Below are positions 1 to 64,000 of a DNA stretch of 64,000 bases, piece by piece. Within the stretch, counting starts at the first letter, position 1. Each line of letters starts with the position of its first letter. The position numbers were made by a program, and so were the translations under genes. Under the pieces are notes generated by a model. The model was not told where the DNA came from, ran no database searches, and saw only the letters and a list, made by a program, of their open reading frames with translations. The DNA comes from Candidatus Gastranaerophilales bacterium (GTDB taxonomy: Bacteria > Cyanobacteriota > Vampirovibrionia > Gastranaerophilales > Gastranaerophilaceae). The stretch spans positions 2,619 to 66,618 of the forward strand of contig CALUTN010000183.1 in the NCBI GenBank assembly GCA_944323665.1, read 5' to 3'.

Positions 1-133
1 TATATTTCTATCAGAGTCTTCATTTGTCTTACCTTCTGCAGACCATGCAGCCACAAGACCAGGGTAGATAAGGTCTCCCTTAGCTACCCGTAGTGCTTGA
101 TTAGTTAATAATCTTCTTCTAAATGTACTCATT
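1..133 (-). CDS. 5' part of a minus-strand gene that continues beyond the window start (MSTFRRRLLTNQALRVAKGDLIYPG...)
   Basis: ATG at 131-133 on minus strand; open to the window edge. Lies in the late-gene block. Confidence 0.3.
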
Positions 134-1708
134 TATTAAGCCCCTCCCATGACTGCTATATTGTTTACAATAGAAACCTAGTAAGTTTTATTATTGTCTA
201 CTAAACTGTCTCCTATCCACTTCACTGTTTCAGGTAATGTTAGCACTGTAGGAGTATCACCACTAGTGAATTCAAACATATATTCATTATATATATTAGG
301 TATCTCTGAACCCAGAGTGATGTTTAAAGAAGAAACTTCTCCAAATTTATATAATTTATTAGGTTCTATAGTTTTCGTAACTTCTCCCGATTCTGAAGAT
401 ATAGTACTTATAGCATCAGCCTTATTATTAATTACTTCCTATATAGTTTCAACCTCACTATAGTTAGTCCCATCATATCCTCCTACATTAACTACATAAA
501 AGTCTCCATTTTTCATTATCTCTATAGCATTTTTCTATTTAGAACTTTCCCAATTATTGAAATATCGAGTTCCATTACCTATAGAAAATAATGTTTTTTG
601 ATTATCCGCACTTCCAGTATTAGATTTATTAGAAATTCCAAAAGCAGATTCTCCAAAATTAGTAGCAATGGTTTGCCAGTTAAATGCACAAGTATTATCC
701 TAAATGGCTATACATCTACAACCTACTGCTATACTAGCACCATCTACAAAAGTTACAGGTACTGATAGACAGCCCCATCCTACTATAGAGCACTATTCAG
801 CTCTTCCCGATCCTATAGCTAATGACCATTGATCAGCATAACCTCCTACTTCTGCAGAATAATCATTAAAATCAGTATATGGATTTAACGTTTCTGATAC
901 TGTTATAGTTTCATTTTCTGGATCTATAGAAGTTACTACAGCATAGTATTGTTTAGTATCTTCACTATCTTCACTAATCTTATCTTTGCTCTTAATTATT
1001 CTATTTGAAAAATACTATGTAGGACAATTCCTCATCATCCAATAACCAGAACTACCATTAGAAACCACTTTATAAGTAGTACTATTCTTTATACCAGTAA
1101 GATAAAGGTTACTTAATAAATTATTCCCGATTAATATTGAGTTAGATTTTGAAACTCCTATCTATCCTTTTAATCCAGTAGAAAATCCATAACTTTCTTT
1201 ATTACCTATTGATATATACTCGTGATCAGTATCCTCTGATATAAAATCTATTAAATCCTATTTCTAGTTTAAAGCTTCTTGAGTCGCAGTAGAAATAGGT
1301 TTATCTAAATCAGAAGTATTATCTACATTTTCCAATCCAACCTAAGCTTTAGTAACATTATGTGGGTTATTATTATCTAATATATGTGAATTTAACTCAG
1401 ATTTTTTAGAATATGTAGTATTTATCTAGTTTCCATCAGAATCATATTTTGCTTTAAATTCATAGTTTTTACCATGAATTTGCATATTTTTAATTGTATC
1501 CATTAATTTATAATTAAATTCTCTTCTATTACTGCATGAGTATCTATATTATTTTTTACTTCTTCTAACTAATCTTTTGTAGCATAATTTTCTAATACAC
1601 TTTCATCTATTTCTCCAGATGAAATCTATCCTTTTATTACTTTAATTGGAATAGTAGCTTTTCTAAATCCATCCTATAAATATATTACTCCCATAATGTA
1701 TAAATTTA

Positions 1709-4285
1709 TTAACTTTCAGTTTCATCATCTATATTCCATCCAGCCTATCTATAATACTATAAGCTAGTAGAACTGTCTGTAATCTAAGTAGAATAAATAC
1801 TATAATTAGGTGAAGATAACTAAGAAATAGATCCAGTAGCTTTAGGCAATATCATGGTTCTAGCAATAACATTATCAGCTTCTCCTCCTAAATTTCCTAT
1901 TATTTTCATAACTACATCAGAAGTATTAGATAATTTAATGTTTTTAGCATCAAATCCAGATGAAAATAAATTTCCTTTTACAACCTAAATATAGTTACTA
2001 GCAAACATATTATTCATATTTAACTATGTAAAATAAGTTGGATCTAATCCTAATATTAACTAATTGTCTCCAAGTTTTCCTATAAAATTAAACTACTATG
2101 CTACATCTTCTGGTAAAATATGTCCTATAGCAGCCCATCTATTGATTCCTGCAAAAGCATTCTATAGTGATGAGGTAATCTAAGGAATAGAATCTTGTAA
2201 TAACACAAGTGAATAATTTACTACCTATTCATCTCCAAAAGATGAGTCCTATAATACTATATATTCTGAGTTAAAAGCATTATCTAATATACCATAACTA
2301 GTATATGAAGAAGGATAATGGACATATACATTATATGTAGTATTTTCCTATTTCCAACTTTTAACAAGTTGAGGTATTATAGTCTATCCTTTCCATAAAT
2401 TAGTACACTTTACAGTCTTACTATTTTTAAATATATTCTTAGGTATAATTCCATTTAATGCTGTTTTACAAGCTAAAGCAGCCTAAACTCCATAAGACAA
2501 GTCATACTCACTAGTGGTAGAAATATTTGCTTTTAGTCCGTAGAATAAATCTGGAGGAATAATCAATCTATTAGCATCACCATTAATTGATGGGTTAGTA
2601 ATAGATGTTCCTTGTATATTTGCTACATATCCACCTTGTAAGTTCTCTGCATCAGTTACTTCTGTGACCTATTCTAAAGTATGCTATGTATAAACATAAT
2701 TAGGTTCTTCATCTGAAGATATTAAAGTTCTAGTATAATACTCAGTATATTCTTCATCTAAAGAATCTACAACTCTAGCTTTCTTAATGGAATATAAAGC
2801 AGGATTATATTGAAGACATTCTTGAGTCCATTCACAATTTTCAAATAAGAAAGACATGTCATACATTACTTGACTATAATTATAATTATAGAATGTAGCA
2901 GGTTCATAATTATCTTCTTTCTTTATCCATACACTTTCTATAACTTCATTTCTCTTTTTAAACATATCAAATGGAATAGCTACTCCAAACTTACAACCTC
3001 TAAACATTCCCATTACATTTTCCAGTGATGGAATCGTTCTACAGAAATTAGTATCCATCATTAAGTTATTAGAACTAGAAGCTTCTAAAGTAGTTTTGTT
3101 CTAGAAATCATTAAAAGCTAAGGCTGCTTTTTTAATCCTTGAATTTACAGTACTTCCAAAAGTCCATGTTCCAAGAGAACCTACTACAGTTACATTTCTA
3201 AATATAGTATTTATACTAGTTAAGGATTTTGATTTTAAAATCTTCTCACATAGAATACTATAATTTTCAGCAGAAATATATTTAGCACAAGCGTTACATT
3301 TAGTATTATAATGTAAATTATAATCCATTTTAAATATCTCACTCTGATTAACTAACTTATCCCAATTATACATATTAAAATAATCAGCTGTCTAATCAGT
3401 TAGAGTTGATTTATTCCAAGATTCACTTATTGAGATAACATTAGGAAGCTGTTTACATAAGTTTTCATATCCTTTGTATTTACTTTGTTCAGGACATACA
3501 TAACTCATACTAGATAACTTAACCCAAGCAGCTGTAAAAGTATTAGTCCAATCTAATGTATACTAACTAGTAGTCTATATATATCTTAAACTAATTAATT
3601 TTGTAGGAGATTGTCCACCAGGGTTTAAGAACTCTGACATCTTTATATCACTATCAGAAGATAGTATTTCTCCAGAACTGTCTACAAAAGTAATATGAGT
3701 TACTCCTCCATTATAAGATCCAAAAGGTAAATAAGTAACTTTAGTTATAGTTCCTTGAAATAAATCTATCGGAACATACAAAATACTGAGAGAATCTTTA
3801 GTACAAAAAGCCTAATCATAATTACATCCTTCAGTAGATCCTAACTACATAAAGTTCTTATTAATAGCATTTACTCCTGTATTCTGAGGATTATAAAATA
3901 AGTAAGATGCATTAGTAACTTTAGATAATTTACCAAAATTTGGGTAAGAACTTTCTGATATACTAGTTTTCAAATCCTCTAAGCTAAATACTGCAAGAGT
4001 ACAATATGCAAACATATACGAAATATTAGTAATAGAGTTTTCTATTGGTATAATATTATCAATAATATGTTTTACTTCTTTCCAAGTATTATTATAAAGT
4101 TTATAGTATTTATCTTCATCTATAACATAACATAACATTCCTGACTTTCTTCTCTTGGTTGGAATATTATCTCTATCAGAGACTGACTATACACTATAAA
4201 CACCTCCTCTAACATTATTAGAATCAATTAATGCAAAGTCCTAATTATTCTTTTGTACAATTTCACTAATTAATTCAATTGCCAT
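1709..4285 (-). CDS. Tail fibre / receptor-binding-like protein with BspA-type leucine-rich repeats, about 858 aa, TAG-recoded with about 25 in-frame TAG codons
   Basis: Track fragments 2684..3061, 3101..3373, 3575..3781 and 3845..4138 share one frame. Hand scan of that frame from 4285 down to 1709 finds TAG but no TAA or TGA until the TAA at 1709-1711. The first TAA upstream is at 4298. Repeats of the type SYMFAYCTLAVFS and VMGMFRGCKFG resemble BspA-like LRRs. Confidence 0.5.
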
Positions 4286-5242
4286 ATTATTGTATAGTTA
4301 TTGTAGTTCTACCTAAATTATCATTATCACTTCTATATACTCTGTAACGAGTAAACGTCTATGTATTATATCTATCTATTACTACATTATCATCTAACAA
4401 AGTAAATCCTCCAGAGAAACCATTTACTACAAACTCAGCTTCTCCATATGAATATGGAATACAAATAAATATATAATTTCCTACAGAATTAGAATCTACT
4501 GTAATTGTAGTTTTTCTAGAACTCTATAATAAACGTGATAATGATATTATCTAGGACTCATTAATAGTCTCCTAATTTAAACTTCCATAATATATTCCTG
4601 GATAAAATCTAAGAGAAGCAGAAGATTTCTATACTGTATAACCATCATTTACTTCTAATTCTTTAGTAATAGTATTCTTAAATTCTCCCTATATTGTAAT
4701 CGTTCGTAAAGAGTTATCTATTAATTCCCCATCAAATTTTTGATATTTAATGTTAGATACATTATATGTCCAGTTATACACTATAGAAGTTACTAACTCT
4801 CCTAGTTCTTTTATATTCGGATTACATATAAAAGTAATAGTTAGATCTTTTCTTAAAATATAATCTAAAGCATCCTAAAGTGTTTTAATATTTTCATATT
4901 CTGGATTATGATATATTATTTGAGATATAGCAGAATCTCCATCTAATATTTCTTTATCTACTTTATTATTCTATAGAGCTATGAGTATATCATATAAATC
5001 TTTTTGATTCTATAAATAACCATTAATAGATCCCCAATTTATTTCAGTAGAAGAAATTCCAAGATTTTCTCTAGCTTTTGCTTTTTCAGATTCTGTTTTA
5101 AACTCAGATAGATAATTCTTTTTTAATAGGGCATCATTATTGCATTCTACTATATTAACAGTAACATTATCACATTCATGTTTAATATCTTCTTCATTTT
5201 TTGGAAACAATAGATTATCAGATCTGGTGTCGCCTATTAAAT

Positions 5243-6028
5243 TCATAATAAATTACGATTTAAATAAAATTCTATAATAAAATTTTTGTTTTCTAAATAA
5301 GAATATATTTCTAATAAACTTATTTCTTCTAAGATTAATTCATAGTTTATATTCTTTCCTTTAGACAAATTATCTATTAAAATGTTATAATCATCTATAA
5401 TTTTTCTTTTTAAGTCATTAATTACACCCACAACTATTTATTTTATCAGTTACATATGATTTACAGAATCCTCCACATCTATTTATTTTTTCTAATATTC
5501 TCTAAGATTCTTTCATCTAATTAAATTCTACATTATATTTTATAATATTTAGAGTCATCCATAAAATATCTCTTTTAAATGTAAGATCAGTGTCTAAATT
5601 ATTACATCTATATTAACTTCTGTTAAATTATTATTGATATAATGATATATATTAATTCCATCTGTAACATATATATTAATAGGATATAAAGTAAGATTAT
5701 CCTCTTTTTCTAGTTCTTTATTTAACCAATCTAAAGTTGGGAGTATAAAATGATGTATAGTATAATATCCGTCTTTTTTTAATTTATACTCTATTTCATC
5801 TATTTCAGAAGTATGATCATTAATTATAGTATCTTCTATATTAGACTACTAAATAGAATTATACTAAATAATATTTATGGTCATAGTTTCACTATATTTA
5901 AATTTATTATTCTAATTATGAATTAGAGTATCTTCTATATCTTCTGGTATATATTCATTAGAATCCTGAGTTAAATCCTAGATTTTAATTATGTCTCCTT
6001 TTCCACAAATTTCAACTATGGGTTTCAT
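5243..6028 (-). CDS. TAG-recoded late gene (MKPIVEICGKGDIIKIQDLTQDSNEYIPEDIEDT...); 3' end not resolved and may extend further down
   Basis: ATG at 6026-6028 overlaps the stop of the upstream gene (TAATG). In-frame TAG codons are present. Track fragment 5243..5431 is in the same frame. Confidence 0.3.
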
Positions 6029-7002
6029 TATAATTGTCTTATTTTATCATTATATGGATTTCCATCTCTTAGTTGAGATAATTCTATATCAGTTCTTTTT
6101 TCTTCTATATCTAATTGTCTATCTCTGTAAGTTCTATCAGTCTAAGCTTTAAACCAATTTACCTAATATTCAAGATTTATTTTTTGCTACTCTAACTACA
6201 TTTTATATTCATCTAATTGCTTTATTTTTTGTTCAGCTTTAGAAAGATTCTACTATAACTCCTATGCCTATTGGGAAGTTTCCTCTAATTTAACTTGTAA
6301 TTGCTAAAGTTGATTATTTTCTTCTTTTTGTATCTATAAAGCCTTTTTTACTTTATATTTTAAATCAGTCATACTTTTGGCAGTTAAAGCTTCTAGTATT
6401 ATATCTGGAGTAACCTAATTACTTTTAATGAATTCAGGAATTATAGATTTTATTGTCTACATATCTTCCATAACCTATGTACTAGATATTATATGTATGT
6501 CATAATCAGTTAAAGTAAAATATTCAGGTAAAGCAGTAAATATTTGCTAATACTTATCTCCTAATATTATTGTACCAGTTAAACCTTTTTTATAAGTGAT
6601 TTTTGCTTGATTTAAACTATCTAATAATATTTCACAAGAGACTAAATCCATCTACTAAAAATAATGTTTAGTAACTATAAATGAATTGGCTACTCCCTAT
6701 TTTATGTTTGTTACTGCATCTCTCTACTCTATTCCATTTAGTCTTTCTCTAAATACTCCAGTAATAGAAGATGTAGTCTATTCCACTGACTATATTGCTA
6801 ATTCTATAGCCTATATAGCCTAAGCTTTTAAAGTATCGTCAAAGCCATTAAAGATAGTATTTAATGGAGCGTTTCCATTATCATTTCTACCTTCTTGAGA
6901 ACTATCTACCCACATTATACCTGTTTTCTTATAGGCTAACCATTTTTCTACTCTCTCAGGCCATTTTACTCCTAAATTTGTCGGTAATAAAGACATATCC
7001 AT
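6028..7002 (-). CDS. TAG-recoded late (structural?) protein, about 324 aa, Gln-rich if TAG=Q
   Basis: Frame of track ORF 6820..7002 followed by hand. There are 20+ in-frame TAGs and the first TAA is at 6028-6030. Q-rich context such as KAQAIQAIELAIQSVEQ. Confidence 0.45.
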
Positions 7003-7063
7003 TATTACTCCAGAAGTTCCACTATTAGCTACTAAAGAATCTCTATAATAATTTAAAAGATCA

Positions 7064-8014
7064 TATCGTATTATCTTCCATCTGAGTCGTTAATTCAGAA
7101 GCGTTCTCTAATGAACTGCTCTAGTTTTCACTAGAAGTTGAGACTATATCATATTTTATATTTTCTAATATTGTTGGTAACAATTCGTTAGTAAATGTTT
7201 CAGTAGAAGAATTATATTCCCATTTATTAGGTTTATATAAGTTAGGTCTAATAATTTTTTTTAATTTAGTTTCAAACTCTTTACATTGTAAAGCATCTTC
7301 AAAAGTATGAATAAATATAACTTCTATATTATATCCTAATGCTTTATATTCTCTAAATCTTCTTACCTTACCATTATCAGTAATATAAGATACTCCTAAT
7401 TTATAAAAACTTTCATTTTCATTAAAAAGTTTTATTAAATAAAAAGTATTAGATTTTTCCCAAAATTTATTACATTCTGGACATCCAGATCCTAAAAATA
7501 TAGAATCAGAATCTACAGATTGTTTACCATGAATAGGACATATTAGAGTAACTCTCCCTTTATGTCTATCTGTGGAATCTACTTCAAAATCGTACTTATT
7601 ATTATATAAAAATAATAATTGATTTTTAAAATATTCTTTTCTATTTACTGCAGTTCTTATAGTAGGTATATGTCCATGAATTAAATTGTCAGGATTTACA
7701 CTAACTAATCCATATTTAGTATTAAATAACATTTTTTGTTTCATTGTTACATATTCTGAAGCAGGAGTAACTAATTCAGCTATTTTAGGCTATTCGATTT
7801 TAAGCATTCCCATAAAATATTCTGTTTTATTTAAAGCCATTTTAATAGTAGGTTTACCTCTAAAAATAGCTCCTGCTTTTGGAATACTCAATATTCCATA
7901 TTTATCTTCTACTAAAATAGGAAAATTTAAACCTTTAAATTTACTAACTACTTTTAATTCACCTTTATATTCTTCGGTTACTTTCTTTTTAAATTCTTCT
8001 TCGTTAAGTTTCAT
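7064..8014 (-). CDS. T5orf172 / GIY-YIG-superfamily-like putative homing endonuclease, with one in-frame TAG at 7790 joining track ORFs 7790..8014 and 7121..7744
   Basis: The two track ORFs are in the same frame, separated only by TAG plus 15 codons. C-terminal pattern FYLIKL..FYKLGVS...RRFREYKALGYNIEVIFIHTF. The N-terminal half contains a duplicated segment (PTIKMALNKTEYF and PTIRTAVNRKEYF). The end is either the TAG at 7121 or the TGA at 7061. Confidence 0.45.
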
Positions 8015-8245
8015 AACTACTTTTATTTTTAATTAAACAATAAAATTATATAAAATTCCCGCACTTCGAACCACTTGGTTCTACATAATAGTCGTTGAGC
8101 CTTCAATTAAGCTTGGCTGCTGATTGTCCAATCTTATCCTTGTTCATCATTTCATTTACATGAAACTATAGATAAGCTCTAAGGAGTTTCCAGCAATTCA
8201 CGGGATTTAAACAGGACCGATATATTAATCCTGTAGATGAGCACA

Positions 8246-9364
8246 TTTAAGTATTAAAGAATAGGGCTATTGAGACCTATTTAAAAAATAAACTCCATTA
8301 ATTGATAATGAACAATAATTTGGATTATCTTTAGATCTTATTACATTTTTATCTTCTCCTCTAAGTATAAACATATCTTCCCCTATTCTAATAGTACTGT
8401 ATCTTCTCATTATGAAATTATCATCAGTTTCTAACCACTCAATTTCATAAACTGGTATTAATTGAAATCTTGTAGAACTATATTCATTATCTGGATATCC
8501 AGGAATAGTCTCATTAGTTTCTTTTCCATCATTTACAGTAATGCATGAATCAGCTGTAAAAACCCTTTGATATATAGCAGCCCCATCACTATCATACCAA
8601 TCATCTTTTAATTGCTATAAGTCTTTTTTAGATAGTTCTTTTCCATATTTTGCTAATATTTGATTTTTTGTTAACCAATGTCTTACCACAGATCTATATG
8701 AATTTTTAACATATGGAGATTCTGGATTTCTATCTATAAAAGTGTTTAATGGATTTAATACTTCTATCTCTATATTAGAACCACTAGAAGACTATTTCAC
8801 TTTAAAGAAAGTATATCCTGTTATTAATAAATCAGTTAAGAGCTACCTTAGTTTTGTTATTAAATCTGTTTCTCTGGATTGCAATATATACTAAACAATA
8901 TACTATGCTGCTATTTCAAATTGGGATATAAATGATTGATCTATTTCCTGTACTATTTTATCTAGCTAATCCTTTATTGTTTTATCTGTTATATCTTTTC
9001 CATCTATAAATCTTAAAATAGAATTGTTTAAATGAGCTTTTAAAAAATTAACAACTCCTTCTAATATTTTTAATTGCTTCTCTCTGGTAATACTAGATAT
9101 AGTTTCAGAATCTTTACAAGATATTTTTGGAAGTATCGGAGTTCCTAAATATTCTCCAACTAATGCATCAATATGTTTTTTTAATAAAGGTGTAAATTCT
9201 ACTGATGTTGGACTTCCTATTCCAAAATTCTCTTCTAAATATTTATACTATTCTGGATCTCTTTTTCCATTATAATAATTGTAAGCTTTTTGAAGTTCCC
9301 ATTTATTGTATACTAATTCAGAGATAGCTTTATTAGTTTTATCAATAAGTTCTTTGTCTGTCAT
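8246..9364 (-). CDS. TAG-recoded protein downstream of terminase, tentatively portal-like; N-terminus MTDKELIDKTNKAISELVYNKWELQKAYNYYNGKRD...
   Basis: ATG at 9362-9364. Frame followed by hand through at least 10 TAG codons to the TAA at 8246-8248. Position after TerL and the YNYYNGK motif suggest portal, but at about 372 aa it is short for a portal protein. Confidence 0.35.
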
Positions 9365-9584
9365 TACATAAATTTATATATTCTGGAGGAAGTTTAGTTG
9401 CACCAAAGTATTTAACTCTTTGAAGTTTTCTTTTTCTTAATTCCTCTTTAATAAAGGGTAGAAATTCTTCATCTGGTAAATCAGCAATAATAACCAATGG
9501 CATTTCTGATCTGTCAAAATTAAACGATACTTTATAACCAATCGGATTTAATGGTAATATTTCAATACCTCCTATATATTCCAT
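9342..9584 (-). CDS. Hypothetical 80-aa protein (no TAG)
   Basis: Track ORF. Overlaps the TerL 3' end and the start of the portal-like gene. Confidence 0.3.
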   Translation of the reverse strand: MEYIGGIEILPLNPIGYKVSFNFDRSEMPLVIIADLPDEEFLPFIKEELRKRKLQRVKYFGATKLPPEYINLCNDRQRTY

Positions 9585-11919
9585 CTAATATAGTTCTCTA
9601 ATGTAATCTAGGATCACTTGTTTCAATTCCGTAGTTGTCATTATAATTTTCTCTAGATATATTAATTTGTATATACTATTTCTTCGGTATAACACCATGT
9701 CTTATATAACCTTTTTCATCTCTATAATATCCAAAATCCTAAAATTCTTCTTGTTCCTTTATTACAGTGGTGGGCTGTCTTCCAGATAGTTCTTGGTCAG
9801 CTAATTCTGTCATACCCATTGCTGCTATAATATCAAACTTACCTTTATTTTCATCATTATAACCAGTAAGCTAATCTAGCATTTCTTCAAACCATATAGT
9901 ATGACAATAATCTTCTACAAAATTAGCAGTTAAGTCAGTATGTAGTTCTATTATAAGTTTAGTAGCAGGAGTTCCATACTATTTAGTAGTACCGTTTTTA
10001 ATATCAGTTAGTGTAGCTCTTGGACGTTTCATAAAATATTGTAATCCTTTATTTTCTTTGGCCCAAGTAACCATACCCATACGAGTAGCTTCTATATTTA
10101 TTTTGCAATTATAGTATCTAGCTAAACACATAGCTATTTTATATGCTTCTCTAATATTTCCTGGTCTATCCTTATACATAGCAACATACTATGGATCATT
10201 AAGTCCAAATGCTCTCTTTTTAATTGTTATACAAAATTCAGAAGGATCTCTAGTTTCTTTAGAAGTCTGATTAGCACCAATATCAATTCCGTCTATTCCA
10301 GCTACATATAAATCATTCATTTCTTTGTATACTGGAATATTAAATTCCTCACCTTTTTCCTCTGCTTCCTATTTTAATTTAAGCATTTTTTCCTAATATA
10401 ATTCTGACCAGATTGGATGCTCCAGTATTTTAACTTTTCCATTTTGGTTCGGAATCCATTTAAATCCTGATATATTTTCTAAAGAATGCTAATTATTTTT
10501 ATAGTAATAATCTATTATTCCAGATTCTGGTCTAGGACCTTGTTTATGAAGTCTAATAATTGCTAACTAATTAGCAATATTAATTTTATTAAATTTATTT
10601 ACTCCTTCAAGATTAAAGGCTTCCTCAGCATTCCAGCATCTTTCGGCGCACTTCTTTAGATATTCTTCTGGTACTGCTAATAAATTATCTCTTTCTTCCT
10701 AAAGAAATTTTTTATATTCATCAATATTACAAACCCCTCTATTATCCATAAATTCTGGATTTAGTGACTATAGAAAATAAGGAATAAAAAAACCACTTTC
10801 TATTGTAGTCCCATCCTAAGTCCAATTATGTCTAAAAGGTAGTATCTTAAATGATCTGGGATTATAATATATTTTTTTAAGACCTTCTAATGGTGCTCCC
10901 ATATCTCCTCCTGTTCCACCAAATAGCATTGTACCTCTAGGAACACCCTGTACTTCACATAATTCCTATCCTTGTACAACTGCAGTAGTAAGTCCTGGCC
11001 ATGAACCTGCTTCATCATATATTAATAAATCAACACGATCACCACGAATATTGGATGGTTTAGAACCGTTAATAGCTAAAACTTCTGATTGAAATCCTAT
11101 ATCTTCAAACTAACCATCTACCTTTATCTATTTTCCAGACTTTTTTCTTAAATCTTGATCTATAAGTCTTCTTTTAAAGAATCCTCCTCCAGTACAAGTA
11201 TTTAAAAAAGTTAAAGCATGATCAAATTTATTGAATGTACCTTTTAAGAAAGTGTCATTGAAGCAAGTAATCATTACTCTACTTTTTCTAATTACTGAAT
11301 ACATTCTTGCAGATAAAGAAGCATTTATTTCAGAAAAACCAATTGAACGAGCTTTCATTAAAGCAGCATGTTTATGAAGAACCCTTGCCATCTATAAATA
11401 ATGAAAGAACATGTAATGAGAAGCAAAAAATATAGGAAAGTCATCATTAGTTCCAGAACCAGAAGCCTAGTTAGCATCAATAGTAGGTAACTAATAAAAG
11501 TTTAAGAAAAAATAGTTATCTCCAGTTATAGTATAACCATTAACTGTCATTCCATATTTACATCTTCTATATTGCTCTTTCCAAAATTCGTTATATCTTT
11601 TACTATCTTTTAAGTAGGGGCAATACTTTCCAGTTTTCTTATATATTTCTCTAGTTTCAGTAAACCAATTAGGATTAAAATCTAATCCATGGGTTTTATC
11701 AATTGGTTTATATCCAGTTAATTCGTATGATAATGTAGGATCAAATACATCTATTTTTTCGTCTTTTTTTACATCCCAATAGTCTGGATCTTTAGATCTT
11801 TCTTCTCTTAATTTCTATATTACTTCTCTTGTTTCCTTTATATCTTTTTCGTGTTCTTCTTTCTTTATCTAATCTATTATTTCTTGTACTTCAGATACTA
11901 TTTTCTTTTTTCTTCCCAT
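9562..11919 (-). CDS. terL: Terminase large subunit, TAG-recoded (about 785 aa; more than 10 in-frame TAG)
   Basis: Hand translation joins track ORFs 11128..11391 and 9979..10179 plus the intervening segments in one frame. Motifs include ...YGMTVNGYTITGDNYFF..., ...NTCTGGGFFKRRLIDQD... and ...VDLLIYDEAGSWPGLTTAVVQG(Q)ELCEVQGVPRGTMLFGGTGGDMGAPLEG... The gene ends with TGA at 9562-9564 and starts with the ATG at 11917-11919. Confidence 0.6.
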
Positions 11920-11921
11920 AA

Positions 11922-12483
11922 TTAAAAATCTCCTGGGTCAAATCCATCTTCTCCTCCACCTCTTATAGTAGACTGTTCAGTAAGTTCTTTTTTAACTTCA
12001 TTTTCTAAAGTAACCAATTCCTCATGTACTTTATGTAATTGAGCCATTTCTTTCATTACTTTTTCAGCCTAAAAAATAGGTTTACCGTTATTATCTCTCT
12101 CATTTAAATCTACTATAGTATCAAAATAATCTATAAACTAATCTGCAGCTCTTTTAGCTGCTTCTAATAATTTTATAGATTTATTGGAATCCTATAAAGA
12201 TCTATATTTTCTACAAGCTTCTCTAAATATAGGATCATTAAATTCCTATTCAGTTAAACCGGAATCACTTAAAGCTTCTTCATGCCTTTCTTGTTCTGTA
12301 TATTGATTATAAGGACTCTTCCAATCTATAGCTAGATAAATATAAGATAACTCTCTTTCTAATCTTTTCTTAGATTTAGTATTATCTCTCTATAGAAGAT
12401 TTTTGAATTCTTTAACCAGTAAAATTTCCGGTTCATTAATTTCTAGGCTTTTAGTCAAAGAATTAAAATTAAAGATATTCATA
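11922..12483 (-). CDS. Terminase small-subunit-like protein, TAG-recoded (about 186 aa)
   Basis: ATG at 12481-12483. Several in-frame TAGs. The TAA stop is 5 nt upstream of the TerL ATG. Assigned by position; no motif recognised. Confidence 0.35.
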
Positions 12484-12502
12484 TTAGTTATTTTCTAATA
12501 TT

Positions 12503-12900
12503 TACTTTTTTAAATTTTTAGATTTCTTCTATTCTCTATCCTATTTAAATTTCTAAACTATATTTAACTTTTTACCTTCTTTAGCTGATTTATCTTTTGC
12601 TATCTATTTACATACTTTACATACTCTTCCTCCTACTTCAAAATAGGATACTTCCTGTCCTTCTGGACAAATTCCTTTAAGCTTTTTATAATATGTAAGT
12701 TTAGATCCCAACTATGCTTTTACGCTATTACCTTGCATCATTTGCATAAACTGCTAATATTTAGCTTTTATCCCTTCTTCTCCTAGCTATTCTGCATATG
12801 ATTGTAAATCTTGCTCTGATTGAATCTATACACCTTGAGCAGCAGCATCCTAAACTAAAAACTGTAAAAATGCTTTCTATAATTCTTCCTAATTATTCAT
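12503..12900 (-). CDS. Small Gln-rich TAG-recoded protein (MNNQEELQKAFLQFLVQDAAAQGVQIQSEQDLQSYAEQLG... if TAG=Q)
   Basis: Hand translation. At least 9 in-frame TAGs in Q-rich context. TAA at 12503-12505. Confidence 0.4.
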
Positions 12901-12931
12901 AGTTCCTCCCTATTGTTTTTTCTCTTTCATA

Positions 12932-13147
12932 TCATTCATTTACTAAAATTAAGTCCTTACTATTAAAAACTGCTTCTTGCATTAATCCAGAAGTAGTAAA
13001 CCATCTACATCTCAATCCTTTAAAATTAGGTGAATCTTTAAATAAAGAATTTTCTTTTCTAATTACTAACATAACGGGGGATTGCATTACCCTATTCTAT
13101 CTTAGAGTAACACAATCACCTGGTTTAAAGTATAATTTTTCTTCCAT
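12932..13147 (-). CDS. DUF2158 (YodC)-like small protein with one in-frame TAG
   Basis: MEEKLYFKPGDCVTLR(TAG)NRVMQSPVMLVI...CRWFTTSGLMQEAVFNSKDLILVNE. The pattern resembles the YodC family PGDVV.LKSGGP.MTV...C.WF. TGA stop. Confidence 0.4.
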
Positions 13148-13157
13148 CTTATTTTTT

Positions 13158-13748
13158 CTATTGAAGGTTATTTTTTCTATCTGTTAATTTTTCATTAACT
13201 ACAGCCATTATCCTATTCTCATTAACTACTACAAATCCCAATTTATAAAAAGGAACCATACATTCACTAGCTATAGTATAAAATACTACATCACCTGGTT
13301 TTAAGAATTCACATTTATGACCAACTTCTATAACTGTACCTACTTTTATATATTGTTGTTCTTCCTCTATTTCACCAGTTTCATGTGATTTATATGTTGG
13401 AGTATATCCTCCTAAATCAGTTATAATTCCACTACTAGTAACTTTTACTTTTTGAAAAGGATTTTGATCAAAAGGTTTTATTAAAGCATAGTTAAACATT
13501 GGCATTATTTCTAATCCGTTTATATCTTCTGATAAATCTTTTGCAAAATCTTCCAAAGCTTTATTATGTTTTTCAAATTTATCATTAAATTCATCTATTT
13601 TAGTATTAAACTGCATAGCCTTTTCTCTTTGTAAAGTTTTATCTGCAGTTTCACCATTTATAATAAAGTGTTTACCAGTTCCCTCAATTCCAGTTGTAGC
13701 TAATGCTAGTTTTTCATTACTGCTTAATTCTGTTCTTAATTCTTCCAT
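13158..13748 (-). CDS. Protein with a C-terminal GroES/Cpn10-like domain and an N-terminal coiled coil (standard code)
   Basis: Track ORF. C-terminal pattern IKPFDQ...VKVTSSGIITD...IKVGTVIEVG...LKPGDVVFY...ENRIMAVV resembles GroES. Confidence 0.45.
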   Translation of the reverse strand: MEELRTELSSNEKLALATTGIEGTGKHFIINGETADKTLQREKAMQFNTKIDEFNDKFEKHNKALEDFAKDLSEDINGLEIMPMFNYALIKPFDQNPFQKVKVTSSGIITDLGGYTPTYKSHETGEIEEEQQYIKVGTVIEVGHKCEFLKPGDVVFYTIASECMVPFYKLGFVVVNENRIMAVVNEKLTDRKNNLQ

Positions 13749-13755
13749 AATTCAT

Positions 13756-14001
13756 TTACCATTTACCTAAATCACAATGTTCATCTTTAATTCTTGTTTT
13801 ATTATCTAATATACATCCACATACATCACATACATCTCCAACAAATTTTATATTTATCTTTTTATCACAATTATTACAAATTTCTAATCTTTTAAGATTT
13901 TTATTTTTATTAAGTATATTAAATATTATACTTTTTAGTATAGTTAATGGTTTACTAAAAATAGCTTTAATCCACTTTTTTAATATTTCTACTATTTTCA
14001 T
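13756..14001 (-). CDS. Small zinc-ribbon protein (CNNCDKK...CDVCGC)
   Basis: Track ORF with Cys pairs. Confidence 0.4.
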   Translation of the reverse strand: MKIVEILKKWIKAIFSKPLTILKSIIFNILNKNKNLKRLEICNNCDKKINIKFVGDVCDVCGCILDNKTRIKDEHCDLGKW

Positions 14002-14002
14002 A

Positions 14003-14215
14003 TTACCATTTATTAGCCGGACAATGCTTAGACATATCTGGTATTTTTCTATTTAATAGACATCCACAACCTTTTATAAATCCGTTTTTAGGTTTATCAC
14101 TTACATCATTATTTTTAGGATTTACATATAAACGTCCATTACATAAATTATTTTCTGAATCATATATTCCACAATGATTACATATTGTCTTTCTTTTTTC
14201 TATTTCCTCTTTCAT
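14003..14215 (-). CDS. Small zinc-ribbon protein (CNHCG...CGC...C)
   Basis: Track ORF with Cys pairs. Confidence 0.4.
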   Translation of the reverse strand: MKEEIEKRKTICNHCGIYDSENNLCNGRLYVNPKNNDVSDKPKNGFIKGCGCLLNRKIPDMSKHCPANKW

Positions 14216-14220
14216 AAAAA

Positions 14221-15135
14221 TTAATATTCTATACGTTGACGTTTTTTCTTATTCTCTGATAATATCATTTCCTTTTTATAAAAGGTTAACATTTTAACTA
14301 CTTCATCTTTTAAATATGGAATATGATATACTGTAGTATTATCATTATGGTCTATATGATATATAACTAAATCTTCTATTTCAAATTCTGGATTTATTTT
14401 TTGTATCATCCAAGCATAAGTACTTAATTGTAGACAATAATGATAATAATTAGTATCATCTAAATTGTTTAAAGGATATTTCATCTTAACAGAAGTTTTA
14501 GTTTTACTATTGAAAAAAGATTTAGTTTCAATTTTTTTATTAGTCTTAAAATCTAAAATAACTATTTTATTTCCTTTTTTAACTAATAAATCTATTTGTC
14601 CTGCTAAACAGAGTTTTCCATCTGGACTTATTCTATGAATAAGATACTCTGGATATACAGCTTCTTCTAAATCTAAATCAGTATAGTCTTTTTTACATTC
14701 AAATTTACCACCTATTTCAAATTTAGATAGGTTTATATTTTTCTTCTTTTCATAAAATGAATTTTCAAAATTTGCATGTATTTTTGTACCTCTTTCGCAT
14801 GATAATCTATTTTCTTTATCCCAGGCATCTAATATAGATTGTTGTTCTCTATTAAAATCATTTTCATCTATATTATATAATTCTAGTAAAGATTTATCAA
14901 ATTTCTTAGTATTCAATAAAGACTTTTTTTCAATTGCCCAAGAATCTTTAGATAATAATTTCTCTAGAGCCTTATATGCACTCCAAAACTCTTTATCAAA
15001 AGGTTGTGCAAAAGATTCAATTAAAGTTGTTACAGATATAAATTTTCTGTTGGGATTGGTAACATCAAAGTATTTATGTTCTGATTCTATAAATGCAATG
15101 TTACCATTTTGTTTTGTAATTTTACTTTCTTCCAT
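14221..15135 (-). CDS. YqaJ / lambda-Exo-like PD-(D/E)XK recombination exonuclease (standard code)
   Basis: Track ORF of 304 aa. Nuclease motif GQIDLLVKKGNKIVILDFKT (D...D/E-x-K). N-terminal SVTTLIESFAQPFDKEFWSAY resembles YqaJ. Confidence 0.55.
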   Translation of the reverse strand: MEESKITKQNGNIAFIESEHKYFDVTNPNRKFISVTTLIESFAQPFDKEFWSAYKALEKLLSKDSWAIEKKSLLNTKKFDKSLLELYNIDENDFNREQQSILDAWDKENRLSCERGTKIHANFENSFYEKKKNINLSKFEIGGKFECKKDYTDLDLEEAVYPEYLIHRISPDGKLCLAGQIDLLVKKGNKIVILDFKTNKKIETKSFFNSKTKTSVKMKYPLNNLDDTNYYHYCLQLSTYAWMIQKINPEFEIEDLVIYHIDHNDNTTVYHIPYLKDEVVKMLTFYKKEMILSENKKKRQRIEY

Positions 15136-15258
15136 TAATCATAATCATTTAATCATTTTAATACATTAATCTCTATTTATTTTGAACTATTCAAGTATAT
15201 TAATAATATTTGTAAAATACAAATTAATATTTTATAAGTAATATTTAAAAAATAATTT

Positions 15259-15930
15259 ATGGATAATTTAAAATTAATTGGATGTCAAATTTTAAAAAAT
15301 GGCTCTGGAATTCATATTAAAAAAGAAAACAGAGGCAAATTTACTGCTGCTGCTAAAAGAGCAGGTAAATCAGTACAAGAATATGCTAGATCAGTATTAA
15401 ATAATCCAAATGCCACTCCACTACAAAAAAAGAGGGCTAATTTTGCTCGGAATAGTAAGAAATGGAAACATCAAGAGGGAGGAATACTATAGGCAGCAAC
15501 TGGATTAATTCCTATATATGGAACTTATTTAGATTATAAACAATTTGAAGATAATCCATCATTAAAAAATTTTGGTAATATGGCTTTAAGTGGAATTGGA
15601 GACATTCTATAGTTAACTGGTTTAGGTTATGGACTTGGAACAGCAATTAAGGGACTTAAAGCAGCAAATACTGCTAGAAAAACAGTGAAAACTATACAAG
15701 CTACAAGGATTGCTACCAGATTAGCTAATCAAAAGAAAATGTTAGAAAGGGGAGATATAGGGAAAAAAGCCTTTTAGGGTTGGGTATAGTCTGGAAAGAA
15801 TTTAAAAAGAATTAATGAGAAAGTAGATAAAGCAAATCAATAGAGAAATAGAGCTACTAAGATTTTTGGAATAAGTTTAATTGAACCTTCAATAGAGGGC
15901 TTCTAGATATATAATAATCTTAAAAATTAA
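15259..15930 (+). CDS. TAG-recoded protein (223 aa; at least 5 in-frame TAG) of unknown function, possibly virion-associated
   Basis: Track ORF 15259..15492 ends at a TAG. Hand read-through stays open to the TAA at 15928-15930. Confidence 0.45.
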
Positions 15931-15933
15931 TAT

Positions 15934-16584
15934 ATGCCTTTTAAATCAACTTTGGTAAATTGTAAGTAGTGTGGGAAAGAGTTGCCTCACAATAGAACTT
16001 ATTTTCGCAGAATAGTTACTAACAAAAAAGAACATTATTCAGAAATATGTAAAGAATGTGAAAATGAAAATAAGATAAACTAGGAATGGAAAGATGGAAA
16101 ACTTAGATGTCATATATGTGGATAGTATAAAAATGAAGATTGTTTTCCTATCAGTGATCATTATATATATAGAAATTATAGAGATAGTAGATGTACAAAA
16201 TGTAAAGGAATACAAAATAAGAAAGCAAAAGACAAGTACTCTGATGAAAAAAGATTATAGTATGTATTAAATAGTAGACTATTGGCTGCTAAGAATAGAG
16301 CTTTTTCAAAAGATATTGAATTTCAACTTTCCCTTTAGGATTTGATCAAATTGTGGAATAAGCAGAGCGGAAAATGTGCAATTTCTGGAATACCTATGAC
16401 ATATGAATTAAATTAGGGAAGAGTATTTTCTAATGTAAGTATAGATTAGATTATTCCCGGAAGAGGTTATATTCCAGAAAATATTTAGCTTGTTTGTATG
16501 GCTGTTAATTAGATTAAATCTGATTTTGATATGTAGACAGTTTTGTATATATGTAAACAAATTATTAATAATTATGACACATAA
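15934..16584 (+). CDS. HNH endonuclease with zinc ribbons, TAG-recoded (216 aa; 9 in-frame TAG)
   Basis: Hand translation gives ...CAISGIPMTYELN(TAG)GRVFSNVSID(TAG)IIPGRGYIPENI(TAG)LVCMAVN(TAG)IKSDF..., an HNH-type D-x-IIP...N..L.C...N..K core. TAA stop. Confidence 0.55.
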
Positions 16585-16715
16585 GATAATATAGGATTTT
16601 AGAAAGAATAGGAACGCTGCTAAATGGAAACATGAAGATGGATCTAAGATCCATAAACCTTATGGTCATAGATCAATATTAGATAATGGGTGGGAACCAA
16701 CTAAAAGATTAAAAT

Positions 16716-17216
16716 ATGGAAAATTTGGGTTTATTAAAACTAATTAAATTATTATTTAATTCAAAACCTTCTGAATGTAAACAGATTGAATTATTATCTT
16801 CCAAATATTTACCATTTAAAAATTTTAAATTTATGATGTGGTGTGGTAAAATAATATATAGAAAAGATAAAGAAAATATTGTTTTGAGATATTTAAATAC
16901 CTTTTATGGGGAGAAAAGTAAAAGACATGAATAGTTCCACATAAAATAGGCTAAAGTACATGGAAAAAATTCATGGATTTTTTATTATTTAATGTATATA
17001 AAAGAGTGGCTTAAAGGTATACCATTTTTAAAACCTTTTTATCATGCTTATTATACTATACCTTTTGAAGTAGAGGCTTATGCTTTAGAAAATAATTAGA
17101 ATAGTTTAGATAATTATGATTAGTCTAAATTGAAAAATTTATATACATTAAAAGATAGAAGAAAAACTTATTTAGATAATAAAGATAACTGGAAAAATTA
17201 TGTTAAATAGTTATGA
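16716..17216 (+). CDS. TAG-recoded hypothetical protein (166 aa; 5 in-frame TAG)
   Basis: Track ORF 16716..16934 ends at a TAG. Read-through gives a clean ORF to the TGA at 17214-17216. Confidence 0.45.
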
Positions 17217-17440
17217 ACGATTTTATTAAGTAGATATTTAATTCTCATTCTGGAGTTAGTAGTAAGAGAATATGTGGGGTTATAGGATGGCTAATATGTA
17301 TGGGAGTTTTAATTTATTGTACTATTAATTCTATATAGGCACCCATTATTATGGATACTGTTTTATGGTGCTGTATAGGTTTATTAGGAATAGATTCTGT
17401 AACAGGTATATGGAAAAAATTTGATAAACCAAATAAGTAA
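17213..17440 (+). CDS. Small membrane protein, holin-like, with 2 in-frame TAG
   Basis: MNDFIK(TAG)IFNSHSGVSSKRICGVIGWLICMGVLIYCTINSI(TAG)APIIMDTVLWCCIGLLGIDSVTGIWKKFDKPNK. One or two transmembrane segments. Confidence 0.4.
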
Positions 17441-17444
17441 GATT

Positions 17445-17690
17445 ATGAAAAATATATATAATCAAATTCTTAATTTTATTAATTAGAAAGATAAAATTTA
17501 TCATATATGTGCTAATATTATATTGATATTAATAGGAAATATTATTAATATAGTATTTGGAGTAGTATTAGCTATATTGGCATCTTTAGGAAAAGAAATA
17601 TATGATATGAAAAATAGTTCAGGATTTAGCAAATAGGATTTAGTAGCAGATTTAATAGGAATTATAATTGGAATATTATTAGTGTTATGA
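17445..17690 (+). CDS. Small membrane protein, holin-like, with 2 in-frame TAG
   Basis: MKNIYNQILNFIN(TAG)KDKIYHICANIILILIGNIINIVFGVVLAILASLGKEIYDMKNSSGFSK(TAG)DLVADLIGIIIGILLVL. Two transmembrane segments. Confidence 0.4.
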
Positions 17691-17859
17691 CATACTTAGA
17701 AGCTATTGAATATGCAAAGTAGGGAAAACTTTTGTTATTACCCGGATGGCAAGGTTAGTTTATGTGGGATTATTCCAATAATAAATTGATATTTAAAAAT
17801 GGAGATTATATATTAAATTCTAAATAGCTTTAGTAGTTTAATTTAGATAATAGAAATGA

Positions 17860-18126
17860 TTGGTATTATATAATATGAAAAGAAATAAATATTATAAAGA
17901 TAACAAAGAAATTCTAGAACATAATAAAACTCAATGTTGTATATGTGGAGAATCTGCTAAATGCTGTTTAGAATTTCATCATATAAAAGATAAATTATTT
18001 AATATATCTCAATCTGTAAGTCATCTGCCTACTAGCTTATTTATAAAAGAGATTAATAAATGTATTTGTGTTTGTAAAAATTGTCACAGTAAAATTCATA
18101 ATAATATAATCAAATATGAAAAATAA
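17860..18126 (+). CDS. HNH endonuclease (88 aa, standard code)
   Basis: CCICGES...LEFHHIKDK...CICVCKNCHSKIH. Confidence 0.55.
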   Translation: MVLYNMKRNKYYKDNKEILEHNKTQCCICGESAKCCLEFHHIKDKLFNISQSVSHLPTSLFIKEINKCICVCKNCHSKIHNNIIKYEK

Positions 18127-18134
18127 AAAAAATA

Positions 18135-18168
18135 CCCAGCTGAGATAGATTCTCAGTTGGGTATTTTT
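18135..18168. terminator. Bidirectional rho-independent terminator between convergent genes
   Basis: Hairpin CCCAGCTGAGA-TAGAT-TCTCAGTTGGG followed by a T-run. A-run on the other side. Confidence 0.6.
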
Positions 18169-18460
18169 ATTTAATTATACTACTTTTACAAGGATCTTTT
18201 ACTAATATTCCCATTTCTGTAATATTTTTCCATTTGGGATCATCTTTAAGTTCTATAGAACTAATTGTTTTCCAAGGTGGTAACATAGGATCACTAGTGT
18301 CTGATTTATTCCACCAAAATTTATTTCCAGGAGGATAATTAATCTTACTATAATCGGTTGTTTCTACAATGGCATCTATAATCTCTATTAATTTATCCAA
18401 ATCATACTCTGGAAATTTTTTATGTAAATTAATTAATGTATTTTTAAAGTCAATGGGCAT
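18167..18460 (-). CDS. Hypothetical protein (97 aa)
   Basis: Track ORF with TAA stop. Confidence 0.4.
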   Translation of the reverse strand: MPIDFKNTLINLHKKFPEYDLDKLIEIIDAIVETTDYSKINYPPGNKFWWNKSDTSDPMLPPWKTISSIELKDDPKWKNITEMGILVKDPCKSSIIK

Positions 18461-18577
18461 ATTTAATGTCTTATACTTATTTCATTTAAATTATCTAACC
18501 ATTGAATTACTTCTTGAGAATCTAATAGGTTATTTTTCTCTAAATAAGAATATATAGTATTTAATTCTTTGATTTTA

Positions 18578-18928
18578 TTATTTAATATGTATATCAGTAA
18601 TTCGTTCATAATCTTTATAGTCTTTAATGTAAGAATTTTCTAAATTTGGGTATATACTTGTAATAGTATATCCAGTTTTTGGATTTTTAAAATAATATAA
18701 TTTTATCTCGTTTTCATTTTTCTCAACTTCTGGGTTTATGACTTTATTCCAATGGTTATATCTTTCATCTAATTTTGACATATTATTATCAAATTCCCAT
18801 TCTTCTAATATTTTTATTGGTTGAGATTCTTTCTTTAATTTTTTCTCTATGTTATTAGTTTTACATAGAGTATCATTTTTTAGATAAATTGCTGCTTTCA
18901 TTTTAAAATAATTTTGTAGTCGGGGCAC
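18578..18928 (-). CDS. Hypothetical protein (116 aa). Its 5' end overlaps the 3' end of the suppressor tRNA by about 9 nt.
   Basis: Track ORF with TAA stop. Confidence 0.35.
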   Translation of the reverse strand: MPRLQNYFKMKAAIYLKNDTLCKTNNIEKKLKKESQPIKILEEWEFDNNMSKLDERYNHWNKVINPEVEKNENEIKLYYFKNPKTGYTITSIYPNLENSYIKDYKDYERITDIHIK

Positions 18929-18993
18929 TGGGACTCGAACCCAGAACTTCTGATTTAGAGTCAGACCCGTTGACCAATTACGACCATACCCCA
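18920..18993 (-). tRNA. Amber suppressor tRNA, anticodon CUA (reads UAG), with a tRNA-Gln-like body
   Basis: Hand fold of the minus-strand sequence TGGGGTATGG...TCTGA-CTCTAAA-TCAGA...CTGGG-TTCGAGT-CCCAG-TGCCCCG-A. The acceptor has 7 bp (2 G-U). The T-arm is perfect. The anticodon loop is C-T-CTA-A-A. The 5' UGGGGUAU and the weak 1-72 pair resemble E. coli tRNA-Gln and its supE derivative. Confidence 0.75.
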
Positions 18994-19010
18994 GTATTAT
19001 TTTTCAATTT

Positions 19011-19041
19011 CTTTTTCTTTTTCTTTTTCTTTTTCTTTTTT
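19011..19041. repeat. (CTTTTT)5 hexanucleotide tandem repeat next to the suppressor tRNA
   Basis: Visible directly as ctttttctttttctttttctttttcttttt. Confidence 0.8.
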
Positions 19042-19138
19042 AAGATTTTCTATCTCTTTTCTTAATTTATCATTATCATCTAATATTAATTTAATGTTAT
19101 TACTTAGATTAGCTAACAATATTTTTATTTGTATTATT

Positions 19139-19486
19139 TCATTCACTTATTAAACTATTTAAATATTCTATTTTATCCATAACTGCTGAATATAAAGTAT
19201 CTTTAAATAACTATATTCCTAAATCTATGGTATCTGAATTATTTATATAATTCTCAATTTCTCTTATTTTATCTCTTCCTAATCTTTCACAAACTTCTAC
19301 AAATAAATTATCATCTATTTTTTCTAAAAATTTCGTAAAATTTTCTAGTTTATTATCTTCTTGATACTGTATTTCTATATTTAGAGAATTATCTTTTAAA
19401 TTAACTTTTATTTTTAATCCGTCTTTATTATATTCTCCGTTTTTTATAACAGTTTTAATAAGCTATTCTAACTATTTAGTTTCCAT
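19139..19486 (-). CDS. TAG-recoded hypothetical protein (about 115 aa; 3 in-frame TAG)
   Basis: Hand translation METK(TAG)LE(TAG)LIKTVIKNGEYNKDGLKIKVNL...DLGI(TAG)LFKDTLYSAVMDKIEYLNSLISE. TGA stop. Confidence 0.4.
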
Positions 19487-19786
19487 TTTTTTATATTATT
19501 TTTAAGTTACATACAACTATATAACCGTTTTCGATTATTAAAAGTTAAAAAATTTTAATTGCAAAATCTTAATATAGCTTTAGTAACTAAAATTTGGGTA
19601 CAGGTGCTTTATATAAAATACCCCCTAGGGTGTTTATAATTTCCAAAATTTATATTTTTAATTAATTTCTTAGAGTTTTGAAAAATTGGAGAGTGATTTA
19701 AGAGGCGGTCCGCAACCCCTTTAGTCCCCCCCTGTATATTGATATAAAACTAAAACTATTTATTAATCATTAAAACAATTACAATT

Positions 19787-20227
19787 ATGACATTAGATGA
19801 GTTAAAAAACAAAGAAGTGAGTGCTGAAACCCGTGCAAATGAAGTAGTAAAAAGTTTAGGTTTAAGCGGTAACGAAAGAAGTGTTGTGGCCGGATTAAAT
19901 AAAGGCGACAAATTTAGTATTGTTGCAATGGCAAAAGTAGATTTGCAAAATAATGCAAATAATAACTTTGTTCCAATTGCCTTTACTACAAATACAGGGG
20001 CCTCAATCGGCGCAAAACATTTTGCGGGGGTTGAAATAGATGATAATGCGCCCGCAATTGGCTCTACACCTATAGAAAACGCAAAGTTTTTGGTATGGTG
20101 TATTGACCATAATGTTACTTTTGTTGTAAAAAAGAAAACTACTGAACAAATTGACGCTACAGAAACAAGGCTAGGATATAAGAAAAATACTTACGTTCTG
20201 GACGTAGAGGACTATGACGCCGAGTAA
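19787..20227 (+). CDS. Hypothetical 146-aa protein in a compositionally distinct, GC-richer segment
   Basis: Track ORF. Local GC is clearly above its surroundings. A strong terminator follows. Confidence 0.5.
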   Translation: MTLDELKNKEVSAETRANEVVKSLGLSGNERSVVAGLNKGDKFSIVAMAKVDLQNNANNNFVPIAFTTNTGASIGAKHFAGVEIDDNAPAIGSTPIENAKFLVWCIDHNVTFVVKKKTTEQIDATETRLGYKKNTYVLDVEDYDAE

Positions 20228-20232
20228 GACTA

Positions 20233-20256
20233 GGGGAGATATTCTCCCCTTTTCTT
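20233..20256 (+). terminator. Rho-independent terminator
   Basis: GGGGAGATATTCTCCCC followed by TTTTCTTT. Confidence 0.6.
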
Positions 20257-20479
20257 TATTATTTGATTATCTTTGTAGTAATGAGCACACGAGAAAAGTT
20301 TATAACTAGAAAATTATTGTATAGTTATGGTACTTTTTACGACCCTGAGACTGATGAAAAATTGGACATAATAGCTAATGCAGCTTATCCGAGAATTTCT
20401 TGGGTATATGCTTTAATCTATCAGAAGTCTCCAGAATTCAAACCTATAGTTATTAGATTTGTATTTGTAGATGAATAAA

Positions 20480-21290
20480 CTCTAAGATATTATGAGTGTA
20501 AATAAAATATCCATATGAACTCCATCATTGGAATCTTGGTTAACGGAGAAAACAAAAAACAAAAAAAATTTTCTGAGAATATTTATTAAAGTTTTAGTTT
20601 TTATATCTGACAGTACGGAAAGACGTGCATTAAAATAAAAAATCATATTTGTAGAACTCGAAATATGTGGAATGGGTATAGAATTGGTGCACAAAAGCCA
20701 ACCCCAATTTTCCACATTTTTCAAAAATTAAAAAATTTCCTCTAAGTAGGTATTATATAGTACCAACTTTTTAGGGAATTATTATGACACTAAATTAAAA
20801 TAATAATTAAAATCGCCAGGCTACGCAGATAAGCCTATACCCGAAAATAACTGCTGCTTACAAAATTTTCAGATTTTGAAGCCAGAATCTCACATGAGAT
20901 TTTGTACGAGTAATATGTGTATATTCGCAAACTTAAACACTATATTATGAGGGTTGAGTCTATTTATACTGGTCAAAAATAGACAATATAAAAACTTCCA
21001 GTGAGGAAGTCTGCTAACGTGCCAGGAGACCAATGCACGTTAATTATAAAATTAGAAATTTATGTAAATTAGAAGTTGCCAAGTATAAGCCGCTTGATTG
21101 GTATAAACCGAAGGCTAGATAGTAAGAGAGAAGTTCATAAGACTTCATTTTCCATCTCGAATCTATTCGCAAGTTTATAGATTAGCTACCTATATTCTTA
21201 GTGAACGTTGATAACGTCCTCAGCATGGAAAACTGAGAAATAATCTCCTATCTTATTCTAGATATGTAAGATAGGATTTTCTCTATCAGT
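20480..21290. ncRNA. Candidate large structured non-coding RNA (about 800 nt, ORF-free, GC-enriched)
   Basis: No ORF of 60 aa or more in any frame apart from antisense or AT-junk ORFs. GC is noticeably higher than in flanking intergenic DNA. Short complementary and repeated motifs are present. See the findings. Confidence 0.3.
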
Positions 21291-21783
21291 GTGATGGCGC
21301 ACTACCACAGATGTGGGAAGATTTGCTGGTTCGATTCCAGAATAGAGAACAATATTAATTTAAAAACAAAAGATATGAAAAAGAGATTCATTATTCCAGA
21401 AGAACTACACTTTGCTTCTGCTAGTTGTGGTTTTGAATGCCATAACTTTGAAGAAGTTTTAGAATTCGCTAAATATTTCCACTCTATTAATTGTCCTTTT
21501 AAAATTGGCGGTTTATACATTGAACCTGAAGGACAGTTAATTCCTCTAAAACACTCTAGTGAAGAACGAGATATATGGGAATATTTAATGATTGAATTTT
21601 AAGAAAACTAACAGGCTTGCTGCTTTGGCAAGCTTAAGATTGCACATGAAGATTGAATACTGAAACATGTGGGAACTAAAAAAGAGAGGTCAGTAGATTC
21701 AAGGTAGTTCCGCTTGGTGTTTATCCTACCAAGTATCACTACACAGCCAGTTGGAAGACTGGCAATTTTAAAAATAAAAATAT

Positions 21784-21930
21784 TATGGAATATATAGGAC
21801 TTTATGTAAATGATATTCTTATTTGGAAATGTAGAGATTGGATAGAATATGATGCAGTGGCAGAAGAACAGAAAGAATACCATAAAGGAGAGAATATAAA
21901 AATTACTTATAAATATTTGAATGAATAATG
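21784..21930 (+). CDS. Small hypothetical protein (48 aa; MEYIGLYVNDILIWKCRDWIEYDAVAEEQKEYHKGENIKITYKYLNE)
   Basis: Hand translation. Its end overlaps the ATG of the next ORF by one base (TAATG junction). Confidence 0.3.
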
Positions 21931-22131
21931 GTAACAGTAGCAATAGCAAAAAGTTTAACTGCATATATTCCAATGTTATATGCGGATAGCATAAATCAAG
22001 GATTACAAGTATGTAGACTTCTGAAAGATATTGACAATTCAGAAGTATATACTGTAATATCTTCAGCTGATCTATCATTAAAATTGGATCATGTAAAAGA
22101 CTATAGTTGGAAAGAAAAATTAGTAAACTAA
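21928..22131 (+). CDS. Small hypothetical protein (67 aa)
   Basis: Track ORF. Confidence 0.35.
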   Translation: MVTVAIAKSLTAYIPMLYADSINQGLQVCRLLKDIDNSEVYTVISSADLSLKLDHVKDYSWKEKLVN

Positions 22132-22419
22132 AATGAAAAAATTTAAATACAGAATCAACTTTAAATATAGATATGGAACAGATTATGTACACTGTAATAA
22201 ATACAAAGTAGATGATCTATTTTTACAACCATTAAATAAAAATGGTTCTCCAATGTGTACTATTGCTCGTACCAATATAATATCTATATTAGAATTATAA
22301 ACAGTTCAAAACTTTATAACAATGACATTAGAAGAACTTAATTTAAAAATCTGCCGAAAGTAGATGATTGGAAATCATCAAGAGAATCATTAAAAGACAG
22401 AAGTGAATTCTTTCGTTCA

Positions 22420-22716
22420 ATGATTCAAAAGCGTATTGAACATTGTGAGAAACAACTAGAAGAACATCTTCATGAAGCTAATTCTATATGTGAAGGTCAA
22501 ATAGTTGTTTGGAATGGCGGACATTTTTCTGTACCTGTATGGAATCATCTTAAACGTGCTCTCGAACAAGATATTAAAGATTGGAATGCTCTTATTTGGG
22601 AACAAGTTATTAGACAAATGGGACGAGAAGATAAACACTTTGAACCTATTCTGTGGGATATAGCATCAGAATGTTGTTTGTGTCAATCTCAAGGAATAAT
22701 ATCAGAACTCGACTAG
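22420..22716 (+). CDS. Hypothetical protein (98 aa)
   Basis: Track ORF. Confidence 0.4.
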   Translation: MIQKRIEHCEKQLEEHLHEANSICEGQIVVWNGGHFSVPVWNHLKRALEQDIKDWNALIWEQVIRQMGREDKHFEPILWDIASECCLCQSQGIISELD

Positions 22717-22801
22717 ACGAGTATAAACAGGCATTAGGTCTAGTGCGTCAAGTGGGGAGAAATCCTCACTTGGGTTGTATTAATTATTAAACTAAATAAA
22801 A

Positions 22802-23104
22802 ATGATAGAAATAAATATAAAAACAGACAAATCATTCACAAGAGAGAATCTCTTAAATATGATTGTAACAGATAATAAATCTGCTCTAAAAAATTTAGTA
22901 GATGAAATTTATACAGTAATAAACACTAATTGGGATACGTATGATTATATATCTCGGATTATGAAAGCTTTAGAAGCTGCAAACTTTCAAGAATCAGATG
23001 AATTCAAATATTTAGAGGAATCTCATCAGAACATATATGATATAAATATGAAACATGCAAGCCTTAGAAAGGCGGCAGAAAAAGCTTTAGAAAAATTATC
23101 TTAA
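22802..23104 (+). CDS. Hypothetical protein (100 aa)
   Basis: Track ORF. Confidence 0.4.
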   Translation: MIEINIKTDKSFTRENLLNMIVTDNKSALKNLVDEIYTVINTNWDTYDYISRIMKALEAANFQESDEFKYLEESHQNIYDINMKHASLRKAAEKALEKLS

Positions 23105-23765
23105 TAATTAAATATATACTCTATGTGAACTACCAAATGTGTATAGAGTATATTCGGCAAGCCATTATAAATGTTCACTGGCACTCTGGAAAGACAGAGA
23201 TTTAAAACATCCGGCGGAGGAATAGAGTCCTCCTATACTAAATTGATAGTGTTATTTACAGTGCGCAATGTAATAATTACTATCTATTAGAACTGACTGT
23301 TATATAATTAGCTGTCATTAGACAGTAAAGTTTAGTATATAATAAATTAGGTAACCGTGACAGTAGTAACGAACGCTTATATAAAAGTAAGTAGGCTGTA
23401 CAGTAGAGGAACTGTATTGTAATCCTCATATTTAGCTAAACGTGGCAGCTGGAACTAGACAGCAATGGTTGAAATCCCATTCAGAGAGATATACGCATTC
23501 CGGAATCTTTCTGAGAAATCTCTCATCATAAGCATACCTTGACGAGGTTTGAGAGCTTTAAACAGAAGTGCTATAATATTAACCCAAAAAGATAAGAGCA
23601 TGAAGTATTATGTAATTTGTCTCATTCCCGCTATATTGTGTACTATTATCACAATAATGCTATTATTTATGGATAACATGATAATGTTAGTAGGATTTGG
23701 TATTGCAACAGTATTATTGTGGAGACATTGTTTTGTATTTGGCAGGACTAAAAAAGAAATAACAT

Positions 23766-24179
23766 ATGTCAACAACAGGTTGTGAAAATTGTATACATGC
23801 TACTAAAAAATGGAGCTATGTGGAAGAAAAAGGAGGAGACTATGATTATTATGTATGTAATATCCTTAAAAGAAAATATCATGCAAATAAACCATACTAT
23901 GTTGTAAGATGGCCTGACCCAGCATGTGTTGATATTTTAGGAAGATGTGTTACCGGAAAATTTAGTCCCAGATATTCTACTTCTGAATTTTATAGAAGGC
24001 TTAAAGAAGAAAACGAAAGAGACAGAAGAAGAGAAGAAAGAGAGGCTTATGAATATATTAAAAGAAAACAGAAACAATTAAGAAATACAATAGTAGCATC
24101 AGTAGCACATTCTTTGAAAATTGACATTGAAAGAGATGCAAAAGTTTATAGAGAAAAATATGGTAATTTTCAAAAATAA
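23766..24179 (+). CDS. Hypothetical protein with an N-terminal Cys cluster and a C-terminal basic region (137 aa)
   Basis: Track ORF. Confidence 0.4.
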   Translation: MSTTGCENCIHATKKWSYVEEKGGDYDYYVCNILKRKYHANKPYYVVRWPDPACVDILGRCVTGKFSPRYSTSEFYRRLKEENERDRRREEREAYEYIKRKQKQLRNTIVASVAHSLKIDIERDAKVYREKYGNFQK

Positions 24180-24427
24180 ATATTATGATAGGAAAAGAAC
24201 TATTACAACATTTGCAGGGATTATCTGAGGAAGATTTATCTAAGGATATCGTTCTAGAAGAAGGAGATTGTGATAGAGTATATGATCTTGATTCAGTTTA
24301 TGAAATAGAAGATGATATAGTATTATCTATATCTCAAGTATACGAATAGCTTCTATCTACTTAGACAGGCTTAGAGAATTCGAAAGAAGGTGCACGCTTG
24401 GCCTTATATGCTAAGATTTAGAAGTTT

Positions 24428-24500
24428 TCCTCCATAGCTCAGTTGATAGAGCGCTTGGCTTTGGCCTAAGAGGTCGCAGGTTTGAGTCCTGCTGGAGGAG
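24428..24500 (+). tRNA. tRNA-Gln(UUG)
   Basis: Hand fold. Acceptor TCCTCCA/TGGAGGA is perfect. D-arm GCTC...GAGC. Anticodon stem CTTGG/CTAAG with loop CTTTGGC. T-arm GCAGG-TTTGAGT-CCTGC. Confidence 0.7.
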
Positions 24501-25008
24501 CTATGAAGCAGCTTTAGAAGCTTTTGGGAAGAACAGACTATAATGGGTACGCCCTGAGACTAATGCAGAGCATCTCTTATTTCAAACAGTATGTCCTTGA
24601 TACTGGAGAGATGTCTTATCGTGAGATAAGGCAAAGTATTGTGGCACAGGATAGTCGTTTCATGTTGTTATTTCTTTTTGTATCCCCACAGCGGTGGGGT
24701 TTCTCCTAAGATAAGAACAACCTTTACGTGGTTTAGGAGATAAGTAAGCCAAATGCTAAAACTAATAGCCTTAATTAAAAACTAAAATAACTTTCCAAGT
24801 TGTTGAGGACACCTTAGTTCTTTACTATTAAACTAGTATGTAGACGGCAAGAAAAACAACCAAGACGTGCAACTAGATGTAAAGTTTTAGGTGTAAAACA
24901 CAAAAAAGAAAATAAAATGAAAGAATTAATCTTAATTGCTGCAATATTCATTATAGCAGCAATAATAATGAATTTTATATTATCATATAATTATAGGAGA
25001 AAATAAAT

Positions 25009-25260
25009 ATGTATACAACACTAGTTTTATCTGTAGAAAATTCTGATAATCTAGAAATACTGGAATCAGAAATAATCTCTTTTATGGGAAGTAAAAATCT
25101 AATTGACAATAGTCTAAATGTTTTTCTCTTTAAAGAGAAATTATCTAATTTGGACAAACAAAGGTTATTAGGAAAAGTAAAGAATTTAAATTGCGACATC
25201 ATGTTCATAGAACATAATAATTTTGAAATATTTGAAGACATTAATACAGTGAAGTTATGA
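25009..25260 (+). CDS. Small hypothetical protein (83 aa)
   Basis: Track ORF. Confidence 0.3.
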   Translation: MYTTLVLSVENSDNLEILESEIISFMGSKNLIDNSLNVFLFKEKLSNLDKQRLLGKVKNLNCDIMFIEHNNFEIFEDINTVKL

Positions 25261-25493
25261 GACCGAGAATAAAAACAAACAAAATATGTTCTTCTAAAAA
25301 TTATAAAGAGAGTAAAAAAGTATATGCCAGAGCTTTAGAAAGATGGCATGAAGAACATAAAGAAGAAATTGAGGTTATATCAGCCTCAATTTCTGTAAAA
25401 AGAACAAAATACATCTCAGTTTTTGGAAAACTTATCCCAGTATCTGAAGAAGAGTTGAAAGTTCATGAAACATTAATAACATGGAATACTTAA
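25257..25493 (+). CDS. Small basic hypothetical protein (78 aa)
   Basis: Track ORF. Confidence 0.3.
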   Translation: MRPRIKTNKICSSKNYKESKKVYARALERWHEEHKEEIEVISASISVKRTKYISVFGKLIPVSEEELKVHETLITWNT

Positions 25494-25593
25494 TTTGCAC
25501 AATAATAGTTATATTTATATGTGCAGCAGCTATAGAATAATTAACATTTATTAACTATTAAATTATAACTGCTGTACATATAGTTGTAAACAA

Positions 25594-25667
25594 GCTCCGA
25601 TAGCTCAATGGATTAGAGCATCATCCTTCTAAGATGAGGGTTCTGTGTTCGAATCACAGTCGGAGTA
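25594..25667 (+). tRNA. tRNA-Arg(UCU)
   Basis: Hand fold. Anticodon stem TCATC/GATGA with loop CTTCTAA. T-arm CTGTG-TTCGAAT-CACAG. Acceptor GCTCCGA/TCGGAGT. Confidence 0.7.
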
Positions 25668-25959
25668 CAATAATTATATGGAAAGTAGGCTTAGAAGTAG
25701 CCATCTTTTAAAGAGTATGCAAAAAGTGCCATATAAGTGCTAAATGATAATATAGTTAATAGATATTATTGATGTACTATAATGGAAATATCCACAACAT
25801 GAATCTGCCCGATACATTTTGAGAAAAGTCACTCATTAGATAGTATTTGAGTTACTATTAGTAACGTATATAAGGTAGTAAGGCGAGGTTATGAACTCAT
25901 TTTCGGTAAGACATACGAGAATATTTTGGTGTAATAACACACCATATAATTATTATTTA

Positions 25960-26003
25960 GGGCCTTTAGCTCAGTAGGTCAGAGCAGCTAATTGTGAGTT
26001 AGA
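25960..26003 (+). pseudogene. 5' portion of a tRNA-His(GUG)-like gene (acceptor strand, D-arm and complete anticodon arm), separated from its matching 3' acceptor strand
   Basis: GGGCCTT-TA-GCTC-AGTAGGTCA-GAGC-A-GCTAA-TTGTGAG-TTAGA. No complementary AAGGCCC follows within tRNA distance. The matching 3' end lies at 26563..26587. Confidence 0.4.
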
Positions 26004-26037
26004 TAGGGACGTATCCCCTCAAGCTTATACACTAAAT

Positions 26038-26109
26038 CTTGAGGTCTGCTAATGGTTAGGCTCGATGTCTTATACACATCCAATCTAGGTTCAAGTCCTA
26101 GCCTCAAGA
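26038..26109 (+). tRNA. tRNA-Ile(UAU)-like (anticodon TAT, reads AUA)
   Basis: Acceptor CTTGAGG/CCTCAAG is perfect. Anticodon stem GATGT/ACATC with loop CTTATAC. T-arm CTAGG-TTCAAGT-CCTAG. The D-stem has only 3 bp. Confidence 0.6.
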
Positions 26110-26112
26110 CTT

Positions 26113-26535
26113 ATGAAAATCAAATCTGAAGGAAAATCTGGAACACGCTCTATTTGTGTTTGCTAGAATTGTGGAGAGGAGTTCTCTGAATTAAATACAA
26201 AAATTAGAGCTGGAGGCGGGAAATTCTGTTGTAATGATTGCTATAAAGAGTTCCGCTCCAAGAACAAGAAAGATCCAAAGGAACTGAATAGATTATATCA
26301 GAAGAAGCATAAATATGGTTTGAATAAGGAGGAATATTATTCTTTATTTGAATCTTAGCAGAATAAGTGCGCTATATGTGGAACTTCTTTTGATGAAACT
26401 AAAGCATTTGTCGACCATGATCATTAGACAGGAAAAGTAAGAGGATTATTATGTACTAAGTGTAATACACTTCTTGGTATGGCTAACGATAATGTCGAAA
26501 TATTAGAAAATGCTATAAAGTATCTAAATGTATAA
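26113..26535 (+). CDS. Endonuclease VII-family (recombination endonuclease VII) protein, TAG-recoded (140 aa; 3 in-frame TAG)
   Basis: Hand translation ...CAICGTSFDETKAFVDHDH(TAG)TGKVRGLLCTKCNTLLG... This is the hallmark DHDH-x-TGKVRGLLC..CN motif of phage endonuclease VII. TAA stop. Confidence 0.6.
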
Positions 26536-26562
26536 GACGGTAGAAAGGGTAGTCGGTCGCAC

Positions 26563-26587
26563 GTGGGTTCAAACCCCTCAAGGCCCA
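26563..26587 (+). pseudogene. 3' portion of the tRNA-His-like gene (T-arm plus acceptor 3' strand AAGGCCC-A), complementary to the 5' acceptor at 25960
   Basis: GTGGG-TTCAAAC-CCCTC-AAGGCCC-A. The motif CCCCTCAAG also occurs at 26015-26023, which suggests a direct repeat at the insertion junction. Confidence 0.4.
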
Positions 26588-26596
26588 CAATAATTA

Positions 26597-26669
26597 GGAA
26601 TTTTGGCAGACACGGTGTATGCAGCGGACTGAAAATCCGTCTAATGTGGTTCGAATCCACAAAATTCCA
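26597..26669 (+). tRNA. tRNA-Phe(GAA)
   Basis: Acceptor GGAATTT/AAATTCC is perfect. Anticodon stem GCGGA/TCCGT with loop CTGAAAA. T-arm TGTGG-TTCGAAT-CCACA. Confidence 0.7.
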
Positions 26670-27025
26670 CGCGATAGGGCAACGAAACTTCATCGTTGTA
26701 AGACAGAGTTAAGGCGCATATAAAACAATAAGATACCATAGAAATTGAAAATCAGTATACTCTGTTAATAACTGATAAGTAAATGAAGTAATGGGGTGTG
26801 TAATGTGCAGAATTATAGTATAAATCCAAACAACCTGCCTACATTACATAGACAATAATTTATATTAGTAAAAGTTTGGTCAGAATGTATTTTATATATT
26901 GAAACTTAAACGGTAGTAATACGTAGCGAATAAAAGTCCAAGTGATTAGGTCACAAGATTAGTGTTTAAGGATTAGGCTTTTATACCATACATTAATCTT
27001 ATATATAATATACATTCTGTATAAT

Positions 27026-27060
27026 GCCCCGATGGTGAAAGTGGTAGACACGTCAGATTT
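27026..27060 (+). tRNA. tRNA-Leu(UAA) exon 1 (acceptor, D-arm, anticodon stem 5' strand plus U32-U34)
   Basis: GCCCCGA-TG-GTG-AAAGTGGTAGA-CAC-G-TCAGA-TTT | intron. Confidence 0.6.
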
Positions 27061-27876
27061 AGAAAAAGAAATGTTCTTTTTATTAATCTATTTTAACAGA
27101 ATTTTATAGGAAGTCACAAATTTTTATTATATCTTTGTGTATATAAAAATATACATAATGAGTAAAAGAAAATGGACTGATGAACAACTGATTAAGGCTG
27201 TTAAAACTAGTTTATCTTATGCAGAAGTAATGAGAAAATTAGGACTTAAAGCAGCTGGCAGTAACTATGATACTGTTAAGAAAAAGATTAAAGAATATAA
27301 TTTAGATACTTCACATATGACTGGTAAAGTTTGGAATCAAGGAGAACGATACAAGCCAGTTAAAACTTCCAGACCTTTAGAAGAAGTTTTAGTAGAAAAC
27401 TCTACATGGGTAAATACTAATAATTTACGTAAAAGACTTCTTAAGGAAGGTATCAAGGAATATAAATGTGAGTGTTGTGGCAGGACAGAGTGGTTAGGAA
27501 AACCTATAGCTCTAGAACTGCATCATGTAAATGGTATAAAAGACGATTTAAGGATAGAAAATTTACAACTTCTGTGTCCTAATTGTCATGCCTTTACTGA
27601 TAATTATAGAGGAAAGAACAAGGGTATGGATGCCCAAGAGGAAACTCTTGGAGTAGAAGCAGGCTAATTCGGTGAAGGTATCAGCCCTATAAATGGTAAT
27701 AACGCCGAGCTAAGTTAAAAAGAATAAGATAACAAGAACCTCTGTTAAGCTAGAACGTAGCTTCATACGGATGAACTTACTTCTTTTTATAAATGTGTAG
27801 AGACTATACACCTGCAACCTAAGTCAGAATTGATATGGTTAAGACATAGTCCAAGCAATCTTTTATAGATTGTATG
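27061..27876 (+). mobile_element. Group I intron inserted between U34 and A35 of tRNA-Leu(UAA). It carries an HNH homing endonuclease ORF.
   Basis: The 5' exon ends in U and the intron ends in G (omega-G). The exons reconstitute a class-II tRNA (loop TTTAAGC). Intron core GTGTAGAGACTATACACCTG...ACCTAAG closely resembles the P7/R region of the Azoarcus pre-tRNA-Ile group I intron (TGTAGAGACTAGACGG...CACCTAAGG). Confidence 0.6.
27137..27667 (+). CDS. HNH homing endonuclease (176 aa) encoded within the tRNA-Leu group I intron
   Basis: ...CECCGRTEWLGKPIALELHHVNGIKDDLRIENLQLLCPNCHAFTDNYRGKNK... is a canonical HNH motif. No TAG. Confidence 0.65.
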   Translation: MYIKIYIMSKRKWTDEQLIKAVKTSLSYAEVMRKLGLKAAGSNYDTVKKKIKEYNLDTSHMTGKVWNQGERYKPVKTSRPLEEVLVENSTWVNTNNLRKRLLKEGIKEYKCECCGRTEWLGKPIALELHHVNGIKDDLRIENLQLLCPNCHAFTDNYRGKNKGMDAQEETLGVEAG

Positions 27877-27927
27877 AAGCTCTGATGGCCAGTAATGGCC
27901 GTGTGGGTTCGAGTCCCACTCGGGGTA
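27877..27927 (+). tRNA. tRNA-Leu(UAA) exon 2 (A35-A36, anticodon stem 3' strand, long variable arm, T-arm, acceptor 3' strand)
   Basis: AAGC-TCTGA-TGGCCAGTAATGGCCG-T-GTGGG-TTCGAGT-CCCAC-TCGGGGT-A. Confidence 0.6.
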
Positions 27928-28140
27928 CTATTTATTAACTTTAAATTTATTAGATTATGTACATTTTGGTAATATCCCCTAAAGCATTTATATGCTTTAA
28001 TGGAAATGAGATGATAATAACAGCAAGTGTCAACAAAGCAACTCCATTTGATACAATAGGAGAAGCTATGAAAAAAGCAGTTTATGCAAATGAGGCTCTA
28101 GATACATGTTGTATTAGAGTAATGAGTTTATGATAAAAGG

Positions 28141-28212
28141 GATTCTGTAGCTTAATGGTAGAGCACCAAACTTTTAATTTGGGTTATCTGAGTTCAAATC
28201 TCAGCAGAATCA
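28141..28212 (+). tRNA. tRNA-Lys(UUU)
   Basis: Acceptor GATTCTG/CAGAATC. Anticodon stem CCAAA/TTTGG with loop CTTTTAA. T-arm CTGAG-TTCAAAT-CTCAG. Confidence 0.7.
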
Positions 28213-28255
28213 CTCAAATAAATTAAAATGAAAAATTTATTAGAAAGATTAAAAA

Positions 28256-28618
28256 ATGAAAACAATTAATGTTCTAGAGCTTACTAAAGCCCTAAATACC
28301 ATGAGAATGGCTCAACCTGAAATGGATTTAAGAGAATTTAGAAAACAGGTTGAAGATTTAGTTTCATATAAAATGTTCTCATCCTATTTATTGGATGAAC
28401 AGTTTGCTTACAAATTAAATAATAAAGTAGTATTTTCTACTAAGCCTATTTATAAGGTAAAAGTAGAAAAACTTTTAAAAGAAGCAAGAGAATCTCAGTA
28501 CAGATATACTGAGAATTATAAGAAAAAGAAAAAGAATAAAAATGAAAAACTTTTAGAATCAATAGCTTATCTGAAAAGTTTAGGTTATATTATTATTAAT
28601 CCTAAAAGTATATTGTAA
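28256..28618 (+). CDS. Hypothetical protein (120 aa)
   Basis: Track ORF at the start of a dense plus-strand operon. Confidence 0.45.
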   Translation: MKTINVLELTKALNTMRMAQPEMDLREFRKQVEDLVSYKMFSSYLLDEQFAYKLNNKVVFSTKPIYKVKVEKLLKEARESQYRYTENYKKKKKNKNEKLLESIAYLKSLGYIIINPKSIL

Positions 28619-28860
28619 TGGATATATTATCAATAGCAATTATATTGTTTACTCTTATTGTTGCAATATTACATTTCCTTGCTGATAAACATCCTTCTAC
28701 TACTCTAAGTTTATTAATTATAGCTAGTCTTTTAATAATTAATGATATACTTAAAAGTAATGAACCTAAAGCTATTGATGTGTATAGAAAAAGAACAGCT
28801 TTACAAGTAACTTTCAAAGATAGTATCCCAATAGATACTGTTGTAATTTTTAAAAAATAA
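28618..28860 (+). CDS. Small membrane protein (80 aa, 2 transmembrane segments)
   Basis: Track ORF with hydrophobic segments. Confidence 0.4.
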   Translation: MDILSIAIILFTLIVAILHFLADKHPSTTLSLLIIASLLIINDILKSNEPKAIDVYRKRTALQVTFKDSIPIDTVVIFKK

Positions 28861-28863
28861 AAT

Positions 28864-29253
28864 ATGTGTTTAACTAAAAAATATAAATGGCCGAGGATTA
28901 CTCTTCGGCCTAAAATCGTTTATAAGGTTTTAGAAAAAAGAAACGGAAAGTTTTTTACCCCTTTTATGAATTATGAAGTAGAAATTAATAAAAAATATAA
29001 GGGAAAATATAACATGTTCGATACTTTATTTAAAACTATAAAAGATGATTATGTTAGAAGTGGATTTATTCATTCTTATACAGATAAAGAATCTGCTGTA
29101 GGAAATGTAGTTGTTGAATGTATTATTCCAAGATTTACCCTATATTTTATAGGGAGGGGTAATGACATAGCCAGTCGTAAAATTTATTATAAAAGTCTTA
29201 TAATAGATAAAAGTGATAAAATTATAATTAATCCAGACCATCCTATATTTTAA
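28864..29253 (+). CDS. Hypothetical protein (129 aa)
   Basis: Track ORF. Confidence 0.45.
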   Translation: MCLTKKYKWPRITLRPKIVYKVLEKRNGKFFTPFMNYEVEINKKYKGKYNMFDTLFKTIKDDYVRSGFIHSYTDKESAVGNVVVECIIPRFTLYFIGRGNDIASRKIYYKSLIIDKSDKIIINPDHPIF

Positions 29254-29254
29254 C

Positions 29255-29461
29255 ATGGAAAAGAAAGAGTTCAAATTGGGAGAAGTGTTTCAGTGTGGAC
29301 ACGTTAAACTAAAAATTGAAAAATCTGATTTTATTTGTGGTGGATGCTATTTTTTAGGTTCTTCTTTAGATTGTAGATCAATAAATAGACTAATAACAGG
29401 TAGCTGTATTAAATCTGAAAGAAAAGATAAAACCGATGTAATTTTTGTAAAAGTGGAGTAA
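29255..29461 (+). CDS. Small Cys-containing protein (68 aa)
   Basis: Track ORF. Confidence 0.35.
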   Translation: MEKKEFKLGEVFQCGHVKLKIEKSDFICGGCYFLGSSLDCRSINRLITGSCIKSERKDKTDVIFVKVE

Positions 29462-29522
29462 TAGTTATGAAATTAACATTTAGAAGAAGAACGCGCTGAA
29501 TATGAAAGATTAAAAGCTAAGT

Positions 29523-29783
29523 TTGAAAATGAGTAAATATTCAAGAACAAGAAAAGCAATATGTCGTATTAATCATTTAAACATTTGGATGGTTAGCAGA
29601 TGGTATTTTAAAAGATACCCTGTTAGAACTATGAAAGAGTCTTATAAAAGAAAACGTAAGAGGTATTTAAAGTATTGGAATAAACTGCCAGAAGGATATT
29701 CCTATATTACGGGAAAATCACTTCCTTTTCCTTGCAAATATAAAGAAGCATTAAAACATTTTATTTTATATCATGAGTGCTAA
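29523..29783 (+). CDS. Small basic protein (86 aa)
   Basis: Track ORF. Confidence 0.35.
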   Translation: MKMSKYSRTRKAICRINHLNIWMVSRWYFKRYPVRTMKESYKRKRKRYLKYWNKLPEGYSYITGKSLPFPCKYKEALKHFILYHEC

Positions 29784-30267
29784 TAAATTAAAACTATTGC
29801 CATATTATCATGAAAATTATGATAGTATAGCCAAAGAAGCAGAAGAAACTGGAAATTATGTCTATAATAACTGGTGGTATCTTCACGGTAAATTAGAGGA
29901 TATACTACATTATGATAAGGCTAGCATTATTAATGCCAAAGAATGTCCTGAATTTATAAAAATGGTTCCCGAAGCAGAAAAATTAGGAGGTGATGGAACT
30001 ATTTGGACTGGAAGAGTAAAATCTTTTAAATTTATTCCCTGGTTATATCTTAATGATATAGTAGAATGTGAAGTTCTTGGAATTGAAGAACCATGTGTGG
30101 GATATTTCTGGACTACAGATGAATTAGCCATGACAATAACTTCTGAATCTGGAGAATGTTTTGACGATCATCATTGGTTTCAAAGAGGATTAATTTGTTT
30201 AAAATCCGATATTGAAAGTTGTGAGTATGCACTTAAAAAGTTTACCGAAAAAGAAACATTTTTATGA
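29773..30267 (+). CDS. Hypothetical protein (164 aa)
   Basis: Track ORF. Confidence 0.45.
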   Translation: MSANKLKLLPYYHENYDSIAKEAEETGNYVYNNWWYLHGKLEDILHYDKASIINAKECPEFIKMVPEAEKLGGDGTIWTGRVKSFKFIPWLYLNDIVECEVLGIEEPCVGYFWTTDELAMTITSESGECFDDHHWFQRGLICLKSDIESCEYALKKFTEKETFL

Positions 30268-30482
30268 AAAAGATTCTATTTTTATTAGTAGTTGTATTAC
30301 TATACAGTTGTGAATATAATACTTCTGTTAGAATAAGTCCAGAAGGAAGCGTACCATTTACTTTTATAACTCATTTTGAGTATAAAAATCATCAGTATAT
30401 CAAATTTGAGACTAATGGATGTGATTCTAGAATAGGTGGGGTAGTTCATGATCCAGATTGTAAATATTGTAATAAGAAATAA
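30264..30482 (+). CDS. Small lipoprotein (signal peptide MKKILFLLVVVLLYSC)
   Basis: Track ORF with a lipobox-like LYSC. Confidence 0.4.
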   Translation: MKKILFLLVVVLLYSCEYNTSVRISPEGSVPFTFITHFEYKNHQYIKFETNGCDSRIGGVVHDPDCKYCNKK

Positions 30483-31002
30483 TATGGTAAATCTTTATTA
30501 TTTAGTAGCTGCTATTGCATATGGTATTTTTATTGTCCAGTTTATCTTATCTTGGTTTGGTGGAGACACTGATCTTGATGTAGATTTGGATGGAAATTTT
30601 GATATGGATGTTGGTGATTTAGTATCATTTAAAGGTTTAATCCATTTTCTAATGGGTTCTTTTGGATGGTTAAGTATTAAAAATCTAACATCTGAAGTTC
30701 AATGGTACGATTTTCTGATAGCTTTAGTTATCGGAATACTGTTTGTAACTATACTTTACTATTTATATAAACTTGTTTTACGTCTTCAACATCAAGTAAT
30801 TCCAGAAGAAGGGGAAGATTTAATTGGAAAATCTGGTATTATCTATTTAAAAATGGGAATGTTTAGATATATTCTAACAGTAGAAATAAATGGAGGAACA
30901 GAAGAAATTAGAGCCTATCCCGAAAATTCTGATTTATCTTATGAAATAGGAGATCAGGTAGTAATTACTAAATTTGAAGACAAATTTTATTATTTTAAAT
31001 AA
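30448..31002 (+). CDS. NfeD-like membrane protein (N-terminal transmembrane segments plus a C-terminal beta-barrel/OB domain), partner of the flotillin
   Basis: Track ORF. Hydrophobic N-terminus with a soluble C-terminal domain, sitting immediately upstream of the SPFH gene as in yuaF-floT-type operons. Confidence 0.4.
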   Translation: MIQIVNIVIRNNMVNLYYLVAAIAYGIFIVQFILSWFGGDTDLDVDLDGNFDMDVGDLVSFKGLIHFLMGSFGWLSIKNLTSEVQWYDFLIALVIGILFVTILYYLYKLVLRLQHQVIPEEGEDLIGKSGIIYLKMGMFRYILTVEINGGTEEIRAYPENSDLSYEIGDQVVITKFEDKFYYFK

Positions 31003-31012
31003 CAAATAAATT

Positions 31013-32989
31013 ATGACAACATTTATTATTGCAGGAATCATTGTAGTTTTAATAGTGTTAACTTTTATCGGACTTTTGTCACGTTATAGAAAGTGTGCAA
31101 GTGATGAAATCTTGGTAGTATTTGGTAAAGCAGGTAAGAAAACTGTAATTAATCCAGAAACTGGAAAGAAGGAAGAAGTTATTTTGCATTCTAAAATTAT
31201 TCACGGAGGTGGTACATTTGTAATGCCTGTTATTCAGGATTGGAAAAAGATGAGTTTGAAACCAATTCAGATTCAAGTTACTGTATCTGGAGTCTCAAGT
31301 CAAATGATTAAAGTTTCTATTCCTGTAACATTAACTACTGGTATTGGTACAACCCAGGTACTTATGCAAAATGCTGCAAGTAGATTCTTAACTGCAAATA
31401 CTAAAGAAATTGCTGGACAAATTCAGGATATTCTTATTGGTGAAGTAAGATCTTTAATGGCAACAATGACTATTGAAGAGATCAATGCTGATAGAATTAA
31501 ATTCTTGGGTAAAGCAAAAGAAAATATTGAAACTGAATTGAATAAAGTAGGATTTAGTATTATTAATATTAATAATGCTGATATTACTGATGATGCCAAC
31601 TATATTAAGAATCATGGCCAGAAAGCTGCAACTAAAGCACAGTCTCAAGCACAAGCAGATATTGCAGAAGAAAAGAAGAAAGGAGATATTCAGATTGCAG
31701 AAACTGAGAAGGAACGTCAGATTGCAGTAACTAATGCTGAAAAGGAAAGAGAAACTCAGGTTGCTCAAACTAAACAGGAAAAAGAAGTAAAGGTTGCAGA
31801 AATTAATCAGGAAAAGGAGATTAAGCTTGCAGAAGCTGAAAAGAATAAGCTTTCAGGTATTGCTGCCCAGCAGGCAGAACAAGAAGCTAATGTAGCTAAA
31901 TCTGCAACTCAAGCTGCTTCTGCTAAAGCACAAGCCGAAGCTGAGAGAGTAGCTAATGTAGCTGCAGCAAAGGCAGAAGCTGATTCTAAGCAGGCTAAGT
32001 CGGAAGCAGAAGCTGTAGCAAGTATTGCTCAATCTCAGGCTGAAGCCGACTCTAAGAAGGCAGAAGCTGAAGCTGCTAAACAAACTCGTATAGCTCAAGC
32101 TAAGCAGAAACAGGAAGCTGAAACTCAGAAAGCAATTAATGAGCAAGAAGCAGCTGTTGCTCAGTATGAATCAGAAAAGAGACAGAAAGCGGCCGAAGCT
32201 GACAAAGCTGCTGGGGTAGCAGAACATATGGCTACTATTGAAGTATCTAAAGCTAAGGGAGAAGCAGCTAAAGCAGAGGCAGAAGCTGAGAAAGTTGCGG
32301 GTACTTCTAAAGTAGAAGCGCAGATGCAGATTGAGAAGATAAAGCAAGAAAAGCAATTGGAGGTTAATGAAGCTGCAGCTCTAGCAATAGAAGCTAAATT
32401 GCATGCTGAAACTATTGTTCCTGCTCAGAAAGAGAAAGAGAAAATTACAATCGAAGCAGAGACAGTTAAACAAAAGACAATTCTAGAAGCTGAAGCTGAA
32501 GCAGCTAAGATCTTGAAAGAAGCTGAAGCTAAAGCTGATGCTACTAAGTTACAGATGGAAGCAGAAGCAGAAGGTATTCGTAAAAAACTTCTTGCTGAAG
32601 CAGAGGGTAAGAGAGCATCTTTGATGGCTGAAGCCGATAAAGTACAGGCTATTGAAATGGCTCCAGCTCTTGCAGTTAAAGAAATGATTGCTAATGGTAT
32701 GACACCAGAAATGGTTGTTCAATATAAGACTGTAGATCAATTAACTGGTATTGCCGAAGCTTCTTCTCAGATGTTTGAACATATCCATCTTGGACAAGTT
32801 ACTGTATATGGTAATGAGAATACTGCAGGTAACTTTATGGCAAAGACTGCCGAGAATCTTAATCCTGCATTGGAACTTCTTAAAACAATTCCTTTTGCAG
32901 ATACTGTTAAGCAGATGTTTGGACAAAAGCAAATTGAAGCTAAGAAAACTGAAGAAGAAACTACTGAAACTTTTGAAGAAGTGAAGTAA
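31013..32989 (+). CDS. Flotillin-like SPFH/band-7 protein (658 aa) with a long Glu/Ala/Lys-rich coiled-coil repeat region
   Basis: N-terminal transmembrane anchor followed by an SPFH-like domain (...ILVVFGKAGKK...VMPVIQDWKKMSLKPIQIQVTVSGVSSQMIKVSIPVTLT...). The EA-repeat coiled coil is typical of FloT/YqiK-type flotillins. Confidence 0.6.
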   Translation: MTTFIIAGIIVVLIVLTFIGLLSRYRKCASDEILVVFGKAGKKTVINPETGKKEEVILHSKIIHGGGTFVMPVIQDWKKMSLKPIQIQVTVSGVSSQMIKVSIPVTLTTGIGTTQVLMQNAASRFLTANTKEIAGQIQDILIGEVRSLMATMTIEEINADRIKFLGKAKENIETELNKVGFSIININNADITDDANYIKNHGQKAATKAQSQAQADIAEEKKKGDIQIAETEKERQIAVTNAEKERETQVAQTKQEKEVKVAEINQEKEIKLAEAEKNKLSGIAAQQAEQEANVAKSATQAASAKAQAEAERVANVAAAKAEADSKQAKSEAEAVASIAQSQAEADSKKAEAEAAKQTRIAQAKQKQEAETQKAINEQEAAVAQYESEKRQKAAEADKAAGVAEHMATIEVSKAKGEAAKAEAEAEKVAGTSKVEAQMQIEKIKQEKQLEVNEAAALAIEAKLHAETIVPAQKEKEKITIEAETVKQKTILEAEAEAAKILKEAEAKADATKLQMEAEAEGIRKKLLAEAEGKRASLMAEADKVQAIEMAPALAVKEMIANGMTPEMVVQYKTVDQLTGIAEASSQMFEHIHLGQVTVYGNENTAGNFMAKTAENLNPALELLKTIPFADTVKQMFGQKQIEAKKTEEETTETFEEVK

Positions 32990-32995
32990 ATTGTA

Positions 32996-33044
32996 GGCAT
33001 AGGGACATTTAATAGTAAAGTATAGTTAGTCCCTATGCTTTTTT
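32996..33044 (+). terminator. Rho-independent terminator after the flotillin gene
   Basis: GGCATAGGGAC...GTCCCTATGC stem followed by TTTTTT. Confidence 0.6.
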
Positions 33045-33131
33045 GGAGGTATGGGTGAGTGGCTGAAACCACGTCTCTGCTAAAGACGCGAACTCTTTTG
33101 GGTTCCGCTGGTTCGAATCCAGCTGCCTCCG
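33045..33131 (+). tRNA. tRNA-Ser(GCU)
   Basis: Class II tRNA. Acceptor GGAGGTA/TGCCTCC. Anticodon stem CGTCT/AGACG with loop CTGCTAA. Long variable arm. T-arm GCTGG-TTCGAAT-CCAGC. Confidence 0.7.
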
Positions 33132-33298
33132 CATTTATTAATAAAATTAAATATTTAATGATTAATTGTAATGGAAGAAACGTTTGGATTTATAACTGGT
33201 GCGTCACTTACACTATGTTTAATTACAGATGATAAGTATATTAAGATACTATCTGCACTAATATTTGTATTTTCTATTTTACTTAAACTATTTAAAAT

Positions 33299-33787
33299 AT
33301 GAGTATAGAAGATTTAAAAATAATACCACCAGAAGGAATGGAATGGTATCAAGAAGGTAATGAAATCAAATTCCGTCCTATTGGACAAATAATAAGTTAT
33401 GAAGATGTAGCTAAAAAATTATTTCTTGAGAAGAAAACATACTTTATTAATGACTCAGGAAATATTAGAAGTCTTGATGTAAATAACCACTATAAAGACC
33501 CTAATAATTGTACTTCAGAAAAGCAGGCACAAAAACTATTAGCTATAAATAAATTAATGAATGTAGCTAAGTACCTTAACAAGGGTGAGACTGTTGAATA
33601 CGGCTATTATATTTGTATATATGAAAATGTCATTACTAATGATGACGTAAGCATAGATGTTGCTAGTGACACAGTAGGTGGTATAAGAAAAGGCTGCATT
33701 AATTTTGAAACTGAGGAGCTAGCAAGACAAGCTATTGAAATATTAGGAGAAGAAACTATTAAACTTGCATTAAGTACTGATTGGTAA
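33299..33787 (+). CDS. Hypothetical protein (162 aa)
   Basis: Track ORF. Confidence 0.45.
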   Translation: MSIEDLKIIPPEGMEWYQEGNEIKFRPIGQIISYEDVAKKLFLEKKTYFINDSGNIRSLDVNNHYKDPNNCTSEKQAQKLLAINKLMNVAKYLNKGETVEYGYYICIYENVITNDDVSIDVASDTVGGIRKGCINFETEELARQAIEILGEETIKLALSTDW

Positions 33788-33788
33788 T

Positions 33789-33974
33789 ATGAAAGAGGAA
33801 TTTATTCATGTTAAAGTAAAAGATGCTGTAAATAATGGCATAATTGAGAGTTATGATTATATAGTTTGTCCTAAATGTTATAATAAAAAATATTATTCAT
33901 ATAATACTACTTTTTATGATAACGACTATACTTGTGAAAAATGTAGTTATAAAAATAAAGTTGGGAAATTATAA
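33789..33974 (+). CDS. Small zinc-ribbon protein (CPKC...CEKC)
   Basis: Track ORF. Confidence 0.35.
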   Translation: MKEEFIHVKVKDAVNNGIIESYDYIVCPKCYNKKYYSYNTTFYDNDYTCEKCSYKNKVGKL

Positions 33975-34110
33975 CAGCACAACAATTAATTAACATTTTA
34001 GGTACTATAGATTATTTAAAATCAAATGAAACTGCAGGAAAACTTCCTGATGAGTGTATACAAGCTCTTGATAAATTAATAAATGAATATTTAGAAAATA
34101 AATAAGTATT

Positions 34111-34743
34111 ATGGCTGCAATAGATAAAACTTATACTTCTGATTATAATGAGTATCAGAAATTTTTAAATTGGGCTAAAGAAACCACTTTTACATGTCCT
34201 AATGGACTTAAACTATATGTTTATGACTATGTCTATGATTATTGGACAGAAGAAGATATGAAAGAAACTCCTCGTCCAGTAATGAACTCCCCTCAAACTT
34301 TGGATTATTTCTTAATTAAATATTGTCCATTTGAGTTTGTTAAAGAGAGAATGAGGGAAGTTTATGATGATGAATTTGTTAATTCTGTATTAAATGGAAC
34401 TAGTGAATATGATACTTTTAAATATCCAGAAATAGGTACTAAATTTACTATTGTAAGAGGTAGGCATATGAAACATAAAGATTATCTCTGGAAATTTAGA
34501 AAAAGAAAAATATACTTTGATATAAATGTTGAATATAAAGAAGAACATATCTGGTTTAATTGTAAATTAAAACGATTTCTACTTCCTGATGAATTGGGAG
34601 AAATAGATACAAGTTGGGCAGAATGTGGTAGAACAGTTAAATCTTTAATAAGACATTTAAGAAAGGTAAAATTACCAAAAGGGTCTATAATAAAAACTAC
34701 TGGTAGATATATAGGAGAAGATTTATTGATTTTAGTTAAATAA
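34111..34743 (+). CDS. Hypothetical protein (210 aa)
   Basis: Track ORF. Confidence 0.45.
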   Translation: MAAIDKTYTSDYNEYQKFLNWAKETTFTCPNGLKLYVYDYVYDYWTEEDMKETPRPVMNSPQTLDYFLIKYCPFEFVKERMREVYDDEFVNSVLNGTSEYDTFKYPEIGTKFTIVRGRHMKHKDYLWKFRKRKIYFDINVEYKEEHIWFNCKLKRFLLPDELGEIDTSWAECGRTVKSLIRHLRKVKLPKGSIIKTTGRYIGEDLLILVK

Positions 34744-34747
34744 AATT

Positions 34748-35194
34748 ATGGAAGAATGGCAATATTATGGCTTATTCCTAGACAAAGATACTAGGGACAA
34801 ATTAATCTCATTTTTAGAGAATAGTAAGTGGGATTATCTTTATGAAGAACTTTCAAAGGTTTATCTAGACCATTGTACCTTATTGCATCAAGCTCATCTT
34901 AAAGAAGATTCTTTTAAAAGTATCAGTATTAAAGAATGGCTAGATGTATTACTTAAACTTGGAATTACTCAAAAAAATATATTAATAACTCATATAGGCT
35001 ATTCTAATAAGTCTTTAGCTTTTAAGGTAATTCTTAATTCTTTTGATCCTATTAAATATCCAATATGTTTTAATGAAACTCCTCATATTACTATTGGTAC
35101 ATACAAAGATGGAAAACCTGTAGATAGTAATAATATTACTGAATGGCATGAAATCAAACCTATTAAGATAACTGTGAACTTAAAAAGAATATGA
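34748..35194 (+). CDS. Hypothetical protein (148 aa)
   Basis: Track ORF. Confidence 0.45.
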   Translation: MEEWQYYGLFLDKDTRDKLISFLENSKWDYLYEELSKVYLDHCTLLHQAHLKEDSFKSISIKEWLDVLLKLGITQKNILITHIGYSNKSLAFKVILNSFDPIKYPICFNETPHITIGTYKDGKPVDSNNITEWHEIKPIKITVNLKRI

Positions 35195-35210
35195 GATTGA
35201 TATTTAAAAT

Positions 35211-35483
35211 ATGGAAAAATATTATAGCTTAAACATAAGTATATTATTTTATAAATTTCCTGGATTTATATTTAGAAATGGTTGTGCCGAACTAATAGGT
35301 TATAATCCAGAAACTCATGTTCACATGATCATTGATGATGGGCTACGCGTTTCTACAGATGAAAAATGGCTTGTTCATCAATACACAATTAAAAATCCAG
35401 AGAAGTTTAATTGGCTAGAGTGGAAATATATTTGTGATGAAAATATTGCAGAAAAAATATTTGAAGGTTGGGTAGAATTATGA
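35211..35483 (+). CDS. Hypothetical protein (90 aa)
   Basis: Track ORF. Confidence 0.4.
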   Translation: MEKYYSLNISILFYKFPGFIFRNGCAELIGYNPETHVHMIIDDGLRVSTDEKWLVHQYTIKNPEKFNWLEWKYICDENIAEKIFEGWVEL

Positions 35484-35740
35484 AGAAGATTAAAATGTGG
35501 ATTGCAAGAGATGAAGGAATCTATGATGATGACTATGATGTTTTAGAAAAAGGTAAACTTCATCTCTTTTATGACACTCCTTTAGTTCATGAGGATCTAG
35601 ATACTCGTACATTAAAATTTGATGGTGCTAGATGTATTGGAGAAATTCCAAGTTATATGTATCCTTGGATTAAAGAAGGAGATTGTTATGAATTAGCTTT
35701 TAATACTCCCTATTTTACTAATTTTATAAGAATAAAATGA
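35468..35740 (+). CDS. Hypothetical protein (90 aa)
   Basis: Track ORF. Confidence 0.4.
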   Translation: MGRIMKKIKMWIARDEGIYDDDYDVLEKGKLHLFYDTPLVHEDLDTRTLKFDGARCIGEIPSYMYPWIKEGDCYELAFNTPYFTNFIRIK

Positions 35741-36000
35741 GATATATAATAATATTATTAGCATGTTTTATAGTATCATGCAATAATTCACATCATACAC
35801 ACGAACAACAAGAACAGCAAGTAGAATATATTGAAAAGTATTGTCCTAATTGTAATGGAGTGGGAAAAATAAAAATGTCTACATCAGCGAAAATTGCTCT
35901 TGGAATTATTACATTTGGACATGGTTTATTATGTGAAACCGAAACTTGTGAAATGTGTAGAGGAACCGGAGTTATTAAAGTAAGAAAATTAAAACAATGA
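35737..36000 (+). CDS. Small lipoprotein or secreted protein with a C-terminal CxxC...CxxC zinc ribbon
   Basis: Track ORF. Signal-like MRYIIILLACFIVSC. Confidence 0.4.
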   Translation: MRYIIILLACFIVSCNNSHHTHEQQEQQVEYIEKYCPNCNGVGKIKMSTSAKIALGIITFGHGLLCETETCEMCRGTGVIKVRKLKQ

Positions 36001-36563
36001 TAACTAGAGTATGTTTTGTAGCATTAAGTAATCATAAAATAGTTAGAAAAATTATTCCTATTGAACATGATTTCGAAACTATTCCTGAATCTGAATTTTT
36101 AGGATATAAATTACCAGAAGTACCTATTGATAGTCAAGTTATTGATTATCTAGATACTATTGATAAATCTAATATTATGTTGAAATATGATTTTGACATG
36201 ATAATAGATTATTATGTTCTTAAAAAGAAAAAGAAGAAAAGTGATGAAATAGCTGAATTTATAGAATATCTTGAACCTTATGTTACTGAAGATATGTATA
36301 GACCCATTGAAGTAATTATATCTGAAGCAAAAGATATATTGTTTGGAAAAGGTAAATCTAATGAAACAAAGGTAAAAGAATTATTTATAATATACGGAAT
36401 TGTAAATAAATCAATAAAAGGTACTTTAAATAGTATAGAAAAAATTATAGAAAAATATGAGAACAGTAACAATAGAAGTACCGGACGATTGCGAAGTTCG
36501 GATTGTCAAGAAGGAAGAGAAAAAAGAAGAACCTGTAATCAGAACTTATCAAGATTTGATTAA
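35997..36563 (+). CDS. Hypothetical protein. Its 3' end (after about 36460) overlaps the next ORF out of frame, and its C-terminal tail looks non-native.
   Basis: Track ORF. There is a 107-nt overlap with 36457..36918. Confidence 0.35.
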   Translation: MITRVCFVALSNHKIVRKIIPIEHDFETIPESEFLGYKLPEVPIDSQVIDYLDTIDKSNIMLKYDFDMIIDYYVLKKKKKKSDEIAEFIEYLEPYVTEDMYRPIEVIISEAKDILFGKGKSNETKVKELFIIYGIVNKSIKGTLNSIEKIIEKYENSNNRSTGRLRSSDCQEGREKRRTCNQNLSRFD

Positions 36564-36918
36564 GAATCATAAAACTATGAACGGTTACTGGATTAATTCT
36601 TATTCAGAGATAACTATAACTAGGGACTTTGGTTCTTGTAATATTTGTAAAAATGTAGCAATCTCAAAAAAAGTAGCTAAGTCTATGCTTGCAATGGCTA
36701 TGATTAGTCAATTAATGCCATACTATGGAGGAGCTATTATTGATGAAGAGTGGCAAAATACCAATAGTAAATATGTTATAGTTAAAATAAGAGGTACAAT
36801 ACATATAGATGATTTTTTTAGTAAGTATCATTTTCTTGCTTTTCATACAGCAGAACAAAGAAATAATTTTCTTAAATATAATGAACAGCTGGTTAAAGAT
36901 TATCTAATGATTGATTAA
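36457..36918 (+). CDS. Hypothetical protein (153 aa)
   Basis: Track ORF. Confidence 0.4.
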   Translation: MRTVTIEVPDDCEVRIVKKEEKKEEPVIRTYQDLIKNHKTMNGYWINSYSEITITRDFGSCNICKNVAISKKVAKSMLAMAMISQLMPYYGGAIIDEEWQNTNSKYVIVKIRGTIHIDDFFSKYHFLAFHTAEQRNNFLKYNEQLVKDYLMID

Positions 36919-37339
36919 AAATATTAATATTATGCAGATTTATGGCGGTAAATTTAAAAGTATCCCTTTTCCAAATGATAATTTTCAGAAGTGGGATGTA
37001 GTTACTCCTAAAGACCCAAATAGGTATGGTGCACATTATACTATTATAGATTATAGATTCTATGAATTTAGTAATGGAACAACAGGCTATTATTATATTT
37101 TAGAAACTGATCTTTATTGTGAAGAAATTTGGGTAGCCGATTTAAGAGATTATGAAAAATTATATTCTAAAAGAAAAGAAATAGCTCTTAATCTATGTGG
37201 TAAACTTAAAACTAGACTTAAATATATTTCAGATGTTAAAAAGGATATAAATAAAACTCTTGATATTGACACTAACTTACTTTCTGAAGGTATAGAAAAA
37301 ATTGAAACATTTTGTAAAATTTTAGAACATATAAAATAA
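36911..37339 (+). CDS. Hypothetical protein (142 aa)
   Basis: Track ORF. Confidence 0.45.
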   Translation: MIKNINIMQIYGGKFKSIPFPNDNFQKWDVVTPKDPNRYGAHYTIIDYRFYEFSNGTTGYYYILETDLYCEEIWVADLRDYEKLYSKRKEIALNLCGKLKTRLKYISDVKKDINKTLDIDTNLLSEGIEKIETFCKILEHIK

Positions 37340-37746
37340 TGTTTACTTGTCAGTGTTTAATAAATAAAAATAATCCTACATTAAGAAGGAAGTTAGAAAA
37401 AATGGGATATAAGTTAAAAGGTACTCTTAAAGATTTTCCTTTTATTTATTGTAAAAATGGTTTTTATCAAACTCCATCTTTTAATGAAAGACCTTCTAAA
37501 GATAAATATATAAATTGTGAGGATAATGAATTACTATTTCTGTCTTTAGCTGCTTTAAATGATTCTACGGATAAATATCAAATATTTATATTAGACGAAG
37601 ATTACGGAGAAGAAGATTTTGGTATTTTATCTAAAAACTCATTTCATCTATGTAAGGATGATAAATTTAATAATTATTTTCCTGTAAATTTTATATGCCA
37701 TAAAGCTAGTGTGAATGAATTAATTAAATTTTATAATGTTAGTTAG
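37339..37746 (+). CDS. Hypothetical protein (135 aa)
   Basis: Track ORF. Confidence 0.45.
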   Translation: MFTCQCLINKNNPTLRRKLEKMGYKLKGTLKDFPFIYCKNGFYQTPSFNERPSKDKYINCEDNELLFLSLAALNDSTDKYQIFILDEDYGEEDFGILSKNSFHLCKDDKFNNYFPVNFICHKASVNELIKFYNVS

Positions 37747-37827
37747 AGTCATAAAAGATAATTCTATAGTAGAAGTAGAAAAAGGAGTTTATTTATATAT
37801 AGATAGTTTTGGAAATTTTTATAATTA

Positions 37828-38190
37828 TTGGGAAATAGAAATACTATGAATAGAGGAGAAAGAAGAGAGAGATCTAAAAGAAAATGGATTTCAAGAGCAA
37901 AGAAAATCTATAATACTTACAAAGATTCACTTAATTTTAGTTCTATTACTGAATTTTTAAATAAGGATATCTATGGAAAGTTTATAAAAAACACTCCTAA
38001 TCCTTTTAAAGATAAGATTAGAAAATCTATTTTTAAAAAGGAGAATAGAAAAGAGAGATACTTTAAAAAGGATATCAACGAAGGCATTCAGGAATATAAT
38101 TCTCTAAATGATTTAACTTGTACTTCTTGTATTCACTATGAAAATTGTCAAAAAAGTCATGTGGATATATGTTCCGATTATTATGATTAA
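37828..38190 (+). CDS. Hypothetical basic protein with a C-terminal Cys cluster (120 aa)
   Basis: Track ORF. Confidence 0.4.
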   Translation: MGNRNTMNRGERRERSKRKWISRAKKIYNTYKDSLNFSSITEFLNKDIYGKFIKNTPNPFKDKIRKSIFKKENRKERYFKKDINEGIQEYNSLNDLTCTSCIHYENCQKSHVDICSDYYD

Positions 38191-38192
38191 AT

Positions 38193-38546
38193 ATGGAAAA
38201 ATATATTAATGGAAACCTGGTAAAGAAAATTATAGTACATAAAAAATCAGAAAATCCATACTGGGAACATCATATTGGGTTTTACAAATTTTTGTGGAGG
38301 AAAAAATCCTATGATTACTGGAATTATCGGATGGATGATTATACCGAGGAAGAAATGATAAAAAAGTTACCTGAACTTGATTGTTATTTTGAAAACGGAA
38401 AGATATATTATCTTCCTTATATAGTATTAAAATTTTCTAAAAATTACGATGAATCAATTACATTTAAGACTATAGAGGATCTTAATAAATGGTTAAATTT
38501 ATTTTTGAATAAATATCCAAATACATTCTATAAATTAGAGGATTAA
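38193..38546 (+). CDS. Hypothetical protein (117 aa)
   Basis: Track ORF. Confidence 0.45.
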   Translation: MEKYINGNLVKKIIVHKKSENPYWEHHIGFYKFLWRKKSYDYWNYRMDDYTEEEMIKKLPELDCYFENGKIYYLPYIVLKFSKNYDESITFKTIEDLNKWLNLFLNKYPNTFYKLED

Positions 38547-38586
38547 CAATTTTTAACTTTTAGCTAATCAAAAAATAGTTATTATT

Positions 38587-38853
38587 ATGGCAGAATTAAT
38601 TATTAAACAAAACGGAACTTGTGATTTAAAATTTCATGCAAATTTAAAAAATTATAAAATGAAAAGAGAAATTACTTATAAAGGAAATAATTTTATTTTG
38701 TTTATTAATAAAAACGATTCTATATATGATGTAATTAATAAGTCAACAAATTCTAGAGATACTTATTTCTTTAATAAACTAAAGGGAAATCCTTCTAGTA
38801 CTGCTATGCAGAAAATATTTGCTGAAATAAATATGAGAGAACTAATTTCATAA
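38587..38853 (+). CDS. Hypothetical protein (88 aa), followed by a hairpin terminator (GGAGAGATTAATTCTCTCC plus T-rich tail at 38858..38886)
   Basis: Track ORF. The downstream hairpin is visible in the sequence. Confidence 0.4.
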   Translation: MAELIIKQNGTCDLKFHANLKNYKMKREITYKGNNFILFINKNDSIYDVINKSTNSRDTYFFNKLKGNPSSTAMQKIFAEINMRELIS

Positions 38854-39136
38854 AACTGGAGAGATTAATTCTCTCCTATCTTTAGAATATCTCTTCTTTA
38901 AAAGAAATATTATAATGTTAAGCCGTGGGATGGGAAATTCGGCTTTAAACAGTACCCACACCTTTTGTAAGATTCAAGGTAAATCGAAATCTTTATATAA
39001 AACTTTTTAATACCAAGTTTTGGAAATAGTTTTAGAGGTATTAATTGCAGAATTGGTGAAATGGTTATCACATGACACTTCCAATGTCAAGTTGACAGTT
39101 CGATTCTGTTATTCTGCTCCAAAATTTTAATTTACC

Positions 39137-39451
39137 ATGAAAGTAAAATGTACAACCTGTAATAAATTTTTTAATTATGGAGATTATAATTCTCCAATGT
39201 TTATAAATAAAATTTGGAATAAAATCATAACTTATTATGGATTAGCCAACTTTGAAAAAGAAGCAGCTAGAAAGTTTATCCCTTTCTATAAGAAAGGAGA
39301 TATAAGTTATAGAGAAGATTGCCATGTTTTTATTTGTAGTAAGTGTGCAGAAAAAGCCTTAGGTAGAAAAATACTTACCTCAGACATCAATGATTCTGTA
39401 TTTAATATTCCATTTAGAGAAAAGTATTTTAAAGAACCTCGATGTGACTGA
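39137..39451 (+). CDS. Zinc-finger protein (104 aa). Its last about 14 nt overlap the 5' end of tRNA-Cys.
   Basis: Track ORF with CTTC...CSKC pairs. Confidence 0.4.
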   Translation: MKVKCTTCNKFFNYGDYNSPMFINKIWNKIITYYGLANFEKEAARKFIPFYKKGDISYREDCHVFICSKCAEKALGRKILTSDINDSVFNIPFREKYFKEPRCD

Positions 39452-39512
39452 GTGGTCTAAAGTTGCGCTCTGCAAAAGCGTTATTTCATTGGTTCGAATC
39501 CAATCATCGAGT
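39438..39512 (+). tRNA. tRNA-Cys(GCA)
   Basis: Acceptor CTCGATG/CATCGAG is perfect. Anticodon stem GCGCT/AGCGT with loop CTGCAAA. T-arm ATTGG-TTCGAAT-CCAAT. Confidence 0.65.
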
Positions 39513-39674
39513 CACTGTTTCGACATTTTCAGTCTAAATGCCAGTATTACTAGCTGTTAAAATAGTAACACGTCTAGTGGTGATGCAATCTAGTCGTGCC
39601 ATACGGTCAGAATGGTCGGTATCCACCGTGAAGGATTATCCCTGGGTAGCGGATATAAATTAGCTACCAAATAT

Positions 39675-39747
39675 CGTTGGGTGATAGCAGTGGTAGCTAG
39701 CTAGGCTCATAACCTAGAGGTCGGTGGTTCGAATCCATCCCCAGCAA
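39675..39747 (+). tRNA. tRNA-Met(CAU), initiator-like, with a C1xA72 mismatch
   Basis: Anticodon stem CTAGG/CCTAG with loop CTCATAA. T-arm GGTGG-TTCGAAT-CCATC. Acceptor CGTTGGG/CCCAGCA pairs 6 of 7, leaving position 1 (C) unpaired opposite A72. Three nucleotides lie between the acceptor and the D-stem. Confidence 0.5.
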
Positions 39748-40008
39748 CAATTCCTTCTTCTGCTTTATTTAGATTTTTAATTATTAACTTAAAACTTAAA
39801 ATTTTATGAAAAAGGTAATTAATTTTATGAAAAGAGCAAGTAAAGAGTATTTTAATCGAGTTTCAAAGAGTTGTTATTTAACTCCTACTGGATGTGTTCC
39901 ATTTAGAATTGATTAAAATGCAAAAGAAGTAAGTAAGTACCAAAGGGGTACTTACAGATGTAGAGGATAATATTAGAGTAAAGTTTAAGTAGTTAGAATA
40001 AATAATTT

Positions 40009-40093
40009 GTACGGATAGTCAAGTGGCCGAAGACAATAGACTGTTAATCTATCGTGAGAAATCCCATCGCAGGTTCGAATCCTACCATACCCA
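40009..40093 (+). pseudogene. Class-II (Tyr-like) tRNA-like gene with anticodon GUU and non-complementary acceptor strands
   Basis: D-arm GTC-AAGTGGCCGAA-GAC. Anticodon stem ATAGA/TCTAT with loop CTGTTAA. Long variable region. T-arm GCAGG-TTCGAAT-CCTAC. The 5' GTACGGA does not pair with the 3' CATACCC. Confidence 0.35.
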
Positions 40094-40245
40094 CAAAATC
40101 TGTTCCGAGTTTAAGTTGAAGCCAGACTTGGCGAGGCATAGGTAAATGCTGATGATAAAAACTTATCTGGTGTGATTAGGTGGCAGAATCCTAATCGTGG
40201 ACATTTTAGCAAGTATTCACCAATTAAAAAGAAAATTTGTAACAT

Positions 40246-40318
40246 GGGCCGTTAGCATAAATGGATAATGCACTAGATTTGCAATCTGGAAGATAGAGTT
40301 CGAGTCTCTGCGTGTCCA
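40246..40318 (+). pseudogene. tRNA-Ala(UGC)-like gene with a largely non-complementary acceptor stem
   Basis: D-arm GCAT-AAATGGATA-ATGC. Anticodon stem CTAGA/TCTGG with loop TTTGCAA. T-arm TAGAG-TTCGAGT-CTCTG. The 5' GGGCCGT versus 3' CGTGTCC gives only 4 of 7 pairs. Confidence 0.35.
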
Positions 40319-40468
40319 CAAAATAGATTTGGAAATAAATTTTAAAATTTAATTATATGCAAACATTTTTATTTAGTTTTATTACTTTTACTGGTATAAT
40401 AAGCAATTTTTCAATACTTAAAAATAAAGGGTTATAATAAAAAAAATTATATAATAGATTAAAACAAT

Positions 40469-41152
40469 ATGACTAGATTAGAAAAGTATTTACAAACTTC
40501 AGCAGACAGTATTATTTATGCAGAAACAACAGAATCAATTTATTTTGTAGTTGGGAATGTAAAAATTAGAGTATCTGACCACTTTAGTAAAAATACTGAT
40601 GCTGACTTACAGGTAGTAATTCCTTTTAATGGCGGAACCAAATATATGGTAACTATTAGAGATGGTAATGGAAAAATGCTATTGTGGAATGCTCAACAAA
40701 TTAAAGATTTTATTTCTCCATTATCTATTATAAAATCTTTAAAAGAACCTATACAAAAAGGTTCTTCTAATGGACAAGAAACTGCCGTACACAAAATACA
40801 GAGAGCATTAAATAGCAGTTCTTCTGAAAATACATTAAAATTTAATGGAAATTTAATAAAATCTAAAGTAAAGACAAAAATATGCACTTCCCTACAGATA
40901 TCTGTATTAGGAAAGAAAAAATCAACCTGGAATATTCAAGAAATAAGTGCTTTATCCTCTTTATTTAAACAAGAATTTGGTACTGGAAGTATTAATGAAG
41001 ATATTCAAATTTTCCTAACGTGTACTTCTATTTCTTATGAAGAAATTCTCAATATTTATAAAATAATTGTAATAGATAATAAAGAAAAACCAACAATAAG
41101 TCTATTACAAGAAGCTTACAGATTAATTTCTGATTGCCTCAGTAACCAATAA
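40469..41152 (+). CDS. Hypothetical protein (227 aa)
   Basis: Track ORF. Confidence 0.45.
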   Translation: MTRLEKYLQTSADSIIYAETTESIYFVVGNVKIRVSDHFSKNTDADLQVVIPFNGGTKYMVTIRDGNGKMLLWNAQQIKDFISPLSIIKSLKEPIQKGSSNGQETAVHKIQRALNSSSSENTLKFNGNLIKSKVKTKICTSLQISVLGKKKSTWNIQEISALSSLFKQEFGTGSINEDIQIFLTCTSISYEEILNIYKIIVIDNKEKPTISLLQEAYRLISDCLSNQ

Positions 41153-41358
41153 AGTTGCTGAGGTATTTTTGTATTATAACTTATGATAGAATCTACTTTA
41201 AAAACTATTATTAAGGTTTTAAAAGAACATGATAATGAATATTTAGAAGAAATAAAGAGATTACAAAATAAAATAGATGGTTATGAAAAGGAAAGAGAAT
41301 TAATTATTAAAGCTTTAAAAGAAAATAAAATTAATAACTTAAAATGGTATTTTAATAT

Positions 41359-41880
41359 ATGAAAATTAGAGGAGTAATTTTAATTATTAGCATTATTATG
41401 GGATTATTTATAGGATATTCATCCCATCATTGGATTCATCAATATAGATATCAAGATGAATCAGTAACACTTCTTCCTGAACACCCTTTTTATCTTTTAG
41501 AAGATGTAAATGAGGAAGTATTGTATAACACTTTAAAACATTATAATTTTCCTAATCCGGCTATTATTACTGCTCAGGCAATAATTGAATCTGGAAATTT
41601 TAAATCTAGATTATGCATAGAAAATTATAATTTATTTGGATTATATAATTCAAATAAAATGGAATATTTTAAATTTGATAGTTGGATTAGTTGTGTATTT
41701 GCGTATAAAAGATACATACTAAATAAATATGAAGAAGGGGAAGATTATTATGGATTCTTACAAAGAATAAATTATGCGGAGGATCCAGAATATATAAGTA
41801 AGGTAAAAACTCTAGAAAATAAAATACTTAAAAAATATGAAACTAAAGAAAAATCCCATCCTTTGTCAGGAGGAGATTAA
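41359..41880 (+). CDS. Peptidoglycan hydrolase, GH73 / FlgJ-type N-acetylglucosaminidase domain with an N-terminal signal-anchor (candidate endolysin or virion lysin)
   Basis: N-terminal transmembrane segment MKIRGVILIISIIMGLFIGY. The motif ITAQAIIESGNFKSRLCIENYNLFGLY plus downstream aromatic-rich segment match the glucosaminidase family (AQAxLESGWG...NNLFGIK). Confidence 0.55.
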   Translation: MKIRGVILIISIIMGLFIGYSSHHWIHQYRYQDESVTLLPEHPFYLLEDVNEEVLYNTLKHYNFPNPAIITAQAIIESGNFKSRLCIENYNLFGLYNSNKMEYFKFDSWISCVFAYKRYILNKYEEGEDYYGFLQRINYAEDPEYISKVKTLENKILKKYETKEKSHPLSGGD

Positions 41881-42025
41881 TGAAATTATGGGAATGTTCA
41901 CAGAACATTTTGAGTATTCAATAAAGAATATTAATTCTTATGAAGAATTAACTAAAGAGGAAAAAGAAATTATACCTAAATGGTTATTTAATAAAATTAC
42001 TGAATAATTTTTAATAAAAAAAACT

Positions 42026-44032
42026 ATGGCATTTATAGATTTTAAAAAAGATGTAGAAGTTGCATTTAACAACATGATTAGTGATAACCTTTTTGTAGTT
42101 GATGTAGATAAAGATTTGCTTTGGATGGCTTATCTTCTCTCATTTGACGATCCAGTTGAGAGACAAGAACATAATTGCAATGCTTGTAAATCTTTTATTA
42201 GACATTATGGAAAAGTGGTTGCCATTGATCCAGTAACCTATGAAACTAAAACTTTCTGGGATAATGTTCATACTCCTGGATTTGAGAAATCTGCTCAAGA
42301 AATAGCTAAACTTGTTAAGCAAGCTTCTATAAGGGATATCTTTGTACAAGATGTGAACGAATTTCATGGCTGCGATCATAATGTTCAATTACTTCCTGAT
42401 GGAACTACAAGAACTTGGCATCATCTTTATGTAAATATTCCAGAAAGATTTAAATTTAATATGAGGAATTTTAATTTTGCTTCTGCATCAAGTTACAGAG
42501 GAGATGTGAGAGCAAGAAAAGAAGTTCTTGAACGTTCTATTAGAGAACTTACAGATGAATCGGTAGAAACAGTTATTGACTTAATTGAAGATAATTCTCT
42601 ATATCGCGGTGCTGAATTTCTCAAAGGACTTCAAGAATTTTTGAGAATTAAGAAATCTGCCCCAACTTCTAATCTTTCTAATTACTGTTGGTTAAATTAT
42701 AAGTCTCAAGTAGCTAAAATCAGAAATACAGCTATGGGAACTTTACTTATTAACTTAAGTGAAGGAATGGATCTTGAAAGAGCTGTAAGAGCTTATGAAA
42801 CTATTATGGCTCCTTCTAACTATAAGAGACCTACTGCATTAATTACTAAGAAACAAATTGAAGCTGCTCAGAAAACAGTTGAAGAATTAGGACTTACTAA
42901 TGCACTTCCTCGTCGTCATGCTAGAGTAGAAGATATTTCTGTAAATGATGTATTGTTTGTAAACAGAGATACTAAAGCTAAGATGAAGGGAGGAATGTTT
43001 GAGACATTAATGTCTGAAACTACAGTTAATCCTAAGACATTTACTAAAGCTGAAGAAGTATCTGTAGATAAATTCTTGAAAGATATTCTTCCTGGTTCTA
43101 CTGATGTTTCTATTTTAGTTGAGAATAGACATATTTCTAACTTTGTAACATTAACTGCTCCAGAAAATCCAGATGCAGGACACTTATTTAAGTGGAATAA
43201 TAACTTTGCATGGGTTTATAATGGTTCACTTGCTGACTCATTTAAAGAGAAAGTTAAAGCTGCTGGAGGTAATGTTAATGGATTTATGCGTGTTTCTCTT
43301 CATTGGTTTAACTATGATGATCTTGATCTTCATGTAACAGAACCTAATGGACAAGAAATTTACTACTTTAATAAAACAGGTTATACTGGTGGAGTTCTTG
43401 ATGTTGACATGAATGCTGGTAAAGGAAAAACTAGAGATGCTGTAGAAAATATTATATGGACTAATCCTAATAGACTTACATCTGGAGAATATTTAGTTAG
43501 AGTTCATAATTTTTGCAAAAGAGAAACTATAGATGTAGGTTTTGAAATAGAAATTGAAATCAATGGGGAACTTCATAAATTTAACTATGATGATAAAGTA
43601 TTAGATAAAGAGTTTATTGAGGTTGCTACCATTAAAGTAAGTGCTAACAGGAATATTTCTTTGAAGCCTATTATTCCAGAGGGAGTTACTTCAGTTAAAT
43701 CTACTAAGGAATGGAATATTGATACTATGAAGTTCCAGAAAGTATCTTGTATTATGTTCTCACCTAATTATTGGAAGGGAAATGAAGTAGGTAATAAACA
43801 CTTGTTCTTTATGATTGAAGGATGTAAGAATCCTGATCCTGTAAGAGGTTTCTTTAATGAATATCTAAGAAGTGACCTAGAAAGAGATCATAGAAGAGTG
43901 TTTGAAGCATTAGCTTCTAGAGCTAAAACAGAGTATAGTGATGATCAGCTTAGTGGCTTGGGATTTTCTCTTACTCAATCTAATGACGTGATTGTTAAAG
44001 TTAATAATAAACCTTTTAAAATTAAATTTTAA
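42026..44032 (+). CDS. Large hypothetical protein (668 aa) with an N-terminal Cys cluster (HNCNACKSFIRHYG)
   Basis: Track ORF. No family recognised by eye. Confidence 0.5.
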   Translation: MAFIDFKKDVEVAFNNMISDNLFVVDVDKDLLWMAYLLSFDDPVERQEHNCNACKSFIRHYGKVVAIDPVTYETKTFWDNVHTPGFEKSAQEIAKLVKQASIRDIFVQDVNEFHGCDHNVQLLPDGTTRTWHHLYVNIPERFKFNMRNFNFASASSYRGDVRARKEVLERSIRELTDESVETVIDLIEDNSLYRGAEFLKGLQEFLRIKKSAPTSNLSNYCWLNYKSQVAKIRNTAMGTLLINLSEGMDLERAVRAYETIMAPSNYKRPTALITKKQIEAAQKTVEELGLTNALPRRHARVEDISVNDVLFVNRDTKAKMKGGMFETLMSETTVNPKTFTKAEEVSVDKFLKDILPGSTDVSILVENRHISNFVTLTAPENPDAGHLFKWNNNFAWVYNGSLADSFKEKVKAAGGNVNGFMRVSLHWFNYDDLDLHVTEPNGQEIYYFNKTGYTGGVLDVDMNAGKGKTRDAVENIIWTNPNRLTSGEYLVRVHNFCKRETIDVGFEIEIEINGELHKFNYDDKVLDKEFIEVATIKVSANRNISLKPIIPEGVTSVKSTKEWNIDTMKFQKVSCIMFSPNYWKGNEVGNKHLFFMIEGCKNPDPVRGFFNEYLRSDLERDHRRVFEALASRAKTEYSDDQLSGLGFSLTQSNDVIVKVNNKPFKIKF

Positions 44033-44034
44033 TT

Positions 44035-44409
44035 ATGTACAAAGTAGCATCTAAAATGAAGTTGCGTTTTGCAACAAGTAAAGGAAATCTGAGTGTAGAA
44101 GATTTGTGGGATTTGAATCTTGTAACTCTTGACAAGCTAGCAATAGCTATAGATGAAGAACTCTCTAAGAGTCCTAGAAAGTCTTTTATTGCTGAAACTA
44201 CTCCTGAAAATGAAGTAGCAAAGCTTAAACTTGATATCTTAAAAGATATTATAAAGACTAAAATGGAAGAAAAAGCTAAGAAAGAATCTGAAAAGCAGAG
44301 ACTCTCTGAGAAAAATAAATTGCTTGAAATTCTTGCTCGTAAAGAACAAGCTAACTTGGAGAATCTTTCTGAAGAAGAACTTCGTAAAAGAATTGCTGAA
44401 TTGGGATGA
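44035..44409 (+). CDS. Coiled-coil protein (124 aa)
   Basis: Track ORF rich in charged residues. Confidence 0.4.
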   Translation: MYKVASKMKLRFATSKGNLSVEDLWDLNLVTLDKLAIAIDEELSKSPRKSFIAETTPENEVAKLKLDILKDIIKTKMEEKAKKESEKQRLSEKNKLLEILARKEQANLENLSEEELRKRIAELG

Positions 44410-44807
44410 AAAAGTTTATTTTAGTTATTATGTTTGGGCTACTTCATTTTGGAGTAGCTCAAGCTCAACAAATTCAGTGGTATAAAGCTACTGAAATTTC
44501 CTATAAGTATATTTATAATGGAAAATGGACAAATTGGTCTGATTGGGAGAAAGTTAATATTAACATAAAAATGGATATAACTAATGATATTGTAGTTATA
44601 TACAGTAACGAACCGCAGGTATATAAAATAATTAAACAACTTCCTTCTCCATATGATTCTACTGGTTCTCAAATAAAATTTCAAATGATAGATCAGGATG
44701 CTGATATTGGAAATATAAGATTGAGAGTAGAAAATAATGGTAATTCTCAAATTTATATTGATTTTGCAGATATATCTTGGGTTTATAATGTGAGAAGAAT
44801 TAGATAA
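44406..44807 (+). CDS. Secreted protein with a signal peptide (133 aa)
   Basis: Track ORF. N-terminal MKKFILVIMFGLLHFGVAQA. Confidence 0.4.
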   Translation: MKKFILVIMFGLLHFGVAQAQQIQWYKATEISYKYIYNGKWTNWSDWEKVNINIKMDITNDIVVIYSNEPQVYKIIKQLPSPYDSTGSQIKFQMIDQDADIGNIRLRVENNGNSQIYIDFADISWVYNVRRIR

Positions 44808-44870
44808 CATTTTTTAACTTTTCTATTAATAATAAATATAATATAATAGACAGTAAAAGATTTACTGTTA

Positions 44871-44957
44871 GGCATAGTGGCGCAACTGGTTGAGACGCAC
44901 TAGACTTAGGATCTAGAAGAAGAAATTCTTGTATGGGTTCGAATCCCATCTATGCCA
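44871..44957 (+). tRNA. tRNA-Leu(UAG)
   Basis: Class II tRNA. Acceptor GGCATAG/CTATGCC is perfect. Anticodon stem CTAGA/TCTAG with loop CTTAGGA. Variable arm AAGAA...TTCTT. T-arm ATGGG-TTCGAAT-CCCAT. Confidence 0.7.
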
Positions 44958-44983
44958 CATTGTAACCAATAATAAGTAATACA

Positions 44984-45205
44984 ATGAAAGAAATTAGAGA
45001 AAGAATTGAAGCTAACAAAAAGCTTTTAAAACTTGTAGAAGAAGAATTGTGTAAAAATCCAGAGCTTAGATTTATTCAAGCATTATGGAATTTAGGAATT
45101 ATAGATTCTATTGAGGAAAATGATAATGGAACTAATCTACTAGAAATAGTAGATAGATTTTATGAAGAATCTAAAGATACTTTAAAAAGAATAAATAAAA
45201 TGTAA
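44984..45205 (+). CDS. Small hypothetical protein (73 aa)
   Basis: Track ORF. Confidence 0.35.
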   Translation: MKEIRERIEANKKLLKLVEEELCKNPELRFIQALWNLGIIDSIEENDNGTNLLEIVDRFYEESKDTLKRINKM

Positions 45206-45207
45206 AA

Positions 45208-45420
45208 ATGAATGATATTCAACTTTACAATTATTATTTATCAATAGAATTACCTTGTCCAATGTATAGAAGTTGGATATATCCAGATTATGTAGTAATA
45301 ACTGGATTAGCTTTTTGTTATCCTCATCCTTGCAGACATTTTACTTTTGAAGAATTTATAGAAAAGCTATATTCTGATAATGAATTTAGAAATTTATTAG
45401 AGGATGGAAAGATATATTAA
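45208..45420 (+). CDS. Small hypothetical protein (70 aa)
   Basis: Track ORF. Confidence 0.35.
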   Translation: MNDIQLYNYYLSIELPCPMYRSWIYPDYVVITGLAFCYPHPCRHFTFEEFIEKLYSDNEFRNLLEDGKIY

Positions 45421-45527
45421 AGAACTAGAAAAACTTTACAAAGAAAATATTCTAAAATCTGATATAGAGCAGGATTTACAGAAGGTCATGAAAGTGCTTT
45501 AAAACAATTAACGAAATTAGAAAAAAT

Positions 45528-46436
45528 ATGAATAACGTTTACTTTGGAGCAGAAGGGTTAAACTCTACTTCTGCAAACTATTATGCTAATGTAGCACAGG
45601 AAATGATTCAATCTATTTCAGAATCATTAAACAGTATAAAACTATATGAAACTTGTGTTTCATCTATTGATTCTCAGGCTTCAAAACTTATGTCTAAAGG
45701 ATGGACTTCTCTTGACTCCATCAAGACTGGTCTTGAACAGATAGCAAAAATGAATGCTTTCTGTGCTTGGGTAAGAGAAGCTATTAAAGAAAAAGATCTC
45801 CAACTTAATAAAGTAACTACTTTATCTTTGGAGACATGGATGATTCAGACTAACTATCCAGTTATGGAAGTTCCTAATAGACCTGAACCTCCTAGAGATC
45901 CAATAGAAGAAGATATTATCAATACTTGGGATATTAATAAAAGGAATAAATATCTTAAATTAGAAGCTTTTGCTTCTACTTATGGTAAATATATTCATCC
46001 TAAAGGAGCTTTCTCTAAAGCTAGAAAGGATCTACATAATGTAGAAAATAATCCTATTACTAAAGAAGGTTCTGGTAGAGATTTAGTTCTTTATTATTAT
46101 AATCCTACAGTTAATAGTTTTGATGTAGAGAAACTATTTTTTGAACTTCAAGAGGTTTATCGTTCTTATGAAAAAGAGCTAAATGCTATGAAAGCTGATC
46201 TTAAAGAAGAAGTAAATAAAGAAGTTCTTAAAAGGAATCGAGAATATAAAGAGCAATTAGATGCATATAATGCTGAATACGATAAATGGATGTCATATCG
46301 TAGAAATGCACAAGTTGCATATAATAACTGGATTACTTCTGAAAGAGAAAGAATCTCTAAACTAAAAATCGTATTGCCTTCTAATCTTCTTGATACATTT
46401 AAGGAGATTCAGAAGCAATGTGATTCTTCTAAGTAA
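45528..46436 (+). CDS. Hypothetical protein (302 aa)
   Basis: Track ORF. Confidence 0.5.
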   Translation: MNNVYFGAEGLNSTSANYYANVAQEMIQSISESLNSIKLYETCVSSIDSQASKLMSKGWTSLDSIKTGLEQIAKMNAFCAWVREAIKEKDLQLNKVTTLSLETWMIQTNYPVMEVPNRPEPPRDPIEEDIINTWDINKRNKYLKLEAFASTYGKYIHPKGAFSKARKDLHNVENNPITKEGSGRDLVLYYYNPTVNSFDVEKLFFELQEVYRSYEKELNAMKADLKEEVNKEVLKRNREYKEQLDAYNAEYDKWMSYRRNAQVAYNNWITSERERISKLKIVLPSNLLDTFKEIQKQCDSSK

Positions 46437-46795
46437 TTAGAAGTTTTCTGTAGGAAGCTAACAAAAAATTTAATTATAAAATGAAAGCAATATTATTTTT
46501 TGCAGAATTATAATCTGCTACTATACTCGCCGACTATACAAAAAAAAATAACTAATATGAGAAGTTATATTTCTCAAAATAGTCTTTATCCTTGTCTTTG
46601 CTAGTATAGTCGGGTCTTTGACTTAGTTTTTGCTTTTGTCTGCGTGTTAGCTTCCTACATATCTCGTCAACCATGTGTTGAAGGAGTTACGGAATCGTAA
46701 AATAATTCCTTATAAATATTGTGACGAAATTAAATAGACGTCGTATGAAAACTAAGGGACTTTTAATCCTGCTATTGAAAGTTAACGTAAAGTCG

Positions 46796-46864
46796 AATAA
46801 TAGATAGTAAAGCTCATATAGTGTGGCTATAGACACAATGTAGGTTTGAATCCTACCAATATTA
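46796..46864 (+). pseudogene. tRNA-like element with a clean T-arm (GTAGG-TTTGAAT-CCTAC) but a poorly paired acceptor and a non-canonical anticodon arm
   Basis: T-arm and 3' CAATATT-A are seen. The 5' AATAATA pairs 5 of 7. No 5-bp anticodon stem with a 7-nt loop could be found. Confidence 0.25.
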
Positions 46865-47164
46865 ATTATAAGAAATTATTCTATGATTCTTGCAAATATT
46901 ACACCGGGAGTGTAGAAATACAGGACTGTTGTAGTTACGATTGAGTAAGGGGTGAAACTTACTCTATTTAGTGCTTCAGTTACAAGTAATCTTTAAACTT
47001 GGTGACTATTATCCCAAATTCTCAACAAGAAGAAAAAGGAGGTTGGCCAACCTAATAATGGTACAAGCCTTAATTGGTAATAAAGAGTGGTGAAAGTATC
47101 TTTTGAAGCACAGATACAGTAACCACTCTTTTATTTTATTGTTTAACTTAATATTTTTTTAATT

Positions 47165-47353
47165 ATGAAAAGTTTTATTTTTGTTTTTATTTTTAGTACA
47201 GTAATGACTATGGTATCTTGTGGAAATAAAGTAAATAATGTAACTTCTAATGATTCTACTAAAGTTGATTCTATTAAAGTAGACTCTATTGAGATGGATT
47301 CAGTTCTAGAGGATTCCATATTGATGGATACTTCTATTTATAATATCCAATAA
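47165..47353 (+). CDS. Small lipoprotein or secreted protein (62 aa)
   Basis: Track ORF. Signal peptide with Cys (MVSCGNK). Confidence 0.35.
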   Translation: MKSFIFVFIFSTVMTMVSCGNKVNNVTSNDSTKVDSIKVDSIEMDSVLEDSILMDTSIYNIQ

Positions 47354-47354
47354 T

Positions 47355-47768
47355 ATGATTGACATTATTTTTAATGATTTATATTGTGAGGATATAATTG
47401 ATGATTTTGAAGAATTCGGAAGATGTGAAGGAAACTTCACTTTATCCGAATTTATTCAAGATGATTTTAGTAGAGCTTTTTGTTTGGGTTATTGTTATGA
47501 ACAGATAATAAAACAAAAATTATGGATTCCAGTATCAATAAGAAAAGAAATTAGACATCTTCCTGAAGAACTTGAATATTTTAACCCTCAGCTAAAATGG
47601 TTAAATGATAAATATAATGTAAAAGGCATTATAAAAATACAGGAATATGCCAAATTTATTTTAAATAATGTATTTTGTGATGATAAAGATACTTTATTAA
47701 AACTAGCAGTTATACTTGGGATAAATTTTAATAAAGCTCAAAATAAAACAATGAATGAAAGTACTTAA
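47355..47768 (+). CDS. Hypothetical protein (137 aa)
   Basis: Track ORF. Confidence 0.45.
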   Translation: MIDIIFNDLYCEDIIDDFEEFGRCEGNFTLSEFIQDDFSRAFCLGYCYEQIIKQKLWIPVSIRKEIRHLPEELEYFNPQLKWLNDKYNVKGIIKIQEYAKFILNNVFCDDKDTLLKLAVILGINFNKAQNKTMNEST

Positions 47769-48168
47769 AATATATACCGATGGAGCTTTTAGCCCATTAA
47801 AAAATATAGGAGGGATAGGTATAGTATTTGTACTAAATGACAAAAAAATCTATACTTATAATAAGAAAATAGAAAATACTACAAATAATAAGTGTGAGTT
47901 AATTGCTGTTATAACAGCTTTAAACGCAATAAGTAAACCAATCGATCAGGTTATTATTTATACTGATTCACAATATGTATTAGGATGTGCAATTAAAGGT
48001 TGGAAAAGAAAGAAGAATGTAGAATTGTGGAAAAAATACGATGAAATTTTAAATAAAGCTTCTTCTTTTTGCTCTAATATTACTTTTGAATGGGTAAAAG
48101 GGCATGATAAAAATGAATATAATAACTTAGCTGATAAATTAGCTGTAGAAGCATCTCAACTAGTATGA
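47755..48168 (+). CDS. rnhA: Ribonuclease H (RNase HI family)
   Basis: IYTDGAF...GGIGIVF...NNKCELIAVITAL...VIIYTDSQYV...W...VELW...ITFEWVKGHDKNEYNNLADKLA matches RNase HI catalytic motifs (D, E, D, H..D). Confidence 0.6.
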   Translation: MKVLKIYTDGAFSPLKNIGGIGIVFVLNDKKIYTYNKKIENTTNNKCELIAVITALNAISKPIDQVIIYTDSQYVLGCAIKGWKRKKNVELWKKYDEILNKASSFCSNITFEWVKGHDKNEYNNLADKLAVEASQLV

Positions 48169-48569
48169 AACTTAGAAAATGTAAATATAAAAATGTTGTT
48201 AAAGCTGCATTAGCTTTTAAGCCATGGGATTATGGATATGTACTTGATATAGAAAAGGAATCTTTTAAAAGATTAAAACAAGGTATGGTATCCCATATTG
48301 GGAGCGAAAGAGATGCAGAAAGAATACAACTAGCTATCAATCTTTTATCTATCATAAAGGAGGAAGATAGTAAATATGATCATATAAGAGATAAAATGCT
48401 TATTCATGTAAATAAGAAGAATTTTAAAAGATTCTTTATAGAAAAAGAATATCCTATTAGTGAATCTTTTTATAATTCTGAAATATTTAAATATAATCTT
48501 AGACAAGAAAAAGCATGGTGTCTTTATAATAAACTTAGATTATATCATATGAGAGAATGGTGGGACTAA
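48165..48569 (+). CDS. Hypothetical protein (134 aa)
   Basis: Track ORF. Confidence 0.45.
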   Translation: MKLRKCKYKNVVKAALAFKPWDYGYVLDIEKESFKRLKQGMVSHIGSERDAERIQLAINLLSIIKEEDSKYDHIRDKMLIHVNKKNFKRFFIEKEYPISESFYNSEIFKYNLRQEKAWCLYNKLRLYHMREWWD

Positions 48570-48702
48570 TTAAAATTTAAAGTTATGAAATATAAGAAAA
48601 TGAAACAATACCTTGCTCAGAAGCAAGCATGGTGGGACAAATTGCCTAAATCTGTTCAAGCTGCAACTATGAGACCTGGTTCAGTAAAAACTAGATAAAG
48701 TT

Positions 48703-48960
48703 ATGGAATTAAACGATATAGTTTCTGTAACTTTAACTAAATATGGGGCAGATTTTCTTAATTCTAAAAATAAAAAAGAAAGAAAAGAAAATTCTTATCT
48801 AAGAGAATTTTGTCCTAAAGAACTGGTAGAAAAGCTTCGTCCTATAGATTACCAAGAAGGAACCAAATTACAAGAATCCTTATGGATAATACTTAATTGG
48901 TTTGGAACATGTTTTAATATTGGAGACAATGTTCCTTTTACTAATTTACATACTGTTTAA
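48703..48960 (+). CDS. Hypothetical protein (85 aa)
   Basis: Track ORF. Confidence 0.4.
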   Translation: MELNDIVSVTLTKYGADFLNSKNKKERKENSYLREFCPKELVEKLRPIDYQEGTKLQESLWIILNWFGTCFNIGDNVPFTNLHTV

Positions 48961-49111
48961 TTATGGAAATATTTGTATTTTTAATTATATTAGTGATTTA
49001 TATTCGTTATGAACCTAGTATAGATTTTGCTGGCGATAAAATAATATTATGGTATAATGAAGGTAATGGAATAGATAAAAAACGTGTTTATAAAATTTTA
49101 TTTAGAGTAAA

Positions 49112-49369
49112 ATGATAGACTATTCTATTAATACATTACTGAAAAATGGTAGGAAAGTAACAGGATGTATAGGATTTCCTGAAGATCCTAAAGTATATAC
49201 AAATGCATGTAAATTCTGTGCTAATTTTGGAAATCATTCAGATAGTAGCAAGGGATGTTTAAAACCTTATGGTGGCACAGATTGTTATGTTTGGATAATT
49301 ATGCCTAATGGCGATGTGTTAGGAGCATGTGATAATTTTGAAATATTAATTAATTCTAATAATAAATAA
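49112..49369 (+). CDS. Small Cys-rich protein (85 aa)
   Basis: Track ORF. Confidence 0.4.
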   Translation: MIDYSINTLLKNGRKVTGCIGFPEDPKVYTNACKFCANFGNHSDSSKGCLKPYGGTDCYVWIIMPNGDVLGACDNFEILINSNNK

Positions 49370-49370
49370 A

Positions 49371-50921
49371 ATGAAGGAAACAATTCTTTTGACCGATGGC
49401 TATAAGTTGGGCCATCATCTACAATATCCTAAAGGAACTGAAATGGTTTATTCAAATTGGACTCCACGTAGTTGTAAGTATTTCCCAGAAGCTAGTGAAG
49501 GTTCAGTTGTATTTGGTATTCAATATTTAGTAAAAGAATATCTTATTAAACAATTTAATGAAAACTTCTTTCAGCTTCCGAAGGAACAAGCTGTTAAAGA
49601 GTTCTATGACAGAGTAAATAACTTTGTAGGTATTGAAAATGTCGGCATTGAGCATATTGAAGCTCTTCATGACTTGGGCTATCTGCCTATAGAAATTAAG
49701 GCTCTTCCAGAGGGTTCGATCTGCCCAATTAGAGTTCCTATGATGACTATCAAGAATACGCTTCCGGAGTTCTTTTGGCTTACTAATTATCTAGAGACTC
49801 TCATAAGTTGTACCTTATGGCTTCCTTGTACTTCTGCTACGTCAGCTCGTCTGTATAAGAAGGAACTTAAACGTCACGCTGATCGTACTGGTTTTCCTGG
49901 AGATGTTGATCTTGGATTCTGCTGTCATGATTTCTCTATGAGAGGTATGGCTGGAGTAGAGGCAGCTATTATATCTGGAATGGCTCATATGACTTCATTT
50001 TGTGGAAGTGAGACTATTCCTGCTATACGTGCTTTGGAGGAGTATTATAATGCAGATTCTTCAAAAGAACTTATTGCAGCTACAGTTCCAGCAACTGAAC
50101 ATAGTGTTATGTGTGCTGGAGGAAAGACCGATGAAATTGAAACATTCCGTCGACTTATTTGTGACGTATATCCAAAAGGAATTGTAAGTATTGTATCTGA
50201 TACATGGGATTTCTGGCAAGTAATAGAGGATTTCCTTCCAAAATTGAAAAAGGAAATTATGGCACGTGATGGTCGTGTAGTAATCCGTCCAGACAGCGGT
50301 GATCCTGTTGATATTATTTGTGGTTTGAGAACTAACCCACACTTTAATACTAGAATTTCTGAAGGTAAATACTATTGCTGTTATGCTCCATTTGATCCAA
50401 ATTCAGACTATGTAGAAGTATCTGAAGGTCAGTATTATGGTGCATATTATATGCTTGGAAAGACCTTTGGCTGGAATACTACTGAGAAAGGTTTCTTGTA
50501 TCCTTCTACTAAGGTGGGATTATTGTATGGAGATTCTATTACTCTTGAACGTCAGAAGCAAATCTACATGCGTCTTGAAGGTGCTAACATGGCTGCTTGT
50601 AATCTTGTTCTTGGAGTAGGTTCATTTACTTATCAATTTAAATCAAGGGATTCTCTTGGATTTGCTGTTAAGGCTACTGCTTGTAAAGTTAATGGCCAGC
50701 TTGTAGAAATATTTAAGCAACCTAAGACTGATGATGGAACTAAGAATTCTCTGAAAGGTCTTATTGCTATCTATGAGAAAGACGGTAAATATATGGCAGT
50801 TGATGGGGTATCTGAAGAAGAGGAAATGGCTGGAGCTCTTGAACCAGTATTTGTAAATGGAGAACTTAGAAGAGACTATACACTTAAAGAAATTAGAGAA
50901 CGTATTAATGCTACACTATAA
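49371..50921 (+). CDS. nadV: Nicotinamide phosphoribosyltransferase (NAMPT/NadV)
   Basis: N-terminus LLTDGYKLGHH...SNWTPRS...VVFGIQYLVKEYLIKQFNENFF closely parallels bacterial NadV (DFYKTSH...FTPRS...VSFGFQAFIIKYLIHYFNDNFF). The 516-aa length fits. Confidence 0.7.
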   Translation: MKETILLTDGYKLGHHLQYPKGTEMVYSNWTPRSCKYFPEASEGSVVFGIQYLVKEYLIKQFNENFFQLPKEQAVKEFYDRVNNFVGIENVGIEHIEALHDLGYLPIEIKALPEGSICPIRVPMMTIKNTLPEFFWLTNYLETLISCTLWLPCTSATSARLYKKELKRHADRTGFPGDVDLGFCCHDFSMRGMAGVEAAIISGMAHMTSFCGSETIPAIRALEEYYNADSSKELIAATVPATEHSVMCAGGKTDEIETFRRLICDVYPKGIVSIVSDTWDFWQVIEDFLPKLKKEIMARDGRVVIRPDSGDPVDIICGLRTNPHFNTRISEGKYYCCYAPFDPNSDYVEVSEGQYYGAYYMLGKTFGWNTTEKGFLYPSTKVGLLYGDSITLERQKQIYMRLEGANMAACNLVLGVGSFTYQFKSRDSLGFAVKATACKVNGQLVEIFKQPKTDDGTKNSLKGLIAIYEKDGKYMAVDGVSEEEEMAGALEPVFVNGELRRDYTLKEIRERINATL

Positions 50922-51337
50922 TGAGTAACGAATCTTTTAATCATCCATTTTGTGACTATAATTGTATAAGACGTTTAGAGAAGGAACTAGATACTCATGG
51001 TGGTTTAGTCATAGGATTTGATTTTGATAATACAATTTTTGATGTCCATAATCGCGGAGGAAATTATAAAGATATAATAGATACTCTTAAAGAATGCAAA
51101 GATTTGGGATGGACTTTATGTCTATATACTTCCGAACCAGATGAAGATTGGTTAAAATGGAAAATTGATTATTGTAAACACTTTGGTATTGAACCAGACT
51201 ATATTAATGAAAGTCCTCTTCTTAAGGGAACTAAGAAACCATTTTTTAGTATACTTTTAGACGATAGAGCAGGTTTACAATCTGCTTATTTAATTTTACA
51301 AAACATTATAAATTATGCAAGATCTAAATCTAATTAA
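50921..51337 (+). CDS. HAD-superfamily phosphatase-like protein (138 aa)
   Basis: Motif I FDFDNTIFD (DxDxT) near the N-terminus. Confidence 0.4.
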   Translation: MSNESFNHPFCDYNCIRRLEKELDTHGGLVIGFDFDNTIFDVHNRGGNYKDIIDTLKECKDLGWTLCLYTSEPDEDWLKWKIDYCKHFGIEPDYINESPLLKGTKKPFFSILLDDRAGLQSAYLILQNIINYARSKSN

Positions 51338-52118
51338 AATAGAAAAGAGTGATATTAAATATTCTTTTTCTAGATTTCCCGATGGTGAAGTTCAAATAAC
51401 TCTTGACTCAATTAACCATAAGGATAAAGTTCATATAATATGTCGTATAACTAATGCCGAGGAATTGTTTATTCTTATGCAAGTATGTGATATATTAAAA
51501 AGACATGGAGTAATATATTGTATTTCTATTTATTATCTTATGAGTATGAGAATGGATAGAGTAATGGATTTTAATCGTCCGTTTTCATTATCAATTGTAT
51601 GTAAAATACTTGATTCTTTAGACGCATGGTATATTGATATATTTTCTCCTCATTCTGAAGTATATACCCATATATTTAAAAATAACAATGTAAGTGAGTT
51701 AGATTGTATAGAAAAATATCCGGATTTATCAAAATTTCAAATATTACTTCCAGACGCAGGAGCTACAGAACGTTTTTATTTTTACAATTATGAGGCTATT
51801 ACTTGCAGTAAAGTAAGAGATCTAGCTACTGGAAAAATAACTCAAATTCAAATTGATAATCCAGAAATTCTTACTGATCAACCTATACTTATTTTTGATG
51901 ATTTGTGTGATGGAGGAAGAACATTTATAGAAATTGCTAAAGTTGTAAGAGCTATTAAACCAGATATTGAATTAAATATCTTTGTTAAACATATGGTTAA
52001 TCCTAAAGGTATTGAAAATCTTTCTAGTACCTTTAATCATGTATGGTTTACTAATTCTTATAAGGATTGGCAGAATGAGATTTTACCTAATAATGTAACT
52101 GTAATTGAAGTAGTATGA
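51315..52118 (+). CDS. prs: Ribose-phosphate pyrophosphokinase (PRPP synthetase)-like protein
   Basis: FSRFPDGEVQITLDSINHKDKVHIICRI...LFILMQVCDILKRHG and the PRPP-binding loop ILIFDDLCDGGRTF resemble Prs (FSNGE...V.IIQS..., VLIVDDMIDTGGT). Confidence 0.5.
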   Translation: MQDLNLIKIEKSDIKYSFSRFPDGEVQITLDSINHKDKVHIICRITNAEELFILMQVCDILKRHGVIYCISIYYLMSMRMDRVMDFNRPFSLSIVCKILDSLDAWYIDIFSPHSEVYTHIFKNNNVSELDCIEKYPDLSKFQILLPDAGATERFYFYNYEAITCSKVRDLATGKITQIQIDNPEILTDQPILIFDDLCDGGRTFIEIAKVVRAIKPDIELNIFVKHMVNPKGIENLSSTFNHVWFTNSYKDWQNEILPNNVTVIEVV

Positions 52119-52669
52119 AATATAGAGAAAAGGCAATTTTTGAAGCAATAAAGTGGGATGGAAAAAATTTCTCAGAATATCCAACTTGGTTAAAAAAGAG
52201 TCTAGATGCTGGTAACGTAAAAATATTTGAAGATATAGTATCTATATCAAATATAGATGGGGGATATATCGCTTTTCCAGGAGATTATATTATCTTTAAT
52301 TACGGAGCAATTTACGTAAGGCATCCAGATGTTTTTGAAAAATATTTTGAAACAGTAGAAATAAATAAAGAATTTTTAAATTTCGGAGAAGCTATCGAAG
52401 TTCTAAAACAGGGAGGTGCTGTTAGAAGAAAAGGCTGGAATGGTAAAGGATTGTTTGTAATTAAACAAGTACCATCACACATTGATAGTGATATTATTCC
52501 GAAAATGCAATCACTTCCACAGTCAGCTAAAGATCTTATTTTGGAAGGTAAAGGCTTTATCGACTACACAAGTCAATGTCTTATCTACAATGAGAATACT
52601 GGACGTGCTGATTCATGGGTTCCGTCTATTAGCGATGTGTTTGCAGAAGATTGGGAAATAGTTAAATAA
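52115..52669 (+). CDS. Hypothetical protein (184 aa)
   Basis: Track ORF. Confidence 0.45.
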   Translation: MKYREKAIFEAIKWDGKNFSEYPTWLKKSLDAGNVKIFEDIVSISNIDGGYIAFPGDYIIFNYGAIYVRHPDVFEKYFETVEINKEFLNFGEAIEVLKQGGAVRRKGWNGKGLFVIKQVPSHIDSDIIPKMQSLPQSAKDLILEGKGFIDYTSQCLIYNENTGRADSWVPSISDVFAEDWEIVK

Positions 52670-52692
52670 GTTAATTACTATAAAAATTTATA

Positions 52693-52962
52693 ATGGTAAT
52701 TGAAGGATCTTTTTATAGACTCACTCCAGTAAGTGAGTCTTCTCCTTTTTTTGATCTAGAGCTTCTTTATGATATAGGAGGTAAAAATCCTAGAAAAGAA
52801 TTTAAAATAGAAGGATATGGACTTTCCTTAGAAGCTGCTATTGACAGATGTTGTAGATATGCAGTTTTTAAAAAATTTTCTAAAGAGGAAATAATAGATT
52901 TAAAGCAATATGTAGATGAATACAAAAAAGCATTTAGGGAAATTAAATCCCAACTTAGATGA
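52693..52962 (+). CDS. Hypothetical protein (89 aa)
   Basis: Track ORF. Confidence 0.4.
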   Translation: MVIEGSFYRLTPVSESSPFFDLELLYDIGGKNPRKEFKIEGYGLSLEAAIDRCCRYAVFKKFSKEEIIDLKQYVDEYKKAFREIKSQLR

Positions 52963-53398
52963 AAATAAAAGATTAATATCTAAAAAATTAAATAATTTAT
53001 GTAGATATTTAAATGAAGAATATAATATAAATTATGGTGGATGTTGTTTAGTAACATATATTATTTCTAAACTACTAAAAAAGGACAATTTTAAATTTAA
53101 AATAATAGTATGGAGTGATTATAATTTGTCCGTTAAAAACTTTTCTGAGATAAATGAAGCTCAATTTCATTATGCTATTAATTTAGGAAGATATAATATA
53201 AATTCTGGTAATTGCTCAAAAATTAGTTATTTACATAGATTTATATTTAATGATGTTAGTCCATCTGATATATTAAAGCATTATAAAAATAATAATTATT
53301 GTTGGAATAGATCTTATAATACTAGCAACAATAATTTAGTTTTTAAACTATTAAAAATATCCTATGAATCCTTTACAAAAAATTTACGAGAAGGATAA
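52916..53398 (+). CDS. Hypothetical protein (160 aa)
   Basis: Track ORF. Confidence 0.4.
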   Translation: MNTKKHLGKLNPNLDENKRLISKKLNNLCRYLNEEYNINYGGCCLVTYIISKLLKKDNFKFKIIVWSDYNLSVKNFSEINEAQFHYAINLGRYNINSGNCSKISYLHRFIFNDVSPSDILKHYKNNNYCWNRSYNTSNNNLVFKLLKISYESFTKNLREG

Positions 53399-53651
53399 TA
53401 TATCCGTTATTGTAAATGATAAATTTATATATCATAGTGAAGTATACAAGTTATGGAAAGGAGGAGCTTCTCTATTAGAAGAAAAATATTATTCATCCGA
53501 TAAACCCATAAGATTAAAAAAATCTGATATTAAAGTAAAAAAGAAAGATTATATTTTATATAGATTTTTTAATCTTGAATATGCTCCAGAAGAATACTTA
53601 ATTAATAACAATTATAAAATTTTAGAAAATTATGAAGGAAATATTTGCTGA
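53364..53651 (+). CDS. Hypothetical protein (95 aa)
   Basis: Track ORF. Confidence 0.35.
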   Translation: MNPLQKIYEKDNISVIVNDKFIYHSEVYKLWKGGASLLEEKYYSSDKPIRLKKSDIKVKKKDYILYRFFNLEYAPEEYLINNNYKILENYEGNIC

Positions 53652-54186
53652 ATATTTGGAAGGCTCTTTTATTGATTACAAAAATGAAGAACATAAAATT
53701 ATTGTTTGTGCAATTTGTGTAGATCCTAGAGATCCTAATACATCTTATACAAACTTTGCAGTTGGTACTGTTAATCAGGATTACTACATGGAAGAAAAAG
53801 GTTTTTGTCCAATAACTAAAGCTTTGTCTATTGGAGCTACTATTTGTAATCCAGAAGACACTTATAACTTTGAAAAAGGTAAGAAAATAGCTTATTATAG
53901 AGCTTTAAATAATCTTCCAGTTCTTTATTCTAATAAACCTATTACTAAGACAGTTGCTAAATCTGCTCTAATCCAGGAGATTGCTTTTCTAAAAGAATTT
54001 CCAGAAAAATTGATTAAAGGTTATAAGGATTCCAAAAATAGATACCTAAAAAAGGTTTCAGCAGAAAAAGAATATAAGGAATTAAACAATGAAGAACAAG
54101 TTATTGTAAATAAAGCATTTAGTGGAATAAATTTGGAAAAATGCCTAAAGGTATTTAAAAATTTAAAAAATTATAATGAAAAATAA
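53632..54186 (+). CDS. Hypothetical protein (184 aa)
   Basis: Track ORF. Confidence 0.45.
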   Translation: MKEIFAEYLEGSFIDYKNEEHKIIVCAICVDPRDPNTSYTNFAVGTVNQDYYMEEKGFCPITKALSIGATICNPEDTYNFEKGKKIAYYRALNNLPVLYSNKPITKTVAKSALIQEIAFLKEFPEKLIKGYKDSKNRYLKKVSAEKEYKELNNEEQVIVNKAFSGINLEKCLKVFKNLKNYNEK

Positions 54187-54466
54187 ATTAATATATTTTA
54201 TATTTGGTTTTATCTTTTCTTTAAGTATTATATTTTTTATAAGGAAGGATAAAACTATTCCAGATATAAGAGAACCAGATATAAAAGAAATAGTTAGGGA
54301 TTCTCTTATAAGAGATAGTATTTACTTAGTTAATGACTCTATTGTCACCAAAATTGAATATGTAGAAAAAGAATATAATGAAGAGGTATCTACTATTATG
54401 TCTAATTCTGATAGTTCCAATCTTGAGTTTTTCTCAAGATACATCGAAAATTATAATAACAAGTGA
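54176..54466 (+). CDS. Membrane-anchored protein (N-terminal transmembrane segment; 96 aa)
   Basis: Track ORF. Overlaps the next ORF out of frame by 89 nt. Confidence 0.35.
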   Translation: MKNKLIYFIFGFIFSLSIIFFIRKDKTIPDIREPDIKEIVRDSLIRDSIYLVNDSIVTKIEYVEKEYNEEVSTIMSNSDSSNLEFFSRYIENYNNK

Positions 54467-54749
54467 GCAATTAAAAACTGCATGTCTTATTTTTTCTGAA
54501 CATAAGAAACTATCATCATCCGTTCCTCTTCTTAATCAAAGAATAGAAAATCTAACATTGATAAATAATAGTTGGGAAAGAACAGATTCATTAAGAAAGA
54601 CACAGATTCTTTCTTATAAAGAAGAAATAGATCTTAATAAGAGAACTATAGAAAATCTTAATAAGTCTTTGAAAACCCGCAAAAATATTATCAAATATGG
54701 TACAGCTGGGTTTTGTGTAGTAATTGTATTATGCCTATTAATGAAATAA
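54378..54749 (+). CDS. Protein with an N-terminal signal peptide and a C-terminal transmembrane segment (123 aa)
   Basis: Track ORF. Confidence 0.35.
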   Translation: MKRYLLLCLILIVPILSFSQDTSKIIITSEQLKTACLIFSEHKKLSSSVPLLNQRIENLTLINNSWERTDSLRKTQILSYKEEIDLNKRTIENLNKSLKTRKNIIKYGTAGFCVVIVLCLLMK

Positions 54750-54901
54750 TGTTCAAAGATAAAGACGGGTTTCATTATAAACATCCTGAACGTAACTGCA
54801 AAAACTGTAAAAAGTATCCATGTTTAAATAATATGGATAAACTGTATAGTAATTTTGCTGCTTATGGATGTAAGATGTTTGAAGATATAAACATTTTTTA
54901 A
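54713..54901 (+). CDS. Small Cys-rich protein (62 aa)
   Basis: Track ORF. Confidence 0.3.
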   Translation: MCSNCIMPINEIMFKDKDGFHYKHPERNCKNCKKYPCLNNMDKLYSNFAAYGCKMFEDINIF

Positions 54902-55222
54902 GTGGAACCTAATGCGACATATTATGTAAAATTAATAGCCCAGCAATTTGATTCTTTAGGTTACATAAATTATGTATTTGAAAATCTAGAATATAATAAC
55001 ATAGATAATCATTACATAATGTGTGTAAGATTTCCAAATTGGGATCAAATTCCTATAAACATTAACGATGTCGGATATTTAAATATAAAATATGTAGAAG
55101 CTGGAATAGATAAATGGTATAATGGTACAGATTTCGTACCTTATAAATATACAAACGTTATATTTATAAAATTTATTCATGAGAAAAATAATATAGATAA
55201 AGATAATATAATAATAGATTAA
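54902..55222 (+). CDS. Hypothetical protein (106 aa)
   Basis: Track ORF. Confidence 0.4.
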   Translation: MEPNATYYVKLIAQQFDSLGYINYVFENLEYNNIDNHYIMCVRFPNWDQIPININDVGYLNIKYVEAGIDKWYNGTDFVPYKYTNVIFIKFIHEKNNIDKDNIIID

Positions 55223-55268
55223 TTTATAAAATAGATTAGTTATGAAGAATTTTTAATATTTTAAATTT

Positions 55269-56132
55269 ATGACAATACTTGGGGATAAACTCAAAGAAGC
55301 TTTGGATAGTAAAGTAAATGATATTAATAACTATGTATGGAAAGGTCCTAAAGTAAATGGAGTTCAGGAAGAAATAAAGTTAGTGGATGCTGACTATGAT
55401 CAACTTAGAAAATTCTATAAACATAGTATGCAAATGCTATATAATGAAGATTCTAAGAATCCTGGACGATTGACTTTGCTAGAAATAGTTTCTGATCAAA
55501 TTCAGAGATGTAGAGCAGAGCTTCTTGTGCGGTGGTTGAGGTCTGAAAAACAGTATACTAATACTAAATGTTTGGAAGACTTAAAAAGAATTGTTAAAAA
55601 TAATAAGGAAGTATTAACTCAAGAAACTATTAAAACCTATCCAATAGGTAATCTAATGAGCGGACTTCCCGTGGATCTAAATCAAGTTCCAGTAGGTTTA
55701 GTTATGGATGCTTGTTTGGATTCTTTAGGACAGTTTAATAATTCTCATTTGACTTTGAATTTCATTGTTAAAATGGGATTATGGTTTACTCAACACGAAA
55801 TGCAAAAAGATCTTTATAGAAAAGATCCTATTACTGGAAAAACTATTAATAGACTAGAAGTTGTTAGTAAAGAACTTAAGCTTAATCCATCAATTGTGTT
55901 AAGAATAAATGATACAGGTCTAAGCTACTCAGAATTTAAATCTATGTATAGATTGAAAAGGGACAAGTATGCTAATTTGACCAGTGATCAACTGAAATTG
56001 TTGTCTAATAAGATTTTGTATAGATTTCAAAATCAATGTGAAAATCAAGCAAAACAATGGGAAGACAAAATTGAAGAAATTAAAAAAGTTGCAGAATCTA
56101 AAGGTTGGGATGTTACTAGAGACATAGATTAA
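55269..56132 (+). CDS. Hypothetical protein (287 aa)
   Basis: Track ORF. Confidence 0.5.
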   Translation: MTILGDKLKEALDSKVNDINNYVWKGPKVNGVQEEIKLVDADYDQLRKFYKHSMQMLYNEDSKNPGRLTLLEIVSDQIQRCRAELLVRWLRSEKQYTNTKCLEDLKRIVKNNKEVLTQETIKTYPIGNLMSGLPVDLNQVPVGLVMDACLDSLGQFNNSHLTLNFIVKMGLWFTQHEMQKDLYRKDPITGKTINRLEVVSKELKLNPSIVLRINDTGLSYSEFKSMYRLKRDKYANLTSDQLKLLSNKILYRFQNQCENQAKQWEDKIEEIKKVAESKGWDVTRDID

Positions 56133-57433
56133 TGGAAAACCTTTTTACACCTTTAACTCGTGATGAGAGGCAGGAGGAAAGTTTAAAAAAATGGTTGTTA
56201 TCTAAAGGTCATGGAACTATAGAAGCTTGCACGGGGTATGGAAAAACCCGTGTAGCTATAAACATCATTAAAAGACTGTTAACTAAATATCCTAAAATAA
56301 AAGTTCTAGTAGTAGTACCTACTGATTTATTAAAAGTGCAATGGTTAGAAAATATTGATTATAATGGTCTAAGTTTAAATACAGAAGTATTAGTTATAAA
56401 TACTGCTGCCAAAACTAGAATGAAGTGTGATTTATTAATACTTGATGAAATTCATCGTTTTGCTGCAGATACTTTCTCTTCTATATTTGAAGTAGTTCAA
56501 TATAAATTAATATTAGGATTAACTGCAACCATAGAACGATTAGATGGAAAACATGTTATAATCAATAAGTATTGTCCTGTAATTGATACTATATCACTTG
56601 AAGTTGCTAAACTAAATGGTTGGGTATCTGATTTTACTGAATATCAAGTAATTATAACTGTAGATGATTTAGATATTTACAGAGATTATAACAAAGAATT
56701 CGTTTCTCATTTTGAATATTTTAACTTTGATTGGAATCTAGCTAAGAGTATGTTAGGAGAACACGGATTTATAAATAGAGCTAAGTATAGGGATGAATTA
56801 TGTAAAAATGAAATAGATGAATCTAAAAGAAAAGAAGTATTTAGACAAATTACTTATCATGCTACTGCTTTTATGAGAAGTCTACAAAATAGAAAAAAAT
56901 TTATTTATAATCATCCTAAAAAACTTGAAGTAGCTTTAGAAATAATAAAAAATAGACTAAATAGTAAAATAATTACTTTTTCTGCAAATACTAAAGTTGC
57001 AGAATCTTTAGATTCTATTTTAAAAAATGAGAATATACCTAGTTATGTATATACTGGTAAAGAAGGGAAAAAGAAAAATAGAATTACTCAAAAGGAATTT
57101 GGTATGGTTAAGAAAGGAGTAATTAATAGCTGTAAATTAGCTATTGAAGGTTTTGATTGTCCTGGTTTATCAATAGGTATTGTATTAGGTGTAGATTCTA
57201 GTTCAATTAAAGCTACGCAGTCTACTGGTAGAGTAATTAGAAAAGAAGGTTCTAAATATGCAGAAATGTTTACTTTAGTAATAGAAGGGACAGTAGAGTG
57301 TGAATGGTTTCGTAAAAGCCACTCTAATAGTAACTATGTAACTATAGATGTGGATAATCTATTAAAACTCCTTAATGGAGAATCTTGGGAACCTTATAAA
57401 AAGAAAATTCAAAATTTTACTTATCGTTTTTAA
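56132..57433 (+). CDS. Superfamily-2 DEAD/DEAH-box DNA helicase
   Basis: Motif I ACTGYGKTRVA, motif II LILDEIHRF (DEIH) and motif III LGLTATIER. Confidence 0.55.
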   Translation: MENLFTPLTRDERQEESLKKWLLSKGHGTIEACTGYGKTRVAINIIKRLLTKYPKIKVLVVVPTDLLKVQWLENIDYNGLSLNTEVLVINTAAKTRMKCDLLILDEIHRFAADTFSSIFEVVQYKLILGLTATIERLDGKHVIINKYCPVIDTISLEVAKLNGWVSDFTEYQVIITVDDLDIYRDYNKEFVSHFEYFNFDWNLAKSMLGEHGFINRAKYRDELCKNEIDESKRKEVFRQITYHATAFMRSLQNRKKFIYNHPKKLEVALEIIKNRLNSKIITFSANTKVAESLDSILKNENIPSYVYTGKEGKKKNRITQKEFGMVKKGVINSCKLAIEGFDCPGLSIGIVLGVDSSSIKATQSTGRVIRKEGSKYAEMFTLVIEGTVECEWFRKSHSNSNYVTIDVDNLLKLLNGESWEPYKKKIQNFTYRF

Positions 57434-57716
57434 TTATGGAAGAATATTATACAAAACAAGAGTATAATCGAATGAAAAATACTCTTACAAGAAAGTGTAA
57501 ATCTTTAGAAAATAAAATTGAGAAAAGTGTTAATAAGGTAAAAGAACTAGAATTAGAAAACAAAGAACTAAAAAAGAAAATAGAAGATCTATTAAAAACA
57601 GATCCTGAAGATTAAAAAGAAAATTAATTATATCACGTAACTAAGTTATCCAGCTTTAATAAGTTTTAAAAACTTAGTGTATAGATTATCAATAAAAAAA
57701 TTAATAATTTATACAC

Positions 57717-58337
57717 GTGAAAAATTGTGAAATGTCCATTGACGAACAAATAATAATAATGGAGAAATATAATATTGACTCTAATGAATTATTGTTCGTT
57801 TCTATTATACTTCTTATTCAAGACGGTGAAAATGCAGATTTTATAAACCAATATTTTAATTTGCCAATTGAATGTCGAAATGGAATTAGAGAACTCTTAA
57901 TATCTCTGCAAAATAAAGGAGTTATTACAAAGGAGTATAAAATTCCAAATAAAGGACAAAGATTTATTCCAGAGGATATAGTATTTAATAAGAATTTTGT
58001 TAAAAATTTTTATAGATCATCCTTTGATATGGGAAAAGAATTGTTTGAAACATATCCAATGTTTGGAACAGTTAATGGAAGCACTGTAGGATTAAAAAGT
58101 ATATCTAAGAAGTTTGATTCATTAGAAGACTTTTATAGATTTTATGGTAAAACTATTAGATGGAATCCAGAAACCCATGAGAATATTATAGATCTTATAA
58201 ATTGGGCTAAAGATAATACAAACTATATATGTTGTACTTTGGCTAATTTTGTAATAGATCACAAATGGTTAGAATTGGAGGCATTACAAAAAGGAGATAT
58301 AGGTAATATTAACACTGATGCTATTAAATTAGTATGA
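57717..58337 (+). CDS. Hypothetical protein (206 aa)
   Basis: Track ORF. Confidence 0.45.
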   Translation: MKNCEMSIDEQIIIMEKYNIDSNELLFVSIILLIQDGENADFINQYFNLPIECRNGIRELLISLQNKGVITKEYKIPNKGQRFIPEDIVFNKNFVKNFYRSSFDMGKELFETYPMFGTVNGSTVGLKSISKKFDSLEDFYRFYGKTIRWNPETHENIIDLINWAKDNTNYICCTLANFVIDHKWLELEALQKGDIGNINTDAIKLV

Positions 58338-59452
58338 CAGGGAAGGAAGAATTCTTTAACCTTGTAAAAGAAGGTAGAGAAGGCAAAAATATAGGTTTAA
58401 GTATAGGTTCTCCTAAACTTGAACTCTATATGGATGGCTTTCTTCCAGGCACTAGTTATTTAATTGGTGGTGCGTCAGGAACAGGTAAATCGACATACTA
58501 CTTATGGGCTTTAGTTTATCAACCATTAATTCATTTTATGGCTGGTGAATGTCCAGAACTAGACCCATATTGGTTAATGTTTAATCTAGAAATGACAAGA
58601 TCTCAAATATATGCAAAACTTGTTTCTATGTATATTTTTGATAATTTTGGAATAGAGCTAAAATTTAAAAAAATATTTTCTAGAGGTAAGGATTGTATAT
58701 TATCTGATGATGAATTTTACATATTAGAACAATGTAACGATTTCTTAGATGAACTAGATAAGAGAATTATTAGTTATGAAGGTGTATTAACTGAAGAAGT
58801 TTACATAAGAGAAGTAACTAAAACTCTAAAAAGGTTTGGAAAATGGGAAGGAGAAGAATTTATTCCAAATAATCCAAATCAAGTTCTAGGAATTGTTATT
58901 GACCATTGTAGTTTGATTAAAAATACTAATGGAAGAACCAAAAAAGATGAAATGGACGCTATTTCCAGAGATTCTGTAAGGTTTAGAAATGTGTGTAAAA
59001 TTGTATCTCCTATTCATATTGCTCAGTTTAATAGAAGTTCAGGAAGTGATGAAAGACTAAAACAAAGTATGCAAGATCCAAATCAGAATGATTTCAAAGA
59101 TTCTGGATCTCTATATGATGACGGTCAAGTAGTAATGGCTTTATTTAGTCCTCATAAATATAAACTCAATAATTATAAGAAATATAATATTAAAGTTCTA
59201 GAACAAAAATTTATTGGAGTGTTCTTATTAAAGAGTCGTTTTGGAACTTCTGATATTTTAGTACCTATGGGTTTTTATGGAGACTGTTCTCATTATGCTG
59301 AATTGCCTAAACCAGATGAGATTTATGATTATGATAAATATCTTAGTCCAAATTTTTTATTGAAAGATGACAGTTCTACTATGGTAGAAAATGAGCTAGA
59401 TAATACAAATAAATTAGATTATAAAGAAAATGATTTTAATTTTGTATTATAA
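58334..59452 (+). CDS. DnaB-family replicative helicase (RecA-like C-terminal domain)
   Basis: Walker A IGGASGTGKSTYYLWAL, LGIVIDHCSLIK (H2), ISRDSVRFRNVCKIVSPIHIAQFNRSS (H3/H4 pattern ...LAKEL.VPVI.LSQLNR) and DFKDSGSLYDDGQVVMALF (RESG motif). Confidence 0.55.
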   Translation: MTGKEEFFNLVKEGREGKNIGLSIGSPKLELYMDGFLPGTSYLIGGASGTGKSTYYLWALVYQPLIHFMAGECPELDPYWLMFNLEMTRSQIYAKLVSMYIFDNFGIELKFKKIFSRGKDCILSDDEFYILEQCNDFLDELDKRIISYEGVLTEEVYIREVTKTLKRFGKWEGEEFIPNNPNQVLGIVIDHCSLIKNTNGRTKKDEMDAISRDSVRFRNVCKIVSPIHIAQFNRSSGSDERLKQSMQDPNQNDFKDSGSLYDDGQVVMALFSPHKYKLNNYKKYNIKVLEQKFIGVFLLKSRFGTSDILVPMGFYGDCSHYAELPKPDEIYDYDKYLSPNFLLKDDSSTMVENELDNTNKLDYKENDFNFVL

Positions 59453-60147
59453 TGGCTGCAGAAACTATTGCTATTGTTGGTGAATCGGGTACTGGAAAAA
59501 GTACAAGTTTAAGAAACCTTGACCCAAAAGAAACTTTTATTATAAGTACTACTGGTAAACCTTTACCTTTTAGAGGATATAAAAAGAAATATGTTCCTCT
59601 TAAAATAGAAGGTAAAAATGTAACTGGTAATTATTATGTTAGTTCTAAATGGGATCAAATTCTGAAAATTCTTCAAATTATTGACAAAATGATGCCTCAT
59701 ATTAAACAGGTTATTGTTGATGATTTTCAATATGTTCTTTCATATGAATTTGTTGATAGAGCTACGGAAGTTGGATATACAAAATTTAGCGAGTTAGCTC
59801 AACATGCAATGGAAATTTTACGATACTCAGAAAAAATGAGAGAGGACTGTAAAATGATCTTCTTAACACATTCTGAGAATGTAGGAGATATTATGAATCC
59901 AAAGTATGTTATTAAAACTGTAGGAAAATTACTTTCTGAAAAAGTAACCTTGGAAGGATTGTTTACTTATATTTTCTTTACTAAAGTAAGTGAGGGAGAT
60001 GATGGTAGAATGCAATATAAACTCATTACTAATAATGACGGAACTTGTATTGCTAAAACTTCTTTAGGAATGTTTGAAGAATTGGAGATTGATAATGATT
60101 TAGCAGAGATTATTAAAATTATTGACGCTTATAACGAAGGAGAATAA
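59452..60147 (+). CDS. P-loop ATPase, Sak4-like phage nucleotide-binding protein
   Basis: Walker A IAIVGESGTGKST at the N-terminus. A small RecA-like core. Sits between the helicase and the primase. Confidence 0.45.
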   Translation: MAAETIAIVGESGTGKSTSLRNLDPKETFIISTTGKPLPFRGYKKKYVPLKIEGKNVTGNYYVSSKWDQILKILQIIDKMMPHIKQVIVDDFQYVLSYEFVDRATEVGYTKFSELAQHAMEILRYSEKMREDCKMIFLTHSENVGDIMNPKYVIKTVGKLLSEKVTLEGLFTYIFFTKVSEGDDGRMQYKLITNNDGTCIAKTSLGMFEELEIDNDLAEIIKIIDAYNEGE

Positions 60148-60710
60148 TGAAACTTGATATACTTTTTCACTACGATATTAACGAGCAAACTGGAGAAATT
60201 AAATATATTGGTAAAGAAGAAATAAAAGTTGATACTGCTAGCACAAAAAGATCTGTTAATAAATCAAATACTAAAGTGGAGTCAGAACCTATTATTACGT
60301 TAGAGTCTAATAAATTGGTTTTAACTCAAGGAGCAGTAGATTTATTACAAATTTGTGAAGATTGTAGAGTAGATATCAAATATAAGAAAAAGAATAAGAA
60401 GGCTGTACCAATAATAGGTACAGATTCTGCCTTTGGTACTAAAGGTGGAAATAAATTAACTAAAAGTAATACTGTAAGTTATAGAGGTGCAGCTAATGAA
60501 AAACTTTCTGCTTATGGTACTACATTCAAATTAGAGCCTACAGAAGATGTTGGAATATATTATCTTGTAGGAGATAAGGTACAGGAGGAAACAACTGACA
60601 TACCTGAAGAGATTATAAATATCGAGGATGAACTTGATATAAAACCATTAGATAATTTAAATATTGATACAGATGAAACAGATTTAAGTAATTTTGATTT
60701 TAAACTTTAA
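60147..60710 (+). CDS. Hypothetical acidic protein (187 aa)
   Basis: Track ORF. Confidence 0.4.
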   Translation: MKLDILFHYDINEQTGEIKYIGKEEIKVDTASTKRSVNKSNTKVESEPIITLESNKLVLTQGAVDLLQICEDCRVDIKYKKKNKKAVPIIGTDSAFGTKGGNKLTKSNTVSYRGAANEKLSAYGTTFKLEPTEDVGIYYLVGDKVQEETTDIPEEIINIEDELDIKPLDNLNIDTDETDLSNFDFKL

Positions 60711-60715
60711 TAACT

Positions 60716-61420
60716 ATGGCATTTAATTTTGGAATTTCAGCAGAATCAGCAGTTAAAAACACTCGTCGTCCTTTAGCTCCTTGGAATATTTATGATGTAA
60801 AATTTATGGGTTGTGAGATAAAAGAATTTGATGGTAAAAAGGATCCAAATGCTCATTACAAAGTTCTTAATATTAATTTTGAAAATGAGGAAGGGTATTT
60901 TACTTTAACTAAATTCTTTCCAAAAGATGGAGATGATGAAAGAAAGGAGTATCCTGGACAAAATGGTGGTAAAGTAGTTATGCCTTCTAACTTTGAAGTT
61001 CTTATGGCCACTGTAGCTCAAACTGGACAAGTTTTAAATCCTACTGGATTTGAAAAGATGCAAGCTATGAGTTCTAAGTTTAAAAGTTTTGAAGATGTAG
61101 CTAATGCTCTTATTAAGATTACTGATAAGGCTAAAGGTACAGAAACTAAAATTAAACTAATTGGACGTAATAGAGAAGGTAAGGTAGTTGCTGATGTTCC
61201 TCGTATTGTTGGTATTAATAAAGAAGGAGAATCTTTTATTGCTGATAATTATATTGGTACAAAGCTATTCTTCTCAAACTATGAAGAAACTCAAAGAGAA
61301 AAATATCTTAAAGCTAAACCAACAGATATGAAATCAGAGGATTCTTTAGTTGCTGAAGATCCAATAGGTATTGATAAACCCGCAGCAGATGATGATTTTA
61401 ATCTAGAAAGTCTGCTTTAA
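60716..61420 (+). CDS. Hypothetical protein (234 aa), possibly an ssDNA-binding or annealing protein by position
   Basis: Track ORF. The functional guess rests on position only. Confidence 0.35.
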   Translation: MAFNFGISAESAVKNTRRPLAPWNIYDVKFMGCEIKEFDGKKDPNAHYKVLNINFENEEGYFTLTKFFPKDGDDERKEYPGQNGGKVVMPSNFEVLMATVAQTGQVLNPTGFEKMQAMSSKFKSFEDVANALIKITDKAKGTETKIKLIGRNREGKVVADVPRIVGINKEGESFIADNYIGTKLFFSNYEETQREKYLKAKPTDMKSEDSLVAEDPIGIDKPAADDDFNLESLL

Positions 61421-61453
61421 TGATAATCTAGAGTAACATTTTAAAATTCCTTA

Positions 61454-62470
61454 GTGACTATGTTTAATTATACTTTTGAGCCGAAAATTACTAAGGAATT
61501 TCTTCTATCCAAAAACAATGAGGAGACTTATATGACCTATTATTTAGGAGTTCCTGTTAAAAAGGGACTATTTAAGTCTCCTCTGCGTAGTGATAATCAT
61601 GTTACTTGTAGTTTTTTTAGGGGTAAATCTGGTAATTTATATTTTAAAGATTTTGCTTCTGGAAAGTGCTTAACTTTTGAAGGAGTAGTTATGGAAAAAT
61701 ATGGATGCAATTATTCAACTGCTCTAAAAATCATAGCTAAAGATTTTGGATACATTCAAAATTCTCCTCAAAAAAAAGTTATTAAAATACAACCAAAATT
61801 TGAAGAAGAAAAACAAACTTTTATTCAAATAGAAGTTAAGGACTTTTCAATAGCAGAATTAAAATGGTGGAATAGTTTTGGAATAACTAAAGACATACTA
61901 AACAGATTTAAAGTTTATAGTTGTAAAACTGTATTCCTAAATGGTAATGTATATGCTCAATCTGCTCAACATAGTCCTATATATGGGTATTACTTTGGTA
62001 AAAAAGAAAATATAGAGCAATGGCGTATTTATATTCCAAAAAGAAGAGAATTTAGATTTATTGGAAACGTTTCTACCAAAACTATCCAGGGTTATAAACA
62101 ACTTCCAAAAAATGGTAAATTAGTAGTTATTACTAAATCTATGAAAGATGTAATGTGTTTATATTCTTTAGGAATTTCAGCTATTGCTCCAAATTCAGAA
62201 ACACAATTCGTAACTGATAAAATATTAGAAGAATTAAAACAGAGATTTAAATATATTGCATTATTATATGATAATGATTTAACTGGGATTAAATTTACTA
62301 ATAAAATTAGAAAATTACATCCAGAACTAATAGTTTCTATTATCCCTAGGAATACTGGAGCTAAAGATATTAGTGATTATTATCATTTATATGGAAAAGA
62401 TAAAACTAAAGAATTAATTAAAAATTCAATTAACTATTTTAAAAAACATGAAAAAATAGATGAACACTAG
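61454..62470 (+). CDS. DNA primase-like protein (zinc-binding N-terminus plus TOPRIM-like domain)
   Basis: N-terminal H..C...GK.....C zinc-ribbon-like segment. VVITKSMKDVM and LLYDNDLTG resemble the TOPRIM E and DxD motifs. Confidence 0.45.
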   Translation: MTMFNYTFEPKITKEFLLSKNNEETYMTYYLGVPVKKGLFKSPLRSDNHVTCSFFRGKSGNLYFKDFASGKCLTFEGVVMEKYGCNYSTALKIIAKDFGYIQNSPQKKVIKIQPKFEEEKQTFIQIEVKDFSIAELKWWNSFGITKDILNRFKVYSCKTVFLNGNVYAQSAQHSPIYGYYFGKKENIEQWRIYIPKRREFRFIGNVSTKTIQGYKQLPKNGKLVVITKSMKDVMCLYSLGISAIAPNSETQFVTDKILEELKQRFKYIALLYDNDLTGIKFTNKIRKLHPELIVSIIPRNTGAKDISDYYHLYGKDKTKELIKNSINYFKKHEKIDEH

Positions 62471-63017
62471 TGTAATTGCAACATTTTTTGATGGAACTAC
62501 ACAAACATTTGAATGTATAGAGGATGCATCTAGAGAACTTGGTATGAGTGTAAATTCTATTAAGGCTAGAGCTAATAAACCAGGATCTGGTGCTAAATCT
62601 AAAATTAAAATTACCTTTGAATGGGCCGATCCAGCAGTTAAACGTAGTAAACAGGCTAAAAAAAGTAAACAAAAAGGTAATGCATATGAGTTAGAAATAA
62701 TTCATAAGTTAAGATCAATTGGATTTGAAGGATGTGTATCTAGTAGAAGTCAGAATAAAATGGCTGATGCTAATAAAATAGATATTGTAGATATGGAAAA
62801 TAAACTTCCTGTAAATATTCAAGCAAAATATACTCAAAATATGCCAAACTATTTTGATATTAGAGATGCTTGTAATGATAAAGAAAAACCTTTTTGTGTC
62901 TGTTGGAAGAAAGCTGGAAAAAATGGAGAACAAGCTAGAGGTCAAGTTGCTGTAATACCAATTGACTTTTTTTATGAATTATTAAGAACATATAAACGTG
63001 TATATATTAGTAATTAA
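62460..63017 (+). CDS. Hypothetical protein (185 aa)
   Basis: Track ORF. Confidence 0.4.
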   Translation: MNTSVIATFFDGTTQTFECIEDASRELGMSVNSIKARANKPGSGAKSKIKITFEWADPAVKRSKQAKKSKQKGNAYELEIIHKLRSIGFEGCVSSRSQNKMADANKIDIVDMENKLPVNIQAKYTQNMPNYFDIRDACNDKEKPFCVCWKKAGKNGEQARGQVAVIPIDFFYELLRTYKRVYISN

Positions 63018-63249
63018 GGATACTGTTCCTAAAATTCCAAATTGTATAGTTAATAATTTTGAAGAAGAATATTGTAACTATCTACATAATACCCATAATA
63101 ATAAATGGAGAACTCCAGAAGCTTTTTCATTAGACTTTGATTCAACATTAGAGGACTTAAAGAAAAGCAAATTTGTTTATGTTGATGATTATAATATAAG
63201 ACTTTCTTTAAAAAAACATTTAAATGTTATTGAAGAAGTAGAATTATGA
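62998..63249 (+). CDS. Hypothetical protein (83 aa)
   Basis: Track ORF. Confidence 0.35.
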   Translation: MYILVIKDTVPKIPNCIVNNFEEEYCNYLHNTHNNKWRTPEAFSLDFDSTLEDLKKSKFVYVDDYNIRLSLKKHLNVIEEVEL

Positions 63250-63467
63250 ATACATATCTTTATGCTTATTACAATAGAGAAAATTGTAGCATCAAAAAAA
63301 TGATGGCAAGAAATTTTGAAGAATGTCAAAATAAAATAATGGAGAAATTTATTGATTTCTATAGTGATCTTGATGACACTATGGATTTTGATGATTTTGT
63401 CTGGGATTTGTATGATAAACATGAAATTTTCATTGGAGATATATTTGAAATAAATGAATTCTTATAA
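63246..63467 (+). CDS. Hypothetical acidic protein (73 aa)
   Basis: Track ORF. Confidence 0.35.
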   Translation: MNTYLYAYYNRENCSIKKMMARNFEECQNKIMEKFIDFYSDLDDTMDFDDFVWDLYDKHEIFIGDIFEINEFL

Positions 63468-63972
63468 AAGTTTAAAAATAGCCTTAGATTTGGATGATAC
63501 TATATTTGATTTTTTCGGAGAATATAAAAAAAGATTTCCTGGTAAAAATAATCTAGTTGAATATAAAATCACTAAAAATGTAGTATCACTAAAAAATGAT
63601 AAATTATTTTGGGAAAATTTACCATTGTTGGAAAAACCAAATTTTGAACCATGTATATATGCTACTAAAAGAATAAATAGCAAAACATATACAAGAAACT
63701 GTTTAAATAAATATAATCTACCTCTAAAACCTATTTATCAAATGTATTATCAACATGGCAATAAAGCTAATATGATAAAAGGTAGATGTGACGTTCTTAT
63801 TGATGATAGTATTACTAATGTTATTAATGCTATCAATTCAGGACTTCCAGCTCTTATTATAGATAGACCTCATAATCAGACTGAAAGTCCTTTATTTAGA
63901 ATATATAGTTTAGATATAGATGAAATAAAATTTGCTTATGAGCTAGAATTAAAAACCTTAGGATGGAATTAA
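63454..63972 (+). CDS. HAD-family 5'(3')-deoxyribonucleotidase-like protein
   Basis: N-terminal ALDLDDTIFDF (DxDxT motif I). Confidence 0.45.
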   Translation: MNSYKSLKIALDLDDTIFDFFGEYKKRFPGKNNLVEYKITKNVVSLKNDKLFWENLPLLEKPNFEPCIYATKRINSKTYTRNCLNKYNLPLKPIYQMYYQHGNKANMIKGRCDVLIDDSITNVINAINSGLPALIIDRPHNQTESPLFRIYSLDIDEIKFAYELELKTLGWN

Positions 63973-64000
63973 AAGATATAAAGCTAACACCATTGTTAGA

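Follow-up and report, generated by a model that had tools for sequence, protein, structure and literature searches.

The window analysed here, a stretch of 64,000 nucleotides, is part of a ~182-kb gut crAss-like phage. [quoted passage not shown] The TAG-bearing late genes serve the virion, packaging and, probably, lysis, and their TAG codons are probably read by the phage's own suppressor tRNA. Amber recoding in this phage is real, was rightly read in an earlier sequence-only reading, and is already published biology.

Coding coverage and distribution of TAG

In order to compare genetic codes, coding coverage was calculated from stop-to-stop ORFs of at least 100 aa. For positions 1-12,900 the standard code gives a coverage of 18%; the value rises to 94% when TAG is allowed as sense and to 23% when TGA is, as expected from the earlier claim that TAG is sense in the late block. 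At positions 27,001-64,000, where TGA as sense is not relevant, the corresponding values are 77% (standard code) and 79% (TAG sense). Each late gene is one frame that ends in TAA or TGA. The codon tally has no in-frame TAA or TGA in any late gene and there are no frameshifts in the late-gene frames, so that TAG alone breaks them and the restoration of ORFs is TAG-specific. TGA is a genuine stop because it ends 17 of the 66 genes tallied (late genes and those at 27-64 kb) and because reading it as sense restores nothing.

The late genes contain 122 in-frame TAG codons among 3,925, compared to 2 among the 9,947 codons of 52 genes at 27-64 kb (Fisher p = 1e-64). About 59% of late-gene glutamines are written as TAG. 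This share is uneven among the late genes, from 2/7 of the Gln codons in the intron endonuclease to 6/7 in the gene at 5555..6028. The TAG-rich set consists of the terminase, portal and fibre genes, further virion genes, several homing endonucleases, and a small cluster that codes for hydrophobic membrane-like proteins and a peptidase-like protein. The claim that early genes have no TAG at all is nearly correct at 27-64 kb; the two codons found there, in 37339..37761 and 61460..62491, are 4-6 codons ahead of TAA or TGA and may be real stops, and 13149..13748 has a single TAG at codon 197 of 199. These counts support the claim that TAG is used as sense only in the late/structural block and in a few genes scattered elsewhere.

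The block at 27001..64000 (+) is compatible with the standard code and contains replication, nucleotide/NAD metabolism and anti-defence genes as well as tRNAs, with Pfam matches to ResIII/DEAD helicase, DnaB_C, Toprim_2, AAA_24, NAMPT, Band_7, Tad2-like and Glucosaminidase. Its replication, metabolism and anti-defence genes are legible to a standard-code host ribosome. The glucosaminidase at 41359..41880, inside this TAG-free block, has an N-terminal hydrophobic (membrane-like) segment and is a possible lysin.

Late genes and the split portal gene

The large terminase gene, TerL, at 9562..11919 (-) had been described as one continuous 785-codon frame with more than ten TAGs; it is such a frame, with 21 TAG and a TGA end. 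Since TAA and TGA together have a frequency of 6.2% per position on the late-gene (minus) strand, the probability that a frame of this length stays open by chance is P ~1e-22. Fragments of TerL, and likewise of each other late gene, all fall in one frame. Residues 91-712 of the TAG-sense TerL align with positions 77-726 of 758 of phrog_6681 (terminase large subunit; E = 1e-59), which amounts to a nearly full-length alignment, and the protein is 42-49% identical to standard-code TerLs across 661-780 aa. The TerL of one relative (P0009) contains an intein. Next to TerL, 11922..12482 (-; 186 codons, 5 TAG) matches phrog_16390 and has a homologue adjoining TerL in all relatives; a further late gene is 12502..12939 (-; 145 codons, 12 TAG).

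The tail-fibre-like gene at 136..1503 (-; 455 codons, 11 TAG, TAA end) is matched by PHROG tail-fibre families at residues 47-92 of its product (best E = 7e-14). The frame at 1709..4285 (-) is open as claimed, with 858 codons and 26 TAG (26 of its 40 Gln codons). Its description as BspA-like has no support from Pfam, where no family was matched with TAG entered either as X or as Q; the only match is phrog_23630 (unknown function), at the N-terminus. Two other late genes are 4287..5246 (-; 319 codons, 9 TAG), also called in independent contigs (L178-L181), and 5555..6028 (-; 157 codons, 6 TAG, 6/7 Gln codons), whose homologue has 247 aa in sister contigs.

The ORF at 6028..7002 (-; 324 codons, 22 TAG) is a TAG-bearing frame as proposed, but instead of being a gene by itself it forms the 3' portal exon. 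Exon 1 at 8228..9364 (-), within the ORF 8225..9364 (379 codons), has 8 TAG, ends in ...KCAHLQD and matches phrog_6547 portal (E = 4e-23). Exon 2 at 6028..7068 (-), with the 22 TAG, begins with RYDLLNYYRD... and aligns with residues 426-749 of the portal protein of relatives, which is uninterrupted and 724-726 aa long. The spliced 725-aa portal matches crAss001 portal gp20 (PDB 7qog_A; E = 2.3e-12) with a single segment (residues 323-674) that runs across the exon junction. The exons are separated by a group I intron at 7069..8227 (-; boundaries approximate). Rfam Intron_gpI (RF00028) matches at 8020..8236 (-) with 40.6 bits (E = 1.7e-8), which falls short of the gathering score (50), and a 3' fragment matches at 7121..7152. 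The pieces 7790..8014 and 7121..7744, which had been joined, do form one ORF; the gene is the intron-encoded homing endonuclease at 7061..8014 (-; 317 codons, 2 TAG; phrog_681 endonuclease, E = 7e-24). The portal insert is absent from relatives. Judged by the matches of TerL, portal and Endonuclease_7 (see below), the restored late proteins are real.

Scattered genes with TAG

Outside the late block, all genes that had been listed as TAG-bearing are so. The gene at 15259..15930 (+; 223 codons) has 6 TAG, and 15934..16584 (+; 216 codons), an endonuclease VII/HNH-like gene found in some sister contigs only, has 10 (phrog_1035 endonuclease VII, E = 3e-24). A caveat had been raised that a TAG in the latter might stand at a His position; its standard-code ortholog in MT835470 has Gln at 3/3 conserved TAG positions (SIDQ, NIQLVC, VNQLK), which settles the matter. 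The gene at 16716..17216 (+; 166 codons, 5 TAG, 5/6 Gln codons) matches phrog_15610 'protease' (E = 2e-10) and is possibly a member of a lysis cassette. The stretch 17213..17690 is TAG-bearing but comprises two ORFs in different frames, 17213..17440 (+; 75 codons, 2 TAG) and 17445..17690 (+; 81 codons, 2 TAG), both coding for small hydrophobic proteins with membrane-like segments. The product of the first had no match in the family search and may be holin-like; the second has weak PHROG matches. The remaining genes are 19139..19486 (-; 115 codons, 3 TAG), which adjoins the suppressor tRNA, and the endonuclease VII gene at 26113..26535 (+; 140 codons, 3 TAG; Pfam Endonuclease_7, E = 5.8e-25), with the motif DHDH-TAG-TGKVRGLLC.

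Identity of the inserted amino acid

In order to identify the amino acid, window TAG positions were compared to three standard-code relatives (L001, which is MT835470, L045 and L048), which have no TAG in TerL and a standard-code coverage of 93-94%. Glutamine is found at 50 of the 146 aligned positions; its background is 3.6%, and in the same comparison ordinary window Q is conserved in 35%. With an empirical substitution table, the likelihood across these positions is highest for Q, with a lead of 51.8 lnL units on E and of 92.9 on K. In the recoded clade (~45 relatives), TAG interchanges with CAA/CAG. Q is the majority non-TAG residue in 47 of 75 window-TAG columns, and 22% of window CAA/CAG columns are TAG-majority, compared to at most 2% for any other residue. 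At invariant TerL positions only TAG, CAA and CAG alternate; at variable positions TAG is also aligned with E and K. TAG positions in the alignments thus fall on Gln and not on gaps, and the comparisons support TAG = Gln (code 15), as had been proposed by analogy with crAss-like and Lak phages. The Gln-rich context of TAG, cited earlier in its favour, is weak evidence and is not needed.

Suppressor tRNA

A tRNA with anticodon CUA is located at 18919..18993 (-; ARAGORN; Rfam tRNA 52.5 bits). Its body is of the Gln type, its end pair is U1·G72 and its discriminator base is A73. ARAGORN labels it 'Pyl' (tRNA-Pyl) because of the anticodon and nothing else. The description of this tRNA as Gln-like is borne out by its first 11 nt, which are common to 116 cellular tRNAs, 115 of them tRNA-Gln; overall identity to tRNA-Gln with the same 5' end is 72-76%. 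All of the cellular tRNA-Gln recovered (115/115) have U1-A72 and G73, in contrast to the window tRNA. In E. coli, GlnRS uses G73 as an identity element. Because U1·G72 and A73 differ from tRNA-Gln, we infer Gln charging from the codon evidence and not from the tRNA alone. A BLAST search of the window tRNA against phage records gave only partial tRNA-Lys matches.

Most recoded relatives have a tRNA(CUA) at the equivalent position upstream of TerL, and most relatives keep one or two CUA tRNAs beside the late block. A second suppressor family (family B) in the relatives is 94% identical to a tRNA-Gln(CUG) allele that occupies the same site in L047, with differences that include anticodon position 36.

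Proposed mechanism and alternative explanations

In the proposed mechanism the host glutamine-charging system would load the tRNA(CUA) with Gln, and the charged tRNA would compete with release factor 1 at UAG codons and insert Gln there. Early genes would be translated at once, and full-length late protein would appear only after build-up of the suppressor tRNA. Since late protein would need accumulated suppressor, recoding would gate late and lysis functions at the level of translation, as in the model proposed by Borges et al. Such a gate may also interfere with the termination of host genes at TAG. Two points are at odds with the timing model, namely the candidate lysin in the TAG-free block and the intron endonuclease with only 2 TAG. 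A reading in which TAG is Gln without a timing switch appears less likely but has a substantial case; suppression would then operate from the beginning of infection, and the late/early bias would stem from drift after suppressor gain or from an effect against the host or against superinfection. The TAG share of Gln codons is uneven, TAG seldom serves as a stop even in the standard-code L001 (1/34), and an anti-defence reading was put forward by Yutin et al. (2021, PMC7886860). Against these stand the very sharp late/early separation, the fact that it follows functional modules, and the same pattern in unrelated recoded phage lineages (Borges 2021, bioRxiv 10.1101/2021.08.26.457843).

Read-through might instead depend on a host that reads TAG, carries a suppressor or has no RF1 activity, the phage tRNA(CUA) being accessory. 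Recoding and detectable phage suppressors do agree imperfectly (PMC7886860), and no CUA tRNA was found in the fetched flanks of recoded L002, L005, L027, L028 and L035, although these loci are short or cover ±10 kb only. We consider this quite improbable, as the avoidance of TAG by 52 early genes, save the two codons near gene ends, would be expected only with a host for which TAG is a stop; most relatives have CUA tRNAs beside the late block, and standard-code hosts are predicted for such phages by Borges et al. (bioRxiv 10.1101/2021.08.26.457843). Even less probable is a sense TAG that encodes Glu, Lys, Tyr, Trp, Ser, Leu or pyrrolysine. The 'Pyl' label, E and K at variable positions and the tRNA-Lys matches could be cited for it. 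The same holds for discriminator A73 and for U35, which agree with the identity rules for Lys. By the identity rules for bacterial tRNAs, the short variable arm is incompatible with the Ser, Leu and Tyr types. The lnL differences, the TAG/CAA/CAG alternation at conserved positions, the anticodon-only basis of 'Pyl', the tRNA-Gln 5' end and mass spectrometry of a congener (PMC9523058) all argue for Gln. The field of short fragments under the standard code might also suggest decay (of a prophage or into pseudogenes) or errors of sequencing or assembly, to which we assign next to no weight. TAG is the sole interrupter, and ~45 diverged relatives have intact frames despite differing TAG positions. 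The window architecture recurs at 99.7-100% nucleotide identity in at least 4 independent 182-187 kb metagenome assemblies, a conservation that refutes decay or artefact.

Comparison with known systems

Recoding of TAG to Gln with a proposed timing gate can be compared to several known systems. TGA->Trp (code 4) phages, namely Agate, Jade and some Zeta-group crAss-like phages (PMC7886860; bioRxiv 10.1101/2021.08.26.457843), similarly combine a reassigned stop in late genes with a phage suppressor tRNA, but codon and amino acid differ, TGA being a stop in the window. Some Lak and Agate phages encode RF2, whereas no release factor or aaRS was found among the genes of the 64-kb window (of the ~182-kb genome). 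The E. coli supE (glnV44) amber suppressor is a tRNA-Gln with anticodon CUA that inserts Gln at UAG. The same CUG->CUA change also separates family B from the L047 tRNA-Gln(CUG). Unlike the phage system, supE suppresses weakly, is encoded on the chromosome of a standard-code cell and belongs to no recoded genome, and the window tRNA has U1·G72 and A73 in place of U1-A72 and G73.

The study of Borges et al. is said to have appeared later in Nat Microbiol 2022. Its phages belong to other lineages and have other genome sizes, but share with the window phage in-frame TAG concentrated in structural and lysis genes, standard-code replication genes, a suppressor tRNA(CUA) and, at low GC, a TAG already rare as stop (bioRxiv 10.1101/2021.08.26.457843). 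Zeta-group crAss-like phages of the human gut (145-192 kb, deep-branching TerL) have TAG or TGA reassigned mostly in late genes, suppressor tRNAs of which some are tRNA-Gln converted by anticodon change, and dense group I introns and inteins (Yutin et al. 2021, Nat Commun, PMC7886860). Every one of these traits is seen in the window, a likeness by traits and not by placement among Zeta genomes.

Among the closest parallels is the 191-kb crAss-like phage L2_026_000M1_scaffold_35, in which TAG->Gln was determined by LC-MS/MS (Peters et al. 2022, Nat Commun, PMC9523058). Fifteen of its peptides (Suppl. Data 3) match relatives L006, L007, L016 and L017, 13 exactly and 2 with one mismatch, and the TerL of these relatives is ~80% identical to that of the window. 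The matched recoded-stop peptides include GDSPETGDDDFIFVTqK and qVSDLSGSSEAVNNIIIK, with q encoded by TAG in the relatives' DNA; two more peptides match the window gene 42026..44032 with 2-3 mismatches. The scaffold is another species-level genome, and the relatives that match it lack the portal intron and have suppressor tRNAs from other sequence families (59-71% identity to that of the window), with no more than 71% for the tRNA of the relative validated by mass spectrometry. It nevertheless belongs to the clade of the window phage, is similar in genome size and likewise combines a TAG->Gln late block with a standard-code early block and a phage suppressor tRNA.

Coding coverage and the recoded codon

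The GC content of the window is 28.4%. Coding coverage was measured with stop-to-stop ORFs no shorter than 100 aa. Positions 1-12,900 were covered to 18% under the standard code and to 94% with TAG as sense, and the corresponding values for 27,001-64,000 were 77% and 79%. When TAG is read as sense, the minus strand of 1-12,939 consists of ten contiguous genes, each in a single frame and all ending in TAA or TGA. They are 136..1503 (455 codons, 11 TAG), 1709..4285 (858 codons, 26 TAG), 4287..5246 (319 codons, 9 TAG), 5555..6028 (157 codons, 6 TAG), 6028..7002 (324 codons, 22 TAG), 7061..8014 (317 codons, 2 TAG), 8225..9364 (379 codons, 8 TAG), the large terminase TerL at 9562..11919 (785 codons, 21 TAG), 11922..12482 (186 codons, 5 TAG) and 12502..12939 (145 codons, 12 TAG). 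TAA and TGA together occur at 6.2% per position on that strand, so that the probability of a 785-codon open frame by chance is about 1e-22. The sequence-only reading had proposed TAG as a sense codon in this late block, and the rise in coverage together with the TAA or TGA ends of all ten genes bears this out. The other two stop codons were considered as the recoded codon and rejected. With TGA as sense the ORFs were not regained (23% coverage of 1-12,900), and with TAA as sense ORFs were inflated in every frame, adding up in 12.9-64 kb to more than the sequence itself. Code 15 (TAG read as Gln) entails that long ORFs and a normal coding density return with TAG, and only TAG, as sense, as they do here.

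The scattered TAG-containing genes claimed earlier were found as well, at 15259..15930, 15934..16584, 16716..17216, 19139..19486(-) and 26113..26535. A further one, 17213..17690, does contain TAG but is not a single gene; it comprises two ORFs in different frames, 17213..17440 and 17445..17690. Across the late genes there are 122 TAGs in 3,925 codons, which is 59% of Gln codons if TAG is Gln, Gln then amounting to 5.25%. In the 52 genes of 27-64 kb there are 2 in 9,947 codons (Fisher p = 1e-64 versus late genes). Recoded codons are therefore concentrated in late and structural genes, including the possible lysis genes, and the early genes can be read with the standard code, again as described for code 15. 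Annotation of the contig with table 11 wrecks the late genes; translation of TAG as Gln recovers TerL, portal, fibres and endonucleases.

Identities of the recoded genes

Translated with TAG as sense, TerL matches a PHROG large-terminase profile (residues 91-712 versus profile positions 77-726 of 758, E = 1e-59); a search of TerL against PDB gave no match. PHROG matches were also obtained for 8225..9364 (portal, E = 4e-23), 136..1503 (tail fibre), 7061..8014 (endonuclease) and 15934..16584 (endonuclease VII/HNH, E = 3e-24), and 26113..26535 is a Pfam Endonuclease_7 protein (E = 5.8e-25). The label "BspA-like" that had been given to 1709..4285 is without Pfam support: no leucine-rich-repeat or BspA family was matched up to E = 1, with TAG translated as X or as Q.

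An insert of some 1.16 kb, from about 8227 to about 7069, splits the portal gene, 6028..9364(-). It combines a group I intron core (RF00028, 40.6 bits, E = 1.7e-8, under the gathering score) with the 317-codon endonuclease ORF 7061..8014. The exon junction reads ...CAHLQD|RYDLLNYY.... The portal is uninterrupted in relatives (724-726 aa), and four sister contigs have the same insert. Homing-endonuclease-like genes number six in the window (7061..8014, 15934..16584, 17875..18126, 26113..26535, 27158..27667 and 62460..63017), of the types endonuclease, HNH, endonuclease VII and NUMOD1.

The stretch 16716..17690(+) is a compact cluster of a 166-aa protein with a 'protease' PHROG match followed by the two small ORFs 17213..17440 and 17445..17690, which are rich in hydrophobic (membrane-like) segments and have 2 TAGs each. 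Most Gln codons in the cluster are TAG (5 of 6 in the first gene). PHROG and Pfam searches with the small ORFs around the tRNA and with the hydrophobic proteins gave nothing, and for this reason we can only infer that the cluster may be a recoded lysis cassette, a role that it would fit. A candidate lysin, a glucosaminidase-domain protein with an N-terminal hydrophobic segment (41359..41880(+), E = 1.5e-15), sits in the TAG-free block, a location that does not fit preferential recoding of lysis genes.

Relatives and sister contigs

Megablast of positions 1-25,000 against GenBank phages gave no match, and relatives were reached via the TerL protein. The TerL search gave MT835470 and MT835539 (43-48% identity), GenBank 'Bacteriophage sp.' entries that are unannotated and derive from human faeces, and beyond them annotated sequences of uncultured crAss-like phages, cr1_1 among them (26-33% identity, E about 1e-29). 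IMG/VR gave 49 loci on contigs of mostly 100-192 kb. All relatives with TerL at least 70% identical have between 12 and 31 TAGs in frame in that gene. By contrast, L001 (MT835470), L045 and L048, the three farthest removed at 43-50% identity, have 0 TAG in TerL and a standard-code coding coverage of 93-94%. These related standard-code genomes, MT835470 and the two IMG/VR contigs, can be used for studying the onset of recoding. The code of another relative, L050 (IMGVR_UViG_3300013830_000002; TerL 55% identical), is unclear or mixed, with coverage going from 0.67 to 0.86 with TAG as sense and from 0.67 to 0.83 with TGA as sense.

ENA metagenome contigs of 182,196, 184,764 and 186,586 bp share 99.7-100% identity with the window. 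These contigs come from different samples and repeat the same gene order, so that the arrangement is no artefact of assembly. Their public gene calls include a 785-aa TerL and were thus already made with TAG as sense. The segment 15259..16584 is missing from sister contigs L179 and L180, which suggests that it is mobile. Within 5246..5600 a late gene is polymorphic by deletion or truncation: sister contigs L179-L181 have about 120 additional bases at window position 5594-5600 and a 247-aa gene, and in the window and sister contig L178 the ORF is shortened and a non-coding gap comes after it. TerL itself varies in length among relatives. It is enlarged to 1,131 aa in the relative P0009 by an intein with Hint, Hom_end and LAGLIDADG_3 domains, none of which is present in the window TerL, and is longer in the relatives L047 and L049 (TerL 10001..13522).

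The amino acid inserted at TAG

We compared TAG positions of nine window genes with the standard-code relatives. Q is aligned with 50 of 146 positions against a background of 3.6% Q, and the self-conservation of ordinary window Gln is nearly equal at 35%. With an empirical substitution table derived from those alignments, Gln is preferred over Glu by 51.8 lnL units, over Asn by 82.5 and over Lys by 92.9. Nine genes, each represented by 27-46 distinct sequences, were also tallied by column. In 47 of the 75 window-TAG columns the majority residue other than TAG is Q; conversely, columns in which the window has CAA or CAG are TAG-majority in 22%, versus at most 2% for every other residue. At the codon level, clade-conserved TerL positions interchange solely among TAG, CAA and CAG, and positions such as 143, 270, 451 and 577 are CAA or CAG in the standard-code relatives. 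An initial count of Q at 14 of 21 TerL positions in database homologues was discarded as circular, because those proteins had been called with TAG translated; it was replaced by the codon-level comparison and by relatives demonstrably on the standard code.

The earlier proposal that TAG is Gln agrees with the share of Q in the alignments, the likelihood ranking and the interchange with CAA and CAG. It had been accompanied by a caveat that one TAG of the HNH gene 15934..16584 is located where many HNH families have His. This is resolved by the standard-code ortholog, which has Gln at all 3 conserved TAG sites (SIDQ, NIQLVC and VNQLK). These codon comparisons show that in the late genes TAG is a sense codon on a par with CAA and CAG.

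A direct anchor exists for a congener. LC-MS/MS has shown TAG to be read as Gln in 191-kb and 94-kb crAss-like phages (Peters et al. 2022, PMC9523058). We searched the peptides of the 191-kb phage (Suppl. Data 3) in six-frame translations of the window and all fetched loci, with TAG rendered as q. Fifteen peptides of proteins 8, 10 and 14 match the relatives L006, L007, L016 and L017, 13 of them exactly and two with one mismatch. Among them are the recoded-stop peptides GDSPETGDDDFIFVTqK and qVSDLSGSSEAVNNIIIK, in which q is TAG in the relatives' DNA. Since its peptides match relatives of the window, the 191-kb phage belongs to the same clade, and the mass-spectrometric readout suggested at the outset is already available for a congener. 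Two further peptides match the window gene 42026..44032 with 2-3 mismatches. This plus-strand gene (668 aa, phrog_1735, E = 8e-238) is TAG-free and located in the 'early' block; its homologue was detected in virion-enriched samples and called tail-related (Peters et al., PMC9523058). Not every virion-associated protein is recoded.

The suppressor tRNA

A phage-encoded suppressor tRNA with anticodon CUA, a further feature of code 15, is located at 18919..18993(-) (ARAGORN; Rfam tRNA, 52.5 bits). The 'Pyl' label assigned by ARAGORN mirrors the anticodon alone. The tRNA is of type I, with U1·G72, G2-C71, G3-C70, G10, A37 and discriminator A73. We scanned the genomes of 185,579 species for stretches sharing the first 11 nt and the GGTTCGA T-loop, with the anticodon left free. 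Among the matches listed (the first 120 stretches) there are at least 116 tRNAs, of which 115 are tRNA-Gln (109 CUG and 6 UUG) and one is another CUA tRNA. The listed cellular tRNAs are mostly from Actinomycetota and 72-76% identical overall to the window tRNA. The body is of Gln type, having U1 with a weak first pair, G2-C71, G3-C70, G10 and a short variable arm. The acceptor end is atypical, because the cellular tRNA-Gln among the matches listed all end in ...CCCCAG with U1-A72 and G73, and the window tRNA has U1·G72 and A73 in their place. A73 is also present in the other phage suppressor families. The description of the cognate tRNA as Gln-like accordingly holds for the body that it shares with cellular tRNA-Gln, the acceptor end being atypical. 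BLAST against phage records returned solely 38-nt partial matches to T5-like tRNA-Lys, uninformative for tRNA identity, and BLAST against E. coli genomes found nothing.

In most recoded relatives a CUA tRNA is present at the corresponding site upstream of TerL, and many have a second one on the opposite strand. The second suppressor family has 94% identity with the tRNA-Gln(CUG) allele that occupies its place in the relative L047, from which it differs at anticodon position 36, in a compensated acceptor pair and at one T-stem base. Alleles of this second-family gene with anticodon UUA occur in nine to eleven relatives. The tRNAs of the suppressor locus fall into at least three sequence families in the clade, and the anticodon of one tRNA-Gln gene switches between CUG, CUA and UUA. 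On the alleles compared, the locus is evolutionarily fluid within the clade. The CUG-to-CUA history of the second family corresponds to the tRNA-Gln-to-suppressor route of Yutin et al. (PMC7886860).

Among close relatives the same tRNA gene, with CUA, UUA (ochre type) or CUG, lies about 8-10 kb upstream of TerL (loci L007, L008, L012, L014, L019, L039, L042, L046 and L051, and L047 at 116..186). The CUG allele of L047 is an ordinary tRNA-Gln. Carriers of UUA end most genes in TAA, and the UUA-carrying loci have no in-frame TAA in TerL. The window has 13 tRNA genes including the suppressor, the others being within 24428..44958(+). Eleven were called by ARAGORN (Gln-UUG, Arg-UCU, Ile-UAU, Phe, Lys, Ser, Gly, Cys, Met, Asn and Leu-UAG), and one, at 40246..40318 with an apparent UGC anticodon, by Rfam alone.

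TAG in the early and middle genes

The 27-64 kb block encodes a ResIII/DEAD helicase, a DnaB-like helicase, a Toprim primase, an AAA_24 ATPase, NAMPT, a phosphoribosyltransferase, a Band_7 protein, a Tad2-like protein and a glucosaminidase. Its two TAGs, in 37339..37761 and 61460..62491, are 4-6 codons before TAA or TGA and may be genuine terminators. Few genes stop at TAG, namely 3 of 43 early-block ORFs and 1 of 34 in the standard-code relative L001, a rarity in line with the evolutionary path that Borges et al. propose. We regard it as unlikely, on balance, that TAG has two meanings in one genome, namely terminator in a few early and middle genes and Gln in late genes. The candidates for TAG-terminated genes are 61460..62470 (primase), 37339..37746, 22420..22716 (first TAG at 22714-22716, just within the 5' end of a Pistol ribozyme) and 24185..24349. 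If such dual use were true, build-up of the suppressor would lead to short C-terminal extensions to a back-up TAA or TGA, which follows after 4-6 codons in the two early genes and farther downstream in the two middle genes.

The Pistol self-cleaving ribozyme (22707..22779(+), 64 bits) and a RAGATH-14 RNA (21071..21249(+), 159 bits), both over their Rfam gathering scores, sit between 20.3 and 23.7 kb, where genes are sparse for about 3.4 kb. In the early block, 49371..52669(+) encodes NAMPT (NAPRTase and NAMPT_N domains), then a 138-aa ORF, a phosphoribosyltransferase-like protein and a Tad2-like (Thoeris anti-defence 2) protein; this TAG-free segment looks like an NAD-salvage and anti-defence island. 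The gene 31013..32989(+) is also TAG-free, and its 658-aa product has an N-terminal hydrophobic segment, an SPFH/Band_7 domain (E = 5e-18) and a long low-complexity region rich in Ala, Glu, Lys and Gln.

Proposed mechanism and comparison with known systems

The phage encodes a Gln-type tRNA(CUA), and its early genes are readable with the standard code. No release factor or aminoacyl-tRNA synthetase (RF2, aaRS) was found among the scanned proteins of the 64-kb window, the genome being about 182 kb. Host enzymes would charge the tRNA(CUA) with Gln, as the codon-substitution evidence suggests. The tRNA would then compete with RF1, and full-length late proteins would be produced only after it has accumulated.

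The recoding is real, and the sequence-only reading of it is correct apart from minor annotation errors. It is also already known, since bioinformatic work has described it for the phage group and proteomics has proven it in a close relative. The window is one more well-resolved member of a crAss-like clade of about 185 kb with proteomics-proven code 15, and knowledge of phage stop-codon reassignment is unchanged by it. Residual novelty lies in a possible dual TAG use in a few early genes and in the turnover of suppressor alleles, including the unusual acceptor end.

Membership among crAss-like phages is indicated by homologous TerL and portal, the spliced portal matching crAss001 gp20 (PDB 7qog, E = 2.3e-12). 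Within them, branches of the Zeta group use TAG recoding, TGA recoding or the standard code (Yutin et al. 2021, PMC7886860). The size and origin of that group (145-192 kb, human gut) are paralleled by the sister contigs (182-187 kb) and the IMG/VR relatives (178-192 kb), with human gut being based on the closest GenBank records, from human faeces. The group I intron in the portal and the intein in TerL of the relative P0009 are Zeta-group features too. Should the phage have the group's split giant RNA polymerase block, its place would be beyond the 64 kb of the window. Likened feature by feature to the Zeta group (Yutin 2021), the window shares the size of about 182 kb, the gut metagenome origin, a deep-branching crAss-like TerL, portal homology, an intron in a core gene and late-only recoding, and its relatives share TerL inteins; on these shared features it would match the group. 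Borges et al. (10.1101/2021.08.26.457843) read recoding of late and lysis genes alongside a standard-code replication module as a translational gate on late functions, and the window likewise has recoded late genes and a replication module in the standard code.

Follow-up and report, generated by a model that had tools for sequence, protein, structure and literature searches.

The locus examined here raises the question of why a tRNA gene with an anticodon complementary to the amber codon lies beside genes that carry this codon within their reading frames, and which amino acid such a tRNA would insert. The window, that is, the whole stretch of 64,000 nucleotides of contig CALUTN010000183.1 (assembly GCA_944323665.1) that was analyzed, had been predicted from its letters alone to encode a phage amber-suppressor tRNA at the border between recoded and standard-code genes. 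Suppressors of this kind are not without precedent. TAG-recoded gut phages were reported by Ivanova (2014), as cited in Yutin 2021, in Borges 2021/22, and in the Zeta paper, and the Zeta group of crAss-like phages, for which the family name Echekviridae has been proposed (PMC12386605), comprises genomes of 145-192 kb with many introns and inteins and many tRNAs, including suppressors, in which TAG encodes Gln or TGA encodes Trp, mostly in late genes only (PMC7886860, PMC12386605). Borges et al. (2021/22) found TAG suppressors in 40% of TAG-recoded phages and proposed that they act as a timing switch. The class of phage suppressor, its amino acid, and its proposed role have therefore been described already, between 2014 and 2025. 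On the evidence presented below, the window most probably derives from a large gut phage of the crAss-like (Zeta-type) kind, and its gene encodes a functional amber suppressor that inserts Gln and would decode the TAG-rich genes of that phage, a reading to which we assign a probability of about 0.88.

Distribution of TAG as a Sense Codon

The window has a G+C content of 28.4%. Open reading frames of 100 aa or more account for 50% of its length with the standard code, for 73% with TAG as a sense codon, and for 53% with TGA as a sense codon. The use of TAG as a sense codon is confined to one part of the genome (Table 1). In the curated ORFs of the late blocks, 149 in-frame TAGs occur among 5411 codons and constitute 56% of all TAG, CAA, and CAG codons, whereas the early block has only 7 in 9452 codons. 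Each of these 7 is situated at most 11 codons from the start of its ORF or at most 7 from its end, so that each of them either lies upstream of the real start or is a real stop with a TAA or TGA close behind. Off-frame TAG is equally common in both parts (0.034 per codon in the late and 0.027 in the early genes), indicating that the contrast exists in frame only, and all ORFs stop at TAA or TGA. The early block encodes two helicases, a nicotinamide phosphoribosyltransferase (NAMPT), a PRPP-synthetase-like protein, a Tad2-like domain, an SPFH protein, and a glucosaminidase. About 50 ORFs of the window, which represents approximately one third of the genome, were screened for a release factor or an aminoacyl-tRNA synthetase, and none turned up in Pfam and PHROG searches of about 30 early ORFs.

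Table 1. Positions of the recoded and standard-code-compatible blocks, the tRNA cassette, and the parts of the suppressor tRNA in the window.
Feature	Position	Strand	Remarks
TAG-recoded structural/packaging block	136..13147	-	1-26 in-frame TAGs per ORF
Tail fibre-like protein	136-1503	-	PHROG match
Portal, two pieces	8225-9364 and 6028-7002	-	PHROG match; split by endonuclease ORF
TerL (large terminase)	9562-11919	-	phrog_6681, E 2e-62; 21 TAGs
Second TAG-recoded block	15259..17690	+	5 ORFs, 2-10 in-frame TAGs each
Hairpin	18128..18168		18 bp, flanking T/A runs; between convergent genes
geneC	18167..18460	-	97 aa, TAG-free; final gene of cassette
geneB	18578..18901	-	107 aa, TAG-free, conserved; begins 18 nt past tRNA
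Acceptor stem	18993-18987 / 18927-21	-	part of suppressor tRNA
D arm	18983-18967	-	part of suppressor tRNA
Anticodon arm	18965-18949	-	part of suppressor tRNA
Anticodon loop CUCUAAA	18960-18954	-	invariant in 14 diverse suppressors
Anticodon CUA	18956..18958	-	gene positions 36-38 = canonical 34-36
Variable loop AGUU	18948-45	-	part of suppressor tRNA
T arm	18944-18928	-	part of suppressor tRNA
geneA	19139..19486	-	115 aa, directly upstream of tRNA; 3 in-frame TAGs at codons 5, 8, 92
Other 11-12 tRNA genes	24428..44958	+	in or beside TAG-free block (ARAGORN, Rfam)
tRNA-Gln(UUG)	24428-24501	+	sequence unrelated to suppressor; has G73
Standard-code-compatible block	28256..63972	+	7 in-frame TAGs
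Glucosaminidase, candidate lysin	41359-41880	+	in TAG-free block

The Suppressor tRNA Gene and Its Conservation

A 74-nt tRNA gene at 18920-18993 on the minus strand is called by both ARAGORN and Rfam, two independent methods. ARAGORN places it at 18919-18993 (minus strand) with the anticodon cta at position 36, and the Rfam model RF00005 matches 18920-18993 over its full length with 52.5 bits (gathering score 29; E = 2e-8 for the whole window). Read directly, the 5' half is UGGGGUA / UGG / UCGU-AAUUGGUCA-ACGG / G / UCUGA-CUCUAAA-UCAGA and the 3' half AGUU / CUGGG-UUCGAGU-CCCAG / UGCCCCG / A, which is letter for letter the minus-strand fold of the original prediction; the CUA anticodon foreseen there, in a 7-nt loop (CUCUAAA), is confirmed by ARAGORN and Rfam. 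In the Rfam alignment, the D region consists of a 3-nt linker (UGg), a 4-bp D stem (UCGU/ACGG), and a 9-nt D loop. The pair 1-72 is U.G, the discriminator base is A73, and the gene does not encode a CCA end, the bases after A73 being CUA. The minimum free energy fold of the single sequence gave no cloverleaf and was not significant (z = -0.99), as is common for tRNAs; since this fold is uninformative, support for the tRNA structure comes from the covariance model and from covariation among orthologs. ARAGORN labels the gene 'tRNA-Pyl' because this is its default name for a CUA anticodon. Genuine tRNA-Pyl is characterized by a 6-bp anticodon stem, a 3-nt variable loop, a very small D loop, and a single nucleotide between acceptor and D stems, an architecture with which the 5-bp anticodon stem, 4-nt variable loop, 9-nt D loop, and 3-nt linker observed here do not agree.

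Direct searches with the tRNA itself retrieved little: an exact 38-mer had no match in IMG/VR, and blastn against GenBank phages returned only partial 38-nt matches to T5-like tRNA-Lys (E = 5e-3), which are uninformative. Relatives were reached through protein-coding genes. In the four relatives found via TerL (L001, L002, L004, and L005), a tRNA(CUA) precedes TerL by 6-9 kb on the same strand, and the local order of geneA homolog, tRNA, and geneB homolog is present in all four of them by tblastn; all relatives with enough flanking sequence carry a tRNA(CUA) at this place in the cassette, on the strand that encodes TerL. This shared gene order identifies the suppressor tRNAs as positional orthologs, although the copy in the window is only about 70% identical to the others. 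When 14 diverse suppressors were aligned, double compensatory changes were evident at 17 of the 21 cloverleaf pairs, whereas U1, A73, and every base of the 7-nt loop CUCUAAA are invariant in 14 of 14. The sub-lineage to which the window belongs was reached through geneB homologs, and three phages obtained in this manner (L171, L172, and L173) possess near-identical suppressor copies that retain the unusual D arm, U1.G72, and A73 of the window and differ from it by G5-C68 to A5-U68 and U6.G67 to U6-A67. Such compensatory changes in close orthologs point to a maintained functional lineage rather than a decaying copy. The cloverleaf of the suppressor is under purifying selection.

The Amino Acid Encoded by TAG

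The 21 TAGs of TerL were masked as X and compared with 120 homologs of 72-88% identity. At 14 of the 21 columns, at least 73% of the homologs have Gln, against a Gln background of 4.6%. This result could be circular, because the homologous genes are untranslatable under table 11 and their Gln residues may themselves derive from code 15 translation of TAG. The comparison was therefore made at the codon level, using TerL orthologs from five loci, which resolved the problem. Between phages, TAG alternates with CAA or CAG at conserved columns such as 265, 271, 319, 369, and 385, with further exchanges of the same type in alignment columns 408, 452, 578, and 684. Codons aligned to TAG are 33% TAG, 28% CAA/CAG, 10% Lys, and 10% Glu codons, and those aligned to CAA/CAG are 37% Gln codons and 33% TAG. 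TAG swaps with CAA or CAG about as often as these two swap with each other, whereas it is the partner of Glu, Lys, and Leu codons in only 2-3% of cases. The exchange profile of TAG hence mirrors that of CAA and CAG, as expected of a synonymous codon, and TAG is equivalent to CAA/CAG and means Gln. The other amino acids classically inserted by amber suppressors, Tyr, Trp, and Ser, show 0% exchange with TAG in the TerL orthologs and are excluded. The same meaning of TAG in crAss-like phages has been shown by metaproteomics (PMC9523058).

Identity Elements and Probable Charging of the tRNA

The glutaminyl-tRNA synthetase (GlnRS) of Escherichia coli recognizes a set of identity elements consisting of a weak U1-A72 pair, G2-C71, G3-C70, G10, U35, A37, U38, and G73. 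The classic amber suppressor supE of the same organism is glnV, a tRNA-Gln with a CUA anticodon that inserts Gln. The tRNA in the window had been described as having a tRNA-Gln-like body that echoes this suppressor, a description that holds in part. It shares with the E. coli GlnRS set and with supE U1 in a weak 1-72 pair, G2-C71, G3-C70, U35, and A37, but it has A73 instead of G73, A38 instead of U38, and U.G instead of U-A at 1-72, and it differs from supE also in its 4-nt variable loop. As for G10, the Rfam alignment assigns the extra G to the linker and places U at the first D-stem position, while the common orthologs have G10-C25. Furthermore, supE is a point mutant of a resident tRNA-Gln, whereas the phage suppressor is a dedicated, conserved gene unrelated to the tRNA-Gln(UUG) of the same phage; a recent origin as a copy of the latter was considered and rejected, the two sequences being unrelated.

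These elements are not uniform within the family. U1.G72 occurs in the window and in L171-L173, most orthologs have U1-A72, and the pairs 2-71 and 3-70 also vary, with C2-G71 and U3-A70 in suppressors of the L004 type. The combination of U1-A72 and A73 is the modal class both in the suppressors (19/31) and in phage-type tRNA-Gln, and it is also found in phage Met, Lys, and Ile tRNAs. In a whole-body comparison with 742 ARAGORN tRNAs, made with masked anticodons, the copy of the window resolved to no isotype, with a tie at 71% identity among other suppressors, a tRNA-Ile, and a phage tRNA-Gln(CUG); this tRNA-Gln(CUG) has the same anticodon stem as the suppressor, together with U1-A72 and A73. 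Outside the suppressors, the tRNAs closest to the abundant orthologs are phage tRNA-Gln(UUG), at 74-77%. A scan with the D arm of the relatives, leaving the anticodon free, yielded 72 CUA, 16 UUG, 12 CAU, and a few other anticodons in viral contigs. The same scan of 185,579 cellular genomes gave 43 matches, comprising Patescibacteria tRNA-His, eukaryote-type tRNA-Gln on tiny contigs, and 4 phage-size contigs in MAG bins, and no ordinary bacterial tRNA-Gln, which leaves no obvious bacterial donor.

A73, A38, and U1.G72 depart from the E. coli GlnRS set and make the route of charging less certain. The most likely one, acting through U35 and the CUA anticodon, would be charging with Gln by the GlnRS of the host, an enzyme known to accept tRNAs with a CUA anticodon through U35. 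The same argument, mischarging of CUA-anticodon tRNAs by GlnRS, was made by Borges et al.

Genomic Context of the Suppressor

The tRNA belongs to a short minus-strand unit with the order geneA, tRNA, geneB, and geneC. The TAG-containing neighbor noted in the original prediction is a real gene (geneA); it is conserved, and its tblastn alignments run through the TAG positions in L001, L002, L004, and L005. The overlap of the tRNA with the start of the adjacent ORF, placed at 18578..18928, is an artifact that arises from a GTG at 18928, a position within the tRNA; the 18 homologs of geneB without exception start at the methionine of MKAAIYLKN, which corresponds to the ATG at 18901. The AlphaFold model of the geneB product is confident (pLDDT 83), a Foldseek search against the PDB gave no structural match (best E = 2), and neither geneB nor geneC belongs to a PHROG family. 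Among the four relatives searched with tblastn (L001, L002, L004, and L005), geneC homologs were found only in L001 and L002. Downstream, the cassette is likely closed by the hairpin listed in Table 1, which would act as a bidirectional terminator (terminator-like sites number 3 versus 0.9 expected), and its upstream border is a divergent intergenic region of 300 nt. A sigma-70 promoter scan returned 19 sites against 20.2 expected, with a model unsuited to promoters of Bacteroidota or phage RNA polymerases. The GC skew reverses its sign near 15 kb, at the point from which the genes diverge.

ARAGORN detects 12 tRNAs in the window in total, of which the suppressor is the only one on the minus strand, and none of the others found is able to read UAG. 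Its separate placement fits separate regulation without being proof of it. The predicted location at the boundary between the two coding regimes proved roughly correct: the tRNA lies 1.2 kb from the last strongly recoded block and adjoins a TAG-containing gene, but it is in a mixed zone, 9 kb before the continuous TAG-free block begins.

Proposed Role during Infection and Alternative Explanations

The suppressor explains the reading of about one third of the window, where, without code 15, the terminase, portal, and tail genes fragment. The role of decoder of the recoded late genes, assigned to it from the outset, is supported by the CUA tRNA, the exchange of TAG with Gln codons, the concentration of TAGs in late genes, and the covariation of the cloverleaf, all of which speak for this tRNA as the probable reader of the in-frame TAGs of the window. 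The infected cell would transcribe and process the tRNA, whose CCA end, missing from the gene, has to be added, and a host enzyme would charge it with Gln. It would then pair with UAG, and some 150 in-frame TAGs in structural, packaging, and neighboring genes would be read as Gln and not as stops, while the replication and metabolism genes, which avoid in-frame TAG, would be readable with or without it. Production of late proteins may be blocked until the suppressor accumulates, which would give it a temporal role.

A stronger version of this temporal role would make the suppressor the rate-limiting trigger: late or lysis proteins could not be translated before its expression, and the infection clock would be set by the code change. 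This is a tentative possibility that we consider somewhat less probable than an even chance. The hypothesis, which the original prediction also put forward, was published by Borges et al. and is restated as current belief in a 2026 preprint; neither these papers nor PMC12386605 report a test of it. It agrees with the strict division of recoding by gene class and with the position of the suppressor, alone on the strand opposite the other 11-12 tRNAs and in a short unit of its own with a hairpin terminator. However, late transcription control alone could produce the same timing, and two genes sit awkwardly with the model: geneA, the first gene of the tRNA's own cassette, itself needs TAG suppression, which does not fit a simple picture of the tRNA lying among standard-code early genes, and the candidate lysin is TAG-free, in conflict with a published view that recoding is heaviest in lysis genes.

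The suppressor might also be mainly a weapon against the host or its defenses, acting through readthrough of host TAG stops, with the decoding of phage genes being secondary. Such a function was proposed by Yutin et al. (PMC7886860) and for Zeta phages that have CUA suppressors but no TAG recoding (PMC12386605), and genes of anti-defense type, namely the Tad2-like domain and NAMPT, are present in the window. With TAG representing more than half of the Gln-type codons of the late genes (56%), the decoder role would be indispensable in any case, and the two roles are not mutually exclusive; as the principal function, an attack on the host appears unlikely. Insertion of another amino acid (Trp, Tyr, Lys, Glu, Leu, Ser, or pyrrolysine), or a pseudogene with TAG being read by other means, is very improbable. 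The ARAGORN label of tRNA-Pyl, the presence of A73 and A38, which are not Gln determinants in E. coli, and the Lys and Glu codons that each make up about 10% of the codons aligned to TAG could be cited in its favor, as could the detection of suppressors in only about 40% of TAG-recoded phages (Borges et al.), which suggests that other routes may exist. Against these points, the tRNA-Pyl architecture is absent, Lys and Glu are usual substitutes of Gln within a profile that follows CAA/CAG, Tyr, Trp, and Ser do not exchange with TAG at all, and covariation together with the conserved close orthologs opposes decay. Decoding of TAG as Gln thus stays the preferred reading of this gene.

Relationship to Known Code 15 Phages

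For the TerL of the window, identity does not exceed 48% with any GenBank phage record and is about 26% with classified Crassvirales terminases (tblastn). The contigs of the relatives measure 165-195 kb, and the window contains 12-13 tRNAs. The window matches a Zeta-type crAss-like phage, an assignment that is based on shared features and TerL similarity and is to that extent provisional. It resembles the code 15 Zeta phages in having a phage-encoded CUA tRNA, recoding confined to late genes, and replication genes compatible with the standard code, and it further shares with Zeta phages a low GC content (28%), many tRNAs, mobile endonucleases, and a few genes that end in TAG with a backup stop close behind. 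The differences are of detail: the suppressor shares no more than 71% identity with the common Zeta-type suppressor, from which U1.G72 and the 3-nt acceptor-D linker set it apart, and no 'code change module' of release factor or aminoacyl-tRNA synthetase is seen near the tRNA. No difference in kind from known code 15 phages emerges.

The suppressor of the window leaves the published picture unchanged and adds to the known set a divergent, well-conserved sub-lineage marked by U1.G72, A73, and the 3-nt linker. Such an addition has practical value, given that only about 40% of TAG-recoded phages yield a suppressor with the tools now available (Borges et al.). Leads of higher potential are provided by the conserved cassette and by a polymorphism in the relatives, in which an intron is present or absent in the anticodon.

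An Insert in the Anticodon of Related Suppressors

In seven relatives (L169, L170, L031, L055, L098, L105, and L116), among them the closest one (L169, geneB 93% identical), the suppressor gene is split exactly between U35 and A36. The insert measures approximately 240 nt, or approximately 1 kb where it carries an ORF for a 270-aa HNH endonuclease (PF01844, E = 6e-5); the last base is U in the 5' exon and G in the insert. The short insert of L055 contains the group I core motif GAUGAAGAAAUAGUCC and aligns with the group I intron model over its full length at 16.8 bits (E = 0.055), below the gathering threshold of 50 bits, whereas Rfam returned nothing at E <= 1 for the ORF-containing intron of L170. 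On this sequence evidence, the insert is probably a group I intron. Group I introns are known from the anticodon loops of bacterial and plastid tRNAs, such as the cyanobacterial tRNA-Leu(UAA). The insert is similar to introns of this type in its position within the anticodon, its U and G ends, its core motif, and a long form with a homing-endonuclease ORF, but it differs in its host gene, a phage suppressor tRNA, and in its site between positions 35 and 36. A literature search retrieved no description of a phage suppressor tRNA interrupted by an intron, which is not proof of absence.

These observations allow a wider proposal, in which a small, conserved 'code-switch' cassette (geneA-tRNA-geneB, joined by geneC in some relatives) has the suppressor at its center and the availability of the suppressor is controlled post-transcriptionally. 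In the intron-containing relatives, the decoder would exist only after splicing of a mobile, probably self-splicing group I intron, and the intron-less allele of the window would be a homing target. The need of geneA for TAG suppression would create a feed-forward loop, and geneB and geneC might assist suppression, for example against RF1. As a whole, the proposal is quite unlikely to be correct, yet if splicing did gate the code change, the intron polymorphism would allow the timing-switch hypothesis to be tested directly.

Both states of the locus occur in close relatives. L170, which has the intron, and L171, which does not, encode the same geneB protein, and the tRNA of the window is likewise an intron-less allele. 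In L172 and L173, a GIY-YIG endonuclease gene directly follows the intact tRNA.

Probable mobile elements at the suppressor tRNA and in the portal gene

In two related phages, L172 and L173, a GIY-YIG endonuclease gene lies immediately 3' of the intact suppressor tRNA. This site is a mobile-endonuclease hotspot. In further relatives (L169, L170, L055, L031, L098, L105 and L116), the orthologous tRNA is interrupted at the junction between the second and third anticodon bases (U35/A36) by what is probably a group I intron, an insert of ~240 nt, or of ~1 kb when it carries an HNH endonuclease ORF. L171 represents an intron-less counterpart of L170, and the suppressor tRNA of the window is likewise intron-less.

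The portal gene of the window is broken into two ORFs, between which an HNH-type endonuclease ORF (phrog_681/559) is located, and the portal of relatives is a single ORF of 724 aa. This interruption probably reflects an intron or a similar insertion; Rfam reported no group I intron at the gathering threshold.

Coordinates of features in the window and in loci of related phages
Feature	Sequence	Position	Strand
GIY-YIG gene between suppressor tRNA and geneB	L172	1578-2504	
Same	L173	1710-2504	
Split suppressor tRNA	L169	about 1424-2484	
Same	L170	1380-2456	
Same	L055	664-952	
Second-family tRNA(CUA)	L001	671-742	-
Same	L002	1370-1442	-
Interrupted portal gene	window	6028-9364	-
Portal, N part	window	8225-9364	-
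HNH-type endonuclease ORF	window	7061-8014	-
Portal, C part	window	6028-7002	-
RAGATH-14 RNA	window	21071-21249	+
Pistol ribozyme	window	22707-22779	+
ARAGORN tRNA-Asn	window	40008-40092	
tRNA, Rfam only	window	40246-40318	+
Glucosaminidase	window	41359-41880	+
NAMPT group	window	49371-52669	+
ORF with single near-terminal TAG	window	13149-13748	-
Same	window	37339-37761	+
Same	window	61460-62491	+

Other tRNAs and structured RNAs

A second tRNA(CUA) family, unrelated to the suppressor tRNA of the window, occurs in relatives (L001, L010, L013, L019, L026, L067, L078; L002, L008, L017, L034), whereas the window showed no detected counterpart. Its members share 78-84% identity with ochre suppressors, tRNA(UUA), and with a tRNA containing an 8-nt anticodon loop, the anticodon of which ARAGORN gives as 'gcag'. 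Some CUA tRNAs of relatives (L012, L015, L037) possess a long variable arm.

Within the window, RAGATH-14 (159 bits) and a self-cleaving Pistol ribozyme (64 bits) both fall in a region of ~8 kb (20.4-28 kb) that contains several tRNAs and few convincing ORFs. Rfam alone detects a further tRNA (39 bits), which ARAGORN does not call; its anticodon loop, UUUGCAA, implies the anticodon UGC (Ala), and G3.U70 is present. The tRNA-Asn called by ARAGORN is 85 nt long and scores just 33 bits in Rfam.

Accessory genes and near-terminal TAG codons

The TAG-free block includes a glucosaminidase, a candidate lysin. What appears to be a cluster for NAD salvage and anti-defence comprises NAMPT, a PRPP-synthetase-like ORF and a Tad2-like domain.

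Three window ORFs each contain one in-frame TAG located 2-6 codons ahead of TAA or TGA. They look like TAG-ended genes with a backup stop close by, whose proximity means that suppression would extend their products by only a few residues. Such genes have likewise been reported in Zeta phages (PMC12386605).

Follow-up and report, generated by a model that had tools for sequence, protein, structure and literature searches.

A probable mobile group I intron with an HNH endonuclease gene in a phage tRNA-Leu(UAA) gene

The interrupted tRNA-Leu(UAA) gene

The window, by which we mean the whole 64-kb stretch of DNA that was analysed, contains a tRNA-Leu(UAA) gene in two halves, between which lie an HNH endonuclease gene and the helices of a group I ribozyme (Table 1). 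An earlier note, made from the sequence, had joined the halves into a class II tRNA-Leu(UAA), placed the split between U34 and A35 and described an insert of 816 nt that starts after U34 and ends in G. The coordinates and sequence of the insert are as described there. When exons 27026-27060 and 27877-27927 are joined, ARAGORN recognizes an 86-nt class II tRNA-Leu(UAA), which aligns over its full length with the uninterrupted tRNA-Leu(UAA) of phage cr108_1 and of MT836666. The exon junction, CAGATTTAAGCTCTGA, is identical to that of the MT836666 allele, and both the identity of the tRNA and the position of the split are thus borne out. The ligated exons are predicted to read GTCAGATTT followed by AAGCTCTGA at the junction or, in a longer form, GUCAGAUUU followed by AAGCUCUGA. 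CCA is not encoded at the end of the 3' exon.

Table 1. Features of the interrupted tRNA-Leu(UAA) gene, in window coordinates.
Feature	Coordinates	Strand	Basis or remark
5' exon: acceptor strand, D arm, anticodon-stem 5' strand, U32 U33 U34	27026..27060	+	ARAGORN on joined exons; alignment with uninterrupted phage genes
P1 5' strand, exon AUUU	27057..27060	+	U27060 in U·G wobble at 5' splice site; 25/25 related introns
Group I intron, 816 nt, between U34 and A35	27061..27876	+	RF00028 E = 5e-9; related-intron profile E = 7e-36; covariation over 25 introns
L1 (P1 loop): leader and most of HNH gene	27061..27627	+	Homology: guide and P2 come after the ORF in this subfamily
Putative long-range L1-closing helix, 5' strand	27072..27081	+	Would pair with 27611-27620
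A/U-rich hairpin, core stem TGTATAT / ATATACA, ending at start codon	27136..27157	+	Read from sequence
HNH homing endonuclease gene, 169 aa from ATG	27158..27667	+	Pfam HNH, phrog_10822; homologue starts
Putative L1-closing helix, 3' strand, inside codons for RGKN	27611..27620	+	Would pair with 27072-27081
Internal guide sequence GGAU (P1 3' strand)	27628..27631	+	In the alignment, GAGU in relatives with exon ACUU and GAAU in L006
P2 hairpin CAAGAG-GAAA-CUCUUG	27635..27650	+	Double changes at 6/6 pairs; MFE fold
P3 5' strand GCAGG, pairs with 27811-27815	27659..27663	+	100% of cells paired; 5/5 pairs compensatory
P4 (27669-27674 with 27703-27708) around P5 (27679-27683 with 27694-27698)	27669..27708	+	Covariation; MFE fold
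P6 (GC with GU), long P6a (27716-27728 with 27776-27789) and inner hairpin	27709..27796	+	Covariation; MFE fold
J6/7 GUAGA, P7 5' strand GACUAU (27802-27807), J7/3, P3 3' strand CCUGC (27811-27815)	27797..27815	+	Alignment
P8 with 11-nt GAAA-tetraloop receptor (CCUAAG 27818-27823 and UAUGG 27834-27838)	27816..27840	+	Conserved columns; compensatory flanking pairs
P7 3' strand AUAGUC, pseudoknot partner of 27802-27807	27846..27851	+	Alignment, covariation
P9 hairpin CAAUCU-UUUAU-AGAUUG	27856..27872	+	Different hairpin sequence at same place in each relative; double changes at 6/6 pairs
Terminal G (omega G), 3' splice site	27876..27876	+	Invariant column; sole register with U at -1 and G at intron end
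3' exon: A35 A36 G37 C38, anticodon-stem 3' strand, long variable arm, T arm, acceptor strand, discriminator A	27877..27927	+	Sequence, ARAGORN, alignment

Uninterrupted alleles are known in crAss-like phages, and in IMG/VR the uninterrupted 18-nt junction of tRNA-Leu(UAA) is intact in 52 viral contigs, so that alleles both with and without the intron exist. These 52 alleles match the window only within the tRNA, and no allele lacking the intron was found in a context that shares the window's flanking DNA. The earlier note had reasoned that an uninterrupted tRNA-Leu nearby would mark the halves as unrelated fragments. The 64-kb window holds no other tRNA-Leu(UAA); a separate tRNA-Leu(UAG) lies at 44871.

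The split gene is missed by ARAGORN in its default mode and by the Rfam tRNA model. In intron mode ARAGORN selects another register, a tRNA-Leu(UAG) with an intron after position 38 that ends in G (27879), because the intron and the 3' exon begin with the same base. We rejected this register, which has A27063 at -1 whereas group I splicing needs U, as well as those that cut after U27058 or U27059, in which the intron would end in A or U. A scan for promoters and terminators around the gene found sites no more numerous than in shuffled sequences, the T arm itself excepted.

The ribozyme and the HNH gene in its P1 loop

The earlier note had called the insert a group I intron, and two profile searches confirm this. 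In a local 1-kb search RF00028 matches 27618-27872 with E = 5e-9, a significant match whose 41.7 bits fall below the gathering score of 50; the match was not reported in scans of the whole window. With nhmmer, a profile of related introns has its sole match in the window at 27631-27854 (E = 7e-36). The covariation counts refer to 25 related introns. Among these, 90.5% of the helix cells are paired, compared with 34-41% in controls in which the partner strand was slid, and double changes occur at 30 of the 48 pairs. The sequence GTAGAGACTA is invariant in 25 of 25 introns, as are five pairs of P7. An independent MFE fold (z = -3.9) recovered P2, P3, P4, P5, P6a, P8 and P9.

Sequence and alignment describe a compact core, without P2.1 or P5abc, in which P3 to P8 and the P3/P7 pseudoknot are present and P4, P5 and P8 covary. 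P4 is 98% paired in the 25 introns and P5 has double changes at all five of its pairs. The two proximal pairs of P6 are 96% paired, and the extension beyond them, which appears in the MFE fold, differs among relatives. P2 carries a GAAA loop and P8 an 11-nt motif that we take to be the receptor for it; the loop would dock there. The element ACCTAAG, which the earlier note had singled out as part of the catalytic core, is the 5' half of this receptor. The P9 loop, UUUAU, is not of the GNRA type, so that the intron lacks the tertiary contact with P5 that small tRNA introns typically make through this loop. Most of the closest subfamily likewise have non-GNRA loops, with GAAA in L131 only, and GAAA is found in the more typical phage copies. 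No P10 could be discerned in the intron.

The U·G pair at the 5' splice site, for which the earlier note had suggested looking, is present in the window as in all the related introns. At the -3 position of P1 the pair is C-G in 23 introns and U-A in the window and the near-identical L006, a compensatory change. P1 is nevertheless weak in the window, having four pairs of which two are G·U; the guide of L006 is GAAU. In the relatives of this subfamily the ORF comes before the guide sequence and P2, so the leader and most of the HNH gene lie in a long L1. We infer that the two ends of this loop pair to form a closing helix, which comprises 10 bp in the window, 11 bp in L006 and 13 bp in L143, with compensatory changes.

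As the earlier note had stated, the intron contains an HNH gene (PF01844, 27.5 bits against a cut-off of 21.4; phrog_10822, 6e-51). The note's length of 176 aa corresponds to the open frame from GTG 27137. Homologues begin at MSKRKW, that is at ATG 27158, which is most likely the start of the gene and gives a predicted protein of 169 aa. Upstream of it, relatives L127, L128 and L130 match the window at about 90-92% identity over 27118-27155. A motif, CECC...HH..N...CPNCH, consisting of an HNH (beta-beta-alpha-metal) with flanking Cys pairs, is conserved in the relatives, and a PDB sequence search with the protein returned nothing significant. Judged by its substitution pattern, the endonuclease is under purifying selection: the reading frame is intact and dN/dS is 0.11-0.12 against relatives that are 76-81% identical. 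The gene shares its final 13 codons with the guide sequence, P2, J2/3 and P3, and ends at the TAA stop (27665-27667) in J3/4. L143, L176 and L131 have the same C-terminal tail through P2 and P3. We considered that a GAG-to-GGA change in the guide might have destroyed a TGA stop and lengthened the ORF. This was rejected, since the TGA is out of frame and the tail is the same in those three relatives.

Taken together, these data support the earlier note's reading of tRNA, ribozyme and HNH gene, and we conclude that a phage tRNA-Leu(UAA) gene is here very probably interrupted by a mobile group I intron, IC3-like and of the small type that occurs in tRNA genes. Three other explanations were weighed. 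In the first, the intron has decayed and does not splice, which would leave a tRNA pseudogene and, at most, a working endonuclease gene. The Rfam score below the gathering score, the two G·U pairs of P1 and the P9 loop could be read in this way. In addition, the HNH gene is frameshifted or truncated in L143, L145 and L131, a truncated copy is found in L141 and the ribozyme is wholly gone from some related loci, so that decay does occur in this intron family. In the window, however, none of the 48 columns invariant across the 25 introns of the alignment has changed, GUAGAGACUA, AUAGUCC and the receptor being among them, and every helix pairs. The guide GGA of the window and GAA of L006 both pair with UUU, copies 98% identical to the window's persist in several large contigs, and the interrupted gene is the window's only tRNA-Leu(UAA). 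We therefore regard decay as unlikely.

A second explanation alters the anatomy of the ribozyme: the guide would be GAAUUU at 27097-27102, upstream of the ORF, which would then sit between P1 and P2 or in the P2 loop. This segment can indeed pair with exon AGAUUU over 6 bp and would place U27060·G27097 at the splice site. It is not conserved in L143 or other relatives, whereas 24 relatives have the guide directly before P2, where in the window a compensatory change accompanies the one at exon position -3. Moreover, in L009, L174 and L175 the guide lies just before P2 with only a short loop upstream of it. We rejected the upstream segment, and this anatomy seems to us quite improbable. Finally, the thought that two unrelated tRNA fragments flank a free-standing HNH gene, or that a protein-spliced intron occupies the ARAGORN position (anticodon UAG), draws on the intron-mode register described above and merits almost no credence, given the A in place of U before that cut, the complete covarying group I core between the halves, the exact restoration of the uninterrupted homologues and the tRNA-Leu(UAG) that the window already possesses.

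Relatives, proposed mobility and decay

If the insert is a mobile group I intron, its activity may be pictured as follows. In the transcript, pairing between the ends of the long P1 loop would bring splice site and guide sequence together. The ribozyme would bind guanosine, cut after U27060 and ligate the exons, releasing the phage tRNA-Leu(UAA). The HNH protein would cut the uninterrupted tRNA-Leu(UAA) of related co-infecting phages near the anticodon region, and repair from the intron-bearing copy would spread the intron. Both splicing and DNA cleavage by the HNH protein are predictions from sequence. To finish the ORF, ribosomes would have to cross the guide sequence, P2 and P3; any one transcript can therefore probably be translated or fold into the ribozyme, but not both at once.

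The distribution of relatives bears on this picture. Such introns were found in more than 120 viral contigs, mostly in tRNA-Leu, and four other contigs of 186-270 kb have copies 98% identical to that of the window. In nearly all loci the HNH relatives lie within a tRNA-Leu gene or immediately next to one, on its upstream or downstream side, in keeping with homing into this gene. In L146-149, L174 and L175, free-standing HNH relatives are directly downstream of a tRNA-Leu interrupted by an intron without an ORF. L174 and L175 share the distinctive 3' end of the window intron, and the ORF-less L009 shares its P4 and P5. Copies of the HNH family are also found in P6. GenBank phage records gave no blastn match to the core of the window intron; a typical ORF-less phage copy has full-length matches only in unannotated huge-phage records and partial ones in Agrobacterium phage Atu_ph07.

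The closest relatives, with proteins 76-81% identical to that of the window (L126-130, L134-139 and L173), have a different arrangement. A complete and different tRNA-Leu(UAA) gene takes the place of the ribozyme core. The old tRNA survives as two dead halves, between which the leader, the HNH gene and the final intron bases remain. One may speculate that the HNH family consists of selfish elements that target phage tRNA-Leu genes in particular and neutralise their own insertion in either of two interchangeable ways, by ribozyme splicing or by a replacement tRNA-Leu(UAA). We hold this idea tentatively, and consider it somewhat less probable than not. If true, the family, including the free-standing and P6 copies, would document every stage in the life of a mobile intron, and the endonuclease may in addition be directed against co-infecting phages with an uninterrupted tRNA-Leu gene, as a weapon. 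The related loci offer a natural series in which the entry of endonuclease genes into mobile introns, and the loss of ribozymes from them, can be studied.

Implications and comparison with known introns

The earlier note had considered a tRNA with an intron and an endonuclease gene to be uncommon in a phage. This holds for the literature that was searched; it does not hold for metagenomic viral contigs, in which such genes are frequent. According to a 2018 preprint on Lak phages (10.1101/356790), there had been no reports of introns in phage tRNAs, and the literature searched, most subscription journals being outside its reach, yielded no account of a group I intron in a phage tRNA gene. The element is of a known type, a group I intron with an HNH gene, that is undescribed in phage tRNA genes within that literature. 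The window and more than 100 viral contigs indicate that group I introns are common in phage tRNA genes, above all in tRNA-Leu(UAA). Since standard tRNA finders miss such genes, the phages that carry them appear to be without a tRNA that they encode, and tRNA inventories and arguments from codon usage are distorted.

Position 34/35 is the site given for group I introns in tRNA-Leu (PMC13011429), in agreement with the earlier note, which had equated the site in the window with that of the ancient cyanobacterial and plastid tRNA-Leu(UAA) intron. Phages are thus candidate vehicles for the movement of this classic intron between bacterial lineages. Compared by description, the classical cyanobacterial intron resembles that of the window in its host gene, its site between U34 and A35, its small core, its short P1 and the U·G at the cut. 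It differs in being about 250 nt long without an ORF, whereas in the window intron the P1 loop reaches 567 nt and houses an HNH gene, P6 has a long extension and P9 is simple and without a GNRA loop; the exon and guide are CUU with GAG in the former and UUU with GGA in the latter. In the precursor, the anticodon stem of the exons reportedly stays paired, as Zaug et al. are said to have found in 1993. Many ORF-less phage copies, for example L022 and L025, look like the classical tRNA-Leu(UAA) type.

In the Azoarcus intron, P2 ends in a GAAA loop that is bound by an 11-nt receptor within P8, and its J6/7-P7 stretch is presumably almost identical to that of the window, where both motifs are present. 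The Azoarcus intron is unlike that of the window in lying in a different tRNA and at a different site, in having no ORF and in its GNRA loop on P9. It interrupts tRNA-Ile and belongs to class IC3 (cited in PMC3984707).

A survey of 333 bacterial tRNA introns, drawn from complete bacterial genomes, includes a group I intron that encodes an HNH protein and lies in a tRNA-Leu(UAA) of Bacteroidota (PMC13011429), the phylum that hosts crAss-like phages. By its description this intron shares with the window the tRNA and the PF01844 family, and it differs in residing in a bacterial rather than a phage genome. A further case is the Synechocystis tRNA-fMet intron, which Bonocora and Shub in 2001 reportedly showed to encode I-Ssp6803I; here the tRNA, the site (33/34) and the nuclease, PD-(D/E)XK instead of HNH, are all different. 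PD-(D/E)XK endonucleases occur in tRNA-fMet introns at 33/34 in the survey as well (PMC13011429).

Group I introns with homing endonucleases are known from phages, as is "collaborative homing", in which a free-standing endonuclease acts with an ORF-less intron (PMC3984707, PMC6083498). Like these, the window intron is phage-borne and mobile in type, with an ORF that runs into the core and calls for controlled translation. [quoted passage not shown] The free-standing HNH relatives beside ORF-less introns, described above, represent the arrangement that has been proposed as the precursor of composite mobile introns.

The interrupted tRNA gene and its splice register

The sequence layout described in an earlier note agrees with the window sequence. 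Joining the two halves, 27026-27060 and 27877-27927, gives the class II tRNA-Leu(UAA) that it had claimed; the product is 86 nt long and is called tRNA-Leu(UAA) by ARAGORN. At 27026-27927 itself no tRNA is found by default ARAGORN or the Rfam tRNA model, which report 12-14 tRNAs elsewhere in the window, the sole Leu tRNA called being a tRNA-Leu(UAG) at 44871. The joined exons align end to end with two uninterrupted tRNA-Leu(UAA) genes, one in crAss-like phage cr108_1 and one in gut phage contig MT836666; the exon junction, CAGATTTAAGCTCTGA, is the same in MT836666, and 52 IMG/VR contigs hold an exact, uninterrupted copy of the 18-nt junction. The anticodon stem (UCAGA with UCUGA) is retained within the exons.

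Because the 816-nt insert and the 3' exon both begin with A, the splice register is formally ambiguous, and the intron mode of ARAGORN moves it by three bases, changing the anticodon to UAG. Group I splicing needs a U ahead of the 5' cut and a G as the last intron base, and U27060/A27061 ... G27876/A27877 is the only register that provides both.

The ribozyme core and its endonuclease gene

In a 1-kb search, the full Rfam model RF00028 matches 27618-27872 with E = 5e-9. Since the score is 41.7 bits, where the gathering score is 50, and whole-window scans do not show the match, independent evidence for a group I intron was sought. A degenerate pattern built from the J6/7-P7-P3-P8 segment was scanned against IMG/VR and matched at least 120 contigs, in which split tRNA-Leu genes were identified by ARAGORN with long introns and their registers checked by eye. 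Among the matches listed, the majority are tRNA-Leu genes of class II interrupted at the window's site (GACUU/...G/AAAAUC), with introns of 195 to about 975 nt. The same core pattern was also seen in split genes called tRNA-Arg(UCU), tRNA-Met(CAU) and tRNA-Ser(CGA) by ARAGORN (IMG/VR loci within L004-L123). By appearance, loci L096 and L116 are tRNA-Leu(UAG) and L058 and L077 are tRNA-Leu(CAA), the last two with C rather than U ahead of the cut.

Twenty-five of these introns were aligned from the guide (the P1 3' strand) to the last intron base, together with the end of the 5' exon and the first bases of the 3' exon, and pairs were counted using the structure written on the window sequence. 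Standard pairs occupy 90.5% of the pair-by-sequence entries, versus 34-41% after the 3' partners have been shifted by 1-3 columns, and none of 500 shuffles matches any observed pairing measure. Both sides change at 30 of the 48 pairs, including every pair of P2, P5 and P9 and two each in P4 and P8; P3 is paired in all 25 introns, with compensatory changes at 5/5 pairs. No variation is seen in five P7 pairs, in GUAGAGACUA or in AUAGUCC. Used as an nhmmer profile, the alignment has a single match in the window (27631-27854, E = 7e-36), and a plain minimum free energy fold of 27628-27876 yields P2, P3, P4, P5, the P6 extension, P8 and P9 (z = -3.9 versus shuffles). The interpretation in the earlier note, a tRNA-Leu(UAA) gene interrupted by a group I intron that carries an HNH endonuclease, is as a whole supported.

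Elements of the intron, and other RNAs predicted in the window
Feature	Position	Detail
P1	27057-27060 (exon A27057-U27060) with 27628-27631	3' strand GGAU; U27060·G27628 at cut
P2	27635-27650	CAAGAG-GAAA-CUCUUG
J2/3		GAGUAGAA
P3	27659-27663 with 27811-27815	
P4	27669-27674 with 27703-27708	
P5	27679-27683 with 27694-27698	
P6	27709-27710 with 27795-27796	plus long extension
P7	27802-27807 with 27846-27851	
P8	27816-27840	includes CCUAAG...UAUGG
P9	27856-27872	
Intron tail	terminal G at 27876	UAUG
RAGATH-14 RNA	21071-21249 (+)	159.3 bits; gathering score 149.1
Pistol self-cleaving ribozyme	22707-22779 (+)	64 bits; gathering score 34.5
tRNA	40246-40318 (+)	Rfam, 39 bits; no ARAGORN call

The CCUAAG...UAUGG element is the established 11-nt receptor motif for a GAAA loop, its partner presumably being the GAAA loop of P2. 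The proposed P1 is based on homology and covariation. The U·G pair at the cut occurs in 25/25 aligned introns. In 23 relatives an exon ending in ACUU faces the aligned guide GAGU; the window has AUUU and GGAU, and the 98%-identical L006 has the guide GAAU, which means that the -3 exon/guide pair has changed from C-G to U-A. The segment GAAUUU at 27097-27102, considered as another guide, was rejected as lacking conservation. No P10 pairing is visible in the window intron.

The HNH ORF noted earlier within the intron was borne out by matches to PF01844 (27.5 bits, cut-off 21.4) and phrog_10822 (6e-51). Its open frame spans 27137-27667, and the likely start is ATG 27158 (169 aa), because homologues start at MSKRKW; an A/U hairpin at 27136-27157 terminates at this codon. 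The HH...N...H motif is flanked by two Cys pairs; helix-turn-helix-like matches in the N-terminal region are only weak, and no relative was detected among solved structures. Since the guide and P2 come after the bulk of the ORF, we place the gene in the P1 loop (L1, 27061-27627), as it is in L143, L131, L005, L116, L096, L018, L133, L176, L015, L067, L105 and L004. The final 13 codons (DAQEETLGVEAG plus stop) double as guide, P2, J2/3 and P3, and the TAA stop falls in J3/4. This overlap is ancestral to the subfamily, since L143, L176 and L131 have the same C-terminal tail. A long-range helix of 10 bp, 27072-27081 with 27611-27620, could close L1, and both L143 (GUUCUUACC with GGUAAGAAC) and L006 differ from the window there in a compensatory way.

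The window gene has no internal stop, and its dN/dS is 0.11-0.12 versus intact relatives of 76-81% protein identity. True frameshifts occur in L143 and L145, and L131 lacks the N-terminus. In-frame TAG codons occur in the intron-borne ORFs of L176, L131, L133 and L134, several but not all at window Gln positions, which fits TAG-to-Gln recoding in those phages.

Host phages and relatives of the intron

The window's plus strand carries phage replication genes (exonuclease, helicases, primase) and NAD-salvage genes, and the window contains a large tRNA cluster and an amber suppressor tRNA(CUA) at 18919-18993 (-). When TAG is read as sense, seven long ORFs of 321-862 codons, all in the same direction, open up across minus-strand 139-11937, none of which exists under the standard code; given these ORFs and the CUA tRNA, part of the phage seems to be TAG-recoded. 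The window DNA matches Crassvirales and close copies lie in contigs of 186-192 kb, sizes and matches that would fit the large intron-rich crAss-like group of Yutin et al. (PMC7886860), who reported introns in protein-coding genes only.

Copies 98% identical, exons included, are present in IMG/VR contigs of 188,828, 191,833 and 270,378 bp. A fourth (L172; HNH protein 99% identical, intron DNA about 98%) lies in DXLM01000001.1 (186,052 bp), deposited as a Bacteroides sp. MAG; to judge by its size, which is that of the related viral contigs, this is probably a phage genome placed in a bacterial bin. The L141 contig holds a truncated copy. The 270,378-bp contig, IMGVR_UViG_3300045988_069849 (L214, L124/L100), carries the intron-bearing gene together with an uninterrupted tRNA-Leu(UAA) whose anticodon arm is identical; two related phages may have been joined in this assembly, as a chimera or a concatenate. 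No intron-less allele with the window's flanking DNA was found.

Nearly every HNH relative is physically linked to a tRNA-Leu gene, and four arrangements occur. In (a), the window type, the gene lies in L1. In (b) (L146-149, 2180-2950; L174, 2107-2962; L175), a free-standing HNH gene of 50-70% aa identity directly follows a tRNA-Leu(UAA) with an ORF-less intron of 199-221 nt at the same site; the collaborative homing model predicts this arrangement as the precursor of composite mobile introns (PMC3984707). In (c) (L126-130, L134-139, L173), the closest non-identical relatives (76-81% aa) have a complete tRNA-Leu(UAA), different from the disrupted one, about 10-15 nt downstream, and the HNH gene and this tRNA together lie between the 5' and 3' halves of the disrupted tRNA-Leu. 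These loci contain no ribozyme. In L129 (2394-3119) one can still recognise the intron's last bases (AGATGTAT) and the leader that precedes the ORF, as though a spare tRNA gene had taken the place of the ribozyme core. In (d) (L154-L163, HNH 2501-2938), a more distant relative (40-45% aa) lies within P6, splitting the core around it; with both P6 and P1-loop placements, the endonuclease gene must have entered the intron at two places at least. In a Hymenobacter isolate genome (L179), too, an intact tRNA-Leu(UAA) directly follows an HNH relative. It is mainly this constant association that points, indirectly, to the tRNA-Leu gene as the nuclease's target. We infer that the intron splices and that the HNH protein mediates its homing.

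Comparison with known introns

A 2014 review found all phage introns observed to lie in protein-coding genes (PMC3984707); a preprint on Lak phages stated that phage tRNA introns had not previously been reported and described short introns of unknown type (10.1101/356790). In the literature searched, phage tRNAs are nowhere described as carrying group I introns. Among GenBank phages, full-length matches to a typical ORF-less copy are confined to unannotated huge-phage genomes, with a partial match in Agrobacterium phage Atu_ph07; the core of the window's subfamily has no match in GenBank phage records. [quoted passage not shown] Two aspects of the present element deserve emphasis, namely the P1-loop ORF that overlaps the ribozyme core and the large family, undescribed within the literature searched, to which the intron belongs. 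The element is a phage-borne new representative of a known intron type, inserted at the classical cyanobacterial and plastid site, 34/35 of tRNA-Leu(UAA).
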